Origin: Pseudovirgaria hyperparasitica
Taxonomy: Eukaryota
Direction: 5' to 3' (one strand)
Length of the DNA stretch: 64,000 nucleotides
NCBI GenBank assembly: GCA_010093815.1
Contig: ML996566.1
Within the stretch, counting starts at the first letter, position 1, and each line of letters starts with the position of its first letter. The notes under the pieces were generated by a model. That model did not search any database, was not told where the DNA came from, and saw only the letters and a program-made list of their open reading frames with translations. Shown here one piece after another: positions 1 through 64,000 of this stretch. The position numbers and the translations under genes were made by a program.

Positions 1-1
1 G

Positions 2-2800
2 AAACGCAAAGAGCGCAAGAAGAAGAAGGCTGCAAAGCGTGCCTTGAAGGCAAAGAAGCAGAAACGCCCCTCGAAGCGTCGTAATTCCTCCGACGACTCC
101 TCCGACGACTCCTCAGACTCCTCCAGCTCAGACTCTGACAGTGATTCCTCCGACTCGGACTCGGACCTGGACGACAAGCGCTCGCGCAGGCGCAAGAAGA
201 ACAAGAAGAACAACAAGCGCCGCCGCGCCTCTGAAACTGACGGCACCGCCACCGACGCCTCGCTTGACAGCCCCGACCCCGAAGAGCCAAATCCCTTTGC
301 CGCCAGCATGGCTGCTCTCGAGGCGCAGTTCGCTGCCCAGATAAACGCTCTCAAGATCTCCATGCTGTCGCAGCAGGCTGCCAGCGGTACCGCCAAGAAA
401 TCGCGAGATGCGCCTGCCGATTCGGGAAAGAGCAAGAAGCGGTCAAAGAAGCAGCACAAGAGTAGTAGTAGTAGTAGTGGTGGTAGTAGTGGCAAGAAAA
501 AGGGCAAAAAGGGCAGCACGCTCGAGTTCAAGCGCGTCGACCAGCTCTGGGACACCACCATCCACAACTACAAGCTGACCGAGAGCGCCGAGGACCAGGT
601 CGACGAGTTTGACGAGTACGTCTTCACGGTCCGGAGAAAGTTTGACTGGGAGAACAAGTACCGCAACACCGTCGTCGACATCAAGTCAAAGGTCCTGCGC
701 GACGCCCTCAAGGAGATTATGAAGGAGGTCAAGAGCGTCTCCCTGGTCGAGGACGAGCCCTGCATCGACCCCAACATGCTCTTCCTCTACCTCGAAGAGA
801 TGCGCGTCCATCGCAAGAAGACGCTCAAGCCGCGCCTCAAGAAGGAGAAGAAGAAGAAGCTCAAGCGCCGTCTCAAGATGCAGATTTCCCACCTCAAAGT
901 CCTCGAGTCCTACCTCGACGAGGACTACGCCGACACCAAGAAGACGCTCTATCCCATGCTCGAGGCCGGCAACATCACCTTTGACCTGCTCTGGGCCCTC
1001 TTCAAGCCAAACACCATTGCCTTCTGCGCCACCTACGGCTCCAAGGACGATCCGCGATGCTTCAAGGTCGACTACGCCAACAAGGAGTCCTCCTTTCTCA
1101 AGGGCGAGTGGTACAGCATCGAGGGCCGCTATCTCGAGTATGACGGCAAGAATTTCGGGCACGGCGAGTTTGAGCAAACCGTCGAGTCGTTCAAGGGCCC
1201 GCGCAAAATCACCTCGCTGGCCGTCTATCCGCTCAGCTACCACAAAGACCCCGATGGGATGAAGAAGACGCTGGTCGAGCGCGGCCAGAAGTTTGTCACC
1301 CTCCAGGGCATGAACTACAAATTCCTCAACGGCCTCGGCTTCCAGAAGAAGAAGAAGACCGTTGCCAAGGTCAACATCAAGGGCCGCGTCATGATTGACC
1401 CGGCCATCTTCCGCCGCATCAACCCCAACTACCACATCTCCGTCGTGCGGAACCGTGCGGGTGATGATTTTTTGTCGGATGACGAGGATAATAGTGACTG
1501 CTCCGACTGCTGCTGTTCCGACTCGGACGACAACAACTCTGCCTCTGCCCCGGTCGCCCCTGAAGACGGCGGCGAGGGCCCGAGTCTGCCCACCGACGCC
1601 GACGAGGAGGTCGAGCGGTTCAAGTACACGGTCGTCAAGGACCGCGACCAGACCTATCGCGTCGTCCGCGTGCCCGTCGATGCAAACGGCCGCGCCCTGC
1701 AGGTCGAGCGTCTCGAGACGCTCGCCACGCCCTCGTCCTCGGACGGCACATCCCCCTCCGACCCCGTGCCCGACGAGACGCCCCCCTACACCCCGACCTC
1801 TTTCAGCCCCGAGGACCTCTTGATCGCATCGCCTGTCGTGCTCGGCTTCGCCTTTAGCGAGAAGCTCTGGCTCGAGCTCAGCCTCAACGGCATCAGCGAG
1901 ATCTCCTGGAATACCGAGGCCTTTTCCTCCCTCGTCCTGCCGCCCGCCCAGAAGTCGATTGTCAAGGGCATGGTCAGCTCCCACAAGTTCCACGCCGCCC
2001 AACGCATCGACGATGTCGTGCAGGGCAAGGGTCGTGGCCTCGTCTTTGTGCTGCACGGCCCGCCCGGTGTCGGCAAGACGCTGACGGCAGAGGGCATTGC
2101 CGAGTACCTGCACGTGCCGCTCTACTCGGTCAGCGCCGGCGAGCTGGGCACGCAGAGCAGTCAGCTGGAGCACGAGCTGCAGAAGATTATGGACATTGCC
2201 CACTCCTGGGGCGCCGTGCTGCTGCTCGACGAGGCCGACGTCTTTTTGGAGAAGCGCGAGGTGCACGACATTCACCGCAACGCCCTCGTCTCCATCTTTT
2301 TGCGCCTGCTCGAGTACTTTCAGGGCATCCTCTTCTTGACCACGAACCGCGTCGAGACGTTTGACGACGCCTTCCAGAGCCGCATCCACATGCCGCTGCG
2401 CTACGGCGAGCTGAGCGTCAAGGCCCGCAAGGAGATTTGGCGCGGCTTCGTCGAGCGCGTGCGCGAGGGCGGCATGCGCGTCGCCGAGTTTGGCGACAAG
2501 GAGCTGTCCGAGCTGGCCAGGGGCGGCTTGAACGGGCGCCAGGTAGGCCGCTTCCCCTCTCTTTTCCCACGTGATGATGCGTCGTCATGGACTTGTGGGT
2601 ATTTGTGTATATATATGCTAACGTGTGTGTGTGCTCAACAGATCAAGAACGCCGTCCGCACCGCACAGTCGCTCGCGCTGTCGGAGAATGAGGAGTTTAC
2701 AATCGACCATATCAAGAAGGTGCTAGCCGTGACCGAGGACTTTGACCACGACATGAAGGGCGGCACCGGCTATCTGGACGCGATGCGCAGCTACACCTGA
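2..2800 (+). CDS. Fungal AAA+ ATPase with long low-complexity N-terminus (5'-partial; intron 2543-2641)
   Basis: Frame is open from position 2. Walker A GPPGVGKT, Walker B LLLDEAD, LFLTTNR sensor, DDAFQSRIH arginine-finger region. GT..AG intron 2543-2641 with a GCTAAC branch site. Confidence 0.9.
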   Translation, partial: KRKERKKKKAAKRALKAKKQKRPSKRRNSSDDSSDDSSDSSSSDSDSDSSDSDSDLDDKRSRRRKKNKKNNKRRRASETDGTATDASLDSPDPEEPNPFAASMAALEAQFAAQINALKISMLSQQAASGTAKKSRDAPADSGKSKKRSKKQHKSSSSSSGGSSGKKKGKKGSTLEFKRVDQLWDTTIHNYKLTESAEDQVDEFDEYVFTVRRKFDWENKYRNTVVDIKSKVLRDALKEIMKEVKSVSLVEDEPCIDPNMLFLYLEEMRVHRKKTLKPRLKKEKKKKLKRRLKMQISHLKVLESYLDEDYADTKKTLYPMLEAGNITFDLLWALFKPNTIAFCATYGSKDDPRCFKVDYANKESSFLKGEWYSIEGRYLEYDGKNFGHGEFEQTVESFKGPRKITSLAVYPLSYHKDPDGMKKTLVERGQKFVTLQGMNYKFLNGLGFQKKKKTVAKVNIKGRVMIDPAIFRRINPNYHISVVRNRAGDDFLSDDEDNSDCSDCCCSDSDDNNSASAPVAPEDGGEGPSLPTDADEEVERFKYTVVKDRDQTYRVVRVPVDANGRALQVERLETLATPSSSDGTSPSDPVPDETPPYTPTSFSPEDLLIASPVVLGFAFSEKLWLELSLNGISEISWNTEAFSSLVLPPAQKSIVKGMVSSHKFHAAQRIDDVVQGKGRGLVFVLHGPPGVGKTLTAEGIAEYLHVPLYSVSAGELGTQSSQLEHELQKIMDIAHSWGAVLLLDEADVFLEKREVHDIHRNALVSIFLRLLEYFQGILFLTTNRVETFDDAFQSRIHMPLRYGELSVKARKEIWRGFVERVREGGMRVAEFGDKELSELARGGLNGRQVGRFPSLFPRDDASSWTCGYLCIYMLTCVCAQQIKNAVRTAQSLALSENEEFTIDHIKKVLAVTEDFDHDMKGGTGYLDAMRSYT

Positions 2801-2951
2801 CCTGGCTCGTCGGTCGTCGTCGGTCGTGCGGCTGTGTGGGTTGTCTTGTGTCTATATACATCTCTCTCTTTGTGTGTATACGTGTGTGTTTGTCACAAGC
2901 CGGGTTGTATGTATGTATTTCATGTATGCATCAGCAGAAGAAGGCGTTTTT

Positions 2952-3175
2952 GGTGTGTGTGTGTGTGTGTGTGTCTTATGGTTTTCTTGGAGGTTATCTA
3001 TGTAGGTATATATGTTTTTAACATGCATTTTGAATCGGGATTGGGGGGAGGGGGGCGTTGATGAATGAAAGGCGTCTCCTCTCTCAGCTCTCAGCTCTCA
3101 GCTCTCAGCTCTTATTCTTGTCTCTTGTGTTACTTGCTCGTACTATTGTTTCTTTTCTGCGAGTAGTTTATATTC

Positions 3176-3206
<31 letters not shown>

Positions 3207-3210
3207 TTTC
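2952..3210. repeat. Microsatellites: (TG)n, (CTCTCAG)n, (TA)n
   Basis: Directly visible tandem runs at ~2953-2974, ~3080-3111 and ~3183-3207. Confidence 0.9.
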
Positions 3211-3717
3211 GGATTAGAGAATCGAGTTGATTGGCTTGGCTTGGTTTGACTGGACTTATGATTGAGTTTGTTTGATTGACTTGGACTGTTTGAATCTGAG
3301 ACTTGACTATGCCAGAGACTCAGCTATGAGACTTTGGACCGATCGACTTGGATTTTGGATTGGACTACTAATAACTTGTGGTGAGTCAGACTGACTTGCG
3401 TTAAAACTGACTTGGACTTGACTTGACCCGGACGCCAAATGACTTTCAATTTGATTTCTTCGAATTGACTTGGGACTGACTAACTTTTACCGCGATGACA
3501 ACCATACAATCAAACACCCAAACACCCAAACATCCACATAAACAAACCACAAACAACAAACACTTAAGGCAAGTAACATGACAAAACAAACACGTAAACA
3601 AAAGAACAACACACACACACAACAAAACGAAGGAACGACTATAATGGAACATACAAACCGGGGGGGGTTTTTTTTTTCGGGTACTTTGGACGGTTTTAAA
3701 GATCCTCTTTTTTTTAA

Positions 3718-3735
3718 ATATAAAAAGTACGTTCT

Positions 3736-3784
<49 letters not shown>

Positions 3785-3937
3785 ATATTATACTCACTAC
3801 ATGACGAGGNNNNNNNNNNNNNNNNNNNNNNNNNNNNNNNNNNNNNNNNNNNNNNATATAAAAAGTACGTTCTAAAGAGAGAGAGAGAGGGGGGGGGGGG
3901 CGGAGAGAAGTTATATTATACTCACTACATGACGAGG
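3718..3937. other. Assembly gap (N run 3810-3855) flanked by a duplicated segment containing (GA)n
   Basis: ATATAAAAAGTACGTTCTAAA-(GA)n...GAAGTTATATTATACTCACTACATGACGAGG occurs at both 3718-3809 and 3856-3937. Confidence 0.9.
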
Positions 3938-4302
3938 CCGAGATAAAGGGCAGAGAGGGTAATGGTAATGAGGTAGAAGGGAAGACCGGGGACTACGAAT
4001 TTCTCATACTAGATAGATGGACCCCTACCAAATTTGAAGAAAAACAAAAAAAAAAAAATTTGTGCAAGGGTTACTACTTGACGCTGTAAACTTACTTACT
4101 TCCCTTTCTTACGGCCAACTTACGCCAATAGATAGGAGAGATTTTCCGAGGGGTTAAAAATTCACGGCTGTCTCTGTTAGTCTGTTTTGTATGCTTATTG
4201 ATCAATTTGTTGTATGTTTATTCGACGAGATCACCGAATGAAGGCGCGTGTATTACATGTATCACATTTTTGTACTCCAGTTCCGAGCCTCAACTCCGAG
4301 CC

Positions 4303-4350
4303 CCGCAAATCCGAACGCCCAAATCCGAACGCCCAAATCCGAACCCTAAA
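4303..4350 (+). repeat. 14-bp tandem repeat (CAAATCCGAACGCC) x~3
   Basis: Seen directly, just downstream of the sugar-transporter stop codon. Confidence 0.8.
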
Positions 4351-4392
4351 TACCAAACCTACAAAACAACACCAACCACAACACCACGTACT

Positions 4393-6622
4393 CTACGCCC
4401 GCACATACTGCGTCGTCGACGACGGCGACGCAATCTTGGGCATGCTCGTGTTTGTCGTCGTCGCACTCATACTCACACTCGCCTCCGGCTTGTCGGTGGA
4501 GAACGACTGCTCGAGCCCGTCGTCGTTGTGTTCGCGGTCTTGACGACGAAGGATGGTGCGACGGCGGCGGAGACGAAGCCCATCGTCGATGCCAAACAGG
4601 CGGGACATGTCCTCGAGCGAGCGGCCGCGGGTTTCGACTAGATTTCGCCGTTGTCAGTCAGTCAGTCAGTCAGTCAGTCCGTGATGCCGCCCGTACCAAG
4701 AGAGAGGACAAAAAAAGGAGGAAAGGGAGAACGAGGAAAAGGCACGCACCCATACAAAACTGCACAAACAGATACGCCAGCCCACACAAGCCCGCATACC
4801 CGGCATACAACCCCCAGCCCACCCGCTCAAACACGACAGGACTCAGCTGCGCGACGCAAAACGTGCCGAGCCACAGCGTTGCGGTCGTCACGCCGTTGCC
4901 CTTGGCCCGGTAGCGAATCGGCCAGATCTCCGAGGCGTAGAGCCAGCTGCCCACGCCCCAGGTGGCGTTGAAGCAGGTGTAGAAGAGGTAGGGGAAGATG
5001 ACGATGACGATGTTTGTGGAGGAGGACTCGGGGTGGCGGGCGGCGTTGCGCTGGAAGACGGCGATGCCGATCATCGCGACGGCCATGCCGATGCAGCCGA
5101 GGCGGAGCCAGGTGCGGCGGCCGAGCCGGTCGAAGAGGAAGATGGGGATCCAGGCGGAGAGGAAGAGGACGATGCCGACGGTGCCGTTGAGCAGGTTCTG
5201 GGTGCGTGGGTTGGAGATGCCGCCTGCTGCGAAGATGTGCGGGAGGTAGTAGATTATGCTGCATGTGCCTGTGATCTGTTGTTGCCCGGGGGTCAGTCTT
5301 GGAGTGTTCAGAGTTGGTGAATAGGGGATACACGCATGAGGAGTTATGAGGTAGAGGAACCGACTGACCTGCTGGAAGAACTGCACGCCCATGCCCAGCA
5401 GCGTGACGCGCAAGACCGGCCTCCGGAACAACTCGACCCACCGCGCCCTCTCCGCCACCGTCTTCTGAAACCGGATACTCTCCCTGATCTCCCGCAGCGA
5501 GCGATCCGCCGCCTCGGACCCGTGCAGCCGCGTCAGCACCTCGCGCGCACACTCGGGCCGGCCCTGATCGACCAGCCAGCGCGGACTGGGCGGCACGTAC
5601 AGCCAGCAGCCGACGCCGAGCACGCCGGCGGGCAGGACCTGGATCGCGAGCGGGATGCGCCACCAGTGTGCCGAGGGCAGCATGGCGAAGCCGTAGTTGA
5701 GCCAGAAGGCGATTAGTTCGCCGAGGCAGAGGATCATTTGCTCGATGCCGACGATGCGGCCGCGGAGCTTTGCGGGCGCGATTTCGCCAATGTAGAGGGG
5801 CACGCCGCCCGCGCAGATGCCGACGCCTATGCCGAGCACGATGCGGCCGATGATCTGGGGCGTGGTGGTGTCAGTGATGTAGAAAGGAAAAGGTAGATGT
5901 GTGTGTATGCACGACACGTTGTGACAAAGTGAAAAGACAAAGAACAGAAACCCCCCCCCGGTCCCCGGGGTCATCTCGAACGAAAGAAAGACACTCACGA
6001 TCTGCGACACGCTATAGCTCGCCGCCTGCAGCACAGCACCCAGATTGAACACCAGCGTCGCCACCGCCAGCGTCCTCTCGCGCCCAATGCGATCGGCCAG
6101 AAACCCAATCGAGAGCGCGCCCAGCAGACACCCGATATCATACAGACTCACAATCGCGCCCGTCACCCACGCGCTCTGTGGCCGCATCAGGTCCAGGAAC
6201 CGCCGGTCTGCGATGATCACGCCCATCACGCCCTGGTCGTAGCCAAATAGCAGCGCGCCCAGCGACACAAACGCCGTGATGCCGTACACGCGCTTGTTCC
6301 CGTCGCCGTATCGCCGGCGCCATGCATCTGCGTTTGCATTTGCGTCGGGCGGGCGCGGGCGGATCAGTGCGTTGGGCTTCATCCATTCGAGGAGCATGTC
6401 GACGACTGGCACGGAGATGCGATGATGAGGTTGGTTACGGTTACGATGGTGACGGTCGTTGTGGATGGACGGGGAGGACGCGTCGTTTTGTACTTCTTCT
6501 TCTTCCTCTTCTTCCTCTTCCTCTTCGTCGTAGTCGTCCTCCTCGTCGTCGGCGGCGGCGCGGCTCTCAAGTAGTGGCATTGCAGCAGCAATAGCATCGT
6601 CGTCGGCTCGAGGCGGCTCCAT
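4393..6622 (-). CDS. MFS sugar porter family transporter (introns ~5855-5998, 5276-5368, 4638-4749)
   Basis: LFGYDQG, DRIGR, YIGEIAPAKLRG, PPSPRWL, QQITG, DRLGRR, SEIWP..R and spliced VETRGRSLEDM motifs; canonical GT-AG introns. Confidence 0.92.
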
Positions 6623-7614
6623 CGTGGCCCCACTGCGGCTTCGCGCGCATCCCCCAACTACAAGCCAGTAAGATGGTCGTGCTCAGATTAGTTCTTCCAG
6701 ACAGAGCCGGGTGGAAGCTTGGGAGATATGTATTGCGTGTTTGTGTGTGTGAGGGAAGTGTGACGTTTGTCGTTGTCGTTGTCGTCGTCGAAGTAAAGGT
6801 AAGGTTGAGGCTAGCTCGAGGTAATTAAAGTGGCCACTTAAGGGGGCCCCGCCCGCGTGCCGTCGCGTGGGCCCCCAATCCCGGGGTAAAACCTGGGGTT
6901 TCGCGCACGCTAAGGAGGACAGCCTGCGATCTTGGGCCCGGGATGATCCTTGGGTCTCCTTGGGTAATAATCTTGGCTCACAAATCGTGCGTAATGAACC
7001 TTTTGTCGCGTGTCGATATGGTCTTGGATTCACGTGCGGCTCTAATCCAGCAGTGTGCGTGTGTGTGTGTGTGGGAAAAACTACTCACTCAGTCACGCGC
7101 ATGCGGAGGCAGCTGACCTTGTAAGATTGGTTCCGTGTATCGTTAGTTGAAGTAGGAACGGTATAGTGTCCTGCATCATCTGACGGAGCTTTCCAGTACA
7201 TATCATATGTTTCTGCGCTGCGAATACCCATTCACATAGGATCATGGCAATGGATGGCGCCGTCTGCTGCACCGAGAAGTGCCCACACGTGTCTTGAATG
7301 TAGAACAAGCTCATATTTGGAGACACATTTATGAACGAACAAAGTCCTTTGACCTTACTAGAAGTATCAAGGCTTGCTTGCCTCGGATTGTGATATTCCT
7401 TCGCACGGTCTAGATGGTCAAGTTCAGGTAGCCCTATCAACGTACACGCAGCACGCCCCTGTTGAAAAGTGCTTGCGATTTTCCTCGGGAACCACTACGT
7501 GGTGTATGGCTCTTGTGGTTGAGGATATATACATGGACAGGGACGGAGCCGCCATACTTTTGATACGATGCTGCCAGCAGGTGTTGTCGCTTATGAGGGC
7601 AATAATCACGGTAA

Positions 7615-8860
7615 TCATGCCACCTCCTCCACTGCCGCCCTCTTCCTGAACACAAACAATGCCTCGTCTTTGCCCGCAAAACTTGGCAAGGGCACCCTAG
7701 CAGCCTCCTCCCAGTCTGGTCTCTCCCTCTTCACCCAATCCGCGACCGTTTCTCCCTTGAATGCACTGTGTCCATTCCCATTTTGCGTTGCCGCAACACA
7801 CACCGCATCGCCCTTGAACGCGCGCAGCATCTTGCCCGTGAAATCCTCGCTCACGATCGGGTATACCAGCAACAACACCTGTCCCTCGCCTCCCTTGTGG
7901 GTGACAATATGCGTTGGCCCATCTTGCACTAGCGTGTCACCGATCCATCGGACGCGGTACTTCGACTGGAGATTATCGATTGGCAGGACGGTGAGCTCTG
8001 GGAATGTTTTGCGAAGCATAAACGTCCAATAACCCGTACCAGAGCCGACCTCAATGATGGGCTTGGGCTTCGTGCGTACCTGCGCGACCTGCGCAATCAG
8101 ACTGAGTGCAGCATGTGTGGGCACAGCGCAGCCAAAATGGTGGTACAAGACTGGCAGGATGTGGTGAGCATGCTCTGTCTTTGTGTTTGTAGGTATGGGT
8201 CCAGCCCATTCAAGATTTTCACACGACCACGCCCAGAGGTCGAGATAGGGGTTTTTGGGCGCAGACTTCGGCTTGGATGGTACAGCGAGAGGAGCAATGG
8301 GAACTACGAGATTGTTGGCGAGATGTTGAGCAATTTGCTCACGGAGAGAGCCTTTCTTTGCATTGGAGCGGAAGCCGGTGAGAGCACGGACGAGGTTGTT
8401 CGTGGGGAGGAAGAGGGATGCGTAGGCTTTGGAGTCGTCGGGGGACGGGTGTGGAAGCTGGCTCAATCAATTATCAGCATACAGTCCATCATGCCAGCGA
8501 TGTTTCGGTGAAGTATCAATGGAAAGAAGCGTGCCACGAGTGACGGTGTACAACAACAGCGTCATGCAGACCATGAACACGTACCTCTTTCTCCTTTTCG
8601 TCCAGGTACCACGAGTGTAATCCACCTACTTCCCCGAAGTCGACGACCTGCTGTGCATCCTTGAGAGTAACGACAGCAATTTCTGCATGGTATTGGTACG
8701 AGTCATCAGGTTTCAGCCCGAAAGAGCGTATGATCGAATTGCGAAAGTCGCCGCTGTGCTGTGGTGAAGACTTGTCGTTCCACTGCTCAAAGAAGAGATC
8801 TGGGTCGAACCTGTAAGAGCCCTCGCATTTGGGAGTGATACGACGCTTCGTCGACGCCAT
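7615..8860 (-). CDS. Conserved fungal hypothetical protein with a SAM-dependent methyltransferase-like motif (probably two exons)
   Basis: ORF 7615-8466 has a glycine-rich IIEVGSGTGYW motif. Upstream ORF 8516-8860 has a GTACGT donor near 8584, suggesting it splices onto it; the junction is inferred. Confidence 0.6.
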
Positions 8861-9912
8861 TGTTCCTGTTACAGTTCGTCAATTGGCTGGCTTGCAGGGA
8901 TGCGATGAGGAAGATGGACGTATGGACAGATGGATAGATGGATAGATGCAGCTATACGATGCAAGGTACGAGGGGAGGGGCAGCAATGGATCGGTGGTCG
9001 AGCCGTAAATCCGGGGTCGGCCCTGCCCGAGTCCCTGGAACGTGGCGGCTGGTCCGGGCTGGGATTACCTGCCTTTCCCGGCCTCCGGTAAACATGGCAT
9101 CCCGCGTAATTACACTATAAGCCTAGCAACCAAAGACCTTGGGACTCGTGGCTTGGAAGGAAGCATCTGAAGTCCCTTTACCAAGAATGTCTTCGTATGT
9201 ATCCGAACGAAGCATTCGAGGAAGGGCAAAAACGATGTAATTGAAGTATGTCTATGATCCCATACCCGTGGTTCTCGTGGTGTTCACGAACTACGTCTCT
9301 TCATCGGCATGGAATGCGTTTCATACTCGGGCCTTTCATGTCGCTTTCATATTTTATCTTCGGTCGATATGTGTGCTCTCCGTTTACGTAGAAGGTGCTT
9401 CTAGAGTAGCATCGGCAAGCATCAACAAAGTCGAACACTTCTGTCCCGCTTCCTCAACAAGACGAAACACTCCCTACCTACCGGTGTCCGCGCACTAAGG
9501 TCGAGCTTGATGCTGCTGCTGTTTGCAACCACGGTATTTGGTGGACGGCAAAGCAGTAAACAGCCCATGCGATATCACCTTGCACTCAGAGCTTGTAGTC
9601 GGTACGTTTCTAACCTTGGCTGTAGAAAAGCTGCAAACCAGGCCGATGACTCGTAGCTCCCACACTTGCTTCATAGTATGCTGGTCATGTCCCCAAGAAA
9701 GGGTCGGCCTTGGAGGTTCTCCTGCTGGGGACGTTGACGGTTTAAAAAGAACCTCTTGAAGGAATCATTTCTTTGGCATTGGTCATTCTTTATACACCCT
9801 CGCAACTCGAATCAGTTCCATGTATCTCGAGACAGCCAATAATGACTAGTATTGGACATTCAAACAACCGTGGGATATCATTACTCCATCAATAACGCCA
9901 GGTAAGGGGACA

Positions 9913-10613
9913 TCATAATTTGTCCCAGAACATGTTGCAATAAAACATAAGATCCATCTTCTTGTCTCGCCCAAGATAGTGCACATCCCCACTCTTTTGG
10001 AAAATGACTCTGTTGTGATCACCGGTTGCAGGGTCAACCTCGACGCCCATGCCGAGGTCGCGGTAAATCCGTAGTTTGAGTCTGCAGCATGTTAGTACTG
10101 CCATGCACGCGATTTCACCAACGAGAACATACACTGTCTCATTCTCCTCTGGATGTGCGAGCTCTCTCTCAAGTGCCTCGCCGCCTTCCGGGCCCTGTTC
10201 CTCAACTTCCTGCAGCGTGCTCTTTAAGCTGTCCAGCTCGGCGCCCATTCTTTCTTCTTCGATTTCCAGATCACTTGCTTGTTTTGCGACTCTAAACTTT
10301 TCGGTATCGAGCCGCAATATATTTGAGGCATGGGATGTCGGGTTATGTGACGACACGGTGAGCGAGTGTTGCGAATTGAGGGTCTGCTGTTGTCGAACGA
10401 GCTTTTGCAGTTGCGACGAGTGCTGCGATATGATCGAGCTGCGGAAGGTATTGAGATCACTGAGAGCAGAGCCAATGCGTGATATCGCGCTCCGATCAGA
10501 ATCAATTTTGAAACTTTGGCGGCAGGCCGCGATGAGCTGTCACGGTCAGTAAACAATGTTGAGAGCAGTGTATGGAGTGAGCGTACTGCGGCGGGTTCTT
10601 CGTCCAGGAGCAT
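9913..10613 (-). CDS. SPC24: Kinetochore NDC80-complex subunit Spc24
   Basis: MLLDEEPA N-terminus, coiled-coil middle, LKLRIYRDLG and C-terminal GDVH...FYCNMFWDKL, typical of fungal Spc24; two introns. Confidence 0.8.
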
Positions 10614-10989
10614 TTTCAAGGGTAACCATATAATGGATGGAGTGTCAATTGAGGCAGGGTATCGTTCCGGGTATGAGGATAGAAGTTGTTCAATCTAATC
10701 TTTGGTGTTGTTGGCGTCCCGCGCCGAGACGCTTGATTGTTTGCGCTTAAGCCACACCTCGCGTCTTCCCAGGCAACCATGAATATGTGGATGCACGTGC
10801 TTTAAATGGGGACTGTGGCGCAGCGAGCTCAAACGTCACCGGCCAAACTTGCCTGAAACTTGAACCACAAGACTTTATCAGCGCCGTGCGACCATCGCTA
10901 CTATTCATTGAGCTGTGCTCGCACTGCTAACTCTCTGACACTTCCGTGGAACTGCCAGACCATCCCGACTTGCACACAGCCTTATTGAA

Positions 10990-11639
<650 letters not shown>

Positions 11640-12610
11640 AATATGATATGTCCTGTTGGACACCCTGGCATCACAGTTCAGAGGGAGGCGCTTGGAATAA
11701 TGATCTATGCCAACACTTGTACAAATCGCATGCAGCACATAACTTTTGTTTCGCATGCATGAACCGCAATGCAGCACATACTATGTAAAAACTCATTACT
11801 ACCCATCGATGTATGTGACCCCTTAATCGCTGATTGTTCTTGTATAGAGTCATACCGAGAGAAGAAGGTAGAACGCGGAGGAAGAGGTTGATGGGTTTCC
11901 GGTGCGCTCGGGACACTTGAACAGTTGAACGAGTGAATCAATGGTGGCGGATGAATTATGAATGCAGCGGTCCAGCCACGGCCCTGCAATAACAATGTTC
12001 TGAGTCTGAGCCTCAACATTTTCGACCTGACAACGTTGTTTGCAGTGGCCAAGATCTGCTCTCTAATTACTGACTATGTATCACACGCGTGCCAGTATTG
12101 TAGGTCTCCACTGTCACCTCCGGCTGCACTAACCACACTCCGGCCAAGTGCGACGGCCGCTCGTTTGTGCGTCATTGGCGTAAACTCCCGCCAGACACCA
12201 CTCACTCTGGCTATCATATTACCTTCGCAGTGTACGTTCACCTTTCCTTAGCCACTTCACTGCTATCGCATCTGTCTCTTTTACTACTTGTTCCTACTCT
12301 ACACTTTGGCGCCTGTGATTTACTATTTTTTTTCTGCGCCGTGCGTATCCTTCTTACCTTTTATCTTTATTCCGAGCGTTTGTCAGATCACCTGCATAAC
12401 GCGCATGACAAGGCAGTTTCTCGAAGCTCTCTACCTACTCCACCCACTCTACTTTGCCAACATCTTGCGAACAGTCCGGTCACGGCCTGGACAAATCTAC
12501 CACAAACTACTGACAAGCACAATCAACCGTAGTCCTTTCCAACCTCGTTCTTCCTCCTGCTTATCGCCTTCGCACCAGAATCTCCGACCGTCACACTGTC
12601 AGTACTGAAT

Positions 12611-14393
12611 ATGGACACTTCGGCCCCGGGCCAGGGCCAGAACCCGAATCAAGAGCTGTGCTTCTGCCATTCATGCGAGAACGAATGGTATCGTCACGAA
12701 TATGGACTGACATGTCCGGAATGTCAGTCTGACTTCACCGAGATAGTACGTCGAACCATTTTGCTTCCACGCTACGGCTCTCGCTTTCGCTTGAAAGATT
12801 TCTGACATGCACTCTGTAGGTTGAAGCTGCCCACGACCCGCGTGCAGAATTATTTGCAGATCTTGACCACCATATGGCGGACGAGCACCCGGCACACCCA
12901 CGTTCGCACACCCGTGATCCGATCCATGGTAACGATGACCACCACCCTTTCCACAATCAGGACACATGGCGCCACGCCCCTGATCCGGAAGAGGAGGACA
13001 TCAATGGTTGGCGAATAAACCAGACAGGTCCCGACACTTTCTCTATGACGGGCACCTTCACCACTACCACTACGCCGCGCGGAGGAGCAAACAGGGCTCC
13101 AGGTGCTCTACAGGGCGGCATCGCAGACAACTTCAGACACATGCTCCAAGGAATACTAGGAAACAACGCAGGGTTAGCCAACACACGCCCTAGCACACAG
13201 CAGCAGCCCCCTGACGCTCCTCCCGTACCTGGCCATAGACCTGATCCTTTTTCCCCACCAGATCGAAATGCACCGGGCGGGTTGGGACATCCACACCAGA
13301 ATATGCAGTCGATATTCGGTGGATTCCAACCTCAGACTACCCAGCAGAGGTTTGGCTCTGGCGGTCAAAGAGTTACTTTCATGGGTAGAGGGCCACATCC
13401 GAGGTTCCAGTACACCGCGAATGCGCGGATCTTTCCACGCAACCCAAACGAGGCACAACCTCACGTTGAGCCCGTTGACGAACTTCACGAGTAAGTCATG
13501 CATGGTAACTTTGTTCGACTTTTTTGCACTACTGACAAGTTGATAGTATGATTCAGGCTATGCTTGGTCAAGGCATGGGCGGACCACGATTCCCTGGTGA
13601 AGTCCCGCCAGGTCAACGTTTTGAACAGCAGCAAAATGCAAACGCATTCCCCGATAATCCTTTATTGGGACTATTAAGTCATTTTCTCGCCGGACCGAGA
13701 GGATCAATCGGAGACTATGTTGGTTCTCAACAGGAACTAGATCGGGTTATTTCTCAGCTTATGGAACACAACGCCTCAGGAAGTGCGCCGGGTCCGGCAT
13801 CAGCAGCAGCCATAGCGGCTCTACCGAAGAAGGAAGTATCCAAGGACATGCTAGGCTCCGAAGGCAAAGCCGAATGTAGCATATGCATGGATGAGGTCAA
13901 CTTAGGTGAACAAGTGACGATACTGCCCTGTAATCACTGGTTCCATGAACAGTGTGTCGGTGCATGGCTGAGTGAGCATGACACATGTCCCCACTGTAGG
14001 AAAGGCATTTCATCTGAGCCTTCAAGCCCGCCCCAAACGCCCGGACGCGCTACTAGTGCTGAGGCTTCACACAGTCAGCGGCTATATCCACCTTCGCCGA
14101 CCCGAAACGTTCCAGGCACATTTTACGACGATCATGCATCAACAAGCAGCTCTGATGTTCGACATGATTTCCACAGACTACACGAACATCGCCCACAAAA
14201 CAGTCGCCACTCTAGCCACGGTAGCCACAACAGCAGGAGACAGAGTGCATCTACAATCCTCAACAATAGTCACACCAGCAGTAACGACGGTGGTGGTGGT
14301 GGTGGTGGTGGTGGTGGTATAGCTGATCGAATCAGGAGAGGACTATTTGGTAGTAGCAGTTCGCGACGCCAAAGCGGCGGAGCAAACCCGTGA
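12611..14393 (+). CDS. RING-H2 E3 ubiquitin ligase with N-terminal zinc ribbon (RNF115/RNF126-like)
   Basis: N-terminal FCHSC...CPECQSDFTE zinc ribbon; C-terminal CSIC...LPCNHWFHEQCVGAWLSEHDTCPHC RING-H2; introns near 12746-12819 and 13491-13547. Confidence 0.9.
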
Positions 14394-14739
14394 TTCAAGT
14401 TCGTAGCAACAATGTAGTGAGCGTGTAGCGTGTCACGAACACATATTGACATACATTTGGTTAGGTTATATAGAGCGAGGCTATTGGCGTTGGGGCGTCA
14501 GCAGAAGCTGTATTTTTACCAGACACATCGTTACCTGGATATGCCTAACTCGTGCTAAATATCATGAATACTGATCACCACGCTAAGCTGTTTAAAGATG
14601 GATATTAGTGAAATGACTATCTATGTAGGTGAAGATTTGGACATTATAGTTCAAAATCGTAGTTTTGCAAGTAATGATACACTGCCATCCTTTTGGTGGC
14701 CACTTTCTGCGCGGCCTTTGTTCATGGCTTGTGACTCCA

Positions 14740-16159
14740 TCATATATACCTTAGCATTTTCAACGGATAGACTATAATTCCGGCGATTGCAGTAAGGCCA
14801 GAGAATACAATCAACGGGCCATACCCACTTCCATATCCACCTATGGCATGTCCACGCCACGGCGCACCCTTCACCAACGCTTCGCTCAAAGGTCCAGATA
14901 TAAGATTTCCTATTCCGCGACCTAGCAATAGGCATCCCATCAATGAGATTGGGTCTCCGGGGCCATAGCCCGCAGCCTCGCCCTTTTGCGTGACTGTCTG
15001 CATGATGCCAGAGTAGATGCTTGTATAACCACCAGCGAAGAGGCCATACAGTATCGCGAAGACGTATAGCTGAGGTAGCTTTGTCGTCAGACCCCAGATG
15101 AGGAGCACCGAGACACTAGTACCGACCGCAGAGATGAAAACGCACATAGTTGTGGAGAGCTTGTCAGACATGAAGCCCATAATCACACATCCGAGAGTGG
15201 CACAGATGTTGAGCACCATAAGCGTCAACGCAGACAAGAAGTTCGGCGCCCCGAACTGTTCGCTCGCATACGACGGGAGGTAGATGCTTGGGAGGAAGTA
15301 TCCCGTGGCGTGTAGCACATTGATAAGCCAATAACACACAAACGTGCTCGAGAAAATGTATCGGAGATTGAGCGGCTGCACCTTCGACGCCATCGACTGC
15401 GGTATCCTGGGTCGAACGAAGAATGCGAATGGAGCAGTGAGCGCGAAGGTGACACCGGCCCAGATCCGTAATGTCGTCCGAAAGCCGAGTTTGTCGAGCA
15501 TGACTTCGAGCACGAGGGGGATCACTACACCTCCGACGCCTGCGGCGCTCCATGCGATGCCGTACGCCAGCCCTTTGCGTTTGTCGAACCATTCGTCGAT
15601 GTATACGATGCAGGGCGAGTACGCGAGACAGCCGCCGACGCCGAAGAGGACGCCTTGGACGCCGATGAGCTGGTTGACGGTGTTGCATAGAGAGGCAAGG
15701 CCCAGGGACAGAGTCGCGAGGATGATTCCAAAGAGGGAGAACCAGCGGGACAAGCGAGGGAAATGGCGAAGGAGCGGCGTGACGAAAGGTGTAGCAAAGT
15801 ACAGGATACCCTGTCCTCGTCAATTGATACGAACGAATATTCTCGCAATCCAAGTAACATACCTGGGTAGTGGTTCCAATCACGGCAATGCTTCCTTGAC
15901 CTGCGAAGGGCTCATGACGGCTATAGTGGTCCTGGAAGATACCGAAGCTGAATGCGAAGCCGTATATCATGGCTTCGAAAACCCAACATGCGCTCAGGAA
16001 TAGCCATGCTTGCTTGCCGGTGTCGGCAGGCGGGATGTCTGCTTCAGTTTTTGGATGGTGGAAGAGAGAAGTACGTTCGGTGTGTTCTTCCCGCCGGCCA
16101 CTCGCATTGGGGGTTGCTCGACTTAAGCCGTCATCGAGGGTGCCAAAATTCCGAGCCAT
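14740..16159 (-). CDS. MFS transporter, monocarboxylate-porter (Mch-like) family; cluster transporter candidate
   Basis: PPADTGKQAWLFL, FSFGIFQDHY, DEWFDKRKGLAYG motifs, many hydrophobic helices; one intron near 15811-15862. Confidence 0.88.
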
Positions 16160-17372
16160 CGTCGCTGGTTCAAGCCGTGACAGGTATGATACAAGGTGGA
16201 CACGCTAAACAAGTCAAATTCGTCGTCGTGAGGTGTGTCGAAGATTTAAGGTTCGAAGAGGTAGGGACGAGGGATGCGGCGCTGAGCAGCGGCGCCGCCA
16301 AATTAGGTTCCCGTTCTTTTTTGAACCGGAGACATGATGCAATATATTGGCCTATGCGCGGATAATGTAGGATAACCCTGAACAGGATGAGTTTTGGACG
16401 TAATCATGACCTTGGAAAAGTCTTGGATTTTGCGCCCAGCGTTGTACATGTCTGTGCAACGAGAGAGCGTCGTCTCTAATGTAACCTCGTCGTCGCCCTT
16501 AGTCCGGCACTAGAGCATTCAGTTTGAATGTCTCATGTCTCATGTCTCATGCTAAGTGTTCGTCGAGTGTAGGCTAGCGTGACGATCAAGTGGAAGCTAA
16601 CGTGGCGATCGAGTGTTCGCATGTTTGCTTTTTTGACGGGGGCTCGGAGTACCTGATGAGCCTTACTATCTGACCCTTCACTTCTCGCCCCGGTGCTACA
16701 TATACGCGTCCAGCCGCATGATTACCATAGTAACAGCATAAGCCACCGCCACCACATGTGCAGAACGTGCTGATTCCAGGAGTTGGGATCAATCAACCGG
16801 ACAGATTCTACCAATACCGATAGGTCCTGTTTCAAAACAAAAGACGTGAGTGTAATATTTTCATGCAGTAGGACGACCTATCAATCTCATTCTTCGGAGT
16901 CTTATGTTGTTATGTTGTTACCAACACATCCAACAAATGTTGTTCAAGCATTGTTCATACCCGCATCTTACTTGCATCGATGGATTTCCTTGATCTGAAA
17001 CCTCTTCCTTTCCAAGATCTCAGGGGTCGGAGCGGGTGGGGGCACAATTGTTTTAACGACGGTAGACCCACTTCAGGGTCAAACCCCAGCCGCAGTCACG
17101 TTTGCCTGGACAAAGACTCTAGAAGCACACTTGAACCACGAGCCGAAGTGACGAGTCAGTTGTGTTCGGCAGCCAAGGACGTAAGGATTCATCACAACGC
17201 TACATCGACCAAAGTGGAAAGTGGTCACGTGGTGTTTATTTAAAGATCAGTCATACCTGTTCTATGGAAACCTTGGAACATTTTCGGCGAGTACTCATTG
17301 CGCTCAGACGGTTCTCAATGACTCAGCAAGTACGCGGCTACCGTCCTGTATAAGTCCTCACTTCATCATCAA

Positions 17373-18502
17373 TCAGTAATACATGATGGCTGTACGATGG
17401 GCATGGTATTGCAGCGCAGTCATCTCCTTATACTTGGACGTGGTCCCTTCCGGCACAAAGAGTGGGATCGGGCCTGCAGAAGTCGCTCGATTCGCCTTCA
17501 AAAAGAAAGCGACCGAGTAACGCTCTGGAAACACCTCACCCTTGACGTCGCTTGGAACGGTCACTTGATGTAGCCCGGCCTGCACTCTCCCATTTGTCCA
17601 TCTCTCGAGTGTATCACCCACGTTGATAAGCAGCTCGGTCTTGTCTACCAACGGCACCGGTAAGTAGCCACCCGGTACATTCTTGTCCTCGATCTCCAGC
17701 CCACCACTCGTGCCCTGTGCCAGCAACGTCAGAATGCCAAAATCTGTGTGTGGCCAGATCGGCATGAGCTTGCCGTCCGCCAGCTTGGACAGCGGTGTCT
17801 CTGGATAGTGGATCATGCGAATCTCGCTCGCATGGCCTTCGCAGCGGTCCACAAGGGCGTCTTTGGGCAACTCCATGGCTACCTCGAGTGCTCGCATCAG
17901 GTCGAGTGATAGCTGCTGCCCTTTTTCGAAGTATTTCTCCATCCACGATTGAAACCCGGGGGCTGCAGAGTTGGAGGGGTAGACGTTGGGGAACTCTGGG
18001 TCGCCGACAGGGCCCATGTCGAAGTGCTCCTGAAGGGCATCACGTGAGCCTGTGAAGTCACAGAATTTTCGTTTGATACCATACCTTCAAGTCTGTGCGG
18101 CCTACGTTGTCGACCATGTCCATACTGATGGTAGTGTCGTTGATCTCTCGCGTCCCAGGTAAGTTCAATGTGGCTGTCGATTCAGCACCAGGGTGACTCC
18201 ATCCTCGTTGAGGCTTGGGACCCTTCACATTCGCGAACTTCTCCTTTTCCTCTTTCGGTAGAGTGAACATAGAAGCGCTCTATGGCTCGTCAACATTTTC
18301 TCCACAATAAGTCTATGTTCGAGACTAGACGTACCTGCTTGAACAACATGGTCATATCCTCCTCAGTCAGGCCATGGTTGACAAGCTTGACGAAGCCGGC
18401 ATCTGTCAGGCCCTGAAGAAATTGGTTGGAAAACTCTCGCTGCTCCGACTTGGTACCATGGAATTTGGCCATGTCCAGCGTCAAAAGATCCATGTTGATC
18501 AT
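17373..18502 (-). CDS. 2-oxoglutarate/Fe(II)-dependent dioxygenase (isopenicillin N synthase-like family), 3 exons
   Basis: GFVKLVNHG N-terminal motif, PQRGWS, HTD..H iron triad (WPHTDFG, GLHQV), RYS cosubstrate motif; introns near 18281-18335 and 18031-18084. Confidence 0.92.
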
Positions 18503-18784
18503 GTTTGCGTTGTTATGTGAGAGGATGGCTCTCACGGCGTGTGGAATGGGGAAGTGGTATCAAGACCCTGTCTGTGAATATCGATCGAGGACAATGCAGT
18601 TGTGGTAACCAGGTCTCTTAAGGTATATGTAGGTACGTATATAGTGGCTCCATGAAGCGCAGGCTTCGCTGTGGCATAAAGCATGTATGCTACTCCGCTT
18701 TAGCACACCGGCCTTGCATCCGATGTTCAACAGTATGTAAGTCGGATGTCCGAGCCTTGTCGTTTGTTCATGTAGCTGGTGAGT

Positions 18785-18950
18785 TTACCCCGCACCGATA
18801 TGCACCTCTTCACAGTGCAGCCGATGGTCGTGTATTCACAGTGCAGCCGATATGCATGTATCTACAATGCAGCTTATCTGCATATATCTACAATGCAGTC
18901 GATGTACACGTATTTGCAATACAGCTGATATGCATGTATTCACAGTGCAC
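18785..18950 (+). repeat. Degenerate 26-bp minisatellite (~6 copies; consensus CACAGTGCAGCCGATATGCATGTATT)
   Basis: Units begin at 18811, 18837, 18863, 18889, 18915 and 18941 (partial), with a divergent unit at 18785. Confidence 0.85.
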
Positions 18951-19341
18951 TTCATGCTCGGAGCTAGATGCATAGGGGCCACATCAGAACAACACACTGT
19001 TCAGTCATTCGTTGCTCAACACTCTAGCAAGTTTGGTGTCATGCTTAGAATAGATCTAAAACTTATCCGAACGAGTAATACACTCTTCGCTTGGCACTCT
19101 GGCAAATTCATTGTCATACTTGGAATTGGATCTATGAGGCTTCTAAGCAAGTAAGGTTAATTGATTACTCAGTGTCAAACTACACGCCTTCAACGAGAAA
19201 AGATCATTATGAACCAGACGACTACGCTTCCGAACAAACAGAGCAAAATACTCGTCCTCTCCCAAGGTCGTACTACGTATTGGAAAAAATCAAAGACACT
19301 CTTGCTCCTGTTTCCGATCATATTACAACATTGTTTCAACA

Positions 19342-20547
19342 TCATGACTCAGGGGAGTTCGTCTTCTTGAGTACAGCCTTGAAGAACTCACAGAGTCTTT
19401 CGAAAGCTTGCTCGCTAATCTGATAGTGGAAGCAGATACGCCCATACAATGGTGCTCCTATCTTCAGTCCGAATTGACTTGACATAGGGTAGAAATCCTC
19501 ATCTCTCAGACCAGAGGCTTCAAGATCGAACCAGATTATGTTTGTTTCTGTGGGTAATTGAAGCTTTCCGCCGTGCTCTTCCCAAACAGACGAAGCATAT
19601 CTGGCCTTTTCTTGTGCGGATCTCAACAAACCACCAAGAAATACTGTTTCTATTGCTACTCTTGCTGGCGCAGCAATCACACCAGAACTCCGAGTGCTAC
19701 CACCCAGAAGCTTGCGACCCCACTTTGCACGTTTGATGAATGCAGAACTCCCGGTGACAATGCTGCCAAGTGGAGCACCGAGTCCTTTTGTAAAGCACAT
19801 CTGGATACTATCGAAACACTCTCCCATGTCACGCAGTGTGCAGGCTCCAGCAGCGACTGCTTCCCACACTCGAGCGCCGTCTAAATGCATATGAATAGGA
19901 GGCGTCTGAGCACGAGCCCATTTCGAGATGGCACGAATATCAGACAGAGGGAATATCGTCCCCCAAAGAGTATTTTCTAAGCTTATTACCCGAGTAGGAC
20001 AGTCGTATACGCTTTCGGTGATGGTGGCGTGTTTCTTGACATCGGCCAAAGTGAGATGATGGCCGTTGGATGGAACGACTTGCTTGATCATGGCGCCACA
20101 GACACTTGAAGGCCCCCCGCCTTCTAGAATGATAATGTGCCCACGATGATCGGCCAAAATTGAATGAGGCGGGCTGGTGAGAGCAGACCGGAGAGCCACT
20201 TGATTTCCCATGGTCCCTGACATGACCAGAAGAGATGCCTCATGGCCCACGAGGCCAGCAACGTATTCCTGGAACGAGTTCGTTGTTTCGTCCTCATCCA
20301 TATCGCCATCACCTAGCGTTGTAGCGCTTATAGCAGCTAGCATTGGTAATGTAGGAATGGTAACAAAGTCGGATCGGAAATCATTGGAAGATCTGTCGCT
20401 CCGTGCCCACGCAAGATGCTGGAGACACTTCATATCTTCAGTAAGCCCAGAGATCTTTGAATCATCGTTGTGAGTCTTTGATGGGACAAAACGCGTGGGA
20501 GTAGACACGTCCTGCGCCTTCTCTGGGTCAATTAAAGATGGTGCCAT
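19342..20547 (-). CDS. PLP-dependent threonine aldolase (GLY1)/fungal alanine racemase family enzyme, intronless
   Basis: NDFRSD, SGTMGNQ, ISLENT, HLDGAR and CFTKGLGAP (PLP lysine) motifs; likely start MAPSLIDP at 20547. Confidence 0.9.
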   Translation of the reverse strand: MAPSLIDPEKAQDVSTPTRFVPSKTHNDDSKISGLTEDMKCLQHLAWARSDRSSNDFRSDFVTIPTLPMLAAISATTLGDGDMDEDETTNSFQEYVAGLVGHEASLLVMSGTMGNQVALRSALTSPPHSILADHRGHIIILEGGGPSSVCGAMIKQVVPSNGHHLTLADVKKHATITESVYDCPTRVISLENTLWGTIFPLSDIRAISKWARAQTPPIHMHLDGARVWEAVAAGACTLRDMGECFDSIQMCFTKGLGAPLGSIVTGSSAFIKRAKWGRKLLGGSTRSSGVIAAPARVAIETVFLGGLLRSAQEKARYASSVWEEHGGKLQLPTETNIIWFDLEASGLRDEDFYPMSSQFGLKIGAPLYGRICFHYQISEQAFERLCEFFKAVLKKTNSPES

Positions 20548-20734
20548 AGTTTCTCGATGGTCACAAGTCTTCGAATAGAGGCAGAAGCTCGCCCTAAGAG
20601 GGACTTTGGACAAAACATGAGGATTCAGAACTCGTGAGAAGACTCGTAAACATGTAGCTGCTCTTTGGACGAATTCCTTCCATCCAGAGCAGGAGGTGAG
20701 TAAGCTGCGCAGTGTTGAGTAAGACCGGACCTGG

Positions 20735-20770
20735 TCGGAGCGGGGCCTGCTAGTGATATCGGAGCGGGGC
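20735..20770 (+). promoter_or_regulatory. Two copies of TCGGAGCGGGGC (CGG-N2-CGG) in the divergent aldolase/NRPS-PKS promoter; candidate Zn2Cys6 sites
   Basis: Exact 12-bp copies at 20735-20746 and 20759-20770; related motifs at 17027-17036 (+) and 18789-18798 (-). Function is inferred. Confidence 0.55.
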
Positions 20771-21402
20771 ATGCACAAAAAATCGGGGTGCATGTTGTGT
20801 TTTAGACACCCGTACGCATGTAGGTTATGAAGCCGTCGTATAGAGTAGTGAGAATCATGTCCGGTTACCGTAAAGGGGGATCCGTAACTTGCTTAGAACC
20901 TAATTATCTTGGCGTCAGAACATGGTGCTACGTTGGCCTCATGAACATAGTAAAATTATGCGAGGCAGTGTACGCAAATCATGTAGTGTCATTACCATTG
21001 TTGACAAGAAGATAATCAGCAGCGACTTGATCCGAACTAGGATTCATGACCAAGTCCCTGATAGGTCCAGTTGAGTACTGAACGCAAGCCACCGGCCGTC
21101 TAGAGCGATAACAAGAAAAGGGGACGTGAATCTTGACGATCAGGTACAAACGTGGTAGTATCATGTGAAGTTGCATGCAAGCATACGTGAAAACATCCCA
21201 GGTCATGTTTGAGAAAGCATTCAGGGCTCTCGGGTCTGTGCCACCAAGTCCGCCAAACGTGCGTCCGATTCAATGTTTGGAATCGGACGTCGAATCAAGT
21301 CAAAAGTATGACGAATTCCGGTTATCGAAAAAGGTCTGAATCCCAGAACGTTTTCCGTACACTCCTACCAGGCACACCAGTTGTCGCGGCGATCAAGAAA
21401 AG

Positions 21403-24400
21403 ATGAGCTTTACATCTGCTGCCCATCATGACTTCAACAACTTGACCGATGACAGTACGAAGCTCGGCCACTGCCTACCACATCTCCTTGAGCATGTTGC
21501 AGAAACATATCTCACAAATACTGCCGTCATATGTGGATCGAGAGAATTGACCTATGGAGAACTCAATCGAAGCGCAAACGTTTTAGCTGCGGTGCTAAGA
21601 AATCGAGGCATCGGTCGCGGTGACTTGGTTGGGATTGCACTGGACCGCTCACTTGATTTGGTAGTAGTGTTGATTGCTGTGTTAAAGTCTGGCGCTGCAT
21701 ATTTGCCTATCGATCCGTCGTTTCCTACGGAACGAATCCGCCATATCCTTGAGGATGCCGAACCGAAGATCGTCGTTGTCGGAGACGCAACACGAGACAT
21801 CTCACAGACATGGGGTTACGCACGCCTAGATCTCGATGAAATCAGAGAAAGCAACGAGAAACTTGATGACAAGCCATTCGATGCCGACGCAGGACTGAGC
21901 GCGGAAGATTTGGCATACGTCATCTACACTTCTGGTTCTACTGGAAAACCGAAAGGCGTGGAGATTAGCCATGGTGCTCTTTCGAATCTGTTGCTTAGCA
22001 TGAAAGAAGAGCCTGGCTGTGACGACACAGATCGACTGCTTGCCATTACGACCATCTCGTTTGACATTGCTGCCCTGGAGCTATTTGTTCCGTTGCTGAG
22101 TGGTGGAACAACAGTGTTGGCTATGACACATGAGACTAGACTTCCTGAATCGATTATGGCCCTTATACAACGGCACAGTATTACGATGATGCAAGCTACA
22201 CCTGCAACTTGGCAAATGCTTCTGGACTTTGGCTGGAAGGGGGACCCTCGTCTCAGCAAGATCCTCTGCGGTGGAGAAAAACTGAGTACCCGCTTGGCAC
22301 GACGAATGCTTCCATGTGCGGAGGTTGTGTGGAATCTTTACGGTCCAACCGAAGCGACTGGTATGAGACCTTTCTAGCCTTTCGTTTGTTTTGTCTTGCT
22401 CACAATTATAGTTTGGGCGAGCGCCTGGAAAGTGTCACCAGACGAAGATGTTGTTATTGGCCGGCCAGTATCAAACTACAAGCTATATGTGCTCGATGCC
22501 GAGCTCGCCGTAGTCCCGGCTGGCACAGATGGTGAGCTTTACATAGGAGGCGCCGGGCTGGCAAGAGGATATCGAAACAAGTCAGAGCTCACGAGAACGA
22601 AATTTATTCATAACCCTTTCCATGAAGGTCTGATGTACCGAAGTGGCGATTTAGCTCGTTATGACGACCAGTTTAGAATCACGGTGGTAGGCCGTGCGGA
22701 TGGCCAAGTCAAAATTCGCGGTCATCGAATTGAGCTGGGTGATATTGAGGCTACGCTGAGTGAGCATCCGATGATCTCGGATGTGGTCGTCGTGAGTAAA
22801 GACGAGCGACTCATCGCTTACTACATCGCAAATTCTAGTGGAAGGAATCAAACTTCAAAGCTCGACAGCATGCTTCGATCATGGTTGACGGAGCGCCTCC
22901 CTGTGTACTCAGTGCCAGCATTCTTCGTAGTATTGGATGCCTTCCCAATGACGCTCAATAATAAGGTCGACAGAAACTCGTTACCAGATCCAGCGCACGC
23001 ACTTCAGCCTGTATTCACCAGGGAGATAACGAGTGTAGAGTCAAGCGTTAGGCTCATCTGGTCGAAGGTCTTGGGCCATGATCAGATCGGCCCATCAGAC
23101 AATTTCTTTGAAGTTGGTGGGAACTCTGTACTCGTAGTACAAGTCCAGAAGGAGTTGGAGAAACATTTCGCGAGGCGTATATCCTCGGCTTTGATGTTTG
23201 AGCATTTTACTCTTGAGGCTCTGTCAACATATCTAGAGACAACCACCGCAGCAGACAGTTCGCCTACGAAGAGTAATAATCTCCAGGACTTGGAGAAACC
23301 CTGTAGAACAAACAATATTCACACCAGAAAACCCTCTCAGCGGCATCCAGATGGAGATGAAGAGGCAATTGCAGTGGTTGGAATGTCATGCCGGCTCCCA
23401 GGAAATGTTTCTACTCCCCAGCAATATTGGGACATTCTCGAGTCTGGTGCCGATGTTATCTCGGAGGTGCCGCGAGATCGATGGGACGCCGACGCAATTT
23501 ACAGTGAGGACCCTGACGCCAAAGGGAAGTCTTACTGCCGCCGAGGTGGCTTTCTATCCTCGGTCGACCATTTCGATGCGTCGTTCTTTGGCATATCGCC
23601 GAGAGAGGCAACAATGATGGACCCAGCACAGCGCATAATGCTTGAAACCAGCTGGGAAAGCTTTGAGCGGGCTGGTTATACGATTGAAAGCCTACGCGGA
23701 AGCCAAACAGGGGTCTATATAGGTACATGCAATATCTCTGCACATACGACTGCGCCGCCTGGAGAGAGACTGGACGGCTACAACGTGACGGGTACCTCAT
23801 CTGGAACCATGTCCGGACGAATCTCGTACAGTCTTGGGCTTGAAGGTCCAAGTATGACAATCGACACCGCCTGTGCCAGTTCTCTGGTCACAACGCATTT
23901 GGCTTGCAACGCACTTCGTGCTGGTGAATGCGATGTTGCATTGTCTGGCGGAATTACACTCCTCCTAAACCCTGGTATGCACATTGAGTTCAGTAGACTT
24001 CAGGGAATATCAAGAGATGGGCGGTGCAGGGCATTTGCGAAAGACTCTGGCGGGACAGGGTGGGCTGAAGGTTGCACCTGTGTCGTGTTGAAGAGATTGC
24101 GCGACGTTAAACCTGGCGAGACCGTACATGCGCTCATTAAGGGGTCTGCAGTGAACCACGCGGGCCGAAGTGCTGCCGGATTGACCGTGCCGAGTGGGTC
24201 TGCCCAACAGTCCTTGATCCGTACCGCGTTGGCTTCCTCACAACTGGCCACTGATGATATCGACTATATCGAGACCCATGGCACAGGTACGAAACTTGGA
24301 GATCCTATTGAGGGGGGGTCGCTCGCAGCGGTGTTTGGCGGACGCAGACAGCCAGAGGGGCTTGGCGTACAGTCGAAAAGCCTCCCCCTATACATCGGAT

Positions 24401-27400
24401 CGTGAGTAGAGATGTCGTACAGACCTCGACTTCCATAACTAACAGAACTAGTGTCAAAAGCCAAATAGGCCATACTCAAGCAGCAGCGGGTCTAGCCGGA
24501 CTGCTCAAAGTTGTTTTGGCATTGAAAAATGGCAGAATTCCGCGAACTTTACATGCTACAGAGCCCTCTTTAGAGATAGATTGGCAGAGTGCGAATATGG
24601 AGTTAATCCAGCAACCTAAGTCGTGGCCCGAACAGACTGGCCGACCTCGACGGGCTGGCGTAAGTGCGTTCGGCATCGGTGGAACCAATGCACACGTGAT
24701 CGTAGAGGAATGTCCTTCGACAAGAGAACCACAGTCGGACGTGGTATCAGCAACCGACTTTCCATTCCTATTATCTGCCCATTCAGAAAATACACTCATT
24801 GAACAGGCCGCAAAACTTGCACGCCACCTTGAGAGCACCAGCGACTTTGATAGTGCTCGCCTCAGCTATTCACTGGCTACCACTCGGACTCATTTTCAGC
24901 GGCGAATTGCCATTCTGGCGAAGGACAAACCCACACTAATCAAAGAACTTCGTTCTGTCTCAAATTCAGCTGTTTCCACAACTACCAGTCAAAGGCCGTG
25001 CGTAGCAATGCTCTTCGCAGGGCAGGGAAGCCAGTATCTGGGCATGGGTAGGAACCTTTACCAAGTATATCCTGTATATCGAAATGCCATGGACCAAGTC
25101 TTATCACATTTCACCTCATTAGACGAAGGTAAATCGCTAAGAGAAGTCATGGAGGCCGTCCCAGGTAGCGATGACTCTCTACTCATAGATCGTACTAGCT
25201 TCGCACAGCCAGCCCTTTTCGCGCTAGAAGTAGCTCTATGGGAGCTTTGGAAGAGCTGGGGAGTACAGACAAAGCTGGCTATTGGTCACAGTGTCGGCGA
25301 GCTTTCGGCTGCTTACTGTGCTGGCGTCTGGAATCTAGCGGATGCCTGTCGTCTCGTTGCTGCGAGAGGACGACTGATGCAGGCTGTTCCTACTCGAGGC
25401 AGTATGGTCTCTCTTGAGGCTAGTGTTACAGAGGTATCAACAGCAATCGTTGAGGCGGGTGTGGATGGCTTGGTGAGCATCGCAGGCCATAATACTCCCA
25501 CGCAGACTGTGGCTTCCGGGGATTCGGACGCCATCAAAACCTTAATTACCTACCTCAGTACGTACGACCGCACTGTGAAGATAAAGCTACTTCCGGTCTC
25601 ACACGCCTTCCACTCGCACCACATTGATAGCATACTGGGAGACTATCAAGCGGTTCTCGATACTATGCGGTTCTCTTCACCCACGATACCAATCGTGAGC
25701 ACACTGACAGGCAAGCTAGCTCAGCCAGGCCAACTCGAAAGCCCCAGCTATTGGGTAGCGCAGGCGCGTAGAGCTGTTTGTTTTGTTGAAGGAATGCAAA
25801 CACTGAGTCAGGAGGGCGCCAATATCTTCATTGAAATGGGACCGCAATCAACTCTGACCGGGATGGGAGCAGCTTGTCTTTCCTCCGACGATTCTCTTGC
25901 CTGGCTACCATCGCTAGCAAAGAGTGGCAGGTCAGTGATACAGCATACAGTTACACAACTACATGTGCGAAGAGTTTCTATATATTGGCATGAGTATTTT
26001 GGATCGTTTGGTCGCTTTCAACCCGTGGAGTTGCCAACATATGCATTTCAGCGAGACTACTTCATTCCTTTGCGGAATCAGGGGAGGGAATTCTCCAAGC
26101 AGGACAACAACGCAAACGACCGAAGGCAACAGCAACGTACTAAACATGATACAATGGTTACAGACCGCTTTGCCTTTGAAGTTTCATGGCAACAACGAAA
26201 TCAGGAGCCGATAACTCCTCAAATTGGACTAGGAGGCAAAGGCTGCTCATGGGGGTTATTATGTGGCCCTTGCATGGACGGTGAACAACCTATAATGCCC
26301 CTGAAGCTAGCGTTATCACTGATGGGTATACAACTACTACCAGTGGCGAACATTTGCGAGGCTCAAACTCTACAGATTGATGGATTATTGTGTTTTTGGA
26401 ATTCCGGAACAAACTTGCCTAAAGCTCAGGTCCCCGACCATGTTCAGAAGTTGACCTCGGCTGGACTGCTACAGCTACAGGATGCAGTCCGCCTGCAGTT
26501 TCAGCCATGGATAGTCTGGGTCACACAGAACGCAATAGGAGCTGGTGCTGAGGATGATGGAGTCTCGGGACTTGCGGCGAGCCCACTATGGGGACTCATG
26601 CGCACTGCTCGAAATGAGCATCCCGAGCTGCGTATGCGTCTAATCGATCTCGACGTAAATCCCCACGATTTTACAAATTCGATTGGGTCTACGCTGAACA
26701 GTATGCTCAATTGTAATGCAGAGCCAGAATGTGCCATGCGACAGGGAAGGATTCTCGTCCCCCGACTGCAGCGGATCGACAAGAGCTCAATAAATCTACA
26801 GCCAGATCATGAAATTACGCTTCAAGATGGAGCAGTGCTAATCACAGGTGGTCTCGGTGTTCTCGGTCGTCACGTCGCCCGGTATCTGGTGCAGGTACAT
26901 CACATTCGACATCTCATCTTGACCTCGCGTCGTGGGATGGAAGCCAATAATGCATGCGCAACAATTGAGGAATTGACTGGACTTGGCGCGCAAGTCGCCG
27001 TAGTAGCATGCGAAATGGGCGATCCAGAAAGTGTGAAGCTACTTCTGGCCAGCTTTAATGACGCTGACTGCCCTCTACGTGGTGTTATCCACGCAGCTGG
27101 CGCACAAGACAACGGCGTCTTCACAGCGCTGACACCACAGCGATGTACCACGACATTTGCACCCAAGGTTTCGGGGGCTTGGTATCTTCATGAGCTTACT
27201 CAGGCTATGCATTTAGATTTCTTTGTAATGTTTTCATCTATATCTGGGATCATGGGTATGGAGGGCCACGCAAATTACGCGGCGGCTAACACGTTCCTTG
27301 ATGCACTCGCACATCTTCGTCGTGGAAAGGGCCAACCAGCAAGTTCTATCGCCTTCGGTCCATGGACAGGGGACGGTATGGCATCCAAAATCATCGACTC

Positions 27401-29123
27401 GACACGTGTGCGTCTTATCCAATCTGGACTCAATATGCTTGCACCCGAAGATGGATTGGAACTGCTGGCCCAGGCGATATCGAAGCGGCGTACGCTGACT
27501 GTTGCTGCCGCGTTAGACCTGGATCGACTACAGAGCTATCACGAAGACCGAGGTAACATACCGGGGCTACTACGCTCATTATTGCAACAGGGAGAGAAGA
27601 AGACTGTTGACCAAAGCCGGACCTTCAGTCAAACTATAGCCCAGGCCGCTCGCCAGGAGCGACCTCACATTACACTGAGCATAGTACAAGAGACTGTTGC
27701 GAGTGCACTGGGCTTCACTCTACCATCCCAGGTTGATATGGAAGCCACTCTGCAAGACATTGGAATTGATTCGCTCACCGCAGTTCTTATTCGCAACCGA
27801 CTGGCAAAGCTAACGGGCTTGAGTTTACCTGCCAGGTTTGTATTCCAGCACCCTAATTTAAGAGCGCTCAGCAATTTTCTGCTTTCCGAGCTAGAAGAAG
27901 AAAATTCCTCTGCATCTTCGCTGGACAATTCTACACCGAATACGACCCCATCCTCGTCACAGCTATGGCTCGACGTGGAGCCAATGAAACGAGGCTGCCT
28001 TGATGCTACTTTCACGTTTGGCAGCAAAGTCTCTACACCCCCGGAAACGGTATTTTTGACGGGGGCCACTGGCTTCGTGGGCGCGTTCATACTCCACGAG
28101 TTGCTGGAGCTTGGTGTGGAGGTCCATTGCCTGGTCCGCGCTGATGATGAGGCTCAGGGACTACAACGTTTGCTCAGCACTCTGTCAAATTATAGTTTGT
28201 GGAACGACAAACACAGCTCGTTACTCCATCCTATCATTGGCGACATGGCATTACCTCTTTTTGGGCTCACTGAAGACAAGTTTGCCGAGTTAGCAGATAG
28301 TGTTGATTCGATATGTCACTCTTCAGCATATTGCAATTGGATGGCTGACATAGGAGAGTATTTCGGCCCCAACATTGTCAGTGCCCATGAGGTTCTACGG
28401 CTGGCAGCACACGGGCGCGGGAAGGCTGTGCACATGATCTCCACGATGTCTACAATACCGAAGTATCTAGGCTACGATATTAGAGAGGACGATCCAGAGT
28501 TCGGATATGCAACTTCCAAATATACCGCGGAGAGACTTATGGTAGCTGGGCGTTGGCGAGGTGCAAAAGTATCCATCTACCGCCTACCTTTCGTTTCTGC
28601 ATCGACTGCAACCGGACATTTCCGTCTTGACCAGAAGGACTTTTTACACAACCTCATTTCTGGATGTTTGGAGATGAGCATGTTCCCCGAAATTGACGCT
28701 GACTTGTCGTCTATCATACCAGTCGACTATGTCTCCAGAACTGTCGCCAGCATCATGATGAGAGATACACATCGGATTGGGCAAGACTTCAATTTCACGA
28801 ATGGCAGTGCTCTCAGTTTTAACCAGTTCTTCACTTTCATTATCGGCAATAGCCCTGGGATCGAGATTGTTCCATTTTCGACATGGCGGAGCCATGCCTT
28901 GCGAGAAGCTGCCTCAAACACGTCAAGTCTCATAGCTCGGATCGTTCCTTTGCTTGAAGATGTCACTGATGATAAGGGGGCCTCGGCTATGGTTTCCGGT
29001 CATCCAGTGATCGAGCCGATTCTAGGAGTGAACGATTTTCCGGTGCCAATGGTTACTGAAGAATCTGCATCGAGATACGCAAAGCAAATCAGAAGTTCTC
29101 GGAAGCATTTCTGTGCCTATTGA
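21403..29123 (+). CDS. Hybrid NRPS-PKS megasynthase, A-T-KS-AT-KR-ACP-R (introns 22361-22411 and 24402-24451)
   Basis: A: YTSGSTGKPKG, NLYGPTE, YRSGDL, NNKVDR. T: FFEVGGNS. KS: DTACASS, ETHGTGT, KSQIGHTQ. AT: GHSVG, HAFHS. KR: TGGLGVLG, HAAG, NYAAAN. ACP: IGIDSL. Terminal reductase: FLTGATGFVG, GYATSK. The two GT-AG introns join the three ORFs in frame. Confidence 0.95.
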
Positions 29124-30488
29124 TCATGACAGACATTGTTATATATAGATATAAAAAAGGTTCATAGACATGGACGTCCAAATCTTCAAAGATGTCGCAT
29201 AAGATCAAACTGTATGGCTTAGACCGCCTTGGTTATCGTGGTCACTTGGCACACTGAGTATTTCTTCCTTGTCATTTTTCAGCCTGTGGACATGGTGAAT
29301 TCGAAGTACACTCAGAAAATAGCATTTCTTGCTCCCTCAGGGCTCTCAGGACTCCAGTATTTGCCTCATATTCATAGCCATCTGAGCATTAAGTCGTTAG
29401 GAGCTGGGAGTATCTAATAGAGCGTTAATTAAGCCATTCATAATGCAGCATAATGTTTTGCTGATCTGTAATTGCTCATGGCCCGCAATCTCGAATACCG
29501 CTCACATTGGAGTTGATACTCTTGTTATACTTATTTTGTTTAATTTATTGACACTATCAATACTGTTGCAATCCTACCTCGCTCCAGTCATATCTGTTGG
29601 TCCTCATTGGCTACCTAGGTCAACGTATATTAGTGTATTCAGCAAGCTTCTAGGAGAGTAGAGGACAACCTAACGTTCAATTCTTAACGTGCGCGATAAT
29701 TCCAACAGTACATGAGAGTACCGCACTCTATGGATCTGTACGAGGACCTCCGTGTGCAGGAAGACTGCAGACGAGATGTAACTAACCGCTTGTAGTGAGA
29801 CATTGGTCCACGTATCAGGAGGTTACTCCGGGAGCTAGCCGCATTATTAGTGCTTCAAATTGAAGACGTTGTACAAGTCCTCCGTCCAAAGGCCAGCTTC
29901 AGAACGTGTTGCAATGGGCAGCATCCGTTCTATCTTGACCATGAAGCTTTCATGTCCGTAAACATTGGATATCCATCTATCTTCCAGTATCCACATAAAA
30001 TAAGTTCATCGGAGTGCAGTGAGCCATGAAACACTCTAGTACATAGTATTTACCGCGGACTAAACAATCATTTGCATCTCGTGGAATGTGTTCCACTCTA
30101 AGCACGCAGTAGAGCCATATGTGTGATTGAATCGCTCAGGATTAACAGAATTGGCTACATGTTAGTATGGCTCCGACAGGACAGTACGGACACAGGATAC
30201 ATAACCCCCTTGTCAGGCAGTCGCCTAGTTGCTTTGAGTCCAGCTATGAACTAAACTATGGCTTTATGCAGTAACTATTTGGCGTCATGCAGTGGTTCTT
30301 TCGCGCTATGCAGGTCCCCGCTTACACACAGTAATTAGAATTTCCCAACACTCCTAGCGTTAGTAATCCCTCAGCTGAGGAGTACTGATATGGTTATGTT
30401 AGTGCACCCGCTTTTATGATCTAGCTAGTACCACTTTCTACGAAGCTCGAGCCTAAGGAGACGAGACTATAGACCGTGATCCTCGGCG

Positions 30489-31763
30489 ATGCAATGCTCA
30501 AACCAATATACAACCACGCACAATGACCTTCGTTCAGAAGAATTTGGCCGGCGATCAGCATGTGATAGGTGTCGAAGGATGAAGACACGCTGCGAGCGAC
30601 CGCAATACGGTGACAAGACACAGCTGCAACAATGCCGCCGGTGTATACAAGCTCAAACGAACTGTATCACCACTGTCGAGTCGCAATTACTTCCAGGAAT
30701 GATGCCAGATGAGCGAACACAACGCTACAAACGTCCTCGAACACCTTCTTTTGAGTCAATAGACACCGATCATCGGAATGAGTATACTGGAGCTTTTGGA
30801 GAGCAACAGCAAGACTTTTTCCTAGATGGATTCCTTGCACGATCTATAGCTGAGAGCACACCGTATACTCAATCAAGTGGGACAAATTCTGATCAAAACA
30901 TTTTACCACCATCCCGTACGGATCTACAATGGCTCGAGTTCGGGCACGATTTCGGCCTAGAAGAAAACCCGATTCCTGATAATCTAGCATTCCTTAGCAA
31001 AGTGGTTTCTCATGAGAGTAAGGAAGGCTTAACAAATGGAGACAATCCGGAAACCGCGGTGCCAATGGTGAACACAAATGAGACCGTCTCAGCAACAGAG
31101 AATGACTGTGGAATACCCCAGTGCAACAGACTGGTTGACCTGAGATCTGAATCTGAGCTGTCAAACCAAAGCGTAACAAGAGTACTACTAGAGTTCAATC
31201 ACAAAATCTCTTCAAGTTTACAGTACGATAACAACACGTCTCGGATTCACGATTGTATGGCCACGACTTTGGGACATTCCAAGAAATTTGTCGAGTTACT
31301 GAACAGAATCGTCCCGCATGAGCAAGCTATCGATATCACGGTCACTCCTAAGGATGCAACAGGCGAACTGCCAATACGAAGTAAACAAATCGACATAGAA
31401 ATTGCATTGCAAATTCTATCCTGCCACACGAGTATGCACATCATGTACGAGAAACTGTACAAGTCTCTTGTTGATCACGACTTTCAGCTAAAAGAAGCAA
31501 CCATACTGCCAGCGCTACAACTCGAGGGCCTGCAAGCACTGAGCTCTGATATGCGTAGTCACATGCTGGTACAAATCTGTATGCTGACTTTGGCAGAGAT
31601 TCAGGCCAAGATGAATTCAATAAGACGCAGTGGGTCACTGACGCCCATAGCAGCAAGGACCTTCGAAAGTGTGCTTGGGACAGACGCAAGTGAGCCATGG
31701 CGTCCGAGGGTCGGGGTGAAATGCGTCGCGGACGAGTTCCGAGATTTGCTTAGAAAAAAATGA
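30489..31763 (+). CDS. Zn(II)2Cys6 transcription factor, probable cluster-specific regulator
   Basis: ACDRCRRMKTRCERPQYGDKTQLQQCRRCIQAQTNC six-cysteine motif; next gene after the NRPS-PKS. Confidence 0.88.
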   Translation: MQCSNQYTTTHNDLRSEEFGRRSACDRCRRMKTRCERPQYGDKTQLQQCRRCIQAQTNCITTVESQLLPGMMPDERTQRYKRPRTPSFESIDTDHRNEYTGAFGEQQQDFFLDGFLARSIAESTPYTQSSGTNSDQNILPPSRTDLQWLEFGHDFGLEENPIPDNLAFLSKVVSHESKEGLTNGDNPETAVPMVNTNETVSATENDCGIPQCNRLVDLRSESELSNQSVTRVLLEFNHKISSSLQYDNNTSRIHDCMATTLGHSKKFVELLNRIVPHEQAIDITVTPKDATGELPIRSKQIDIEIALQILSCHTSMHIMYEKLYKSLVDHDFQLKEATILPALQLEGLQALSSDMRSHMLVQICMLTLAEIQAKMNSIRRSGSLTPIAARTFESVLGTDASEPWRPRVGVKCVADEFRDLLRKK

Positions 31764-32560
31764 TTTCTTGCTCTATGAAAGCGCGTCAGATACACCGCCA
31801 GTTTTCAACATGGGTGCATATCTCATTAATGCATAACTGTGTGTTCATAAAGGCTACTACACTATCACTAGAAATTTAAACGTTGAGACCAAGAACTATA
31901 AGCGATTCAAGACCTATTCACCGTTGCTTTCTAATTTCTCCTCGGCTCTTTGAACGGCTGGACGATAACAAGCAACCTTGTAAAGGAATAGTACTGTAGA
32001 TGGATGTGACCCAATAGTTACGACAAGCGGTGTGTAGCGCCATAAGCGGCACAAGCTGACGTTTGTGTTGGCCTTGGATGACGCGTTGAAAATTTCTTGG
32101 AATGCTCGGTAAATCTTCATGTGGACAGGTCGCCCAGAAAACAGATGGAACAAAGGCATGATGATCCTGACAGATAATTAGGCAACCCATGAATGATGGC
32201 TGTTGTTTGAAGTACGCGAAGCTGGCGCCATGGATGGCCCCGCAAGCCCCTCCAACTGTCGCCCGCGGCATGGCATTGTAATGACTCATTCAGCACATAA
32301 GCGTACACTAGGTAAGATGAAGGATGAAGAGGTAACTCATGTTTAACATCAAGATTCAAAATTTCCTCCATATACGCCTTCGTCACTAAGAATTCGACAC
32401 GGTCTACCAGCGTGGAACATCCCTGTGCATTTGCGACCAATCACTATTGATCTTTCGAAGTCATCACATGAACTGAAACAAGACAAACAGTGAAGAGGAA
32501 CTCGTGGAGCAAACTTATCATAGTATGCACACAACGAGTTGGCGAGAACAGAGATAATCA

Positions 32561-33181
32561 ATGGGGATAAACATGGCGTCGCCTGGAGCCCACGACGTAA
32601 CTCGAAAACCATATACCGGGTCTTGCCACTGCGGCTTCATTAAATACGTCCTGCACGTCACACTACCTGCAGACCCGAACGTATCTGGTGCGGATTTAGA
32701 TCCCGCGATGTTCTCAAAGATCTACAGATGTAACTGCACGACATGCCACAAGATGGGCTATATGCATTGCCGGCCTGTCAGCATGACCGACGACTTTCGT
32801 CTTCTATCACCGCTCATAGACAAGCATGGTAACGCTGAAGGCCTGGGGGTATATCAATGTGGAGGCATGTATGCGTCGTGGTATTTCTGCCAGCGTTGTG
32901 GATGTAGAGCTTTCACTATCACGAAGCCAGAAGGCGGGCAGATTGTGAAGGTGAATATGGGGGAACTCATGGAGCAAGGATCGAAGGGTGAATTGAAGGA
33001 AGCATGGAAGGCGTCAGATAGCGTGAAGTATCTGAGCGTCAACGCAGTCACGATTGACGCGGGGCAAGGAGATGGGCTGAGGGAGTGGACAGAAAGGAAG
33101 TGGGTGTATTATCTGGAGCGTTTCAAGACCACGGGGCACAATATAAGCTGGGATCGACCTTTTGAAGCTGGTATGTACTGA
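32561..33181 (+). CDS. GFA/CENP-V family zinc-binding protein
   Basis: YTGSCHCG, RCNCTTCHKMG, YFCQRCG and SVNA motifs. Confidence 0.85.
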   Translation: MGINMASPGAHDVTRKPYTGSCHCGFIKYVLHVTLPADPNVSGADLDPAMFSKIYRCNCTTCHKMGYMHCRPVSMTDDFRLLSPLIDKHGNAEGLGVYQCGGMYASWYFCQRCGCRAFTITKPEGGQIVKVNMGELMEQGSKGELKEAWKASDSVKYLSVNAVTIDAGQGDGLREWTERKWVYYLERFKTTGHNISWDRPFEAGMY

Positions 33182-33205
33182 TAGTAGGAGACGTGACTTA
33201 TCAGA

Positions 33206-34435
33206 TCAGCTTTGGTGCGGAATCAACCATCGTTCTTTCTCATCAACTAGAGTTCCCACGACGCCGCCCATATCAGGACCGTTTGCCGTCCATCTCACTC
33301 TCTGAACTCTCGCCTTGCGATTGGCCCAGCCATCGCTCGCATTGTCCGTTGCATGGAACACAGCAACCGTCTCACCTCTGTAGTTCACAAACGTGCCATG
33401 TCCGGGCCCAAATGGACCTTTTCCGTCCCTACTATTCTGCAGGAGCGGCCGTCCCTTCCTCCAACTTCTAGGATCAAGGGGATCTCCACCCATGTACTGC
33501 AGCACATTCATCTTATACTCCTTTGTCCAACTCCCTGCACACGAGTACACAATTGCCTTCCAGTTACCATCTGGCGACTCCAACCACTGCGGCCCTTCAT
33601 TGATGCCTGACGAGCCTGAACACTCCCAGTTTTTGTGCGGCTGGCATATTCTCACTGGCGCGCTCGAAGCTTGCGTGGGCATGTCGAGTCTTATGATCCA
33701 GAGCTCCTGCTGATTCTCGCATCCAGGGCGGTCAACGGGCCAGCCACTATATACAAAGTACAGAGCATTGTCTAGGGTGATGACTGTACCGTCGATAGCC
33801 CATTGGCGACTGTCCATGCCTTTAATCGGGCCGGCCATCTGCCACTTGCCTGAAGTGGGCGGTTCTGTCGAGGGAGGCCCTTCCAGCACCCACATCCGGT
33901 GGGATTTGTTGCCATGCTTTGGATCGCCAGCGGCGAAGTACGCGTACCAGCGGCCGTAGATTGCGTGGAATTCTGGTGCCCATATGTCGGCGGAAAAGGG
34001 CTGGTCAGGGGGCGGGACCCTGTCATAATTAGTTTATATCTGCCGATGTTACTTGAGTGAAGCGGAAGATCATGATGTATGGAGCCTGTAATGATGATCT
34101 TACTCACCATAAAACGTGCTTTTCGTAGTTGTAAAAGTCGAGTAGATCGTGCGAAGTCCAAATCTCGACGCTTCCACCGGTCGTGAACATCTAGAAAAGT
34201 CAGAGCACATCGACACCAAGAACTGTGTACACAATGGTCATAACGGCGTGAGAATGAAGGTGTCGCTTACCAAATGCCACTTGCCGTGTGTATGCATGAC
34301 GAATGGGTCGGCTGCAGCATCCTTGGTAATAGTGTATACTACGTCCATAGGAGACACAGCGTTGATCTGTTGCTCCGCATATCGTTTGCCTCGATCAACA
34401 CCCTTATTGAAAAGGGATCTCAGCTTATCTGTCAT
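33206..34435 (-). CDS. Glycoside hydrolase family 43 (arabinofuranosidase/arabinanase-like), 3 exons, no evident signal peptide
   Basis: ADPF (general base), WAPEFH, WAIDGT (pKa modulator), INEGP (general acid), GPGHGTF motifs. Confidence 0.88.
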
Positions 34436-34490
34436 ATTCGTCTAGATTTAATCACCTTGTGTATACAGTATAATGTGTGTAAGTGACGAG

Positions 34491-34530
34491 TGGAACCTGA
34501 AACCTGGAACCTGGAACCTGGAACCTAGGA
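34491..34530 (+). repeat. 7-bp tandem repeat (GGAACCT) x~5 upstream of the GH43 gene
   Basis: Seen directly. Confidence 0.8.
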
Positions 34531-35159
34531 AGTGTTCGGATGAGGCATAGCTCCTATACAGATATGGTGACGTACAGCTGTATATGCAGTGGCGGTGTGC
34601 GTGGCTAGTAACGACGGAATGGACGACTATATCAGGCAGGTATCAGGCTGCAGAAGACAGTCAGGGTCCATGGATGCCGCTCTGGCTCGGGATCGGGCCA
34701 CCCGCTTTCACACGTGGACCTCGTTACAGACACGCGAGTACAACATTCATCAAAGATGTGTCGGTCAAGTGTCAACGAGGCCAGAAGAGGGAGACGAGTC
34801 AGCTAAGGGTGCTACTCGGACGAAACAATGCGGTCCGGACAAGTTGCAGAACATAGAGACAGAGACAGGACAGAAAGAAAAGGCGACCCGGCTGAAACTC
34901 GCGCTCAGGCTAGCTTAACTGTCTTATTCATAGCATAGCCAGCTTTATTTACGGACTTTGCTTCTTCCGTGACATCCACTGTTGTTATTTACCTTTGTCT
35001 AAGCATTGACCCATTAACTTTTTCCATTTGTCCGTTCGGAGGATATATTAAAGAAAGGGCTGTGCACCACCGCCGCGATTGACCTTGCAAGCCAAATCAT
35101 CCGCCAACTTTACCATTCTTCTCGTCAGCGTCAAACAGTTCGCTCTCCTACACGACACA

Positions 35160-35639
35160 ATGGCTTCAATTGCTCTTCCAACGCTAACCCTATCTCCTCT
35201 CGCGCTATTCTCCATCCCAGCCTATTACTTTGTCACTCTATCCGCCCATGTCTACGGTAGCTTCTTCGCTTCCACACGGGTCGACCGCAAGAAGCTCGAC
35301 AACACCAACCCTCGCTTTCATAATGCCGAGGTCTTCAAGAAGAGTCTGAAACCCGCTGATTATGCAAAATACGAGCGCGCAAAGGCCGCGCACCATAATG
35401 GCTACGAAGGGTTTTCTCTTTACGTCGCCGCGGCCATGGGAGGAATGCTGGCAGGTCTTGACAAGAAAGAGCTCGATATATTCGCCGTCGCTACTGTGAT
35501 AGGGAGGGTACTTTATAATGTGCTTTATATCAACACGGAGAGGAAACGGCTGAGTCTTTTGAGAAGTCTAGTATGGGCTGTGGGAATTTTCTGGAGCTTC
35601 ACCATATTGATCAGGGCCGGTTTGAAAGCCATGGTATAA
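35160..35639 (+). CDS. MAPEG-family membrane protein
   Basis: DNTNPR...ERAKAAHHNGYEGF...RVLYNVLYI...RSLVW pattern with about four hydrophobic helices. Confidence 0.8.
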   Translation: MASIALPTLTLSPLALFSIPAYYFVTLSAHVYGSFFASTRVDRKKLDNTNPRFHNAEVFKKSLKPADYAKYERAKAAHHNGYEGFSLYVAAAMGGMLAGLDKKELDIFAVATVIGRVLYNVLYINTERKRLSLLRSLVWAVGIFWSFTILIRAGLKAMV

Positions 35640-36055
35640 AGAGCGTGCCGTCATAGGTAGTATGAGTATATAGAGTCTAAGAGTGAGTATAAATGTGGAG
35701 GCAGAGAGTACGGTAAAGGCTGTATCGCGACACGACATCCATGGAGCACCCCGCTACCAACCTAGTACAGGCTGCCAGGTATTACTTGTTTAGTCATCCA
35801 CGACTACGTTGACGCATGGGTATAATTACCTCTTCCACCCATGGACATCATGCCTAATTAAGCTATTTTGCCCAACGAAAGTCATCTCGATCTTAACGAA
35901 CCGTGCCATAAGACTTGTATGATCTCAATCATAAGAATACGTAGATGCGTGGGAGCCGCTTCGTTTGTGCAAGATTCAGAGCTTCTCATACATTGGCAAA
36001 TATCTCTCATCCGTTCTTCTACTCCACGGTAGGCGACCGCTACTGGGTTGAAAAA

Positions 36056-39000
36056 ATGGAGGCACCGATCAGTATCGCTCAGGAGAACGAAATGTTTCGG
36101 CTTCGGTCCTACCAGACTGAAATGTTGGAGAAGAGCCTTAAGAAAAACATAATAGTGGCGGCAAGTCTGAAACGGCTTTCCCATTCTATGCCTTTCTGCG
36201 GCTAATGTTCATTTATAGATGGATACTGGTAGCGGCAAGACCCACATAGCCATTAGTAGAGCTCGAACAGAGTTGGAGACTTGCGACCCGTATAAAGTAT
36301 GTCTGTCACTGCCTGGTGCTGGTCACGTGTTCAATTCAAGGTTAATTGCCATTCAGATCGTCTGGTTTATAGCTCCGACTGTGGCTCTGTGCAATCAACA
36401 GTATCAAGTATTTCAGACACTACTGCCGGCGTACCAGGCTCGAAAACTCACAAGCATGGAGAATGTCGATACGTGGACCGACCAGCGAACGTGGGATGCA
36501 GTGCTTTACAATATGAGAGTAGTCGTTTCGACTCCGGATGTACTCGCTCAAGCTCTGACCCATGGTTTTGTTCCAATGACCAGACTGGCTTTGCTAATTT
36601 TTGACGAGGGTATGTCTGATCAATATAGTAATGCTGTATTTTTAACGCCACCCAGCCCATCATTGTACTAAGAACCATCCAATGAACAGGATTATGAAAG
36701 ATTTCTATCACAGAATGCGACGAAAGGACCCATCATTAGTACCGCCAATTCTCGGTCTCACTGCAAGCCCAGTGATCAACAGCAACCCAAAAGCTTTGCA
36801 GTACGTACACCAGATATAATATCTGCCGCTCTCTGACATTCTCAGAACAATCGAGCAGAACTTGGATTCTCACGTCACCATTCCTAAGATCCATCAGACT
36901 GAATTCTTGCAGCACGTGCATCGACCTAATTTGGAACCAGTATTCTTTCAGGTCGACCTCCCAGTGCGAAATGTCAGAGGTAGTGCCATTATGACAGCAC
37001 TACAGGAAGCATATCATGGTTATGATCTCGCGAGTGATCCGTATATCCAGGACTTGTATGAAAGGATGCGCTACGATCCGACCGCCGAATGCAAACTTAG
37101 TAAGGCGTTCGCGAAGGAATCCACATATTGCCTGGAACAGCTGAAGTCCATTCAGTCTAGGGCCTATAGCGTGTGTGAGCAGCTTGGCGCATTTGCAGCT
37201 GAACGTTACATCGTGCGATGTGTAGACCGGCTCAAAGACGCGGCTGAAATGAACGAGGAGTCACAGATGCTCGGCTGGTCCGGGCGAGAAAAGACTCATT
37301 TGATGGCATTGCTTCGTAAAATTGTAGCACCAGTATCTTCTGGGCCTCCTGCAGAGGGTATATCTGCTAAGGCTACTGCCCTGATAAGCTATCTCAAGAA
37401 AGCATACCATAAGGACTTCAGGGGTCTTATCTTCGCCGAAAGACGAGCTGTGGTGAATGCTCTTGAAGATGTGATCCGAAATGATCCCGACCTGAAACAG
37501 TCTTTCCAGGTTGGGGCATTCGTGGGTACTTCTTCATCTTCGAGTCGATCCAAGGACGTTGCAGAACTGGTTGATATCAAAGGTCAAGACCAAACCTTGA
37601 AGGACTTTCGAGAGGGTCGTAAAAACCTCATAGTGACCACCAGTGTCCTTGAGGAAGGCATTGATGTCCCAAATTGTAACGTCGTGATATGTTTCGATGC
37701 GCTAACAAACCTGAAGATGTATGTGCAGCGCAGAGGCAGGGCCAGAAAAATGGCCTCGAATTTCATGATCATGATACCTCAAAACGCATTAGAGTCGTCT
37801 TCGGTGACAGAATGGTCCACACTGGAGCAGATCCTGAAAGAGGAGTATGCCGATGAGTCGCGTCAGATCAAGCCTATGAACAGTACAGAGTTAATCGACG
37901 AGGCTGATGACTACAGCCTGTATGTCGACTCGACGCAGTAAGTAGTACAGCCCCTTATCTGTTCTCATTCGCAATGCTCTGCTTACTAGCTGTCTATAGA
38001 GCCTTACTTACTTCCGATGGCGCATTGCCTCATCTTTTTCACTTTTGCGCCACCCTCAGGACAGGTCCACATACGGACCACCGACCTGAATTTAAACTCG
38101 ATACAGATGACGAAGGCTGTTTTTCGGCAGAGGTTACCCTTCCGCTGGCTGTGGACGCCTCTCTCCGACGTCACAAGGGTATTTCGAAGTGGAAAAATGA
38201 GAAAGACGCGAGAAAGGATGCTGCCTTTCAAGCCTACAAGGCCTTGCATGAAGCCGGATTGATTGGCAGCAATTTGTTGCCTTTGCACGGTGAGGTTAAT
38301 GGAGCACCTCAATGCGATATGATAGATGACCGCCCAGCCATGGTACCAGTCAATCCAAGGATAGATCCTTGGGCCCTTCACGCGACAGCTATAGGAAACC
38401 AGCGCTACGCGTATCGCATCCGGTTCTCTAGTACTAACCACAGTTGTGAGTTTGACGTGATGACGACAATGCCTTTACCTACAATTCCACCATACAATCT
38501 ATATTGGAACAAGTCGCTCGTATATGAGGTCTCCTATGAGCTCCAGAGGGACCAACCCATGCATATAGAAGACGATCTGGTTGCATCGCTCCAAAAAGTC
38601 ACCTACCATCTCTTGTCATCAAGTCTGGGTTCACACCGCTTAGTTTCCAACAAGTTCGACTTTGTCGTGCTTCTATTACCCAACATAGAGCTTAGTACTT
38701 CTGCCGTCGACGACTTTGTAGCGACCACATCTGGGGCTCGACCAGCAACGATCCTCGAGAAGTATCCAACCATGGATGGCCATTCAAGTCGTCTTGGACT
38801 GGTGCGGCGTCATGGAGCCAGTGAACGATTTATGCTTCAAAAAATAAATGAAAGAGTAGATGAACAATCACAAGGCTCCAAGGAATATGTTTTGAAGGTG
38901 AGTAAGTTTCCAAAGAGAAAAGACTTCCTTCACCAAGTGGACGCCCGGGAAAAGCAAAATCCAGCGTATACAGCTGTATTGGAACTTGAACTGGCGGACA

Positions 39001-40598
39001 GTGTCATCGAAATGTTGCCAGCAGATCTTGTCACTGCTGTGACCTTTGCGCCTTGCGTCTTGCATCGTCTAGAAGTTTACATGGTGGCCCAAAATCTTTC
39101 CGCTGGCATATTTGCTCCTGTTGGTTTCACTGATGTGCATCTCGTTTTGACAGCTTTGTGTGCCACGTCGGCTAGAGAGCATGTAAACTATCAGCGCATG
39201 GAATACCTCGGTGATGCCTTACTCAAGTTCGCCTCTTCGATCCGCCTAATGGCAAGAAATCTTACCTGGCCAGAGAGCTATCTCACAGCCGAGAAAGGAC
39301 GCACCGTCTCAAATGGATACCTTGCCAAAGCATCTCTGGATGCTGGTCTCGATCAATACATCATCCGAACAGGATTTACCGGCGCCAAGTGGCAACCGCA
39401 ATACTTATCTGATGTGCACGCTCGACAATATGAAAAACAAGAAGCCAAACAGAAAGACAATATTTCTACTAAAACCTTGGCCGATGTTGTTGAGTCCTTG
39501 ATAGGCGCATCATATTTGTCTAGAGGTCGGATATCTGATGCATTGACATGCATGCAGATTCTACTTCCCCGGGAACCATGGCTTTCGATACATGATGCCA
39601 ACAAGATTCTCTTCTCAGCGGCCCCAGAAATATCTGGTATTCCGCCCTCGCATTTCAAACCGGTCGAAGAACTGTTAGGCCACACCTTTGATCGCGTATC
39701 TATTCTTACTGAAGCCCTGACTCACCCATCGTACTCACCACCACACCATGAGCGAATATCCTCCTACCAAAGACTCGAGTTCCTCGGCGATGCCGTGATC
39801 GACTACATTATCTCGACAAGATTGTACGCACACAATCCACCGCTGTCGCACGGTCTAATGCATACGTTCCGCACCGCACTTGTCAACGGATACCTCCTCG
39901 CCTTTCTTATGTTTGAGCTTAAGATCTCCGAAGTGCGCTACGAGCTTCCAACGACGGCAAAACGGAAGTGGGACTCCGTCGCCGAGCCTGGAATCCAGGA
40001 CTTCACCAGGTCGTTATATCAGTTCTTGCGTCACAACTCGCCAGAGTTACTGCACGCTCGGCATGCAACCCATGCGCGTCATATGGGCCTTCGCGCAGCA
40101 ATTCTCGAGGCACTATACAACGGGCATGAATATCCTTGGGCGGAATTGGAACAAGCCAGGGCCGAGAAGGTTTTTTCTGATATCGTTGAGAGCGCCATAG
40201 GTGCCATCTACATTGATTCGCATGGCTCATTTGAGGCTTGCGAGAAGTTTCTTGAGAAGCTGGGGCTGTTCAAGGCCATGCAGCGGATGGTCGCCGGGCA
40301 GTTGGACTGCCTGCATCCGAAGGAACGGCTAGGGCAGCTCGCGGTGAACGACAAAGTTTTGTACGAACATGTCAAGAAATCGGCCGGTGCAAAGGCGAAA
40401 CCTGGCCACAGTTCAGAGGGCTCTACTACCTCGCGTCCTGCACCCGGCTATGTATGCCGCGTCAGAGTGGGCGACAATTATATAGGTGATGCTGTCGAAG
40501 GAGTGTTAAGGTCGGAAACAGAGACACTGGCAGCGTGGAGGGCATGCCAGGTGATTCGAACACAGATGTCAGTTGATAACTCGACGATTTCTGGGTAG
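36056..40598 (+). CDS. dcl2: Dicer-like protein 2 (DExH helicase, helicase C, dimerisation domain, two RNase III domains, degenerate dsRBD)
   Basis: [12 protein letters not shown], spliced [31 protein letters not shown], RNase III signatures [10 protein letters not shown] and [17 protein letters not shown]; about 5 introns. The start codon is approximate. Confidence 0.93.
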
Positions 40599-40787
40599 GC
40601 AGCTCAGAAAGCTGTACGTGTATCTTCAGATGATATAACGACGCAAGGCCTATCACCCTCGTGAAAGCTAAGAAATTTCGGTCTTAGACCTTTGCATAAT
40701 ATTGATACATGCATTGGTCCCTTTGTTTCCATGAGACCAGTTGTATTAAGTGCTAAGGTATCATCGTATGTGTATTTCAGACTCGCT

Positions 40788-41957
40788 CTAGAGATCTAGC
40801 TGCGAGATCACTCTCGTGATCTTCCTCCGGACCATGGGCAGCGAATTGGTGGCCATCATGACCATATTACGCACCCAACATAGCACAGGATTTGTCAACG
40901 TCATCCCCAACGTGATACGATGCGTCAGACCAAAAACCTTCTGCGCTCTTGGCTGACAGATTCTTTGGTACTCATCCAGATCATGCTCCGAATTGCGCCC
41001 ATGGTATATTGCATCGCCGATGATTCGCGCCAGTATGGTTGCATCCTGAATGCCTAAATTCATCCCCTGACCCGTCGCCGGGCTTTGTACATGCGCCGCA
41101 TCACCGGCCAAGAATATGCGACCAGCTCTGTATCGCCTAGCGATGCGATGGTGGATGCGAAACCGATTGCTACAATGCATATTCGCGATTTCAAAGCATG
41201 CATGGCCAGGAGCGCGCCTCGCGATGATACATCGCCACAGCTCCAAGGACGGCAATTGTGGTGCATCACGCACGTTGGCGATGAGACGGAAGCGGTGCTT
41301 GCCGGGCTCTGGCATGCAAATGAGGAGACCGTCAAGGGAAGTATATATCTGAGCGGCATTAAGCCCGAACGGCCATTCGACGACTGTGACTTCGGCCACG
41401 ATGAACGAATAAGGATACACATCACCGTCGAAGGGGATCGAGAGAGAGGTGCGGACTGTGGAGTGGTGGCCGTCTGCACCGACGAGGTAGGTTGCGGCAA
41501 TTGTGACGCGCTCTCCACGATGTTGTACGGTGACATTGACGGAGTTGCCGCTTTGTGAGCACCCGAGATATTGGCAATCAAGGTGTATGTAGCCGCCGAG
41601 AGATTCGAACTTGGTACGCAGGATGTCTTCGAGAGCTGTTTGAGGCATCGAAACGATCATCGGATGTTGGGAGTCAAGGTCGCGGAAGTCTAGGCCCAAC
41701 AAAAGTTGTTCAGCATTGCGAATGTCAAAACCAGGGAGCTGTAGCCCATGCTTGATGATCAGTTCGGAGACTCCGATGTTGTGTAGCTCGTCGAGAGTGC
41801 GTGCGTGTATGATATTGGCGCGAGATGTGGATTGCGGTTGGTCAGCGGCGTCAATCAGTATTGCATTTATACCGTTAACATGAAGAATTGTAGCTAGGGC
41901 CATACCGGTCGGCCCTCCACCGACAACAATGACCTCCGCCTCAGATGGTAAATTCAT
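40788..41957 (-). CDS. FAD-dependent monooxygenase (aromatic-ring hydroxylase family), intronless
   Basis: VGGGPTG, LVGADG and AGDAAHVQSPATGQGMNLGIQDA fingerprints; 389 aa. Confidence 0.92.
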   Translation of the reverse strand: MNLPSEAEVIVVGGGPTGMALATILHVNGINAILIDAADQPQSTSRANIIHARTLDELHNIGVSELIIKHGLQLPGFDIRNAEQLLLGLDFRDLDSQHPMIVSMPQTALEDILRTKFESLGGYIHLDCQYLGCSQSGNSVNVTVQHRGERVTIAATYLVGADGHHSTVRTSLSIPFDGDVYPYSFIVAEVTVVEWPFGLNAAQIYTSLDGLLICMPEPGKHRFRLIANVRDAPQLPSLELWRCIIARRAPGHACFEIANMHCSNRFRIHHRIARRYRAGRIFLAGDAAHVQSPATGQGMNLGIQDATILARIIGDAIYHGRNSEHDLDEYQRICQPRAQKVFGLTHRITLGMTLTNPVLCWVRNMVMMATNSLPMVRRKITRVISQLDL

Positions 41958-43019
41958 GGTGACTTTGACGGCGATGTGTTTTCAATCCCTACGACGTTGA
42001 TCTGTATAAGTCTATCGAAGTTAGGTACCCTTTAGTCTAGCTGGGGGTTACTATCAAATGTCGAAAGGTGATGTGTTCGTCTATGTATTTGTATTGTGTT
42101 CAGTTCAAGCCTGTGGGTGTCTGTTCAATGGGACTCAGGGTGAAGTAGATCAGATTGAAATGGCTCCGTCCAAGACATGTTCGTAGAAACATATTTGACT
42201 CGTGTACGTCAAAAGTTTGTTCAACTGGCTAATATTCGTCTAAAGTGCTGTAGTTCGGATCATATTTGGTGAATTGTAAGTAAGGGTAGTTATTCGAAAC
42301 AGCTGCAATCGGTTTTGGGTGATCGCGCAATCCCGTGCGACTTTGGTCAAGACTAATGGTCGTGTTTCGCATGTTCACATGGCCAGTCAGGTCAAACACC
42401 GCATGTAACTCCGGTCAAACAGCCTTACATTCCGCAGTTTATTGACGCCTTCGCTTCTTCATTGTCTATGATCGGACACAGACACTTCCTACGAAGCTCG
42501 TCTGATCAGCAAAATCGATCGAATTTAGAGTGAAGGTTTTGACACCTTATCACGTCTGCAAGGTGCCTATAAGAAGGCAAAACCCCGTACGATGCTTTGC
42601 TTCTTCAAGTTTAATCCTGTATCATCCTTGCAAGAGTACCTGTATTGCATCGCTCTTCTTCATATGAGAACAATGTGGGTCTCATAGGGGTGGTTATCAA
42701 CTTTGTGATAGGATTGTCAGTCAATGCTGTCTTGGTGGTTATCTGACTGTTGGCATTAAGATCAACAGCAGAGACAGGGTAGGTTTCATAAGTGTCTCCG
42801 AACAAGTCTGATGTCCTGGGAATACTTAATTAATTGTGCAACGGTCATGTTAATCAAGTAGGCGGTGGTAGTTCCCACGCTCTGCGCTATTCCAGAAGCA
42901 AGTTAGCGTTGCCGCCGTGCAGGCATCGTCATCACCCCAAGCTTCAGCTTCAAGCTTCACCTTGAGAGTATACCAGCCACCATACCGACCTGTCGTCGCA
43001 TGCTCACATTAACAGTAAA

Positions 43020-44009
43020 ATGCGGTCCATATTTACAGCTCTGCTCGTCCCCTCCGCGCTTGCTTTTCCATCGCTGTTCTCCTCCACTGACGCCAATCCC
43101 CTCCCACTCGTCATCTGGCATGGCCTTGGTGACAATTTTGCCAACGAAGGCATCCAAGATGTCGCAGCTCTCGCCGAAGAAGTCAACCCAGGTACCTACG
43201 TATACATAATCCGACTGGGCGGCGACGACGACCCGTCCGCTGACCGCAGCGCTACATTCTTCGGCAACCTCACAACCCAGATCGAACAAGTATGCGAGGC
43301 GCTACGACAGGAGCCGATCATCGGCTCTGCACCCGCGATCAATGCTCTAGGCTTCTCACAAGGCGGTCAATTTCTTAGAGGATATATCGAACGGTGTAAT
43401 GCCCCACCCGTCAAGAATTTGGTTACGTTTGGAAGCCAGCACAATGGAATCGCCGAGTTTCAGCATTGCGGCTTGACAGACTGGCTATGTAAGGGTGCGA
43501 TGGCACTGTTACGTGGTAACACATGGTCGTCATTTGTACAAAATCGACTTGTGCCGGCTCAGTATTATCGTAGCGTGAACGAGACAACAGGGGAACCGAC
43601 AGAAGAGTACCTAGGGTTTTCTAACTTTCTCGCGGACATCAATAATGAAAGAGACATAAAGAACAAAACGTACGCGAAAAATCTGGCATCATTAAGCAAC
43701 TTTGCCATGTATGTTTTTGCAAATGACACAGTGGCGATTCCGAAAGAGAGCGGACACTTTGCGCAGGTGACGAATCTGACGAACGGGACGGTAACTCCTC
43801 TTCAGGACAGAAGGATATATAAAGAGGACTGGATAGGGTTGAAGAAACTGGATAAGAAGGGTGCGCTGCACTTCAAGAATGTCGAGGGTGAGCACATGCA
43901 CCTGAACGACGAGGACCTCAGACAGGCATTTAAAGAGTTCTTCGGACCAACGTCTAAGAGTGCACTCGGAAAGGTCCAAGAATACCTAAAATATCAGGAA
44001 CTCAAATAG
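43020..44009 (+). CDS. Palmitoyl-protein thioesterase (secretory alpha/beta hydrolase)
   Basis: Signal peptide, PLVIWHGLGD, GFSQGG nucleophile elbow, GSQHNG, VPAQY, GEHM. Confidence 0.92.
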   Translation: MRSIFTALLVPSALAFPSLFSSTDANPLPLVIWHGLGDNFANEGIQDVAALAEEVNPGTYVYIIRLGGDDDPSADRSATFFGNLTTQIEQVCEALRQEPIIGSAPAINALGFSQGGQFLRGYIERCNAPPVKNLVTFGSQHNGIAEFQHCGLTDWLCKGAMALLRGNTWSSFVQNRLVPAQYYRSVNETTGEPTEEYLGFSNFLADINNERDIKNKTYAKNLASLSNFAMYVFANDTVAIPKESGHFAQVTNLTNGTVTPLQDRRIYKEDWIGLKKLDKKGALHFKNVEGEHMHLNDEDLRQAFKEFFGPTSKSALGKVQEYLKYQELK

Positions 44010-44145
44010 AGCTTCATAAATTTTCACCTCGTCTGCTACGCGCAGCCTGCCCGTTGCGTGCAATACTTTTCTACTATACCATACAAATGAGAAAGGCGTC
44101 TAGTGGTATGCTCCAGACACCATATCCCGAACTCCAAACATGCAA

Positions 44146-45451
44146 TCATAAAGACACTCCACCTGCTTCGTCCATGACCTTCTGTTTCATCTTCTTTGCA
44201 GTCGCCTTCCTTACTGCAAGCATATCTGCAACGTCTTTATCGATGCGCTTCCTCTTCTTGCTGGGGTTCTCGATAACACCATCTTCATTGACCTCATCAA
44301 ACTCTTCAATCGCGCTTGGTGCTTCGTAGGTAGCCTCGGCGGCTTCAATCAACTTTCTTCGCTCTCTCCGCTCAGCTCTTCGCTGAAGCTTCGTTGGCGG
44401 CTCAAACTTGGTCTCGGTGACATCCACATTCTCATCAACCCACAGCTCTTCTGCAAGCCAGATTGGGAGCGCTGTGGTGTGAGGGCCTTTGATGTGTATA
44501 GAGCGTACATTGGCCCATTTCTGTGGTACAAACTTTTCGACTACGGCCGGCACCAGCGCCTCGACGTTCTCCTGCAGTTTCTTCGGGTCCCAGCTCGCCA
44601 GCCCAATTTTGATTGATGTCGATGTACCAGGCGAAAGATGCACCAACGCAGAGCTGAGGGCACGCTCAATATCTCTTGCGACAGCCTGGGCCTCGCCGAC
44701 TTGTGCGCCAACCTTTTCTTTGGCTGACTGCTGTGGTCTCTTGGCTACTGCATCTTTCGACTTCTTCTCATCGCCGATCAGAGATACAGGAATCGGCCTC
44801 TTGGCGCTGCCCTTGTAGAATATCTTGCCGAGTACTTGAGGCAAACCTGTGATGATGCGGTCATCGGCAAGGAACATGTCGTACTCCCCATACAACTGTC
44901 GCCGACTCTCGTAGGACTTGTATTTCGCTTTCAATTTGCTCATGCCAATAACGCGGCCGATGCGCGACGCAAGTGTTGGCGGAAAGGAGGGATGTGCGAC
45001 AATATCTTTGTATCTCCGCTGGGGATCGGCCGTGATGAGGCAAATGCGAGTATTGGGCGATGCATGGAGAGTGTGTGGGACTTTCCTAAGACCACAGTGT
45101 CAGGTTTTTAGGACACAGGAACCGACGAGCACTGAACTCACACTTTTCCTGGCTTTAATCGTTGTTTGTCGACAATGTGCTTTTTGGTTGTGATCAATAG
45201 CCACACGGGAACATCGTCCTCATCGTCATCGTCCTCCTGGTCCGCATCTGCAAGTAGATTTGTCTTCGGCTCGTCTCCTTCTTTCGTCGCGAGATCTTTC
45301 CTGATATGTTTTACGAGGGCTTTAGTCGCCTTCAAGATCTAAAGAAGTTAGCAGCAGACAAGAATCGAGGGAATTAGAGATTCACTTGTGTGGGCTCTGG
45401 CTTGGCTTGAGAATCACTTTTTACAGCGAGTGCTTTACTATCGCGCGCCAT
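44146..45451 (-). CDS. Ribosomal protein L1 domain-containing ribosome biogenesis protein (Cic1/Utp30-like)
   Basis: RLKPGK, ICLITADPQR, KLKAKYKSYESRRQL..YDMFLADDRI...LGKIFYK, IHIKGPHTTALPIW; two introns. Confidence 0.85.
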
Positions 45452-46712
45452 TCTTGTGTGTGTCGAGTTGTTCTCTGCGATATTGCAGCAGTTGCTAGTG
45501 CTGCCGACTTTTCTTGGGAGTAGCGCGAGGTGCCAAGAGTGCAATCAATTTTCACACCGCCTGCGCACAGACCCTCAGGCTGGTCTCTACGTATTTGGCA
45601 GGCTCGGCTAACGAAAGATGACTAAGCTGTTACATCACTTTGAGGCATTTGGTGGAATGCTTGCAAAGTCAATTAATGTCACAAGATAAGGACAGTGGCA
45701 CTTTTCGTGTGGTTTAACAATGAATATGCTAATGAGAGGCTGTACCAGAGCCCAGTTGGTCGTGTAATCATTGTAATCACTAATATCGTATAACTACATG
45801 TGAATACATGGCACTTAGGGCTATGCTAAATTGCTTGGATATACCCCAGAATAGTAGAAGAAATATTTGACTGGTAGTTACACGATCGATATGTACGTAT
45901 GTGTTGCCTTAACGACTTACACAGCGCACCAATCTGCGGATGTCATTATTGGAGCCCGAAGTAGTAATCTTAACGAGCATTTTCATTGGTTCGCTAGTCC
46001 TAGCTTTACGGTAGTCCACGAATGAGAAGGTACAATCAAACGGCCTTTTGAGACTCCCGAAATTAAGTAACGGAATTGCGAAATCGCAACAGTATCTTGT
46101 TATAATATCTAAAGCACGGTGACTAGAACCATGACCCAGTAGAACATGTTCAATACAACAACTTTTTTGGTCCTACGTAGGTCTATTGAGTACAGGACTT
46201 AGTTAGCACATGTATAGTAGATAATGAGCAGAGCTGCAAACAAGCTCGTTCTCCTCGTGTAAGAACGAGCAAATTATGGGGTCTCAAGATGAACACACTA
46301 CCTCCTAGACATCTGGGTAGCAATACCAGTATCGACAGGAAGAATCGCATGCCTCTGAGCATGAGTTGCCCGACATCCGTTGTTGTCTTCACTCACACGA
46401 TGAGCTGACGTAAGTCTTCCGCATCATGACCACTACGGCAAAACCGCCTTTCAAGTGATGGCCGTATAAATAATTGAGGATGCACTGCGTAACAGAAGGA
46501 GAAGACATGACATGTCAGAAGGGTATGGGTAGCAGAAATTTAACAGGAATCCGCGCGCTATGCAAAACGCAGAAGTGAAGACAAAAACAGGTATATACGG
46601 CGAAGGTTATCTGTATTGAGGGGTAGGTATATGATCAAGATGATTTTGAGGGTCCTTCTGTTCTGTGTTGGACCATAGAAGCTTGAAGACCGTGTAGAGC
46701 AGTTTGTGTGGA

Positions 46713-48354
46713 CTAGCAACGAGGCTTCTTCCAGTAGTATTGCTGTGTTGTTTAGCGAAACGTCTCTCACGACCTTGCTGGAAAGACCTACCTTGTGGTT
46801 TTTTCGTACAGCGCGGAGTCCAGTCTTGCCAAGACCTCCAGTGACAGTGTCCCGACGAGCTTGGTCATTATCCATCTCAGGGACATAGTAGAACTCATTC
46901 TCAAGTCGTTTCCCCGCAGCGTCTTTGCCTTCTCTAGCGATCTCACCAACACATGGAATGTTGTCGAGGATAGTCTTCAAGGCATCTCGGCTAAGTAGAT
47001 CTAACCGAGTGGTGTCATCTTGCGAATCTATTTTGAAGTTGGACGAAGTCGCCTGGCCCTTGAGCTCTGCAGGTAGATTGCCCATGATGGTCGACAAGGG
47101 AATGGAGTGGAGACGCGAGAATGCGAGCTGATTGATGACATGATTTCTAATAGGTGACTCATTAATCTTCGAGACGACCGCATGACTTGCTTTGCGAGCA
47201 GGAGATCTGGGGGAAGATTTTAGCACCTGCCGGCGCCGTTGGGGTGATGCCATAGGATTGCTCTCAGTTGAGAAAGAAGCCATGCGGCCCAGAATATCAT
47301 CTCCAAAGGGGCCAAATGAGTGGATGATGGGATCGTTCTCTTCGTCAGGATCTGACAGATCATCGGGTGGGAATGATAGAGCACTACTTTGAGTTGACCC
47401 TCGGAGATTCTCCATGGAATGAGTATTGGATCGTGATTTCCGACTAGGCGCTGCATCGTTTACAGAAACAGGTTCATCGGTCACGTGTGTGTTCTCTTCC
47501 CCTTGTCTCGTATCCGCGTCCTCATATACTTTGATTTCATGATCACCAGTGAAGGTTCCTGCCAATTCGAGTTGGCGATTGCAGCTTGTCGAGGCAGGGG
47601 ACATATTGAATGGTGGCGGACTTGACGCAAATATGTTCGGTGGAGAAGACGGTAACCGCCTCGAAGGTGAATCATCCACGTTCCATGCTGACTCTGCTTG
47701 TTGGTCTATCAACGATCGTCGTGGTACGTACGGCCATACGAGGACAACGCGGGCATCTTGCACATCTATCATGATTTCTTCCCTCTTCTTATCTGACGAA
47801 AACGTGCTGCCTTTACTCAGATGATGAGCCCGGCCCCCACAGTGTACTTTTGCACCATTCGCGCCGGTGCATTCCACCCTAACCTCGCCATCTTTGTGAG
47901 ATATGGTCGGGGCACAATACGATGCCAGGATGTGTACACGTGAGATCAAGCGATTGACGGAGAGTTGGTAGTCTGAGGAGTTGCTAGACCTTCCCATGGT
48001 AACGACTGTTCCATCGGCTGGAAGATCCACTGAGGGCATAGCAGTCAAGGCTGCACGTTGGGACACAGTGGACGCGGTACGTTGCAGTCTCGGACGCGTC
48101 GAACGGGCGGACGGCGAGGAGGGCAAGATGCCTGTTGAAGAGGTAGGTACTGGTGTGGGGTAGTATTTGACCTCTGGTTGTCTTTTGCAAGGCGAGTCGT
48201 CTTCATATTTGCGTTTCGTGGTAAGTGATCGTGCGACTGGTGACGATGACAGTAGCTCAAATGCAGGTAACAGTGAAGGTTTTCGCGCCAGAGAGGAGCA
48301 TTCTGACGGGTCCCGTGGTTGCTGGGAGGTGTCTAAAGGAGTGATTGAGCTCAT
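46713..48354 (-). CDS. FHA-domain transcription factor, Tos4/Plm2-like
   Basis: YPTPVPTSSTG, FHA-like GRSSNSS...SRVH...NG, C-terminal REGKDAAGK.LE.EFYY and spliced RKNHK|QYYWKKP (intron ~46743-46791). Confidence 0.82.
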
Positions 48355-49741
48355 TGTGGTGGCCAGTCACGAAAGACGCGATTCCGACGTGGTATGGTTC
48401 TGCGAAAGGCGCGTTCGTCGACACGCAATGCGAGGAACGCGACTGGAACGGTTTGGAATTGAGTAGACTTTCTGATAGAATCGAAACGTTTATCGACGTA
48501 TAGTCAAATGAAGTTTAATTTGAGAGAGAATATGTATGAGAACGAGGTCACAGATCGGTTCTAGAGGAGAAGTAGAGAAGAAGTGGGAGGGCTGGCTGGG
48601 TGAATTTCAAGCTTGCAACGCGTTGGTCTGCTCGCGGTGGCCGGCGCAATTGTGGCGCTTTGGCCTTGTATAACTTTCACTATTACTGGATGCCTAGGTA
48701 ATATGCAAAGTACAACTACAGAGACGTCTAGAATTCAATTGCACACTTGGAGTTATGGTCTCAATTCTGTTTGTATTGGCTTGAATTATCTTGCACAAAG
48801 TATGCACACTCGCGAATCTTCTTCCTCCCAATGTCTGCACCGGCACTCTTGTATGAACCACTCCGAGCACACAATAAGTCCATGTCAGTGTCGCAAATAT
48901 GATTTATGCTAGATGCCCTGCATAATGATACTTTAGCTCTTTTCTCCTTCTAATCACTCTATTCTTTTATTTCCAAGCAGGCTTGGTCCATCGCGTGTCA
49001 CCAGCTGCAGACTGCCCCGCTTACGCATTCGATCCACCTTCATACGCGTTTTCATAGGCTCCTTCTGCCTACGCGTTGGGCTTGCATATACATATATACG
49101 GCTGGGACCAGCTTAAGGGTATAAATGTCACAACTTTCCAGCCCGTTGCTAGAGGGTCGCGTCTTGAAAGTCGCATTATGAAATGCCTCAACAATTGCGT
49201 ACTGTAAAGTAAAATTGGTCCCATAGTCATGACTCCATCGAGAGGCAGAGATAAAGGTAAACTCCGCGCAACCAGACGGCAGCACGTGGATCACACGAAA
49301 CATCCCACTATGCACATGTGACATATCCACGCTTCAGGGCTGCCTGCGCAGACTTACATAATATTCATGAACTGTCTTGGTATAACACAAGTGCGAAGTG
49401 AACAGATTGAACACATGCTTGTATAAGAATCACAACTGAGTTGCCCTTGGAGGGTAGAATTAGCTTTAAGCTGGTGGTCCACGAATCGCACTGTCTACTC
49501 AGCGTCATGAGGTACTTTATGAGCATCTCTACAGCTTGGCGATGCTGCCATGCGGCTGATGCATAAACATGCGGGTATTGACGACCTCATAACGTAAACA
49601 TTTCACAATGTTCTTTGGACCGTAAGGATGCAAAGGCATCCATTGGAATTTAATCTACAATCCCGTCGTGAACGAACTCCAGATAATGATCCTTCCTTCC
49701 GTCCAATGGCCCGGTCCTCTGCCCGAATCATGCTCACATAT

Positions 49742-50410
<669 letters not shown>

Positions 50411-50748
50411 GTTTGCGCTGTTGTGTGGTGCAAAGATCCGTATCGAAAGAAGAGGTGTAGAACCGGCACTGAGATTGAAAGAATATCGGTGCGGCGGTCA
50501 CGCACGGACCAAGCTTGCTAAGCGAGGGTTGAATTCCATTCAAGCGTGTAAGAGCAAGCAAGGTGAGTGACACACTATACAGTGGGATAATTCAGACCAT
50601 TGTTGCAGCAATGTTCTCGCTCAAATAAGGTATTTCGCTATCAAGCCATGGGAAGATACGAAAAGTATCCCATTCAATACCGTGTTGTTTACGCCAGCAT
50701 AAGGCACGACCCTACCAAGGTCAGAAAGCTCTTTTAAAGGCTCTATCG

Positions 50749-52714
50749 TTAAACTGATGCATCTGGTTCCAGGGCTTTATCCTTAGTCCTGGACTGTGCC
50801 GTCTCTTTCTGCCATCGAGACAGCTTCTTCTCAGTTTTGTAGACCGCTTCTACCAAGTCTTTCAGGGCTACACCGATCTTCTGCGCCGTCTCATAGTAGA
50901 ACAGCTTCTTATGGCCTTCAATATCCTCGATCTTGCGATCTATAGGATATCGCACACCTGGCCGTAATGTAATATTGTCCATGTCAGCTGCTTGCTCATC
51001 TGTCACGGCTCCGACAATTAGCAGCGCTTGTTGTACTGCTCGCAGTCTAGTCAGACCTTGCAGTACCCTATCGGTACTAGCCTTGCTAACTGGAGAGTAC
51101 AGCCCAGAGACTTCTTGATCCAGTGGGAACGGTCTGAATAACTCTGTGCGAAAGTCTGCGTCTTTGTTCTTAACGTCTAGCGTCTCGTTGACCCACGTAC
51201 GCTGATACCAATCCAGGTAATAATCCAGATCATGGTCGGACATTACATAAACGTCTGATTCTTTCAATAGTAACGATTCCGCGTCAGAAAGGCGTGAAGT
51301 TGCATCTGGCGGCTGGTACTGTCTCATGCTCTTGATCCAGACTGACCAATCTATCAATGCACCAGCAGGTTCTGAGGAATGCGTCGGATGGCGAGTTATC
51401 TCATCGAATGGGCATAGGAGCTTTACTGCGATCACAATAAGGGATGCTAATTGCAATTCTGGTATATCAGTTCTCTGGTAACGGCGCGTGCTCACGGCCT
51501 TCGAGTAGTCAAACGTATAGCCGACAAGCTGTGCAAGGCGAGGTACCATAGCATAGACCTCGATGGGTAGAGCTAGAGTTTGCAGCAGTCTGAAGAGAAG
51601 TGGAGGAGTGTTGAGGGGCGGAAAGGTGACTCCATGAACCCTCTCGTACAGAATGGAGAGATCAAGAACTGCTTTCTGTAGGTATGCAGGCTTGAGTGTA
51701 TCCTCTGGCTCGAGCATGCGGCGGTGTGTAGCCGGTAGACGGGTTCTCATGTTTTTCGGGATCAACGAGATTGCGCGGTAGTATTTGAGCTCCCCACGCT
51801 CGATCCATTCGGTGAGATCTCCTAATGTGACAGGAACTCTCAAGCATACAAGACCAATGTAGCATAAGGCAATGGCGTCCATAAGGCTTGGGGTTGTGGT
51901 AGGGTTTCTGCCGTGCCGCCGGAGTCGCGCGTCGTCAAGACCGGCTTCCTGTGGTGTCTTGTCATCTTCTGAGTGTGAGCTGTAAAACTGTGATTCTCCG
52001 TCCGTGTCGGTAGCATCGTCTGGGAGTCGATCGTGGAGTTTGGTCAGGCGCAATTGCCAAAGCTCCCGGATGATAGCCTTTGAGAAGATGATTAGCACAA
52101 ATGCAAGCGCTTAGATGTTGGGCTAAATTCGTCTTTGCGAATCTGTTGACTCTCGAAGTCGAGACGTCCAGGCTTTACCGCAGCTTCCACGTGGAGTGCG
52201 ACTGTCCATCTCCACCGCTCCATCCAATGTTCATCTAACCGGACATATTCATCCAGAGCGGTACACAGCAATGGATGCTACTTACTTCGAGCTTGTCCGG
52301 GAAGCCCTTGTCCTTCATTAATACCCAGGCCCATTTCCTCAATATCAGCTGATAGCATAATAAGTAAAGTTCAAAGGCTTCGCGACCCTCGAGCACTTCG
52401 GAGGCTATTAGCAACAGCACGCTTGGTTATCTATCACTTAACCTACGTTGCCCGTGCAAAACTACCGTTTCTCTCTTCTTCCTCGTGACCTGTCCGGGTG
52501 CAGATTGGGATTCATCGTCTGCACCTGCAATAGGGTCTCCCTTGAAGATTTAAGTCATTGGGACGTGTCGGAGTCACGCGCGATGGCTCACCGAACGCCT
52601 ATGCCCATTCTTGCATAGGTAAAATCCATTTTCCAGAAAATAAGTTCGCGACGGACAATTATCGATGCCACATCTCTGGCCTTTAATGACCTGCGTAAAA
52701 TCGAGCTCATCCAT
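50749..52714 (-). CDS. RRN7: RNA polymerase I core factor subunit Rrn7 (TAF1B-like)
   Basis: N-terminal zinc ribbon CGIDNC...FYLCKNGH, LEGREAFELYLLCYQLILRK, CYIGLVCLRVPVTLGDL; several introns. Confidence 0.78.
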
Positions 52715-53169
52715 AGGCTATGGGTGCGCACTCGACAAAATAATGTCTTGTTGACGTTTGTTGTTGTCTGTAGGCAAAAAGCAGGCCGTGTGCGAAGCAA
52801 GTATAAGGAAAGGCTGGGTGGGCTACCAAGCTTTTTCACGGCCTTCGACAATCGTTCATATTTCGAAAATGAAAGCACTTTCTTAGACAGGACTTTGCAC
52901 ATCTAATCTTAGATTCTTTGGTTTCACTAAAGATTTTGGACACATGTTCGCCAATGGCAGAATTCCGTGCGCGCGATCATATCGCGACAATCAACTCCGC
53001 GAGAGAAGAGGCCCTAACATGCTAGGAGACAAATATGCCCTCAATATCCCATTGATCAATGGTACCCACTTTAAAGTGCATATCATATGATTTTACACAG
53101 CTCACATATCCCCGCTCTCAGCTCTTTGTGCCTCTAACGAATGCTCCCAAAATCCAACACTGGCAAGCT

Positions 53170-53882
53170 TTAACCGCTCTTGGGGGCCTCCTTAGCATCG
53201 ATGGCAGATTCTTCACCCATCGCAGTGAGAACAATCACATCTATCGAGTTAGCATAACTCGAATAGTGCATAGAGGGGAGGAGCGTACTAGTGTCCTTGC
53301 CATCCTCGGTGAACATCTTGTTGATTTTGTCACCGACCTCACCATCCGGGATCTTAACATCGTCCTTGGTAGAGCCATCGTCAGACATGAGGGAAAGAAA
53401 GCCATCATCGGTAACATCAAGCTATTAAGTGTCAGTAGTTGTCTACTGAGAACGATTTCAGAACGTACAAGTTGGTATTCCTGGCGACGGACATTGGGAA
53501 CATCCATATTGTGGGTGGACGGGCAAAGTTCTTCGAGCTTCTTGCCAGTGAAAATATCAATAGCGACAAGATGGACCTTGGCGTGACCGTGCTTTCCGGT
53601 CTTCGAAGTGGACATCTCGACAATCTTGCAAGGGCGCTGCTTGATAACAACGAAGCCGTTCTTCCTCAGAGCGGAGCACTGCTGAGGGTAGGTAGCTGAG
53701 GCACCGGCATCGGCGGACTCGAAGGTGTGTTCATGCTGTAGACCGTTTATTAGTCTTGTGCATGCTCTTTTTGATAACTCTCTTCATGTTATCGCGCATT
53801 TTCGCGACGGGAGGGTGGGGCACATGCGAAAAAGGAAAAGTCGTGAAGGAGACTCGCAACTGACCTGAGCGTCGTCCGCCAT
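53170..53882 (-). CDS. TIF51/HYP2: Translation factor eIF5A
   Basis: [33 protein letters not shown]...[14 protein letters not shown] hypusination motif; 3 introns. Confidence 0.96.
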
Positions 53883-54276
53883 GGTGGGAGATGTAAGATA
53901 GGATTGACGAGGTAATGGGTAGGAGGAAGAGTTGTTTAGGGGACAAAGATGAGGGGAAAAGAGATTCAAAGCCTCAGTCTGAAGTCAGGAAGCGTTGTGC
54001 GGGCTGCAAGCGGGGTGGAGATCAAAAAAATGCCCAGCAGTGGCGGCAAAGGCAGGCTTTCCCACAACGGGTGAGAACACTTGAAGCAACACGCTAACCT
54101 TCCCATCGGCGAAATATAACGCCGTTTAATGCTGACAGCGCGACGTCCTTCCAGTTTGAGCTCTCGTCGAATCGCACTCCAACGACTCCTGCTAATCATT
54201 CTATACTTCTTTTGTGTCAGCATTGTGTCGAGCCCTGACAGTGTCAGTCCAGTGCTCAATAAAGAGGTTAAAGACT

Positions 54277-56436
54277 ATGCAGCTAGGGCGCTTCCCAACG
54301 CAATCTACGCCCAGTGGAATATCTTCACCGCAAGACCGAAGCTACTCTCCCGCGCCACCTCGAAGGCCGCACCAGGCTGGTGGCAGCTTGAGACCTGGTA
54401 TAAACCCTCGATCTTCGTCCCTATCCATAGCTGCGTCGCCGTCTACATCTACCCATAGTCTCTCTTCAACCGTGAAGCAAGCCAATGGATCACAATTGAG
54501 GCGGCAGTTCAACGGCCCTACCTCTGCCGACATCTCTGATCCTCTTTTGGTACTTCAAGAGATAGTTGGTAGTCCATCGAGAAGACAAGCTTTGATCGAT
54601 AAAAATGGCTTCCATGACGTCGGGGTCGAGAGGCCAGTGGGCCTCGAAGAGAACATAGATTTCGGAGGCCTCAGTCTTGAAGCATTCGCAAAGCAAGATT
54701 TTACTAGCCGTCATGTTCCTTTGCATGTACATACTTATAGTGCACACTCAGCCCAAGAATGTACGGTATCGTTTTTCTCGGCCAACTACGTGTTAATGGT
54801 GTCTTAGATGACCAAGAAAGAGACAAGTTCGAAGATCTTCACCGCTCGATATTGGTACTACACGTTGTCGACCTAAGCTAGGTCATTGCTGACAGGAGTA
54901 TAGGCCTGTGACGATGTTCTCAAATCGGTGGAGATATACTTGACGAATTTCCAGACAGACCTGGGAGCTGTTTCAGCAGAAATCGAAACTCTGCAGTCGC
55001 GATCCATGAGCCTGAACATGCAACTTGATAATCGAAGAAAGGTCGAGAAGCTTCTCGGACCGTCAGTTGAAGAGCTTGGAATCCCTCCTGCGGTAGTGCG
55101 CAAAATTTCAGAGGGCGTGATCGATGAAAGCTATTCTCGAGCTCTAATGGAGCTAGAGAAGCGATATAAGGCGTTGATGGGGAAGCCTGACAAGTCTATG
55201 AAAGCGCTTGAAGATGCCAGACCCTTCATATCCAGCTTAACCGACAGGGTAAGGCACTCTTGCAACATTGGATATGGGCCCTACTGACCACTATAGGCTA
55301 TCGAGCGCATACGCGACCACATTGTTGCGCAAGTCAAGGCCATACGATCCCCGAGCATAAACGCCCAGATAATCCAACAGCAAGCATTTCTACGTTACAG
55401 GGACCTATACGCTTTCCTAGCCAAACATCAACCCCAACTTGGGTCTGACATATGTCAAGCGTACGTGAATACGATGCGTTGGTATTATCTGACCAACTTT
55501 ACACGCTATGAGAAGGCACTTGAACAATTAAAGATGCATACAATTGACAAACATGAAGTTCTGGGTCAAGAGGAAACTAATAAGAGGACTAGCTTGTTAA
55601 GTAGCTCACGCACACCCGGGACATCTCACGATTCGTTTGCTTTAGGCCGCCGCATGGAAGTGTTGAGGCATGCTTCTCATGGAGCCCTCACAGCCTATCT
55701 TGCCGAAGAGGATAAATCAAGTCACCACATCGAAGTACCTTTTCGTACATTCAACCTCGCGTTGATCGATAATGCCTCTTTCGAATACACGTTTCTTACG
55801 TCTTATTTCAGCCCTTCGCATTCACATCATACTCTTTCACGAACATTCGTATCTGTGTTTGAGCCCACGTTTGCGTTAGCTCAAGCTCTGACGAAGAAAC
55901 TTATCGAGAATACAACAGATGCGTTTGGAATACTGTTATGCGTACGCCTAAATCAGCATTTCGCATTTGAGTTACAACGGCGCAAAATTCCTGCCGTTGA
56001 AGGATACATCAACGCGACAAATATGCTCCTCTGGCCACGGTTCCAACAGATCATGGATTTGCAATGTGAATCCCTACGTCGTATGAACGTGACGGGGGCA
56101 TCTAGCAGTTTGCTCTCGCCGACCAGCGCTCCCTCGACAGCTCCTCATCCTTTGACACAAAAATTCGCAAGCTTTCTTCAAGGTATAGCTGCTCTCAGTA
56201 GTGAAGCTGGAGATGACGAACCGGTCACAAATAGTTTGACACGGTTACGGAGTGAGTTCGAGGCCTATCTCACCAAACTGAGTAAAGCAATCAATGAACA
56301 AAGGAAAAGGGAGCGGTTTCTATACAACAACTATAGTCTAGTAGGTACCATTCTAGCAGATACCGATGGACGTCTCGCGGGTGAGCTGCGGGCCCATTTC
56401 GAGGCTTTGAAGACCGCCTTCTCTCGAGGCAAATGA
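54277..56436 (+). CDS. VPS52: GARP complex subunit Vps52 (Sac2)
   Basis: FQTDLGAVSAEIETLQSRS, NTMRWYY, LLWPRFQ, PHPLTQ, FLYNNYSL motifs; 3 introns. Confidence 0.88.
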
Positions 56437-56816
56437 TTTCTACAGGTCTCCCAATTCTTCTATTAGATGTTTCATTGGTCGACTCATGGAACGCCGGCGT
56501 TGGATAGATGACTGTCGCTTTCACTAATTTGCGACCTTGTACGACGGCTTGCGCGCACCCACGTTCCAGAATGGCACTCAACATCTTCACTAGTGTCGAA
56601 GGTCGACACTGTGCCTCAAAGCTTCCCTTGGTCGCAAGTTGTAGCTTTGTCAACACCAAGCACGCAATTCCTACTTTGTCTTGCCAACACACCGTTGTTG
56701 CCAACATTGTTGAAAAGCATTATGATGCTTGTCGAACCTTCCAATGATAAAATAAATTTCGTGGTATCGCGAAATCGCGGCTCTAAGATCGCAGGACACG
56801 CTGCCAAAAGTTCACC

Positions 56817-57800
56817 ATGTCATTACTCACCTTCACACCAACAGATGTATCTGTTGAAGAGCACAAGCGTCCTCACAGCGATGTATCATTCTACTCGAAC
56901 AAACGACGTCGTATATCACTAGATCAGTATTCGCCGATTCAAGCCTCAATTACGGCACTCTTGCCAAGTCCGGCTGACCCACGCAAAAGGCGGTATAGTC
57001 TTTTTCGAGGTGGAGGCCAAAGTATTCTACCATCAGCAGACTTGGTCGATATATCGAATGACTTGGCTTACCCATCTGGTCTCGTGGAAGATATAGCTTC
57101 GAAAAGCCATGATCAGTTTCCGACGCGCTCGTCCATTACGACAGTCCGCTCTGTACTACCGCTCCAGTCTGTTGATATCAGCAGATATGACCTTGTCGAG
57201 ATCGGCCTGGCGGCTAGCATCCGCAGCCGTATCACTGACCATTGTCTCCATAGAATCAGACAAGAAAGTATTGACCATGATCTTGTCGAGCAATTCGACC
57301 ACGTTGAGTCTGAAGACAAATACTCCTCAGAACTAGTTGATCTCAACGAGAAGCGCCAATCGACGCAAGTTTCATTGCTTGTGAAGCTGCCGATTTCTCG
57401 GCCGAAGTCTCTCATCATTAAACTCCCCATACCAAGACCGAAATCACTAGTCATCAAGCTATTAGTCTCTATGGAAAAATATCAAGAGTTTAAAAGGGAC
57501 AATACGAAGTCCAATCTACAGCCCTCCGACACTAGCTCCGAAAGTATACACATGGCGACGATATGGACCACGCAAAAATCTTCTCCAGGAATACCATGCA
57601 AGGTCCAGCGGCGAAAGAGAGATCGGCTTATATTCAAACTTGCACCGAATATTAATGCCCACCTTCCTCCTGATGTAGATATCAGCTCGCAAGAAATTCT
57701 CGTGAGTCAACAACCCATAACTTACAAAGAGATGGCTAAAAACTCAGGCCTTCTTCCCAAACCACGTGCAGTGGCCGAGTATCTGCTGCCGTCTAATTAG
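56817..57800 (+). CDS. Hypothetical protein with short internal repeat (LxxKLPIxRPKS)
   Basis: 327-aa ATG-initiated ORF with no recognisable domain. Confidence 0.45.
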   Translation: MSLLTFTPTDVSVEEHKRPHSDVSFYSNKRRRISLDQYSPIQASITALLPSPADPRKRRYSLFRGGGQSILPSADLVDISNDLAYPSGLVEDIASKSHDQFPTRSSITTVRSVLPLQSVDISRYDLVEIGLAASIRSRITDHCLHRIRQESIDHDLVEQFDHVESEDKYSSELVDLNEKRQSTQVSLLVKLPISRPKSLIIKLPIPRPKSLVIKLLVSMEKYQEFKRDNTKSNLQPSDTSSESIHMATIWTTQKSSPGIPCKVQRRKRDRLIFKLAPNINAHLPPDVDISSQEILVSQQPITYKEMAKNSGLLPKPRAVAEYLLPSN

Positions 57801-58490
57801 CAACGGTTATACAGCGTCTGATCTCTCTTCAATGTTGGCAAGTACATCGGATCGTTGCTATACCACCCGTCGATATGCTGACTCGTAGCAGAACTGGCAC
57901 CGGAATGATGGCTGCCTCACTCGACAGTGCGCATCGTCGATATTAAGGAAGCCTACCTGCGGTCGGCGTCATGAGAATACGAGCGCAGCCGCCAGACATG
58001 TCCACAAGTCCAACAAAGATATATCCACAACGCGCCTTACACCTCCACGGGATGTGCCTCCTGCATCGCGCACTTTCCCACTACTTGCTTCCCTTGCTCA
58101 GGGAGTCACACACTGGCCGTTAGGAATCGAAGCACGGACGCTCACTTGGGCGATAAAGTTTTCTGTGGCGAATCCCGATCTGTGTCTAACTGTCAAAGAT
58201 GTGAAATGGATTGTGGGCGGACACTTTCTAAGATACAGGGGTAACATGGAAGCAAGGATCAGACCACTTGGTCCGCAAAATGTAGACAAAGTGACCCTGA
58301 CAGAATGGAGACATAGAGGCGGGAGATTGACGGAAAATGAAGGAGGGCGACATCTATCAAGCGGCTATACACTGAAGCCAGGAAACATTTGTCAGTTGGC
58401 TCAGCATCGGAAGATCACAAATGATTTTGCGCCAGATTGAGCCCTTATCAATACGTACAAGCGGACAAGATAGAGGGATAAGGGTCCTGA

Positions 58491-59416
58491 TCACTGCGCC
58501 GTAAAACCTCCATCCACTGTGAGTCCTTGTCCACACATCCAGGAGGCATCATCACTAGCTAGGAAAACTGCTGCACCAGTCAGATCTTTCGGCCTTGCAT
58601 ACCCGCCCAGCGGATGCAAAGTGCTATAATGTAAGGCCACGGGCTTGTTTTTCATAAAATCATCAGTCATCGCACTCATAGTAACTGAATGCACGTTTAG
58701 CTCTAGCTTCAGCATGTTATAACCTCACAGAAACTTACAACCGGGACATAATGCATTAACACGAATCTTATGCTTTGCGCACTCAAGTGCCGCGGACTTC
58801 GTCAAGCCCATGACGGCATGCTTGCTCGCCACGTAGCAAGCACTCCCGGCGACGCCGACTAAGCCGAAAATTGAGGCTGTGTTCACAACACAGCCACGAT
58901 CTCCGTTAAGATGAGGTTCTTGTGCAAGCATCTGCCTCACAGCGTGCTTCAGGCCCAGAAAGACCCCTTTCGTGTTGACGTTCAGAGTTGTCTCGAGGTT
59001 CGACAGCGATTGCTCCCATAATGGCATAGGGTGCGATGCCTCAGATGCAATGCCGGCGTTGTTGACCATACTGCTGCGACTTAGACAAAAGCAGCGAGTA
59101 TGGCGAATCGACAATCGATGAATGAAACCTAGGCTTACATATCAAGTCGTCCGAATTCTTCCACAGCTTGCCTAATTAAGGCTTCTACCTCTTCTTCGCT
59201 TCTCACGTCACACTTTACAAATATCGCCTTGCCGCCATCCTTGATGATAAATTCGTGAGTGCTAATGTCTTGCTCGGACTTGTCCTTTGCCTTGGCGTTT
59301 ATGTCAGAGCAAACGACAAACGCCCCTTCCTCGTGATACCTCAGAGCGATAGCTCTCCCAATCCCACTGCTTGCGCCGGTGACGATGGCGACCTTTAATT
59401 CGAGACGGCCAGTCAT
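58491..59416 (-). CDS. Classical short-chain dehydrogenase/reductase (3 exons)
   Basis: VTGASSGIG, MVNNAG, YVASK, IRVNALCPG, VDGGFTAQ. Confidence 0.92.
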
Positions 59417-60295
59417 GCTGAAAAGCTATGGGTGTTCTGATGTATGAAGAGGGGATAGTGAACAAAAAATAAACAGGAGACTGGAAATGTATAGGTTGAT
59501 GTGGTGGGATTGTTTGACAGTCTGTATACCGGTATATTGGACCCGAGGTAGACGGTCGGCCAGTCAAACCATACGTTTACCGGAAATGGGCATAGTGCAC
59601 CAAGTACAGTATTTTGATAGCCATATGTCCTGTGGATGGATAAGAATAACAGACGATATTGTTTGCGGCTTACGATATCCCGCGATTTGAAGTCATTGCT
59701 GTCAGTAGCATGTATTCCCCAGCTACGTACAACAACTAGGATGTTCGGAATTGGAACACTCGTATTGCGGGGTAATTATTGACGCCCTTGATAGGTGACG
59801 TAGACGGTTCGTTCTATGAGGCGCATGACTAATGCGAAGAACGAAACAGGACTACAGCTGACCAGAGGCACATCGAAGGAGGACTACAGCTTTGGACGAC
59901 GAAAGCGACCTAGGAGAATGGCCTAAATTTATCCAATCAACACTAGTAATAATTACTCGCCGCAAGCGTTACTGCTTTCTCTGAATCACATGATCCGATC
60001 CTGTCGGGTCCCTGGGCTAACTTCTCGAGCGCATCCCCGGAACGGACTTCGCCTACCTGCGAACTGGTGATAAGCGGCTCTCGCCAATCTCTGATTCGTT
60101 TGTGTTTCTATATCCGGACATCTCAAGCCTACATTTACTCGTTTGCCTCTGAGGCTTCATAGAATAGCTCAACCACCCCACTTGCTCCATCGTCAGACGC
60201 AGGCTCTCTTCATTCCACTTGACACACTTCTGTTTACCACCCTTTTCCTTCTCCACGTGCATTTGATACTTGATAACGCCAACGTGGTTGTGGTT

Positions 60296-63200
60296 ATGGC
60301 ACCAAGTCTCATAGAGCCAGCTGTCTCTAGTGAGGCGATACAGTCTCTGCAGTCGATCACGTCCGTATATGATGATACCCTCCGGTTCTATCTCAATGGT
60401 ACGCCTGTAATCTTGGACACCGCAGATCCAGAAGTCACTCTGCTAGAATACCTTCGGGGTATCGGACTCACGGGGACAAAGCTTGGATGCGCCGAGGGGG
60501 GTTGTGGAGCATGCACAGTAGTAAGTCTTGAAGCAGAAGGAAGACTCACTCCGGACATCTACTGATAGATGCATAGGTCATATCACAATATAATCCTACA
60601 ACGAAAACCATCTACCATGCGTCCGTGAATGCGTGTCTTGCACCCCTCGTCAGTGTCGACGGCAAACATGTTATAACCGTAGAAGGAATAGGAAGCGTGA
60701 AGAAGCCTCATCCGGCCCAGGAAAGAATAGCAAAGAGTAATGGCAGTCAGTGCGGGTTTTGCACACCAGGAATAGTCATGGTAGGGTATCCGTAAACAAC
60801 AATTGACGATAGGGTCTGACAAGCGCCCAGAGTCTATACGCTCTTCTACGTAACCATCCTAATCCCAACGAACACGATGTCGAAGAAGCGTTCGATGGGA
60901 ATCTTTGTAGATGTACAGGATACAGGCCGATATTGGATGCGGCACAGAGTTTCAGCGTGAAAACAATGTGCGGGAAAGCTTCTAGAAATGAAGGTACCGG
61001 ATGTTGCATGAACAAGGGGAGTGGAGGCGGTTGTTGCAAAGACGGCGCCGACGGCATTAATGGAGACATGAAGTCAGTCAAGAAGTTTACACCGCCAGAT
61101 TTCATCCAATACAAGCCAGAGACAGAGCTCATCTTTCCAGTAAGGTTACGGAAACACGAATTCAAGCCTCTAGCTTTCGGGAACAAGCGCAAGAAGTGGT
61201 ACAGACCAGTCACATTGCAACAACTACTAGAAATTAAAAGCGTATATCCATCTGCCAAACTTATAGGAGGTAGCACTGAGACTCAGATCGAGGTAAAGTT
61301 CAAGGCCATGCAGTATTCCGTATCGGTTTATGTCGGAGACATCCCAGAATTAAGGCAATACCACTTTGAGGAGGATCATCTCAAGATAGGCGGAAACGTT
61401 GCGCTAACGGATCTGGAGAATATCTGCAGAGAAGCGATCAAGCACTACGGTGAGGTTCAAGGACAGCCGTTCGCGGCAATGCTCAAGCAGCTGCGATATT
61501 TTGCAGGACGTCAAATCCGAAATGTCGGTACGCCAGCAGGCAATCTAGCTACAGCATCGCCAATCTCTGATCTCAACCCGGTGTTTGTTGCTACGAATGC
61601 TGTACTCATCGCTAAATCTTTGGATAAGACGACTGAGATACCAATGACGCAGTTCTTCAAAGGCTATCGAACAACAGCACTCCCTCCAGACGCCATTATC
61701 GCAAGTATACGAATTCCTACGGCCCGTAGTGAAGGCGAGTATATCCAAGCCTACAAGCAAGCCAAGAGGAAAGATGATGACATTGCGATCGTGAATGGTG
61801 CACTACGTGTGTCGCTTGACAAGTCCCACACCGTCGAGGGCACCAGTCTTATCTATGGAGGTATGGCGCCAACAACAGTCCCCGCTCGTAAGACTATGGA
61901 GTACCTACACGACAAGAAATGGACAGAATTGGCTACTCTTGAAGGTGCTATGAACGCGCTCGAAAAAGACTTTGACCTTCGGTTTGGCGTCCCAGGCGGC
62001 ATGGCAACCTACCGCAAGTCTTTAGCGCTAAGCTTTTTCTACAAGTTCTATCATGAAGTACTCTCGAAGCTCGGCGCTGCGGAGGGCGAAGTCGACACAC
62101 AAGCGGTTGGAGAGATCGAACGAGATATTTCCAGGGGGGAGAAGGACCACAGCGCCGGTAAAGCTTACGAGCAGAAGATTCTGGGGACGGAAAGACCACA
62201 TGTGGCAGCGATGAAGCAGTGCACTGGCGAAGCCCAATACACGGACGACATTCCTGTGCAAAAGAATGAGCTTTATGGAGTCATGGTGCTCTCAACCAAA
62301 GCACACGCCAGGCTTCTGGATGTTGATCCTTCACCTGCACTTGATTTACCTGGTGTAGTAGAGTGGGTTGACCACCGAGATTGCGCAACACCAGAATCAA
62401 ATCGGTGGGGTGCGCCAGTCTGCGATGAGGTCTTCTTTGCGGTCGATGAAGTGTTTACTGCCGGTCAGCCGATTGGTATGATCCTTGCAGATACTGCGAA
62501 ACATGCCGAAGCAGCAGCCCGCGTTGTCAAGATCGAGTACGAGGAGCTACCTGCTATATTCTCAATCGAGGAGGCGATCGAGAAGGAAAGCTACTTCGAC
62601 CATTTCAAGGAGATTAAGACAGGCGACACAGAAAAGGCTTTCGCGGAAGCTGACCACGTGTTTACTGGAATCGCGCGTATGGGTGGTCAAGAACACTTCT
62701 ATCTTGAAACGCAAGCCTGCTGCGTGGTACCAAAGCCTGAGGACGGTGAGCTGGAAGTTTTCAGTAGCACCCAGAATCCAGCAGAGACGCAAGCATATGT
62801 TGCGAAGCTCTGTGGAGTGCAGGCCAATAGAGTCGTAACGCGTGTCAAGCGTATGGGTGGAGGTTTCGGCGGTAAAGAGACAAGATCCGTCCAGCTCGCT
62901 GGTATATGCGCTACAGCTGCGAACAAGACGCGTCGTCCAGTGCGATGTATGCTCAACAGAGACCAAGATATCATGACCTCCGGGCAGCGGCATCCTTTCC
63001 TGGGACGGTGGAAGGTTGCTGTTAACAAGGACGGAAGGATCCAAGCCATGGACTGCGATATTATCAACAACGGCGGCTGGAGTCAGGATCTCAGTGGTGC
63101 CGTAGTCGAGCGAGCTCTATCTCACTCAGATGGTGTATACAAGTTTCCGAATATGTGGGTTCGCGGACGTGTCGCAAAGACCAATACCGTCTCCAACACA

Positions 63201-64000
63201 GCCTTCAGAGGTTTCGGTGGCCCACAAGGAATCTTCATATGTGAGTCAATGATGGTAGAAGTCGCGGATCACATGAAGATTCCTGTCAACAAGCTACGCG
63301 AACTCAACATGTACAAGTCCGGTGATAAGACTCACTTCAACCAGGAACTCAAGGACTGGTTTGTACCCCTAATGTGGGATCAAGTCAAGCAAGAATCTGA
63401 TTACGAGCGTCGTGAACGTGAAGTCGAGAAATTCAATGAGACGCACAAATGGAACAAGCGCGGCCTTGCTCTCATCCCAACAAAGTTTGGTATCTCCTTC
63501 ACTGCGCTTTTCCTGAACCAAGCCGGTGCTCTCGTCCATATCTATCATGATGGCTCCGTCCTGCTCGCTCACGGCGGCACCGAGATGGGCCAAGGCCTGC
63601 ATACTAAAATGATCATGATAGCAGCTGAAGCCCTCGGCGTCCCGCAGGATAATGTCTTCATTTCCGAGACCGCAACGAACACAGTCGCGAACACTTCATC
63701 AACTGCTGCTTCTGCGTCCAGCGACCTTAATGGTTATGCTATTTGGAATGCCTGTTCAGAACTCAACAAGCGTCTCGAGCCGTATCGAGAGAAACTAGGT
63801 AGGGACACACCAATGAGTAAACTTGCCCACGCAGCATACTTTGATCGCGTCAACTTGTCCGCCCAGGGCTTCTATAAGACACCCGAGATTGGATATGTAT
63901 GGGGCGCAAACAAGGGCATGATGTTCTACTACTTCACACAGGGTGTCTCCGCCGCCGAAGTTGAGATCGACACGCTCACGGGTGATTGGACGTGCCGGCG
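60296..64000 (+). CDS. hxA: Xanthine dehydrogenase (3'-partial)
   Basis: 2Fe-2S motifs [37 protein letters not shown] domain AGRQIRNVG; Moco motifs GGGFGGKE and [10 protein letters not shown]. Introns near 60521-60577 and 60781-60830; frame stays open to the window end. Confidence 0.95.

Follow-up and report, generated by a model that had tools for sequence, protein, structure and literature searches.

The window, a 64,000-nucleotide stretch of DNA from Pseudovirgaria hyperparasitica (a fungus parasitic on rusts), contains five contiguous genes encoding an MFS transporter, a 2OG/Fe(II) oxygenase, a threonine-aldolase-family PLP enzyme (TA), an NRPS-PKS hybrid and a Zn2Cys6 transcription factor (Table 1). 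All five had been proposed in the initial annotation, and Pfam and transcript contigs place each of them where it was read. The four smaller products match MFS_1 (E 7.7e-24), 2OG-FeII_Oxy with DIOX_N, Beta_elim_lyase (threonine-aldolase family; E 2.7e-66) and Zn_clus (E 1.3e-4, over Pfam's cut-off). Contigs of two public runs, which come from one sample in one study with no library type on record, cover all five genes and are spliced at each of the five introns, whose borders are GT..AG or CT..AC. The MFS intron at 15810-15861 is skipped in contigs of both runs, the two oxygenase introns are likewise skipped by contigs, and a 1512-base contig (30392-31903) spans the transcription factor gene. 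On the left, the genes are bordered by Fis1 (PF14853, E 1e-24), a RING-H2 protein and Spc24, in agreement with the housekeeping border (Fis1, RING) described earlier; the right-hand neighbours encode a GFA-domain protein, a GH43 enzyme, a MAPEG protein and a Dicer-like protein. Neither an SDR or NmrA-type reductase nor an aminotransferase is present from 14 to 32 kb, and the closest SDR fragment is located at 58.7 kb.

Table 1. Positions of genes, domains and promoter features within the window.
Feature	Position	Strand	Evidence
MFS transporter, monocarboxylate-transporter-like, 455 aa	14740..16159; exons 16159..15862, 15809..14740	-	Pfam, spliced contigs
Third exact TCGGAGCGGG copy, upstream of MFS gene	17027..17036	+	motif scan
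2OG/Fe(II) oxygenase, 339 aa	17373..18502; exons 18502..18335, 18279..18084, 18028..17373	-	Pfam, spliced contigs
Threonine-aldolase-family PLP enzyme (TA), 401 aa, one exon	19342..20547	-	Pfam
Divergent TA/hybrid promoter, 855 bp	20548..21402	.	between both gene starts
NRPS-PKS hybrid A-T-KS-AT-KR-ACP-R, 2539 aa	21403..29123; exons 21403-22360, 22412-24401, 24452-29123	+	Pfam, splice junctions
Adenylation domain, code DILQLGLVWK	21490..22966, split by intron 22361-22411	+	AMP-binding, AMP-binding_C
Thiolation domain, GGNS serine	23047..23236	+	PP-binding, E 4.7e-13
Ketosynthase, Cys-His-His present	23362..24558, split by intron 24402-24451	+	ketoacyl-synt E 2.4e-88, Ketoacyl-synt_C
Acyltransferase, GHSVG and HAFH	25011..25917	+	Acyl_transf_1, E 2.7e-50
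Ketoreductase, GGLGVLG and YAAAN	26829..27369	+	KR, E 2.3e-60
Acyl carrier protein domain, DSL serine	27684..27882	+	PP-binding, E 1.3e-10
Terminal thioester reductase domain, TGATGFVG and YATSK	28056..28743	+	NAD_binding_4, E 5.3e-49
Zn2Cys6 transcription factor, 424 aa	30489..31763	+	Zn_clus, transcript contig

The domains that Pfam detects in the hybrid follow the order A-T-KS-AT-KR-ACP-R, which bears out the SwnK-type order claimed for it, and no DH, ER or C domain was found by Pfam. Every catalytic motif is intact, including the HAFH motif of the AT, which we take to be of malonyl type. The protein is 100% identical, bar 2 residues at the second junction, to one annotated as 'nonribosomal peptide synthetase 7'.

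Phylogenetic analysis of 109 full-length relatives places the hybrid in a clade of 30 that includes the Bipolaris NPS7/PKS24 orthologues, Xylona, Lindgomyces, Diplocarpon and Slafractonia 'SwnK-like 1'; the proteins named SwnK are among the other 79. The full-length alignment gives the hybrid 57-60% identity with its clade neighbours but only 49-50% with SwnK. An assignment as SwnK itself was rejected, as the hybrid is placed in a sister clade with NPS7/PKS24 and 'SwnK-like2' and has another A code. With this placement, and with no SwnN/SwnR-type reductase at the locus, the view that this is not a swainsonine cluster holds; a tabulation in PMC9030584 lists a separate SWN cluster for P. hyperparasitica under other accessions. 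As to novelty, no characterised member of the clade and no metabolite tied to any member were found in the literature searched, but the enzyme family is already in print, the NPS7/PKS24 or 'SwnK-like2' clade having been noted in PMC3226686 and PMC7864672. Such hybrids have been on record since 2005-2021 with no product assigned.

The A-domain code extracted from the hybrid, DILQLGLVWK, contrasts with DMLQIGVTYK in the SwnK clade. The pattern DI.Q.G.VWK is found in 26/30 clade members (DILQLGMVWK in 15 of those 26), and the two Streptomyces relatives checked (L081 and L082, of three full-length ones found) both have DILQLGMVWK. In a bacterial survey, 83/93 glycine domains conform to one pattern in which only positions 299, 322 and 330 vary, and DILQLGMIWK is among the glycine codes (PMC12283262); all seven fixed positions of this pattern, Trp331 among them, are matched by the window's code. 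The A domain of the NPS7/PKS24-type family is reported to nest within bacterial A domains (PMC2823734, PMC3226686). The glycine priming put forward initially fits these data, and we conclude that the A domain probably loads glycine, a prediction made from the 10-residue code only. Fungal A domains often disobey specificity codes, and the window's code and that of the pipecolate-loading SwnK differ at just 5/10 positions. Overall A-domain likeness does not discriminate for glycine, because the A domain of a true SwnK has the same best matches: the solved glycine-binding A domains AB3403/4ZXI and DhbF/5U89 score 205 and 209 bits with the window's domain and 213 and 199 bits with that of SwnK.

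The TA is a conserved partner of the hybrid clade, which is a new observation, and it is the most informative partner gene; the initial annotation had assigned it no role. It lies near the hybrid in 12/12 species checked within the clade, versus 0/1 checked outside, where the two genes are ~600 numbers apart. Accession or locus-tag numbering puts TA and hybrid next to each other in 11 species and 2-3 numbers apart in Diplocarpon, and their proximity spans the Dothideomycetes, Xylonomycetes, Leotiomycetes and Sordariomycetes. A TA relative is also apparently on the hybrid's contig, as judged by matching size, in 13/29 clade members versus 1/76 outside. The relatives beside related hybrids are 68-79% identical to the window's TA, which in turn is 58% identical to the second TA of its own genome and matches L-allo-threonine aldolase 3WGC (E 1.4e-44) with the KGLGAP lysine aligned. 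A midpoint-rooted TA tree has the cluster TAs in one of its main branches, alongside many sequences of unchecked context; 9 clade-specific positions, some of them in the GDD loop, separate them from the other main branch (39 sequences, with the A. niger enzyme named threonine aldolase among them), a difference that could mean another substrate. The canonical TA product is glycine, and a dedicated supply of glycine seems a weak motive for such a constant partner gene.

The oxygenase (annotated protein P0241) aligns end to end with UcsF (PDB 9ktp; E 2.3e-61), including the HxD...H and RxS residues (iron and 2OG ligands), and is 50% identical to EcdK. Both relatives act on free Ile or Leu, whose terminal methyl they oxidise en route to methylprolines; by analogy, their use of free amino acids, not pyrrolidines, would count against the pyrrolidine tailoring that had been proposed. 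The 2OG-TA-hybrid order is kept between the window and Bipolaris, the three genes being consecutive in B. oryzae, B. sorokiniana, B. maydis (two strains), B. zeicola and B. victoriae, and they also occur together on one further 19,751-bp contig. Among the best 120 of 129 oxygenase matches, none lies beside the hybrid in Xylona, Lindgomyces, Diplocarpon, Cercophora, Triangularia, Zopfia or Cucurbitaria. What was first called a self-contained five-gene cluster thus has TA and hybrid as its conserved core, which the oxygenase joins only in a subset.

The closeness of the oxygenase to UcsF and EcdK is a point in favour of a different starter, perhaps one derived from neighbouring enzymes: the aldolase could provide a beta-hydroxy amino acid, or the oxygenase a cyclic imino acid (as in the methylproline route), and from such a starter the hybrid would build a pyrrolizidine- or indolizidine-like alkaloid in the fashion of SwnK. 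Indolizidine-like products were suggested for the 'SwnK-like' clades in the Marssonina genome paper (PMC7864672); the modest code difference from SwnK also favours this reading, and the glycine-domain likeness, being family-wide, cannot separate starters. The oxygenase, however, is not found beside most clade members (within the same best matches) and so cannot be a general starter source, and the code fits the glycine pattern at every fixed position, is kept throughout most of the clade and in both Streptomyces relatives checked, and is accompanied by a conserved partner whose canonical product is glycine. We regard a non-glycine starter as unlikely.

The role of the TA admits another alternative, in which the starter is glycine but the enzyme forms a C-C bond, adding a second glycine to 4-amino-3-hydroxybutanal or hydroxy-pyrroline by an aldol or Mannich reaction; the product would be a polar diamino-dihydroxy acid (3,5-dihydroxylysine type) or a (hydroxypyrrolidinyl)glycine, then modified by the oxygenase. 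Consistent with this are the strict TA adjacency across four fungal classes, the 9 conserved positions that set the cluster TAs' branch apart, an oxygenase family that works on free amino acids, and a transporter whose closest solved relatives, MCT10 and MCT8 (E about 5e-12), carry carboxylates and amino-acid derivatives; threonine aldolases are also described as reversible and as accepting many aldehydes. Yet the catalytic residues of the TA are all unchanged, and this, together with its similarity to the genome's other TA, leaves threonine cleavage as the simplest activity. We know of no natural product of either structure from these fungi, and consider C-C bond formation by the TA quite unlikely.

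Two exact copies of TCGGAGCGGG (20735-20744 and 20759-20768) are present in the divergent TA/hybrid promoter and a third lies upstream of the MFS gene, with a one-mismatch copy upstream of the oxygenase gene at 18789-18798 (-). The exact 10-mer, which was noticed post hoc, has 3 copies in 64 kb, every one in cluster intergenic DNA. Chance neighbours, or a hybrid that matters by itself, would fit with conservation data confined to TA, hybrid and oxygenase, and with the patchy occurrence of the oxygenase among its best 120 matches. The constant proximity of TA and hybrid in four fungal classes, the gene order common to the window and Bipolaris, the spliced contigs from one sample that cover all five genes, and the confinement of the shared 10-mer to cluster promoters argue against this reading, which is largely refuted by the synteny and which we hold to be very improbable.

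The explanation we favour, and as a whole consider reasonably probable, is that the locus is a transcribed secondary-metabolite gene cluster of the Cochliobolus NPS7/PKS24 ('SwnK-like') type, not of the swainsonine type, in which glycine and one malonate, after ketoreduction and reductive release, would yield a C4N hydroxy-pyrroline or pyrrolidine, with the TA most likely supplying glycine. The A domain would load glycine, the KS and AT would add one malonyl unit, the KR would reduce the 3-keto group, and the terminal reductase would release 4-amino-3-hydroxybutanal, which should cyclise to a hydroxy-1-pyrroline; we found no evidence for iterative extension by the hybrid. By analogy with SwnK, the predicted pyrroline could be reduced to 3-hydroxypyrrolidine or lose water to form a pyrrole. 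SwnK chemistry comprises one malonyl extension, ketoreduction, reductive release and then imine formation; SwnK alone converts pipecolate, malonyl-CoA and NADPH to 1-hydroxyindolizidine, and its iminium undergoes reduction or, through dehydration, ends as a pyrrole-type shunt product (bioRxiv 10.1101/2024.09.26.615303). The hydroxy-pyrroline or pyrrole outcome predicted at the outset would parallel this course. The TA would most likely make glycine from threonine, much as SwnA leads to pipecolate in swainsonine clusters, or, less likely, join glycine to the released aldehyde or imine. As for the other predicted roles, the UcsF/EcdK-type oxygenase may act as a hydroxylase on the product or on an amino-acid intermediate, product export may fall to the MCT-like MFS protein, and the Zn2Cys6 factor may activate the cluster genes.

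Several known systems resemble parts of this cluster. The low-specificity L-threonine aldolases (GLY1/LtaE type; PDB 3WGC, 4LNJ) have PF01212 in common with the window's TA and align with it across 334 residues, with the PLP lysine kept; the branch to which it belongs is fungal, with members beside NPS7/PKS24-type hybrids. UcsF (UCS1025A pathway) and EcdK (echinocandin pathway) are the nearest characterised relatives of the oxygenase, but their cluster context differs. The sole bacterial matches spanning the whole hybrid (residues ~10-2536, 51-52% in the best segment) are Streptomyces F-A(MT)-T-KS-AT-DH-ER-KR-ACP-R megasynthases (L081-L083), which also terminate in a reductase; L082, the one locus scanned with Pfam, has a formyltransferase, methyltransferase, DH and ER beyond the window's set, and no TA among the neighbouring ORFs scanned.

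ChNPS7/PKS24 of Cochliobolus heterostrophus (Bipolaris maydis) and its Bipolaris orthologues, from a different order of fungi, share the clade and are 53-54% identical to the window's hybrid over KS to R. Their code is DILQLGMVWK, whereas the window has Leu, not Met, at 322, and the window's gene is interrupted by two introns, while PMC3226686 describes the C. heterostrophus gene as intron-free and assigns it no product. The 'SwnK-like2' PKS-NRPS3 of Marssonina (Diplocarpon) coronaria has the clade and code of the window's hybrid; its genome paper reports experimental support for no member of the 'SwnK-like' clades and no synteny with SWN, and contains 'glycine' and 'aldolase' 0 times each (PMC7864672). 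The SWN clusters of Metarhizium, Slafractonia and Alternaria sect. Undifilum differ in having the SwnN and SwnR reductases, the aminotransferase SwnA where the window has a threonine aldolase, and a transporter, SwnT, described as choline-transporter-related (PMC5473758), where the window's is MCT-like; unlike in SWN, the window's oxygenase is nearest UcsF and EcdK. Nevertheless, SWN clusters also contain a 2OG oxygenase, a PLP enzyme and a transporter, and the domain order A-T-KS-AT-KR-ACP-R is common to SwnK and the window's hybrid.

The 14.7-31.8 kb part of the window consists of five genes, to four of which Pfam assigned one family each: MFS_1, 2OG-FeII_Oxy together with DIOX_N, Beta_elim_lyase (the threonine-aldolase family) and Zn_clus. 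The fifth, which has three exons and encodes an NRPS-PKS hybrid of 2539 aa, shows the domain order AMP-binding, PP-binding, ketosynthase, acyltransferase, KR, PP-binding and NAD_binding_4, and Pfam detected no C, DH or ER domain in it. With the exon junctions confirmed by sequencing contigs (see below), this is one polypeptide of the SwnK type, A-T-KS-AT-KR-ACP-R, and its largest frame is 100% identical to a P. hyperparasitica protein annotated as "nonribosomal peptide synthetase 7". A scan for the motifs regarded as diagnostic in the literature found the catalytic residues intact in all domains: the A3 core, Lys517 and the GGNS serine (T) in the NRPS part; the KS Cys-His-His set, GHSVG and HAFH, the glycine-rich loop and Tyr of KR and the DSL serine in the PKS part; and TGATGFVG and YATSK in the reductase. 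The initial annotation, which had proposed a five-gene cluster at 14740-31763 built around a SwnK-architecture hybrid, holds in its main lines, the gene set being confirmed by Pfam, gene models and contigs and the architecture by Pfam domain order and contig junctions.

No SDR/NmrA-type reductase or aminotransferase gene was found in the cluster or adjoining it, and the whole 14-32 kb interval is free of SDR/NmrA-type genes. Two of the more distant genes, the Dicer-like and the xanthine-dehydrogenase-like, look like ordinary housekeeping genes, and a run of N at ~3600-3800 (X in translations), inside simple GA/CT-rich repeats, looks like a low-complexity assembly gap.

Genes and promoter-motif matches in and around the cluster
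Feature	Coordinates	Strand	Remarks
Left flank			Spc24, Fis1, RING-H2 protein
MFS transporter gene		-	
Oxygenase gene		-	
Threonine aldolase gene		-	
NRPS-PKS hybrid gene	21403-29123	+	
Zn2Cys6 factor gene		+	
Right flank			GFA-domain protein, GH43, MAPEG, Dicer-like gene
GFA-domain gene	32558-33178	+	glutathione-dependent formaldehyde-activating type; directly after the transcription-factor gene
Dicer-like gene	36219-40598	+	helicase C, Dicer dimerisation and two RNase III domains
Xanthine-dehydrogenase-like long frame	60095-63998	+	runs past the right end of the window
TCGGAGCGGG, exact	17027-17036	+	upstream of the MFS gene
TCGGAGCGGG, one mismatch	18789-18798	-	upstream of the oxygenase gene
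TCGGAGCGGG, exact	20735-20744, 20759-20768	+	spacer between aldolase and hybrid genes

Contigs were drawn from two public runs (X1 and X2) of one sample in one study, with library type unrecorded. Over positions 14000-32500 they skip five stretches of 50-55 bases with ends GT..AG or CT..AC: a single stretch lies in the MFS gene, and the oxygenase and hybrid genes have two each. Because these stretches exactly match the introns required for open frames, the contigs are most simply taken as transcript assemblies, which would mean that all five genes were transcribed and spliced in this sample. At the second junction of the hybrid, 24401 is joined to 24452, giving the canonical KS motif GSVKSQIGHT; the public model of the same protein (P0001, 2541 aa) carries two extra residues at this exon 2/3 junction (24402-24457). 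A single 10.5-kb contig connects the threonine aldolase gene with the hybrid gene across their 855-bp spacer; as the two genes are divergent, this is no proof of a single transcript. Mean word depth was ~7,800 in X1 and 9,100-23,000 in X2 for the oxygenase contig (17331-18584), and 130 and 330, respectively, for the aldolase-hybrid contig (19138-29744); contig depth of this kind cannot rank genes. We also note a 5.6-kb contig in X2 that starts at 30441, spans the transcription-factor gene and passes 32500, and so may reach the GFA-domain gene.

Among its best 120 relatives, the hybrid comes nearest, with 53-56% identity from KS to R, to environmental proteins, to Xylona heveae, Lindgomyces and Bipolaris proteins and to the Slafractonia "SwnK-like protein 1", and proteins named SwnK come next, at 47%. 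A FastTree tree was built from the 109 of these that exceed 2400 aa in length, leaving out 10 shorter or partial sequences and P0069, a relative of different architecture. Split at its midpoint, it separates 30 sequences, including the window hybrid, from 79 that include all proteins named SwnK, with support of 1.0 for the clade of 79 and 0.79 on the opposite side of the root. The window hybrid is sister to three Bipolaris sequences, which places it with NPS7/PKS24; the protein cluster P0009 contains the B. maydis protein. The ChNPS7/PKS24 lineage, our clade of 30, was described in 2005-2011 as an orphan hybrid of bacterial type acquired by horizontal transfer, according to the available text of PMC3226686 and PMC2823734. 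As this family is already on record, what is new at this locus lies outside the enzyme family itself: a glycine-type code throughout the clade, a constant threonine aldolase partner, and an oxygenase-aldolase-hybrid triad in common with the founding member, ChNPS7/PKS24.

The threonine aldolase belongs to the L-threonine aldolase family (PF01212, fold type I PLP; E 2.7e-66). Solved L-allo-threonine aldolases can be aligned with it over a length of 334 residues, the PLP lysine (in KGLGAP) falling on that of 3WGC. The organisms that supply its closest relatives (68-79% identity) also supply those of the hybrid, and a relative of the aldolase lies on a contig of equal size to that of the hybrid in at least 13 of 29 clade members whose contig size is recorded, versus at least 1 of 76 outside the clade. 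Both counts are lower bounds, as they rest on the longest contig per protein cluster and on 120 aldolase matches. The sole match outside the clade, in Purpureocillium takamizusanense, proved false, the two genes being ~600 accessions apart. Judged by accession or locus-tag numbers, where we take consecutive numbers to indicate adjacent genes, the pair is consecutive in Bipolaris oryzae, B. sorokiniana, B. maydis (two strains), B. zeicola, B. victoriae, Xylona heveae, Lindgomyces ingoldianus, Cercophora sp., Triangularia setosa, Zopfia rhizophila and Cucurbitaria berberidis; in Diplocarpon mali and D. coronariae the two numbers differ by two to three. The aldolase thus lies near the hybrid in all 12 named clade species checked, a feature defined here rather than taken from the literature. 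Co-localisation, on which the initial annotation had staked the cluster, is by accession numbers conserved for these two genes.

In a tree of the 120 matches, the hybrid-adjacent aldolases fall inside one main branch, and nine conserved positions distinguish them from the other main branch, whose 39 sequences include the A. niger enzyme named threonine aldolase. A second aldolase of the same genome (P0196), 58% identical to the one in the window, is located on another contig (1,427,680 bp) and lies outside the 39-sequence branch. It groups with the aldolases adjoining the Zopfia and Cucurbitaria hybrids (code DILQI..), and by this grouping P. hyperparasitica may possess a second hybrid-aldolase pair. 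We considered P0196 as a member of a swainsonine (SWN) cluster and discarded this, its accession being absent from the SWN run as published in the accessible part of PMC9030584. A metagenome scan with the aldolase alignment kept 80 loci (best 51% identity), mostly bacterial-type aldolases, and no hybrid-sized frame was present at L001, one of these loci.

Among the best 120 of 129 matches, close relatives of the oxygenase are few (69-77% identity) and comprise Bipolaris proteins, a protein on a 19,751-bp contig and short unplaced fragments. In Bipolaris the oxygenase, aldolase and hybrid have consecutive accessions in the same order as in the window, and the 19,751-bp contig likewise carries an aldolase and a hybrid beside the oxygenase relative. 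No relative on contigs of the other seven species was among the 120 of 129 matches listed, which suggests that the oxygenase is an accessory confined to one sub-lineage. Of characterised enzymes, UcsF (PDB 9ktp, E 2.3e-61) and EcdK (50% identity) are its nearest relatives; both act on free isoleucine or leucine, oxidising its terminal methyl group. The alignment with 9ktp covers residues 5-332 and matches PHTD, LHQV and RYSVA to the same residues, so that both the His-x-Asp...His iron triad and the Arg-x-Ser 2OG site are aligned, consistent with an oxygenase of the UcsF/EcdK type.

The MFS protein is similar to the monocarboxylate transporters MCT8 and MCT10, and the Zn2Cys6 motif of the transcription factor scores just over the Pfam cut-off. 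A 10-mer noticed post hoc, TCGGAGCGGG, has three exact copies in the 64 kb, all of them in intergenic DNA of the cluster. With up to one mismatch there are seven matches, a count that is not unusual (6 of 100 shuffles reach seven). It is the placement of the copies, not their number, that is striking and that bears, again post hoc, on co-regulation, and we regard the 10-mer as a candidate binding site for the Zn2Cys6 factor of the cluster.

The ten code positions of the hybrid's A domain, placed on the alignment via conserved motifs, read DILQLGLVWK. The pattern DI.Q.G.VWK is found in 26 of the 30 clade members, 15 of which have DILQLGMVWK. In the part of a 2025 survey of bacterial codes available to us (PMC12283262), a single pattern, variable only at positions 299, 322 and 330, covers 83 of 93 glycine domains, and DILQLGMIWK is given as a glycine code; the window code fits this bacterial pattern, DILQ.G..WK, at all seven fixed positions. 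Three full-length bacterial relatives of the hybrid were found, all in Streptomyces (L081, L082 and L083), the remaining 73 bacterial loci matching the PKS part only, and the two that were checked (L081 and L082) have the glycine-type code DILQLGMVWK. Since the A domain of this family also nests among bacterial domains (accessible text of PMC2823734 and PMC3226686), bacterial code rules should apply better here than to most fungal NRPSs. Glycine is thus the probable starter of the hybrid: the priming proposed in the initial annotation stands as a well-founded prediction from the code. Among solved structures, DhbF module 1 and AB3403 are the best single-domain matches to the A domain, and the accessible part of a review (PMC10510592) links both to glycine. 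This likeness was discarded as evidence, because a genuine SwnK A domain matches the same structures with similar scores, and the high rank of LgrA among solved relatives proved to be the sum of two domains.

The Streptomyces megasynthases at L081 and L082 are each encoded in one frame of ~4,100 aa. The one scanned with Pfam, L082, is unlike the window hybrid in architecture: formyltransferase, A with an inserted methyltransferase, T, KS, AT, DH, ER, KR, ACP and R. Its neighbours are a thiolase, an MFS protein, a BTAD regulator and two hydrolases, with no threonine aldolase among the neighbouring ORFs scanned. We know of no product for either megasynthase.

Supplied in vitro with nothing but pipecolate, malonyl-CoA and NADPH, SwnK forms 1-hydroxyindolizidine by a single extension, and its iminium intermediate otherwise dehydrates to tetrahydroindolizine, a pyrrole (available text of bioRxiv 10.1101/2024.09.26.615303). 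By analogy, glycine loaded by the window hybrid would undergo a single extension with malonate and reduction of the ketone, and the chain would leave the enzyme as 4-amino-3-hydroxybutanal, which should cyclise to a hydroxy-pyrroline and then be reduced to 3-hydroxypyrrolidine or aromatise to pyrrole. No sign for or against iterative extension to longer amino-polyols, the other route raised in the initial annotation, emerged. The predicted product is a small polar C4N metabolite from glycine and malonate, a prediction supported by the glycine-type code of the clade, the constant pairing with the aldolase and, in one sub-lineage, an oxygenase of a type that acts on free amino acids. Such a compound would escape routine reversed-phase metabolomics. 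The sister clade makes swainsonine, a potent glycosidase inhibitor, so that a hydroxylated pyrrolidine made by the present clade could share its functional class.

As the canonical product of a threonine aldolase is glycine, the simplest role for this one would be to supply the starter, much as SwnA does in SWN clusters. A more adventurous reading, which we consider rather unlikely, makes the aldolase a C-C bond-forming partner instead of a glycine supplier: with a second glycine as nucleophile, it would carry out an aldol or Mannich step, after reductive release, on the amino-aldehyde or cyclic imine from the glycine-primed hybrid. Two glycines and one malonate would then yield a very polar new scaffold, such as a 3,5-dihydroxylysine-type diamino acid, a (hydroxypyrrolidinyl)glycine or, if oxygenated, an iminosugar-like polyhydroxy-pyrrolidine, and this would provide natural substrates for both the free-amino-acid-type oxygenase and the carboxylate-type transporter. 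To our knowledge, reductive release from an NRPS-PKS followed by a PLP-dependent aldol or Mannich step has no fungal description. Bond formation by the aldolase, if true, would also show what NPS7/PKS24, an orphan for 20 years, makes.

Hybrids of the NPS7/PKS24 type are distributed patchily over at least four ascomycete classes, including cereal and fruit pathogens and endophytes, and have been catalogued since 2005 with no product. The searchable literature, subscription journals excluded, contains no product assigned to any clade member, no characterised member, and no fungal cluster combining a threonine aldolase with an NRPS-PKS. The window is a good entry point, because its five genes appear to be spliced and transcribed in culture-derived data and its host is a rust hyperparasite, not a crop pathogen.

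SwnK orthologues are more than 70% identical to one another (PMC5473758, in the part available), whereas the window hybrid is 49-50% identical to three proteins named SwnK. The code of the SwnK clade, DMLQIGVTYK, differs from that of the window at 5 of 10 positions, which sets the hybrid apart from pipecolate-type enzymes. SWN clusters have the reductases SwnN and SwnR and the oxygenases SwnH1/SwnH2 beside swnK, whereas the cluster in the window has a single oxygenase. The accessible part of PMC9030584 tabulates a separate SWN cluster for P. hyperparasitica, with six consecutive accessions and intergenic distances that do not match the window, so that the locus described here is a paralogous cluster. 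The early judgement that this is not a swainsonine cluster is borne out by the sister clade, the other A code and the lack of an SDR/NmrA-type gene: as judged from its sequence, the hybrid has the architecture of SwnK but is no SwnK orthologue.

What the first reader, a model, noticed from the sequence alone, without database searches (positions are those of the whole stretch)
19342..20547. Divergent threonine-aldolase paralogue head-to-head with the synthase: glycine supply, racemase or tailoring enzyme?
Seen: intronless gene sharing an ~855-bp divergent promoter with the NRPS-PKS. The PLP lysine motif is intact, but it has DFRSDFVT where GLY1-type enzymes usually have SDTVT. Established: low-specificity threonine aldolase cleaves Thr to Gly plus acetaldehyde; fungal alanine racemases (HC-toxin TOXG, cyclosporin racemase) belong to the same family. 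Inference: it supplies glycine for the A domain. Alternatively it could condense glycine with the aldehyde released by the R domain to make a new beta-hydroxy amino acid.
Basis: partly seen in the sequence, partly recalled or inferred. Interest (0 to 1): 0.7.

Follow-up and report, generated by a model that had tools for sequence, protein, structure and literature searches.

The report
Aldolase-like enzyme partnered with SwnK-like synthase
This fungal gene resembles threonine aldolase but belongs to a divergent branch that lacks the two usual active-site histidines and is inherited next to a swainsonine-synthase-like enzyme in many fungi, so it probably helps build an unknown alkaloid instead of doing housekeeping glycine metabolism.

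Summary
Window 19342..20547 (-) encodes a 401-aa threonine-aldolase-family PLP enzyme (Pfam PF01212, E 1.4e-66). RNA contigs show no intron. It lies 855 bp head-to-head with an intact A-T-KS-AT-KR-ACP-R NRPS-PKS.

New here:
- The synthase is "NPS7" of Pseudovirgaria hyperparasitica. It belongs to an uncharacterised SwnK-like clade, not to SwnK proper.
- 13 of the 119 closest aldolase homologues sit on the same contig as a close homologue of the synthase. Six of those contigs are under 100 kb, and one pair carries adjacent locus tags. The species span four fungal classes.
- These 13 and the window gene form one well-supported clade, far from yeast GLY1 (36% identity).
- The enzyme keeps the PLP lysine, the PLP aspartate and both carboxylate-binding arginines.
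- The same species carries a second paralogue.
- The aldolase gene and the synthase are covered by one spliced RNA contig.

Glycine supply from threonine is therefore unlikely. The "glycine" A-domain code is typical of this synthase family and close to that of pipecolate-loading SwnK. The best reading is a cluster-dedicated PLP enzyme that makes or edits the synthase's amino-acid starter. Its chemistry is unproven.

The parts
19342..20547 (-). Threonine-aldolase-family PLP enzyme, 401 aa (P0001). The database model starts at Met39 (20433). PLP Lys254. Ser59, Asp60, Asp223, Arg226, Lys279, Arg286 and Arg370 are kept. Phe61, Ala122, Leu194 and Trp195 replace Thr8, His83 and His126 of L-threonine aldolases.
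   Evidence: no RNA joint inside the gene
20548..21402 (.). 855-bp divergent intergenic region between the aldolase-like gene and the synthase. It is fully covered by the RNA contigs.
   Evidence: Only two CGG..CCG sites (20862, 21093) and no 9-mer shared with three other cluster promoters.
21403..29123 (+). NRPS-PKS with domains A-T-KS-AT-KR-ACP-R, about 2539 aa. Exons are 21403..22360, 22412..24401 and 24452..29123. The database model P0272 (2541 aa) is named 'nonribosomal peptide synthetase 7'. A-domain code is DILALGLVWK.
   Evidence: both introns confirmed by RNA joints; catalytic motifs invariant in 12 homologues
17373..18493 (-). 2OG-Fe(II) oxygenase (DIOX_N + 2OG-FeII_Oxy), 336 aa in the database model P0392. 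Introns at 18029..18083 and 18280..18334. The start at 18493 is inferred from the model's length. Its RNA contig depth is about 30-100 times that of the aldolase/synthase contig, depending on run and contig.
14740..16159 (-). MFS transporter (approximate limits), intron 15810..15861. Probable cluster transporter.
30489..31763 (+). Zn(2)Cys(6) transcription factor, probable cluster regulator. Transcribed.

Best explanation
The gene encodes a cluster-dedicated, neofunctionalised member of the threonine-aldolase family of PLP enzymes. It is inherited and transcribed together with a SwnK-like NRPS-PKS.

Shown:
- The fold, the PLP-binding residues and the alpha-carboxylate-binding residues are intact, so it should bind an alpha-amino acid as a PLP aldimine.
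- The residues that hold the threonine hydroxyl and the catalytic water (Thr8, His83, His126 in E. coli numbering) are replaced by Phe61, Ala122 and Leu194/Trp195.
- Its clade is physically linked to the synthase clade in at least 13 other genomes or contigs.

Inferred:
- It uses PLP-stabilised C-alpha carbanion chemistry on a substrate other than threonine to make or stereo-edit the amino acid that the A domain loads. This is the slot filled in the swainsonine cluster by the PLP enzyme SwnA, which supplies pipecolate to SwnK.
- Two chemistries fit. One is aldol-type synthesis of a non-proteinogenic amino acid from glycine plus an aldehyde (about 0.25). The other is racemisation of a small hydrophobic amino acid, as in TOXG and SimB (about 0.2).
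- The synthase would then add one malonate (AT motif HAFH), reduce the ketone (KR) and release an amino-aldehyde (R domain with intact YxxxK) that cyclises to a small N-heterocycle.
For: Linkage.
- 13 of 119 non-self aldolase hits have the same longest-contig length as one of 119 non-self synthase hits.
- In 9 of the 13 the same species name appears on both sides: Xylona heveae, Lindgomyces ingoldianus, Bipolaris oryzae, Zopfia rhizophila, Diplocarpon mali, Cucurbitaria berberidis, Cercophora sp., Triangularia setosa, Purpureocillium takamizusanense.
- Six of the contigs are 14-97 kb long.
- The Cercophora pair carries adjacent tags, OQA88_1128 and OQA88_1129.

Trees.
- The window gene and all 13 linked rows fall in one 74-row clade of 205 rows (FastTree, support 100).
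- They also fall in one 22-row clade of 49 rows (IQ-TREE quick, SH-aLRT 99).
- 12 of the 13 linked synthases, plus the window synthase, fall in one 26-row clade of 109 rows. None of the 30 rows of the SwnK clade is linked.
- Sub-clades agree between the two trees: P0029/P0050 pair with P0295/P0298.

Active site.
- Ala122 aligns with His83 in 2 of 3 distinct solved L-threonine aldolases; in the third, a gap shifts the match to Leu123. Leu194/Trp195 align with the ENTHNG histidine.
- 118 of the 120 closest rows lack His at position 122, and 0 of 120 have His at 194/195. Asp223, Arg226, Lys254, Arg286 and Arg370 are kept in at least 119 of 120.
- His83 and His126 hold the catalytic water and the substrate hydroxyl. 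The His83 equivalent is required in the Caulobacter enzyme (passages of PMC4761611).

Expression. One spliced RNA contig per run covers 19138/19258 to about 29700.

Precedents. SwnA supplies L-pipecolate to SwnK (passages of bioRxiv 10.1101/2024.09.26.615303). TOXG and SimB supply D-Ala to NRPSs.
Against: - No assay, so the chemistry is inferred only.
- The whole 116-row Pezizomycotina clade lacks both histidines, including widely distributed groups not seen to be linked to any synthase. The Ashbya GLY1-type protein P0183 also lacks His at position 122. Loss of the histidines alone therefore does not prove loss of aldolase activity. E. coli His83 and His126 mutants also keep some activity.
- Linkage rests on contig-length and name matches, not on inspected DNA. 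Gene order and distance are unknown except for small contigs and the Cercophora tags.
- RNA comes from one sample of one study. Contigs give no strand, and the intronless aldolase part cannot be told from DNA carry-over.
- Co-variation between the aldolase pocket and the A-domain code is weak. P0013 and P0025 are exceptions.
- TOXG and SimB could not be placed in the tree.
Confidence: 0.45

Rival explanations
1. Downstream C-C bond former. The enzyme makes a glycine (or alanine) PLP quinonoid and adds it to the aldehyde, or to the cyclic imine derived from it, released by the R domain (aldol or Mannich addition). This extends the product into a beta-hydroxy or beta-amino alpha-amino acid.
For: - The conserved pairing with a reductase-terminated synthase fits equally well.
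- The R domain has an invariant YxxxK and an NADPH motif.
- The carboxylate-binding arginines are kept while the side-chain pocket has become aromatic and hydrophobic (Phe61, Trp195). That could hold an incoming electrophile.
- Threonine aldolases run glycine plus aldehyde condensations in vitro (abstract and passages of PMC4761611).
Against: - No general base is evident for the aldol step once His83 and His126 are gone.
- In the SwnK system the released amino-aldehyde cyclises by itself and needs only reductases.
- No precedent for this was found in the papers searched.
Confidence: 0.2
2. It is a working low-specificity threonine aldolase that cleaves threonine to raise the glycine pool for a glycine-loading A domain.
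For: - Family membership and an intact PLP and carboxylate site.
- The A-domain code DILALGLVWK is 8 of 10 identical to the bacterial glycine code as I recall it. That code comes from recall, not from a call.
- Histidine mutants of the E. coli enzyme keep some activity.
Against: - Both hydroxyl- and water-binding histidines and Thr8 are replaced.
- Pipecolate-loading SwnK has a very similar code, DMLAIGV-YK, so the glycine call is unsafe.
- Glycine is an abundant primary metabolite. A strictly co-inherited, co-diversifying supplier with variable pocket residues (position 195 is W, C, S or E among linked members) is hard to explain by glycine supply.
- The protein is only 36% identical to yeast GLY1-type proteins and lies outside their branch.
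Confidence: 0.12
3. Bystander. It is an ordinary metabolic paralogue that merely sits beside the synthase and has no role in its product.
For: - Filamentous ascomycetes carry several aldolase-family paralogues of unknown role.
- Most of the 74-row clade could not be shown to be linked (13 of 73 non-window rows).
Against: - Same-contig pairs recur across Dothideomycetes, Leotiomycetes, Xylonomycetes and Sordariomycetes with matching sub-clades in both trees.
- The genes are arranged head to head, and one RNA contig covers both.
Confidence: 0.05

Closest known systems
Low-specificity L-threonine aldolase (E. coli LtaE 4lnj/3wlx, T. maritima 1jg8, Aeromonas jandaei 3wgb; yeast GLY1 type)
   Same: - Same Pfam family and fold.
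- Same PLP lysine and PLP aspartate, the two carboxylate-binding arginines and the Lys222-equivalent Lys279.
   Different: - Thr8 is Phe61, His83 is Ala122 and His126 is Leu194/Trp195.
- Only 27-33% identical to the solved enzymes in the structural alignments and 36% to the yeast GLY1-type proteins P0159 and P0183.
- Placed in a separate Pezizomycotina clade.
- Linked to a secondary-metabolite synthase.
Fungal aldolase-family alanine racemases TOXG (HC-toxin) and SimB (cyclosporin)
   Same: They are aldolase-family PLP enzymes encoded with a non-ribosomal synthetase, and they supply its unusual amino acid (passages of PMC3729494 and PMC6168864). This is the functional slot proposed here.
   Different: - The partner here is a one-module NRPS-PKS of the SwnK type, not a multi-module peptide synthetase.
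- No D-amino acid is known to be needed.
- Sequence relatedness to TOXG and SimB could not be measured because no tool returned their sequences.
Swainsonine (SWN) cluster: SwnK plus the PLP aminotransferase SwnA, SwnN/R and SwnH1/H2
   Same: - The synthase has the same seven-domain architecture and is 46-48% identical to source-named SwnK rows over AT to R.
- A PLP enzyme and a 2OG oxygenase accompany it.
   Different: - The synthase falls in a separate clade with Slafractonia 'SwnK-like protein 1'.
- The PLP enzyme belongs to the aldolase family and is not an aminotransferase.
- No SwnN- or SwnR-type reductase appeared among window ORFs of at least 150 aa.
- Cheng et al. 2021 (PMC7864672, passages) describe SwnK-like clades that have no experimentally supported member. 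One of them, SwnK-like2, shows no flanking synteny to SWN.

Membership tests
Low-specificity L-threonine aldolase (GLY1/LtaE type) | PF01212 domain and fold-type I aldolase fold | tested here: met
   E 1.4e-66. Foldseek target-normalised TM 0.84-0.87 to 3wgb, 1jg8 and 4lnj.
Low-specificity L-threonine aldolase (GLY1/LtaE type) | PLP lysine, PLP-N1 aspartate and the two substrate-carboxylate arginines | tested here: met
   K254, D223, R226 and R370 align with the solved enzymes and are kept in at least 119 of the 120 closest rows.
Low-specificity L-threonine aldolase (GLY1/LtaE type) | His83 (stacks on PLP, holds the catalytic water and the substrate hydroxyl) | tested here: not met
   Ala122 (or Leu123 with the gap placed otherwise) in alignments to 3wgc, 3wlx and 1jg8. 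118 of the 120 closest rows lack His at this position.
Low-specificity L-threonine aldolase (GLY1/LtaE type) | His126 (ENTHNG in bacteria, ENTLHG in the yeast type) | tested here: not met
   The motif here is ENTLWG. 0 of the 120 closest rows have His at 194 or 195.
Low-specificity L-threonine aldolase (GLY1/LtaE type) | Orthology with yeast GLY1 | tested here: not met
   36% identity to Diutina and Ashbya GLY1-type proteins. These fall outside the 116-row Pezizomycotina clade.
Low-specificity L-threonine aldolase (GLY1/LtaE type) | Cleaves threonine to glycine plus acetaldehyde | not testable with these tools
   Needs an enzyme assay.
Fungal aldolase-family amino-acid racemase (TOXG/SimB) | Aldolase-family PLP enzyme encoded with a non-ribosomal synthetase | tested here: met
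   Head to head with an NRPS-PKS, and linkage recurs in 13 other contigs.
Fungal aldolase-family amino-acid racemase (TOXG/SimB) | Groups with TOXG or SimB in a tree | not tested
   No tool returned these sequences. 20 representatives looked up by name were not TOXG or SimB.
Fungal aldolase-family amino-acid racemase (TOXG/SimB) | Racemase activity | not testable with these tools
   Needs an enzyme assay.
Swainsonine (SWN) cluster | Synthase orthologous to SwnK | tested here: not met
   The window synthase sits in a 26-row clade apart from the 30-row clade that holds 4 of the 6 rows named SwnK.
Swainsonine (SWN) cluster | SwnN/SwnR reductases and the SwnH1/SwnH2 oxygenase pair | tested here: not met
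   Between 12 and 34 kb, Pfam found one 2OG oxygenase and no NmrA- or SDR-type reductase among ORFs of at least 150 aa. Short-exon genes could have been missed.

The most novel reading that the evidence does not exclude
The enzyme is a natural biosynthetic C-C bond-forming PLP enzyme (aldol or Mannich type) that has dropped the aldolase histidines. It builds a beta-hydroxy or cyclic imino acid starter for a widespread, still undiscovered family of swainsonine-like pyrrolizidine or indolizidine alkaloids in plant-associated ascomycetes such as Bipolaris, Diplocarpon and Xylona. In this sub-clade it would work with the neighbouring, highly transcribed dioxygenase. That dioxygenase is 53-56% identical to oxygenases from echinocandin-type producers, one of them named OXY4, the leucine-dioxygenase name used in Glarea. 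Together they could give a hydroxylated methylproline-type unit.
Probability: 0.2. Interest if true: 0.8.

Novelty: new variant of a known kind. Interest (0 to 1): 0.55.

Why it matters
SwnK-like NRPS-PKS genes are widespread in plant pathogens and endophytes, and the papers read here report no product for them (passages of PMC7864672 and PMC5473758).

Showing that a histidine-less aldolase-family enzyme is their conserved partner has three uses:
- It gives a concrete two-gene minimal unit to express for product discovery.
- It marks a natural aldolase scaffold with a remodelled pocket, which is of interest to people who engineer threonine aldolases.
- It warns that "L-allo-threonine aldolase" annotations in filamentous fungi probably cover several different functions.

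My searches for 'swnK' with 'threonine aldolase', 'swainsonine' with 'threonine aldolase', 'NRPS-PKS' with 'threonine aldolase', and 'SwnK' with 'PLP' found no paper describing this pairing. Subscription-only papers were not searched.

Tried and rejected
- Whole-genome search of the window's assembly: no genome is held. The full count of aldolase paralogues in this species, and the presence of a canonical GLY1, remain open.
- Earlier notes of this scan by place, sequence and words: nothing on this locus. Notes on hydroxylase-aldolase pairs in other genomes prompted the oxygenase linkage check.
- Metagenome scan with an alignment of 30 homologues: 80 loci kept, best identity 62%. Only 1 of 80 (L063) had any synthase-like hit, a 23%-identical A-domain stretch, and none had an oxygenase hit. 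This gave no synteny evidence.
- Prokaryote genome scan with 12 synthases: 74 loci. 0 of 74 had an aldolase or oxygenase hit at E 1e-4 within 10 kb. The pairing was therefore not seen among bacterial relatives.
- Oxygenase linkage: of 99 hits, only 2 shared a contig length with both the aldolase and the synthase (96555 and 19751). The oxygenase is an accessory of the nearest sub-clade, not part of the conserved core. A hydroxylate-then-cleave pair is rejected as the general explanation.
- Naming of 20 distant representatives to find TOXG or SimB: none was either.
- Protein Atlas: first call unanswered. The repeat gave only generic aldolase clusters.
- Promoter motifs: no 9-mer is shared by three of the four cluster promoters.
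- RNA: no listed holder is on record as RNA. The two runs were recognised as RNA only from spliced joints.
- Reading the A-domain code as glycine: rejected as unsafe.
Full report
WHAT IS THERE

Window 19342..20547 (-) is an uninterrupted 401-codon frame. The same frame stays open upstream to 20793. It matches Pfam PF01212 (Beta_elim_lyase, the threonine aldolase family) at E 1.4e-66. It matches solved L-threonine aldolases at E 1.4e-44 to 1e-38. An AlphaFold model built from 30 homologues has mean pLDDT 71.7, with residues 1-51 and 126-154 below 50. It superposes on Aeromonas, Thermotoga and E. coli threonine aldolases with target-normalised TM 0.84-0.87.

The database model of the same protein (P0002, 363 aa) starts at Met39. 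Conservation among homologues begins near residue 45, so the start codon is unsettled. With Met39 it is 969 bp.

NEIGHBOURHOOD

- The divergent gene is an NRPS-PKS with exons 21403..22360, 22412..24401 and 24452..29123. Its domains are A-T-KS-AT-KR-ACP-R.
- In an alignment of 12 homologues these motifs are invariant: the KS cysteine and histidines, the AT GHSxG and HAFH motifs, both carrier serines, the KR tyrosine, and the R-domain NADPH and YxxxK motifs. The enzyme therefore looks fully functional and malonate-specific. The reading of HAFH as malonate-specific rests on my own knowledge of AT motifs.
- Upstream of the aldolase-like gene, on the same strand, lie a 2OG-Fe(II) oxygenase (17373..18493) and an MFS transporter (about 14740..16159).
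- Downstream of the synthase lies a Zn2Cys6 regulator (30489..31763).
- Beyond these come ordinary genes: a GH43 hydrolase, MAPEG, a Dicer-like gene, ribosomal protein L1 and others.

ORGANISM AND SYNTHASE FAMILY

The synthase is 100% identical to "nonribosomal peptide synthetase 7" of Pseudovirgaria hyperparasitica (P0272). Source-named SwnK rows are 46-48% identical over AT to R. Slafractonia "SwnK-like protein 1" is 53% identical.

In a FastTree of 109 full-length homologues (first 1100 residues), the window synthase sits in a 26-row clade (support 95). The 30-row clade that holds 4 of the 6 rows named SwnK is separate.

From the literature:
- Lawrence et al. 2011 (PMC3226686, abstract and passages) describe this NPS7/PKS24 family and argue for a bacterial origin.
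- Cheng et al. 2021 (PMC7864672, passages) name two SwnK-like clades with no experimentally supported member. For one of them they found no flanking synteny to the SWN cluster.
- Cook et al. 2017 (PMC5473758, passages) report two swnK paralogues in Slafractonia and guess that one makes slaframine.
- None of these three papers contains the word "aldolase".

IS THE GENE PART OF THE CLUSTER?

I could not fetch fungal DNA, so I used the longest-contig length that each protein hit carries as a fingerprint.

- 13 of the 119 non-self aldolase hits share this number with one of the 119 non-self synthase hits.
- In 9 of the 13 the same species name is given on both sides. The other 4 are unnamed contigs of 14,157, 19,751, 47,475 and 71,573 bp.
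- Six of the shared contigs are under 100 kb: the four unnamed ones plus Triangularia (27,652 bp) and Bipolaris oryzae (96,555 bp).
- The Cercophora pair has adjacent locus tags.
- The species span Dothideomycetes, Leotiomycetes, Xylonomycetes and Sordariomycetes.
- The remaining 106 hits could not be matched. Many sit on tiny contigs or in multi-genome clusters, and only the top 120 synthases were listed. This is a lower bound and not a rate.

In the aldolase tree the window gene and all 13 linked rows fall in one 74-row clade of 205 rows (FastTree, support 100). They also fall in one 22-row clade of 49 rows (IQ-TREE quick, SH-aLRT 99). 12 of the 13 linked synthases fall in the 26-row synthase clade, and none of the 30 SwnK-clade rows is linked. 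Sub-clades match: aldolases P0029 and P0050 group together (support 100), and so do their synthases P0295 and P0298 (support 100).

The oxygenase is less faithful. Only 2 of its 99 hits share a contig length with both partners. The conserved core is therefore synthase plus aldolase-like enzyme.

Among bacterial relatives of the synthase, 0 of 74 loci had an aldolase or oxygenase hit within 10 kb. The pairing was seen only in fungi.

EXPRESSION

Two coded runs from one sample hold the locus. Their contigs splice out exactly the introns I had predicted in the synthase, and further introns in the oxygenase and transporter genes. They are therefore RNA assemblies.

In each run one contig runs from 19138 (or 19258) to about 29700. 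It crosses the aldolase-like gene without any joint, then the whole intergenic region, then the spliced synthase. This confirms that the gene is intronless. It also shows that both genes were transcribed in that sample.

Three limits apply. A contig across two genes is not one transcript. No strand is given. The intronless part cannot be told from DNA carry-over. Oxygenase contigs have roughly 30-100 times the depth of the aldolase/synthase contig, which is a poor measure but a large difference.

ACTIVE SITE

HMMER alignments to five solved threonine aldolase sequences from three enzymes and a MAFFT alignment of 210 family members agree on the following.

- Kept: Ser59, Asp60, Asp223, Arg226, Lys254, Lys279, Arg286 and Arg370. 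These correspond to the PLP lysine and aspartate, the two carboxylate-binding arginines and the Lys222 equivalent.
- Replaced: Thr8 is Phe61. His83 is Ala122 (Leu123 if the gap is placed otherwise). The ENTHNG/ENTLHG histidine is Leu194/Trp195.
- Among the 120 closest rows, 118 lack His at position 122 and 0 have His at 194 or 195.
- Among 90 distant full-length representatives, 44 have His at 122, 20 have His at 194 or 195, and 8 have both.
- Position 61 is Thr in 62 of 77 filled distant rows. In the close rows it is F, Y, I, S or T.
- Position 195 varies among linked members: W, C, S or E.

According to the review PMC4761611 (passages), His83 and His126 hold the catalytic water and the substrate hydroxyl. 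His83 mutants of the E. coli enzyme lose PLP. The His83 equivalent is the one residue absolutely required in the Caulobacter enzyme. Single and double histidine mutants of the E. coli enzyme are nonetheless not dead.

Two caveats limit this argument. The whole 116-row Pezizomycotina clade lacks both histidines, including groups that I could not link to any synthase. The Ashbya GLY1-type protein also lacks His at position 122.

PARALOGY

The protein is 36% identical to GLY1-type proteins of Diutina and Ashbya, which lie far outside its clade.

The same species has a second family member, P0077 (58% identical, on another contig). P0077 groups with the aldolase partners of a different SwnK-like sub-clade. 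Xylona heveae and Purpureocillium takamizusanense each have two paralogues among the hits.

The refutation condition "the genome's only housekeeping GLY1 orthologue" is therefore not met. I could not list all paralogues, because the genome is not held.

A-DOMAIN SUBSTRATE

Mapping the ten specificity positions by motif gives DILALGLVWK. Linked relatives mostly have DIL[AG]LGMVWK. The SwnK clade has DMLAIGV-YK. SwnK loads L-pipecolate (passages of bioRxiv 10.1101/2024.09.26.615303).

The code is thus a family trait. Its resemblance to the bacterial glycine code, which I recall and did not test, is not a safe prediction.

MOST LIKELY FUNCTION

The enzyme should still bind an alpha-amino acid as a PLP aldimine and form a C-alpha carbanion. 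Its side-chain pocket has become hydrophobic and no longer matches threonine.

Its strict partnership with a synthase whose first step is to load one amino acid points to supply or editing of that amino acid. In the sister SWN system a different PLP enzyme, SwnA, supplies that amino acid. TOXG and SimB do the same for D-alanine in the aldolase family itself.

My odds:
- Supply or editing of the starter amino acid: 0.45. I split this into aldol-type synthesis of a non-proteinogenic amino acid (about 0.25) and racemisation (about 0.2).
- Downstream aldol or Mannich addition to the R-domain aldehyde or imine: 0.2.
- Glycine supply by threonine cleavage: 0.12.
- Bystander: 0.05.
- The rest is unassigned.

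A lead for this sub-clade: the neighbouring oxygenase is 53-56% identical over its C-terminal 214 residues to oxygenases from Coleophoma, Venustampulla and Phialomyces. The Phialomyces one is named OXY4. GLOXY4/EcdK is the leucine dioxygenase that leads to 4-methylproline (passages of PMC7778625). Whether the names correspond is not checked.

NOVELTY

This is a new variant of a known kind: an aldolase-family PLP enzyme recruited to secondary metabolism, with a new partner (a SwnK-like NRPS-PKS) and an altered active site. No paper describing the pairing was found in the open literature searched.

Noticed in passing
L081:8042-20491 (also L082, L083): The closest prokaryotic relatives of the whole synthase in the species-representative genome set are three Streptomyces genes. 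They match residues 9-2536 at 51-52% best-segment identity. The L081 gene is 4149 aa and carries an extra N-terminal formyltransferase domain. The 2011 paper named Burkholderiales as the donor lineage.
   Followed up: partly
protein P0077 (same species, contig of 1,427,680 bp; not in the window): A second histidine-less aldolase-family paralogue of the same fungus groups with the aldolase partners of another SwnK-like sub-clade (Zopfia, Cucurbitaria). This hints at a second such cluster in this genome.
   Followed up: partly
window 17373-18493 (-): The 2OG oxygenase contigs have roughly 30-100 times the RNA depth of the aldolase/synthase contig in both runs. The protein is 53-56% identical to oxygenases of echinocandin-type producers, one of them named OXY4. 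It shares a contig with the aldolase and the synthase only in Bipolaris oryzae and one unnamed 19.7-kb contig.
   Followed up: partly
window 20548-21402: RNA contigs cover the whole divergent intergenic region without a break. The 5' ends of the two transcripts may overlap, or there may be read-through or antisense transcription. The contigs carry no strand.
   Followed up: no
window 24402-24451: The database model of the synthase (2541 aa) differs from the RNA-supported splice (2539 aa) by two residues at the second intron: GSTSVKSQ against GSVKSQ.
   Followed up: yes
proteins P0003-P0121 (hits): Filamentous ascomycetes carry a large, diversified clade (116 rows) of proteins annotated 'L-allo-threonine aldolase'. 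All lack both aldolase histidines and vary at pocket positions 61 and 195. The annotation probably hides several functions.
   Followed up: partly
window 36219-40598 (+): A Dicer-like gene (DEAD, Helicase_C, Dicer dimerisation domain and two RNase III domains) lies about 7 kb beyond the cluster. A xanthine-dehydrogenase-type gene runs off the window's end (60933-63998). Both look ordinary.
   Followed up: no

Follow-up and report, generated by a model that had tools for sequence, protein, structure and literature searches.

The NRPS-PKS hybrid gene in the 64,000 nucleotides of Pseudovirgaria hyperparasitica DNA that we analysed (contig ML996566.1; hereafter the window) encodes a paralogue, not an orthologue, of SwnK, the swainsonine synthase. 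The best reading of its adenylation (A) domain, judging by the residues that line the substrate pocket, is that it activates glycine; we put the probability of this reading at about 0.7. We hold it to be just as probable that the protein is an NPS7/PKS24-type paralogue of SwnK, whose A domain descends from glycine-activating domains of bacteria and has kept their complete pocket.

Gene model and domain architecture

The gene consists of three exons (Table 1) and its frame is open for 2540 codons. Pfam assigns the domain order A-T-KS-AT-KR-ACP-R, which is the architecture of SwnK. The catalytic motifs that we inspected by eye are intact, and HAFH in the AT domain is presumably of the malonyl type. 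A database protein, P0124, named 'nonribosomal peptide synthetase 7' in its source, equals our spliced model except for two amino acids: it is identical at the junction of intron 1 and its annotation carries two extra residues at intron 2. Transcript-like contigs lack both introns. Intron 1 (51 nt, GT..AG, cut +1) is skipped in one contig in each of two runs, and intron 2 (50 nt) likewise in contigs of both runs, which stem from one sample of a single study and have no recorded library kind.

Table 1. Features of the NRPS-PKS locus in window coordinates.
Feature	Position	Strand	Basis
NRPS-PKS hybrid gene (NPS7/SwnK-like)	21403..29123	+	translations, Pfam, database protein P0124, spliced contigs
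Exons of NRPS-PKS	21403-22360, 22412-24401, 24452-29123	+	
Intron 1 of NRPS-PKS	22361..22411	+	51 nt, GT..AG, in-frame TAG 22375-22377
Intron 2 of NRPS-PKS	24402..24451	+	50 nt, GT..AG; joint ..LYIGS/VKSQIGH in KS
Adenylation domain	21490..22965	+	Pfam AMP-binding, AMP-binding_C; alignments to AB3403, DhbF, LgrA; MAFFT columns
Thiolation (PP-binding) domain	23047..23235	+	Pfam; GGNS motif
Ketosynthase domain	23362..24557	+	Pfam; DTACASS, HGTGT, SVKSQIGH; broken by intron 2
Acyltransferase domain	25011..25916	+	Pfam; GHSVG, HAFH
Ketoreductase domain	26829..27368	+	Pfam
ACP domain	27684..27881	+	Pfam; GIDSL
Thioester reductase domain	28056..28742	+	Pfam NAD_binding_4; GATGFVG, YATSK
Threonine-aldolase-family PLP enzyme	19345..20547, stop 19342-19344	-	Pfam Beta_elim_lyase 2.7e-66; ATG by eye
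2OG/Fe(II) dioxygenase	17376..18559, approximate	-	about three exons; Pfam 2OG-FeII_Oxy, DIOX_N pieces
MFS transporter	14743..16204, approximate	-	two overlapping frames; Pfam MFS_1 7.7e-24
Zn(2)Cys(6) transcription factor candidate	30480..31760	+	Pfam Zn_clus 1.3e-4

The substrate pocket

An earlier note on this DNA had read the pocket by eye as a bacterial glycine code that is completed only after splicing. All peptides quoted for this reading are present in frame in the spliced A domain and together give the ten residues DILQLGLVWK. FDIAALELF provides D (22063-22065), I (22066-22068) and L (22075-22077), MMQATP provides Q (22192-22194), KILCGGE provides L (22264-22266) and G (22270-22272), and WNLYGPTEAT provides L (22336-22338). 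The Val codon is divided by intron 1 (g at 22360, tt at 22412-22413) and is followed by W (22414-22416). The code is indeed complete only in the spliced form: left unspliced, positions 330 and 331 would be G and M, and then the frame stops. For the final K the residue stands and the range does not, as it is found in NNKVDR (22963-22965) and thus beyond the interval 22050..22425 that the pocket had been given. That an intron splits the codon of position 330 is probably chance and would be irrelevant to function.

The placement of these residues also holds under formal alignment. The comparison with GrsA (1amu) takes the form of HMMER alignment endpoints, which put T319 at 329 and K504 at 517, and positions 235-322 were placed via the alignments to AB3403 and DhbF with MAFFT as a control. 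Both anchors, D235 and K517, are present (D221 in FDIAAL and K504 in NNKVDR). In the alignment to AB3403, its residues 666-769 reach up to where exon 1 ends and its residues 771-964 take up where exon 2 begins, with exactly one residue between the two segments. When the same MAFFT column mapping was applied to 219 other A domains, drawn from NRPS hits, it returned codes recognised as Ser, Thr and Val, which we take to be the canonical ones.

DILQLGLIWK is the canonical bacterial glycine signature, and the match of our pocket to the bacterial glycine code bears out the earlier reading. Of the 219 other A domains, 23 (from multimodular NRPSs) have the identical ten residues. The five commonest codes, which account for 119 of the 219, and the codes of the best-scoring domains all conform to DILQ[LF]G[LM][IV]WK. 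The exact string DILQLGLIWK was not found in any paper by our search of literature text. All eight inner (variable) pocket residues, ILQLGLVW, agree with known Gly signatures. In the accessible part of a survey of 93 Gly-activating domains, variation is confined to positions 299, 322 and 330, with L or M at 322 and I or V at 330, and DILQLGMIWK is entered as Gly. An accessible portion of the literature also attributes the code DILQLGVI to Gly.

A PDB search with the pocket only points the same way. It returned AB3403 (2.1e-21) and DhbF 5u89 (6.5e-19), with the next match five orders of magnitude behind, and GrsA 1amu is absent among the best 60 of 61 matches with E up to 10. According to a review, 4ZXI contains AMP and glycine and 5U89 carries the A domain of the DhbF glycine module. 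The readable pocket letters are DILQLGV.. in AB3403 (4ZXH/4ZXI) and DILQLGL.. in DhbF module 1 (5U89), and AB3403 shares the motif ATPATW.MLLD with the NRPS-PKS. Unlike the NRPS-PKS, both are bacterial C-A-PCP peptide modules that have no introns and no KS behind A-PCP. LgrA module 2 is the top PDB match for the whole domain and was rejected as pocket evidence: its pocket is different and its E-value in the pocket-only search is 4e-3.

Bacterial origin of the A domain

A bacteria-to-fungi transfer of the NPS7/PKS24-SwnK family was published in 2011 (PMC3226686). This bacterial origin accounts for the good fit of a fungal A domain to a code of bacteria. In our tree of 148 A domains (FastTree, A domain only, pocket columns kept in), the fungal family is nested within bacterial domains with the glycine code (supports 93 and 100). 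Three Bipolaris proteins form the sister group of the NRPS-PKS (support 66), inside a clade of seven (support 99). A clade of 16 to which the NRPS-PKS belongs (support 84) has the code DILQLG[LM]VWK throughout, as have the fungal branches at the base. The NRPS-PKS is apparently of the same kind as NPS7/PKS24 of Cochliobolus (Bipolaris) and the 'SwnK-like' clades, and we found no difference from them. A metagenome scan with exon 1 yielded 80 loci, all generic NRPSs of which the best is 47% identical, and no orthologue.

One could regard the gene as a relic, decaying or silent, whose code is frozen inheritance without present function, since the family is patchily distributed and has no known product. 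This is very improbable given the length of the open frame, the intact motifs and the existence of precisely spliced contigs. Moreover, the A domains of the glycine-pocket clade are only about 60% identical and the pocket is nonetheless conserved among them.

Two bacterial formyltransferase-A-T-KS proteins, P0098 and P0099, share the A-T-KS order with the NRPS-PKS, have the pocket DILQLGMVW and are 56% identical to it over the A domain. They differ from it in their N-terminal formyltransferase domain and one of them also has a methyltransferase; both are partial records. The formyl-glycine loaders of oxazole polyketides are, we assume, of this type.

A threonine aldolase accompanies the glycine pocket

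The gene for a threonine-aldolase-family enzyme lies divergent and head-to-head with the NRPS-PKS. The protein is full-length for PF01212 (profile positions 1-285 of 288 are covered), and its best PDB match is the L-allo-threonine aldolase 3wgc (3e-44). The alignment to 3wgc includes HLDGAR and TKGLGAP, which we take to be the catalytic motifs. Of 17 family members that carry DILQLGxxWK (our own locus counted), 10 share a contig with a homologue of the aldolase (68-79% identical), against 4 of 61 with other codes and 0 of 28 of the SwnK type. A shared contig here means equal contig size in the records, which is not adjacency for Mb-sized scaffolds, and clustering at 90% can hide partners. The ten cases include contigs of 14-97 kb and, in Cercophora, adjacent locus tags. 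This link between glycine-pocket clades and a threonine-aldolase partner is newly noticed here. Glycine is the substrate or product that members of the threonine-aldolase family have in common.

Threonine aldolases can also run in the synthetic direction. A conserved aldolase partner that does so would suit an A domain whose substrate is some other small amino acid or one made by the aldolase, such as Ala, Ser, sarcosine or beta-alanine, or a beta-hydroxy amino acid formed from glycine and an aldehyde, and the accessible part of the survey notes some signature pairs common to Ala, Ser, Abu and Gly. Nevertheless, we consider such a substrate unlikely: the eight variable residues fit Gly, the Ser, Thr, Val and Cys-type codes that we recovered are all unlike ours, and that survey, in its accessible part, gives codes such as ours for 83 of its 93 Gly-activating domains.

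The dioxygenase encoded beyond the aldolase has UcsF (9ktp, 4.5e-47) as its best PDB match. UcsF reportedly oxidises a free amino acid in the formation of methylproline. The cluster could thus supply a non-standard amino acid as substrate, which counts against the glycine reading.

Comparison with SwnK

SwnK (Metarhizium, Slafractonia and a Chaetothyriales symbiont) has the same architecture as the NRPS-PKS and belongs to the same family of bacterial descent, and the two likely share their release chemistry, which is reductive and followed by cyclisation on the amine. According to the accessible part of a preprint, SwnK loads L-pipecolate in vitro (bioRxiv 10.1101/2024.09.26.615303); the hosts used for SwnK there are A. 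nidulans and S. cerevisiae BJ5464-npgA. SwnK orthologues are more than 70% identical to each other, as stated in the accessible part of Cook et al. 2017. The NRPS-PKS is well below this level: its PKS part is 46-48% identical to that of SwnK, and its A domain 51%. It also falls outside the clade of 30 (support 100) that holds the named SwnK proteins. The codes of that clade are DMLQIGVYGK (24 of 30), DMLQLGVYGK (5 of 30) and DMVQIGTYGK (1 of 30). The pocket DMLQIGVYGK arises in part because one residue has been deleted behind the A5 motif, and the NRPS-PKS does not have a pocket of this type. Among the frames scanned between 10.5 and 36.8 kb of the window, we found no set of the SWN neighbours swnH1, swnH2, swnN and swnR, no reductase of the NmrA or SDR type and no second dioxygenase.

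These data bear on whether the NRPS-PKS resembles SwnK in taking a cyclic imino acid as its substrate, be it pipecolate, proline or a methyl- or hydroxyproline made by the dioxygenase, and would then give rise to an indolizidine or pyrrolizidine. Architecture and family are those of an enzyme that takes L-pipecolate, the adjoining dioxygenase is closest to UcsF, and a paper on Hypoxylaceae counts P. hyperparasitica among the fungi with 'similar unreported' swainsonine-like clusters. Yet V330/W331, I236, L299 and L322 are all kept, whereas the SwnK clade has altered all five and lost one residue, and the A domain is less similar to SwnK (51%) than to the bacterial formyltransferase-A-T-KS proteins (56%). 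In addition, the scanned frames hold no reductase of the SwnN or SwnR type and no second dioxygenase, and the aldolase partners accompany the glycine-pocket clade and not the SwnK type. Hence, a cyclic imino acid is an improbable substrate, and glycine is still our preferred one.

Only five pocket positions set the NRPS-PKS apart from pipecolate-loading SwnK, and a glycine-like code is therefore no guarantee of glycine by itself. A paralogue of SwnK in Slafractonia, P0137, has the pocket DILQLGMVWK. The accessible part of Cook et al. presumes one of the two Slafractonia paralogues to be the enzyme for slaframine, a compound derived from pipecolate. If P0137 were the slaframine enzyme, its glycine-like code would mislead.

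A possible pathway

If the A domain does activate glycine, it would adenylate it and load it onto T. The KS would then condense glycine with malonyl-ACP, the KR would reduce the keto group and the terminal reductase would free 4-amino-3-hydroxybutanal. This aldehyde would be expected to cyclise to a hydroxypyrroline or hydroxypyrrolidine, much as SwnK leads from pipecolate to 1-hydroxyindolizidine. This analogy suggests a hydroxypyrrolidine as the product of the NRPS-PKS. The enzyme thus probably builds a small glycine-derived alkaloid that is not of the swainsonine type. The aldolase may supply glycine from threonine or use glycine in a later step that forms a C-C bond, the dioxygenase may tailor the product and the MFS transporter may export it.

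More speculatively, and with considerable doubt, the glycine-coded NPS7 clade and its dedicated aldolase could form a pathway that has not been described. The amino-aldehyde or cyclic imine would be caught by a PLP-glycine nucleophile (aldol or Mannich) and oxidised by the UcsF-like dioxygenase. The products, polyhydroxylated pyrrolidine or amino-polyol alkaloids derived from glycine, would form a new class, similar to iminosugars and widespread in Dothideomycetes, Sordariomycetes and Leotiomycetes.

Implications for the NRPS-PKS family

Our literature search found no paper that connects NPS7 with glycine, or SwnK with an aldolase, and the accessible parts of two papers report no substrate or product for members of the glycine-pocket clade (PMC7864672, PMC5473758).

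What the pocket offers is a simple sequence rule. Proteins with ..VYGK and the one-residue deletion would be pipecolate loaders, as opposed to clades that have retained the ancestral glycine pocket. To our knowledge, no member of this fungal NRPS-PKS family, which was acquired horizontally, has been characterised apart from SwnK, and 'SwnK-like' clades are commonly taken as makers of indolizidine analogues from pipecolate. For the glycine-pocket clades, our reading predicts something else: where glycine goes in, a monocyclic scaffold of the hydroxypyrrolidine type should come out. Genome mining should therefore be cautious, and clusters with a glycine pocket should not be labelled swainsonine clusters.

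The Pocket of the A Domain

The spliced A domain of the synthase carries the pocket DILQLGLVWK, made up of D221, I222, L225, Q264, L288, G290, L312, V320, W321 and K504. The earlier note had read these letters by eye against GrsA as the bacterial glycine code, completed only by splicing. Every peptide it quoted is found in the window's translation, and formal alignment leaves the letters unchanged. We anchored the pocket on conserved motifs (FD.., TP.., GGE, N.YGPTE and the K of the A10 motif), using the customary GrsA numbers. HMMER aligns exon 1 residues 28–319 with residues 44–329 of the GrsA structure 1amu (T319 = 329), and exon-2 residues 8–194 with 341–527 (K504 = 517). This mapping uses alignment endpoints; beside it stand the alignments to AB3403 (666–769 for the end of exon 1 and 771–964 for the start of exon 2, the gap being the one split-codon residue) and a control in which the same columns were mapped on 219 A domains from multimodular NRPS matches. 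The control strings include DVWHFSLVDK, DFWNIGMVHK and DAFWLGGTFK, which are the usual codes for Ser, Thr and Val.

The string DILQLGLVWK recurs identically in 23 of these 219 other A domains. Their five commonest codes all fit DILQ[LF]G[LM][IV]WK, as do the domains scoring best against the window's A domain. A 2025 survey places 83 of 93 Gly-activating domains in signatures varying at 299, 322 and 330, assigns DILQLGMIWK to Gly, and names as glycine-derived the residues L/M at 322, I/V at 330 and W at 331 (PMC12283262). In the nocamycin cluster DILQLGVI was assigned Gly (PMC5466765). When the PDB is searched with the pocket segment only (residues 215–319), AB3403 (2.1e-21) and 5u89 (6.5e-19) lead, and the next match follows at 4.2e-14. 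According to a review, 4ZXI, a structure of AB3403, holds AMP and glycine, and 5U89 includes the A-PCP of the first DhbF module, the two modules of DhbF serving glycine and threonine (PMC10510592). The top whole-domain PDB match, LgrA module 2, was rejected as pocket evidence: it has other pocket letters and reaches 4e-3 in the pocket-only search.

Judged from these sequence matches, the A domain probably activates glycine. There are risks to this reading. No more than five pocket positions separate the window's domain from SwnK. Slaframine could be the product of a Slafractonia paralogue that has DILQLGMVWK, and the UcsF-like dioxygenase hints at amino-acid tailoring ahead of loading.

Gene Model and Neighborhood

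The synthase is coded on the plus strand from 21403 (MSFTSAAHH), with exon 1 translated to 22360. Left unspliced, the exon 1 frame runs through GTATGA into a TAG stop at 22375–22377. Intron 1 splits the Val codon of the pocket into g and tt, and WASAWK follows the Val. The spliced protein has 2540 residues and equals its database protein, P0124, apart from two extra residues (ST) that P0124 carries at the intron 2 acceptor. Both introns are supported by two public runs, in each of which one contig of about 10.5 kb skips exactly the 51 and 50 nt with GT..AG ends, so that completion of the pocket by splicing is borne out. For intron 2, the KS motif GSVKSQIGH favors an acceptor at 24451/24452 over that of P0124, as do the contigs from the two runs. 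The two runs come from one sample of one study, with the library kind unrecorded; the simplest account of contigs that lack the introns so precisely is that they were assembled from transcripts. At 10,507 and 10,349 letters, they extend past the synthase start codon by about 2.2 kb and past 24700 by about 5 kb; compared over 21403–24700, they would span roughly 19100–29750 and may take in the divergent aldolase gene. Two metagenome A-T-KS fragments with the same code DILQLGLVWK (P0052 and P0060, 59–63% identical) both end near the window's residue 919. They are uninterrupted across the intron 1 site, and intron positions therefore vary among relatives.

Features in and around the synthase gene (window positions)
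Feature	Position	Strand	Description
MFS transporter	~14743-16204	-	upstream of synthase
2OG dioxygenase	~17376-18559	-	upstream of synthase; best solved relative UcsF (4.5e-47), next solved 2OG enzyme thymine dioxygenase (8.6e-27)
Threonine-aldolase-family gene	19345-20547	-	divergent from synthase; Pfam 2.7e-66; best PDB match L-allo-threonine aldolase (3e-44)
Intron 1	22361-22411	+	51 nt, GT..AG; removal restores frame
Intron 2	24402-24451	+	50 nt, GT..AG; LYIGS joined to VKSQIGH
Zn-cluster protein	30480-31760		downstream of synthase
Dicer-like gene	36219-40598	+	downstream; DEAD/helicase C, Dicer dimerisation domain, two RNase III domains
Xanthine-dehydrogenase-type gene	60813-63998		runs past window end

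The aldolase frame (19345–20892, minus strand) is open for 516 codons, and its first ATG gives 401 aa. This start is provisional; the database model, P0245, has 363 aa, and 91% of the aldolase query is covered. The scan of reading frames around the synthase revealed no reductase of the SwnN/SwnR type. Further out lie apparent housekeeping genes (Fis1, Spc24, RING protein, GH43, Dicer).

Family and Origin of the Pocket

By Pfam, the domains follow one another as A, T, KS, AT, KR, ACP and thioester reductase. By eye, the motifs GGNS, DTACASS, HGTGT, GHSVG, HAFH, GIDSL, GATGFVG and YATSK are intact, as are the glycine-rich loop and YAAAN of the KR. The closest database proteins are 53–56% identical over the PKS part, their names including "nonribosomal peptide synthetase 7" (Xylona, Lindgomyces) and PKS15 of Bipolaris, whereas named SwnK proteins reach 47% in the same search. 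The A domain is about 62% identical to the NPS7 group but 51% to SwnK. It is 56% identical to the bacterial formyltransferase-A-T-KS proteins P0098 and P0099, compared with 46–47% for other bacterial glycine-code domains.

Neither the gene family nor its architecture nor its descent from bacteria is new. Lawrence et al. 2011 (PMC3226686) showed that the A and KS domains of the NPS7/PKS24 hybrid cluster with those of bacteria, and argued that Pezizomycotina acquired them early from that source. This origin accounts for the close match of a fungal A domain to a bacterial code.

Extraction of the family (126 sequences, 117 with an A domain) yielded many different codes. At the A5 motif, proteins named SwnK have NVYGPSETT-YGS, versus NLYGPTEATVWAS. 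Since one residue is missing after the motif, the SwnK pocket, counted directly from it, reads DMLQIGVYGK. A FastTree phylogeny of 148 A domains (one domain, FastTree only, pocket columns kept in, the short row P0224 left out), with Ser-, Thr- and Val-code domains as the root, places the fungal family inside the glycine-code domains of bacteria (supports 93 and 100). The three basal fungal branches retain the code DILQLG[LM]VWK, and so does the 16-member clade to which the window's domain belongs (support 84). The clade of 30 with the named SwnK proteins (support 100) has DMLQIGVYGK in 24, DMLQLGVYGK in 5 and DMVQIGTYGK in 1. Given this placement and distribution, the simplest reading is that the glycine code is the ancestral state and the SwnK pocket a later change. 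P0098 and P0099, one of them from a Streptosporangiaceae MAG, sit within the fungal clade beside Aspergillus and Hypoxylon, with a weak support of 35. Other clades have pockets such as DPLVIGMVVK, DTLILGMVIK, DMLQLGMVYK and DIAQVAAIYK, and these differences suggest several substrates on one architecture. In vitro, SwnK takes L-pipecolate as its substrate (bioRxiv 10.1101/2024.09.26.615303); SwnK-like clades are described as being without experimental data in PMC7864672 and PMC5473758.

A Conserved Aldolase Partner

The threonine aldolase is a conserved partner of the glycine-code synthases. We scored a shared contig when the "longest contig" figure of an aldolase homologue equaled the family member's own contig figure; the best homologues are 68–79% identical. 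By this measure, 14 family members out of the 115 with a contig figure share a contig with an aldolase homologue. Members with DILQLGxxWK account for 10 (out of 17, the window counted) and those with other codes for 4 (out of 61); the 28 with SwnK-type codes and the 9 that lack an A domain contribute none. Misses do not mean absence, because the comparison covers the best 120 of 1636 aldolase matches, with one representative per 90% cluster and its longest contig only. On Mb-sized scaffolds a shared contig is not adjacency; six of the shared contigs are only 14–97 kb. In Cercophora the aldolase and synthase genes have consecutive locus tags, and a second aldolase, 58% identical, lies on a different contig. 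Hence, the cluster aldolase is a dedicated paralogue.

Proposed Pathway

From the gene model, pocket, family placement and aldolase association demonstrated here, a route can be proposed. The A domain would activate glycine, the chain would be extended by one malonate, and ketoreduction followed by reductive release would give 4-amino-3-hydroxybutanal, a compound expected to cyclise to a five-membered imine. Such a route would parallel that of SwnK from pipecolate to 1-hydroxyindolizidine (bioRxiv 10.1101/2024.09.26.615303). The aldolase could supply glycine from threonine, or it could use glycine as the nucleophile on the released aldehyde or imine. Our search of the literature, supplements aside, turned up no publication that connects NPS7 with glycine or relatives of SwnK with an aldolase. 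What is new here, for a known family, is a clear and testable substrate prediction together with a conserved aldolase partner.
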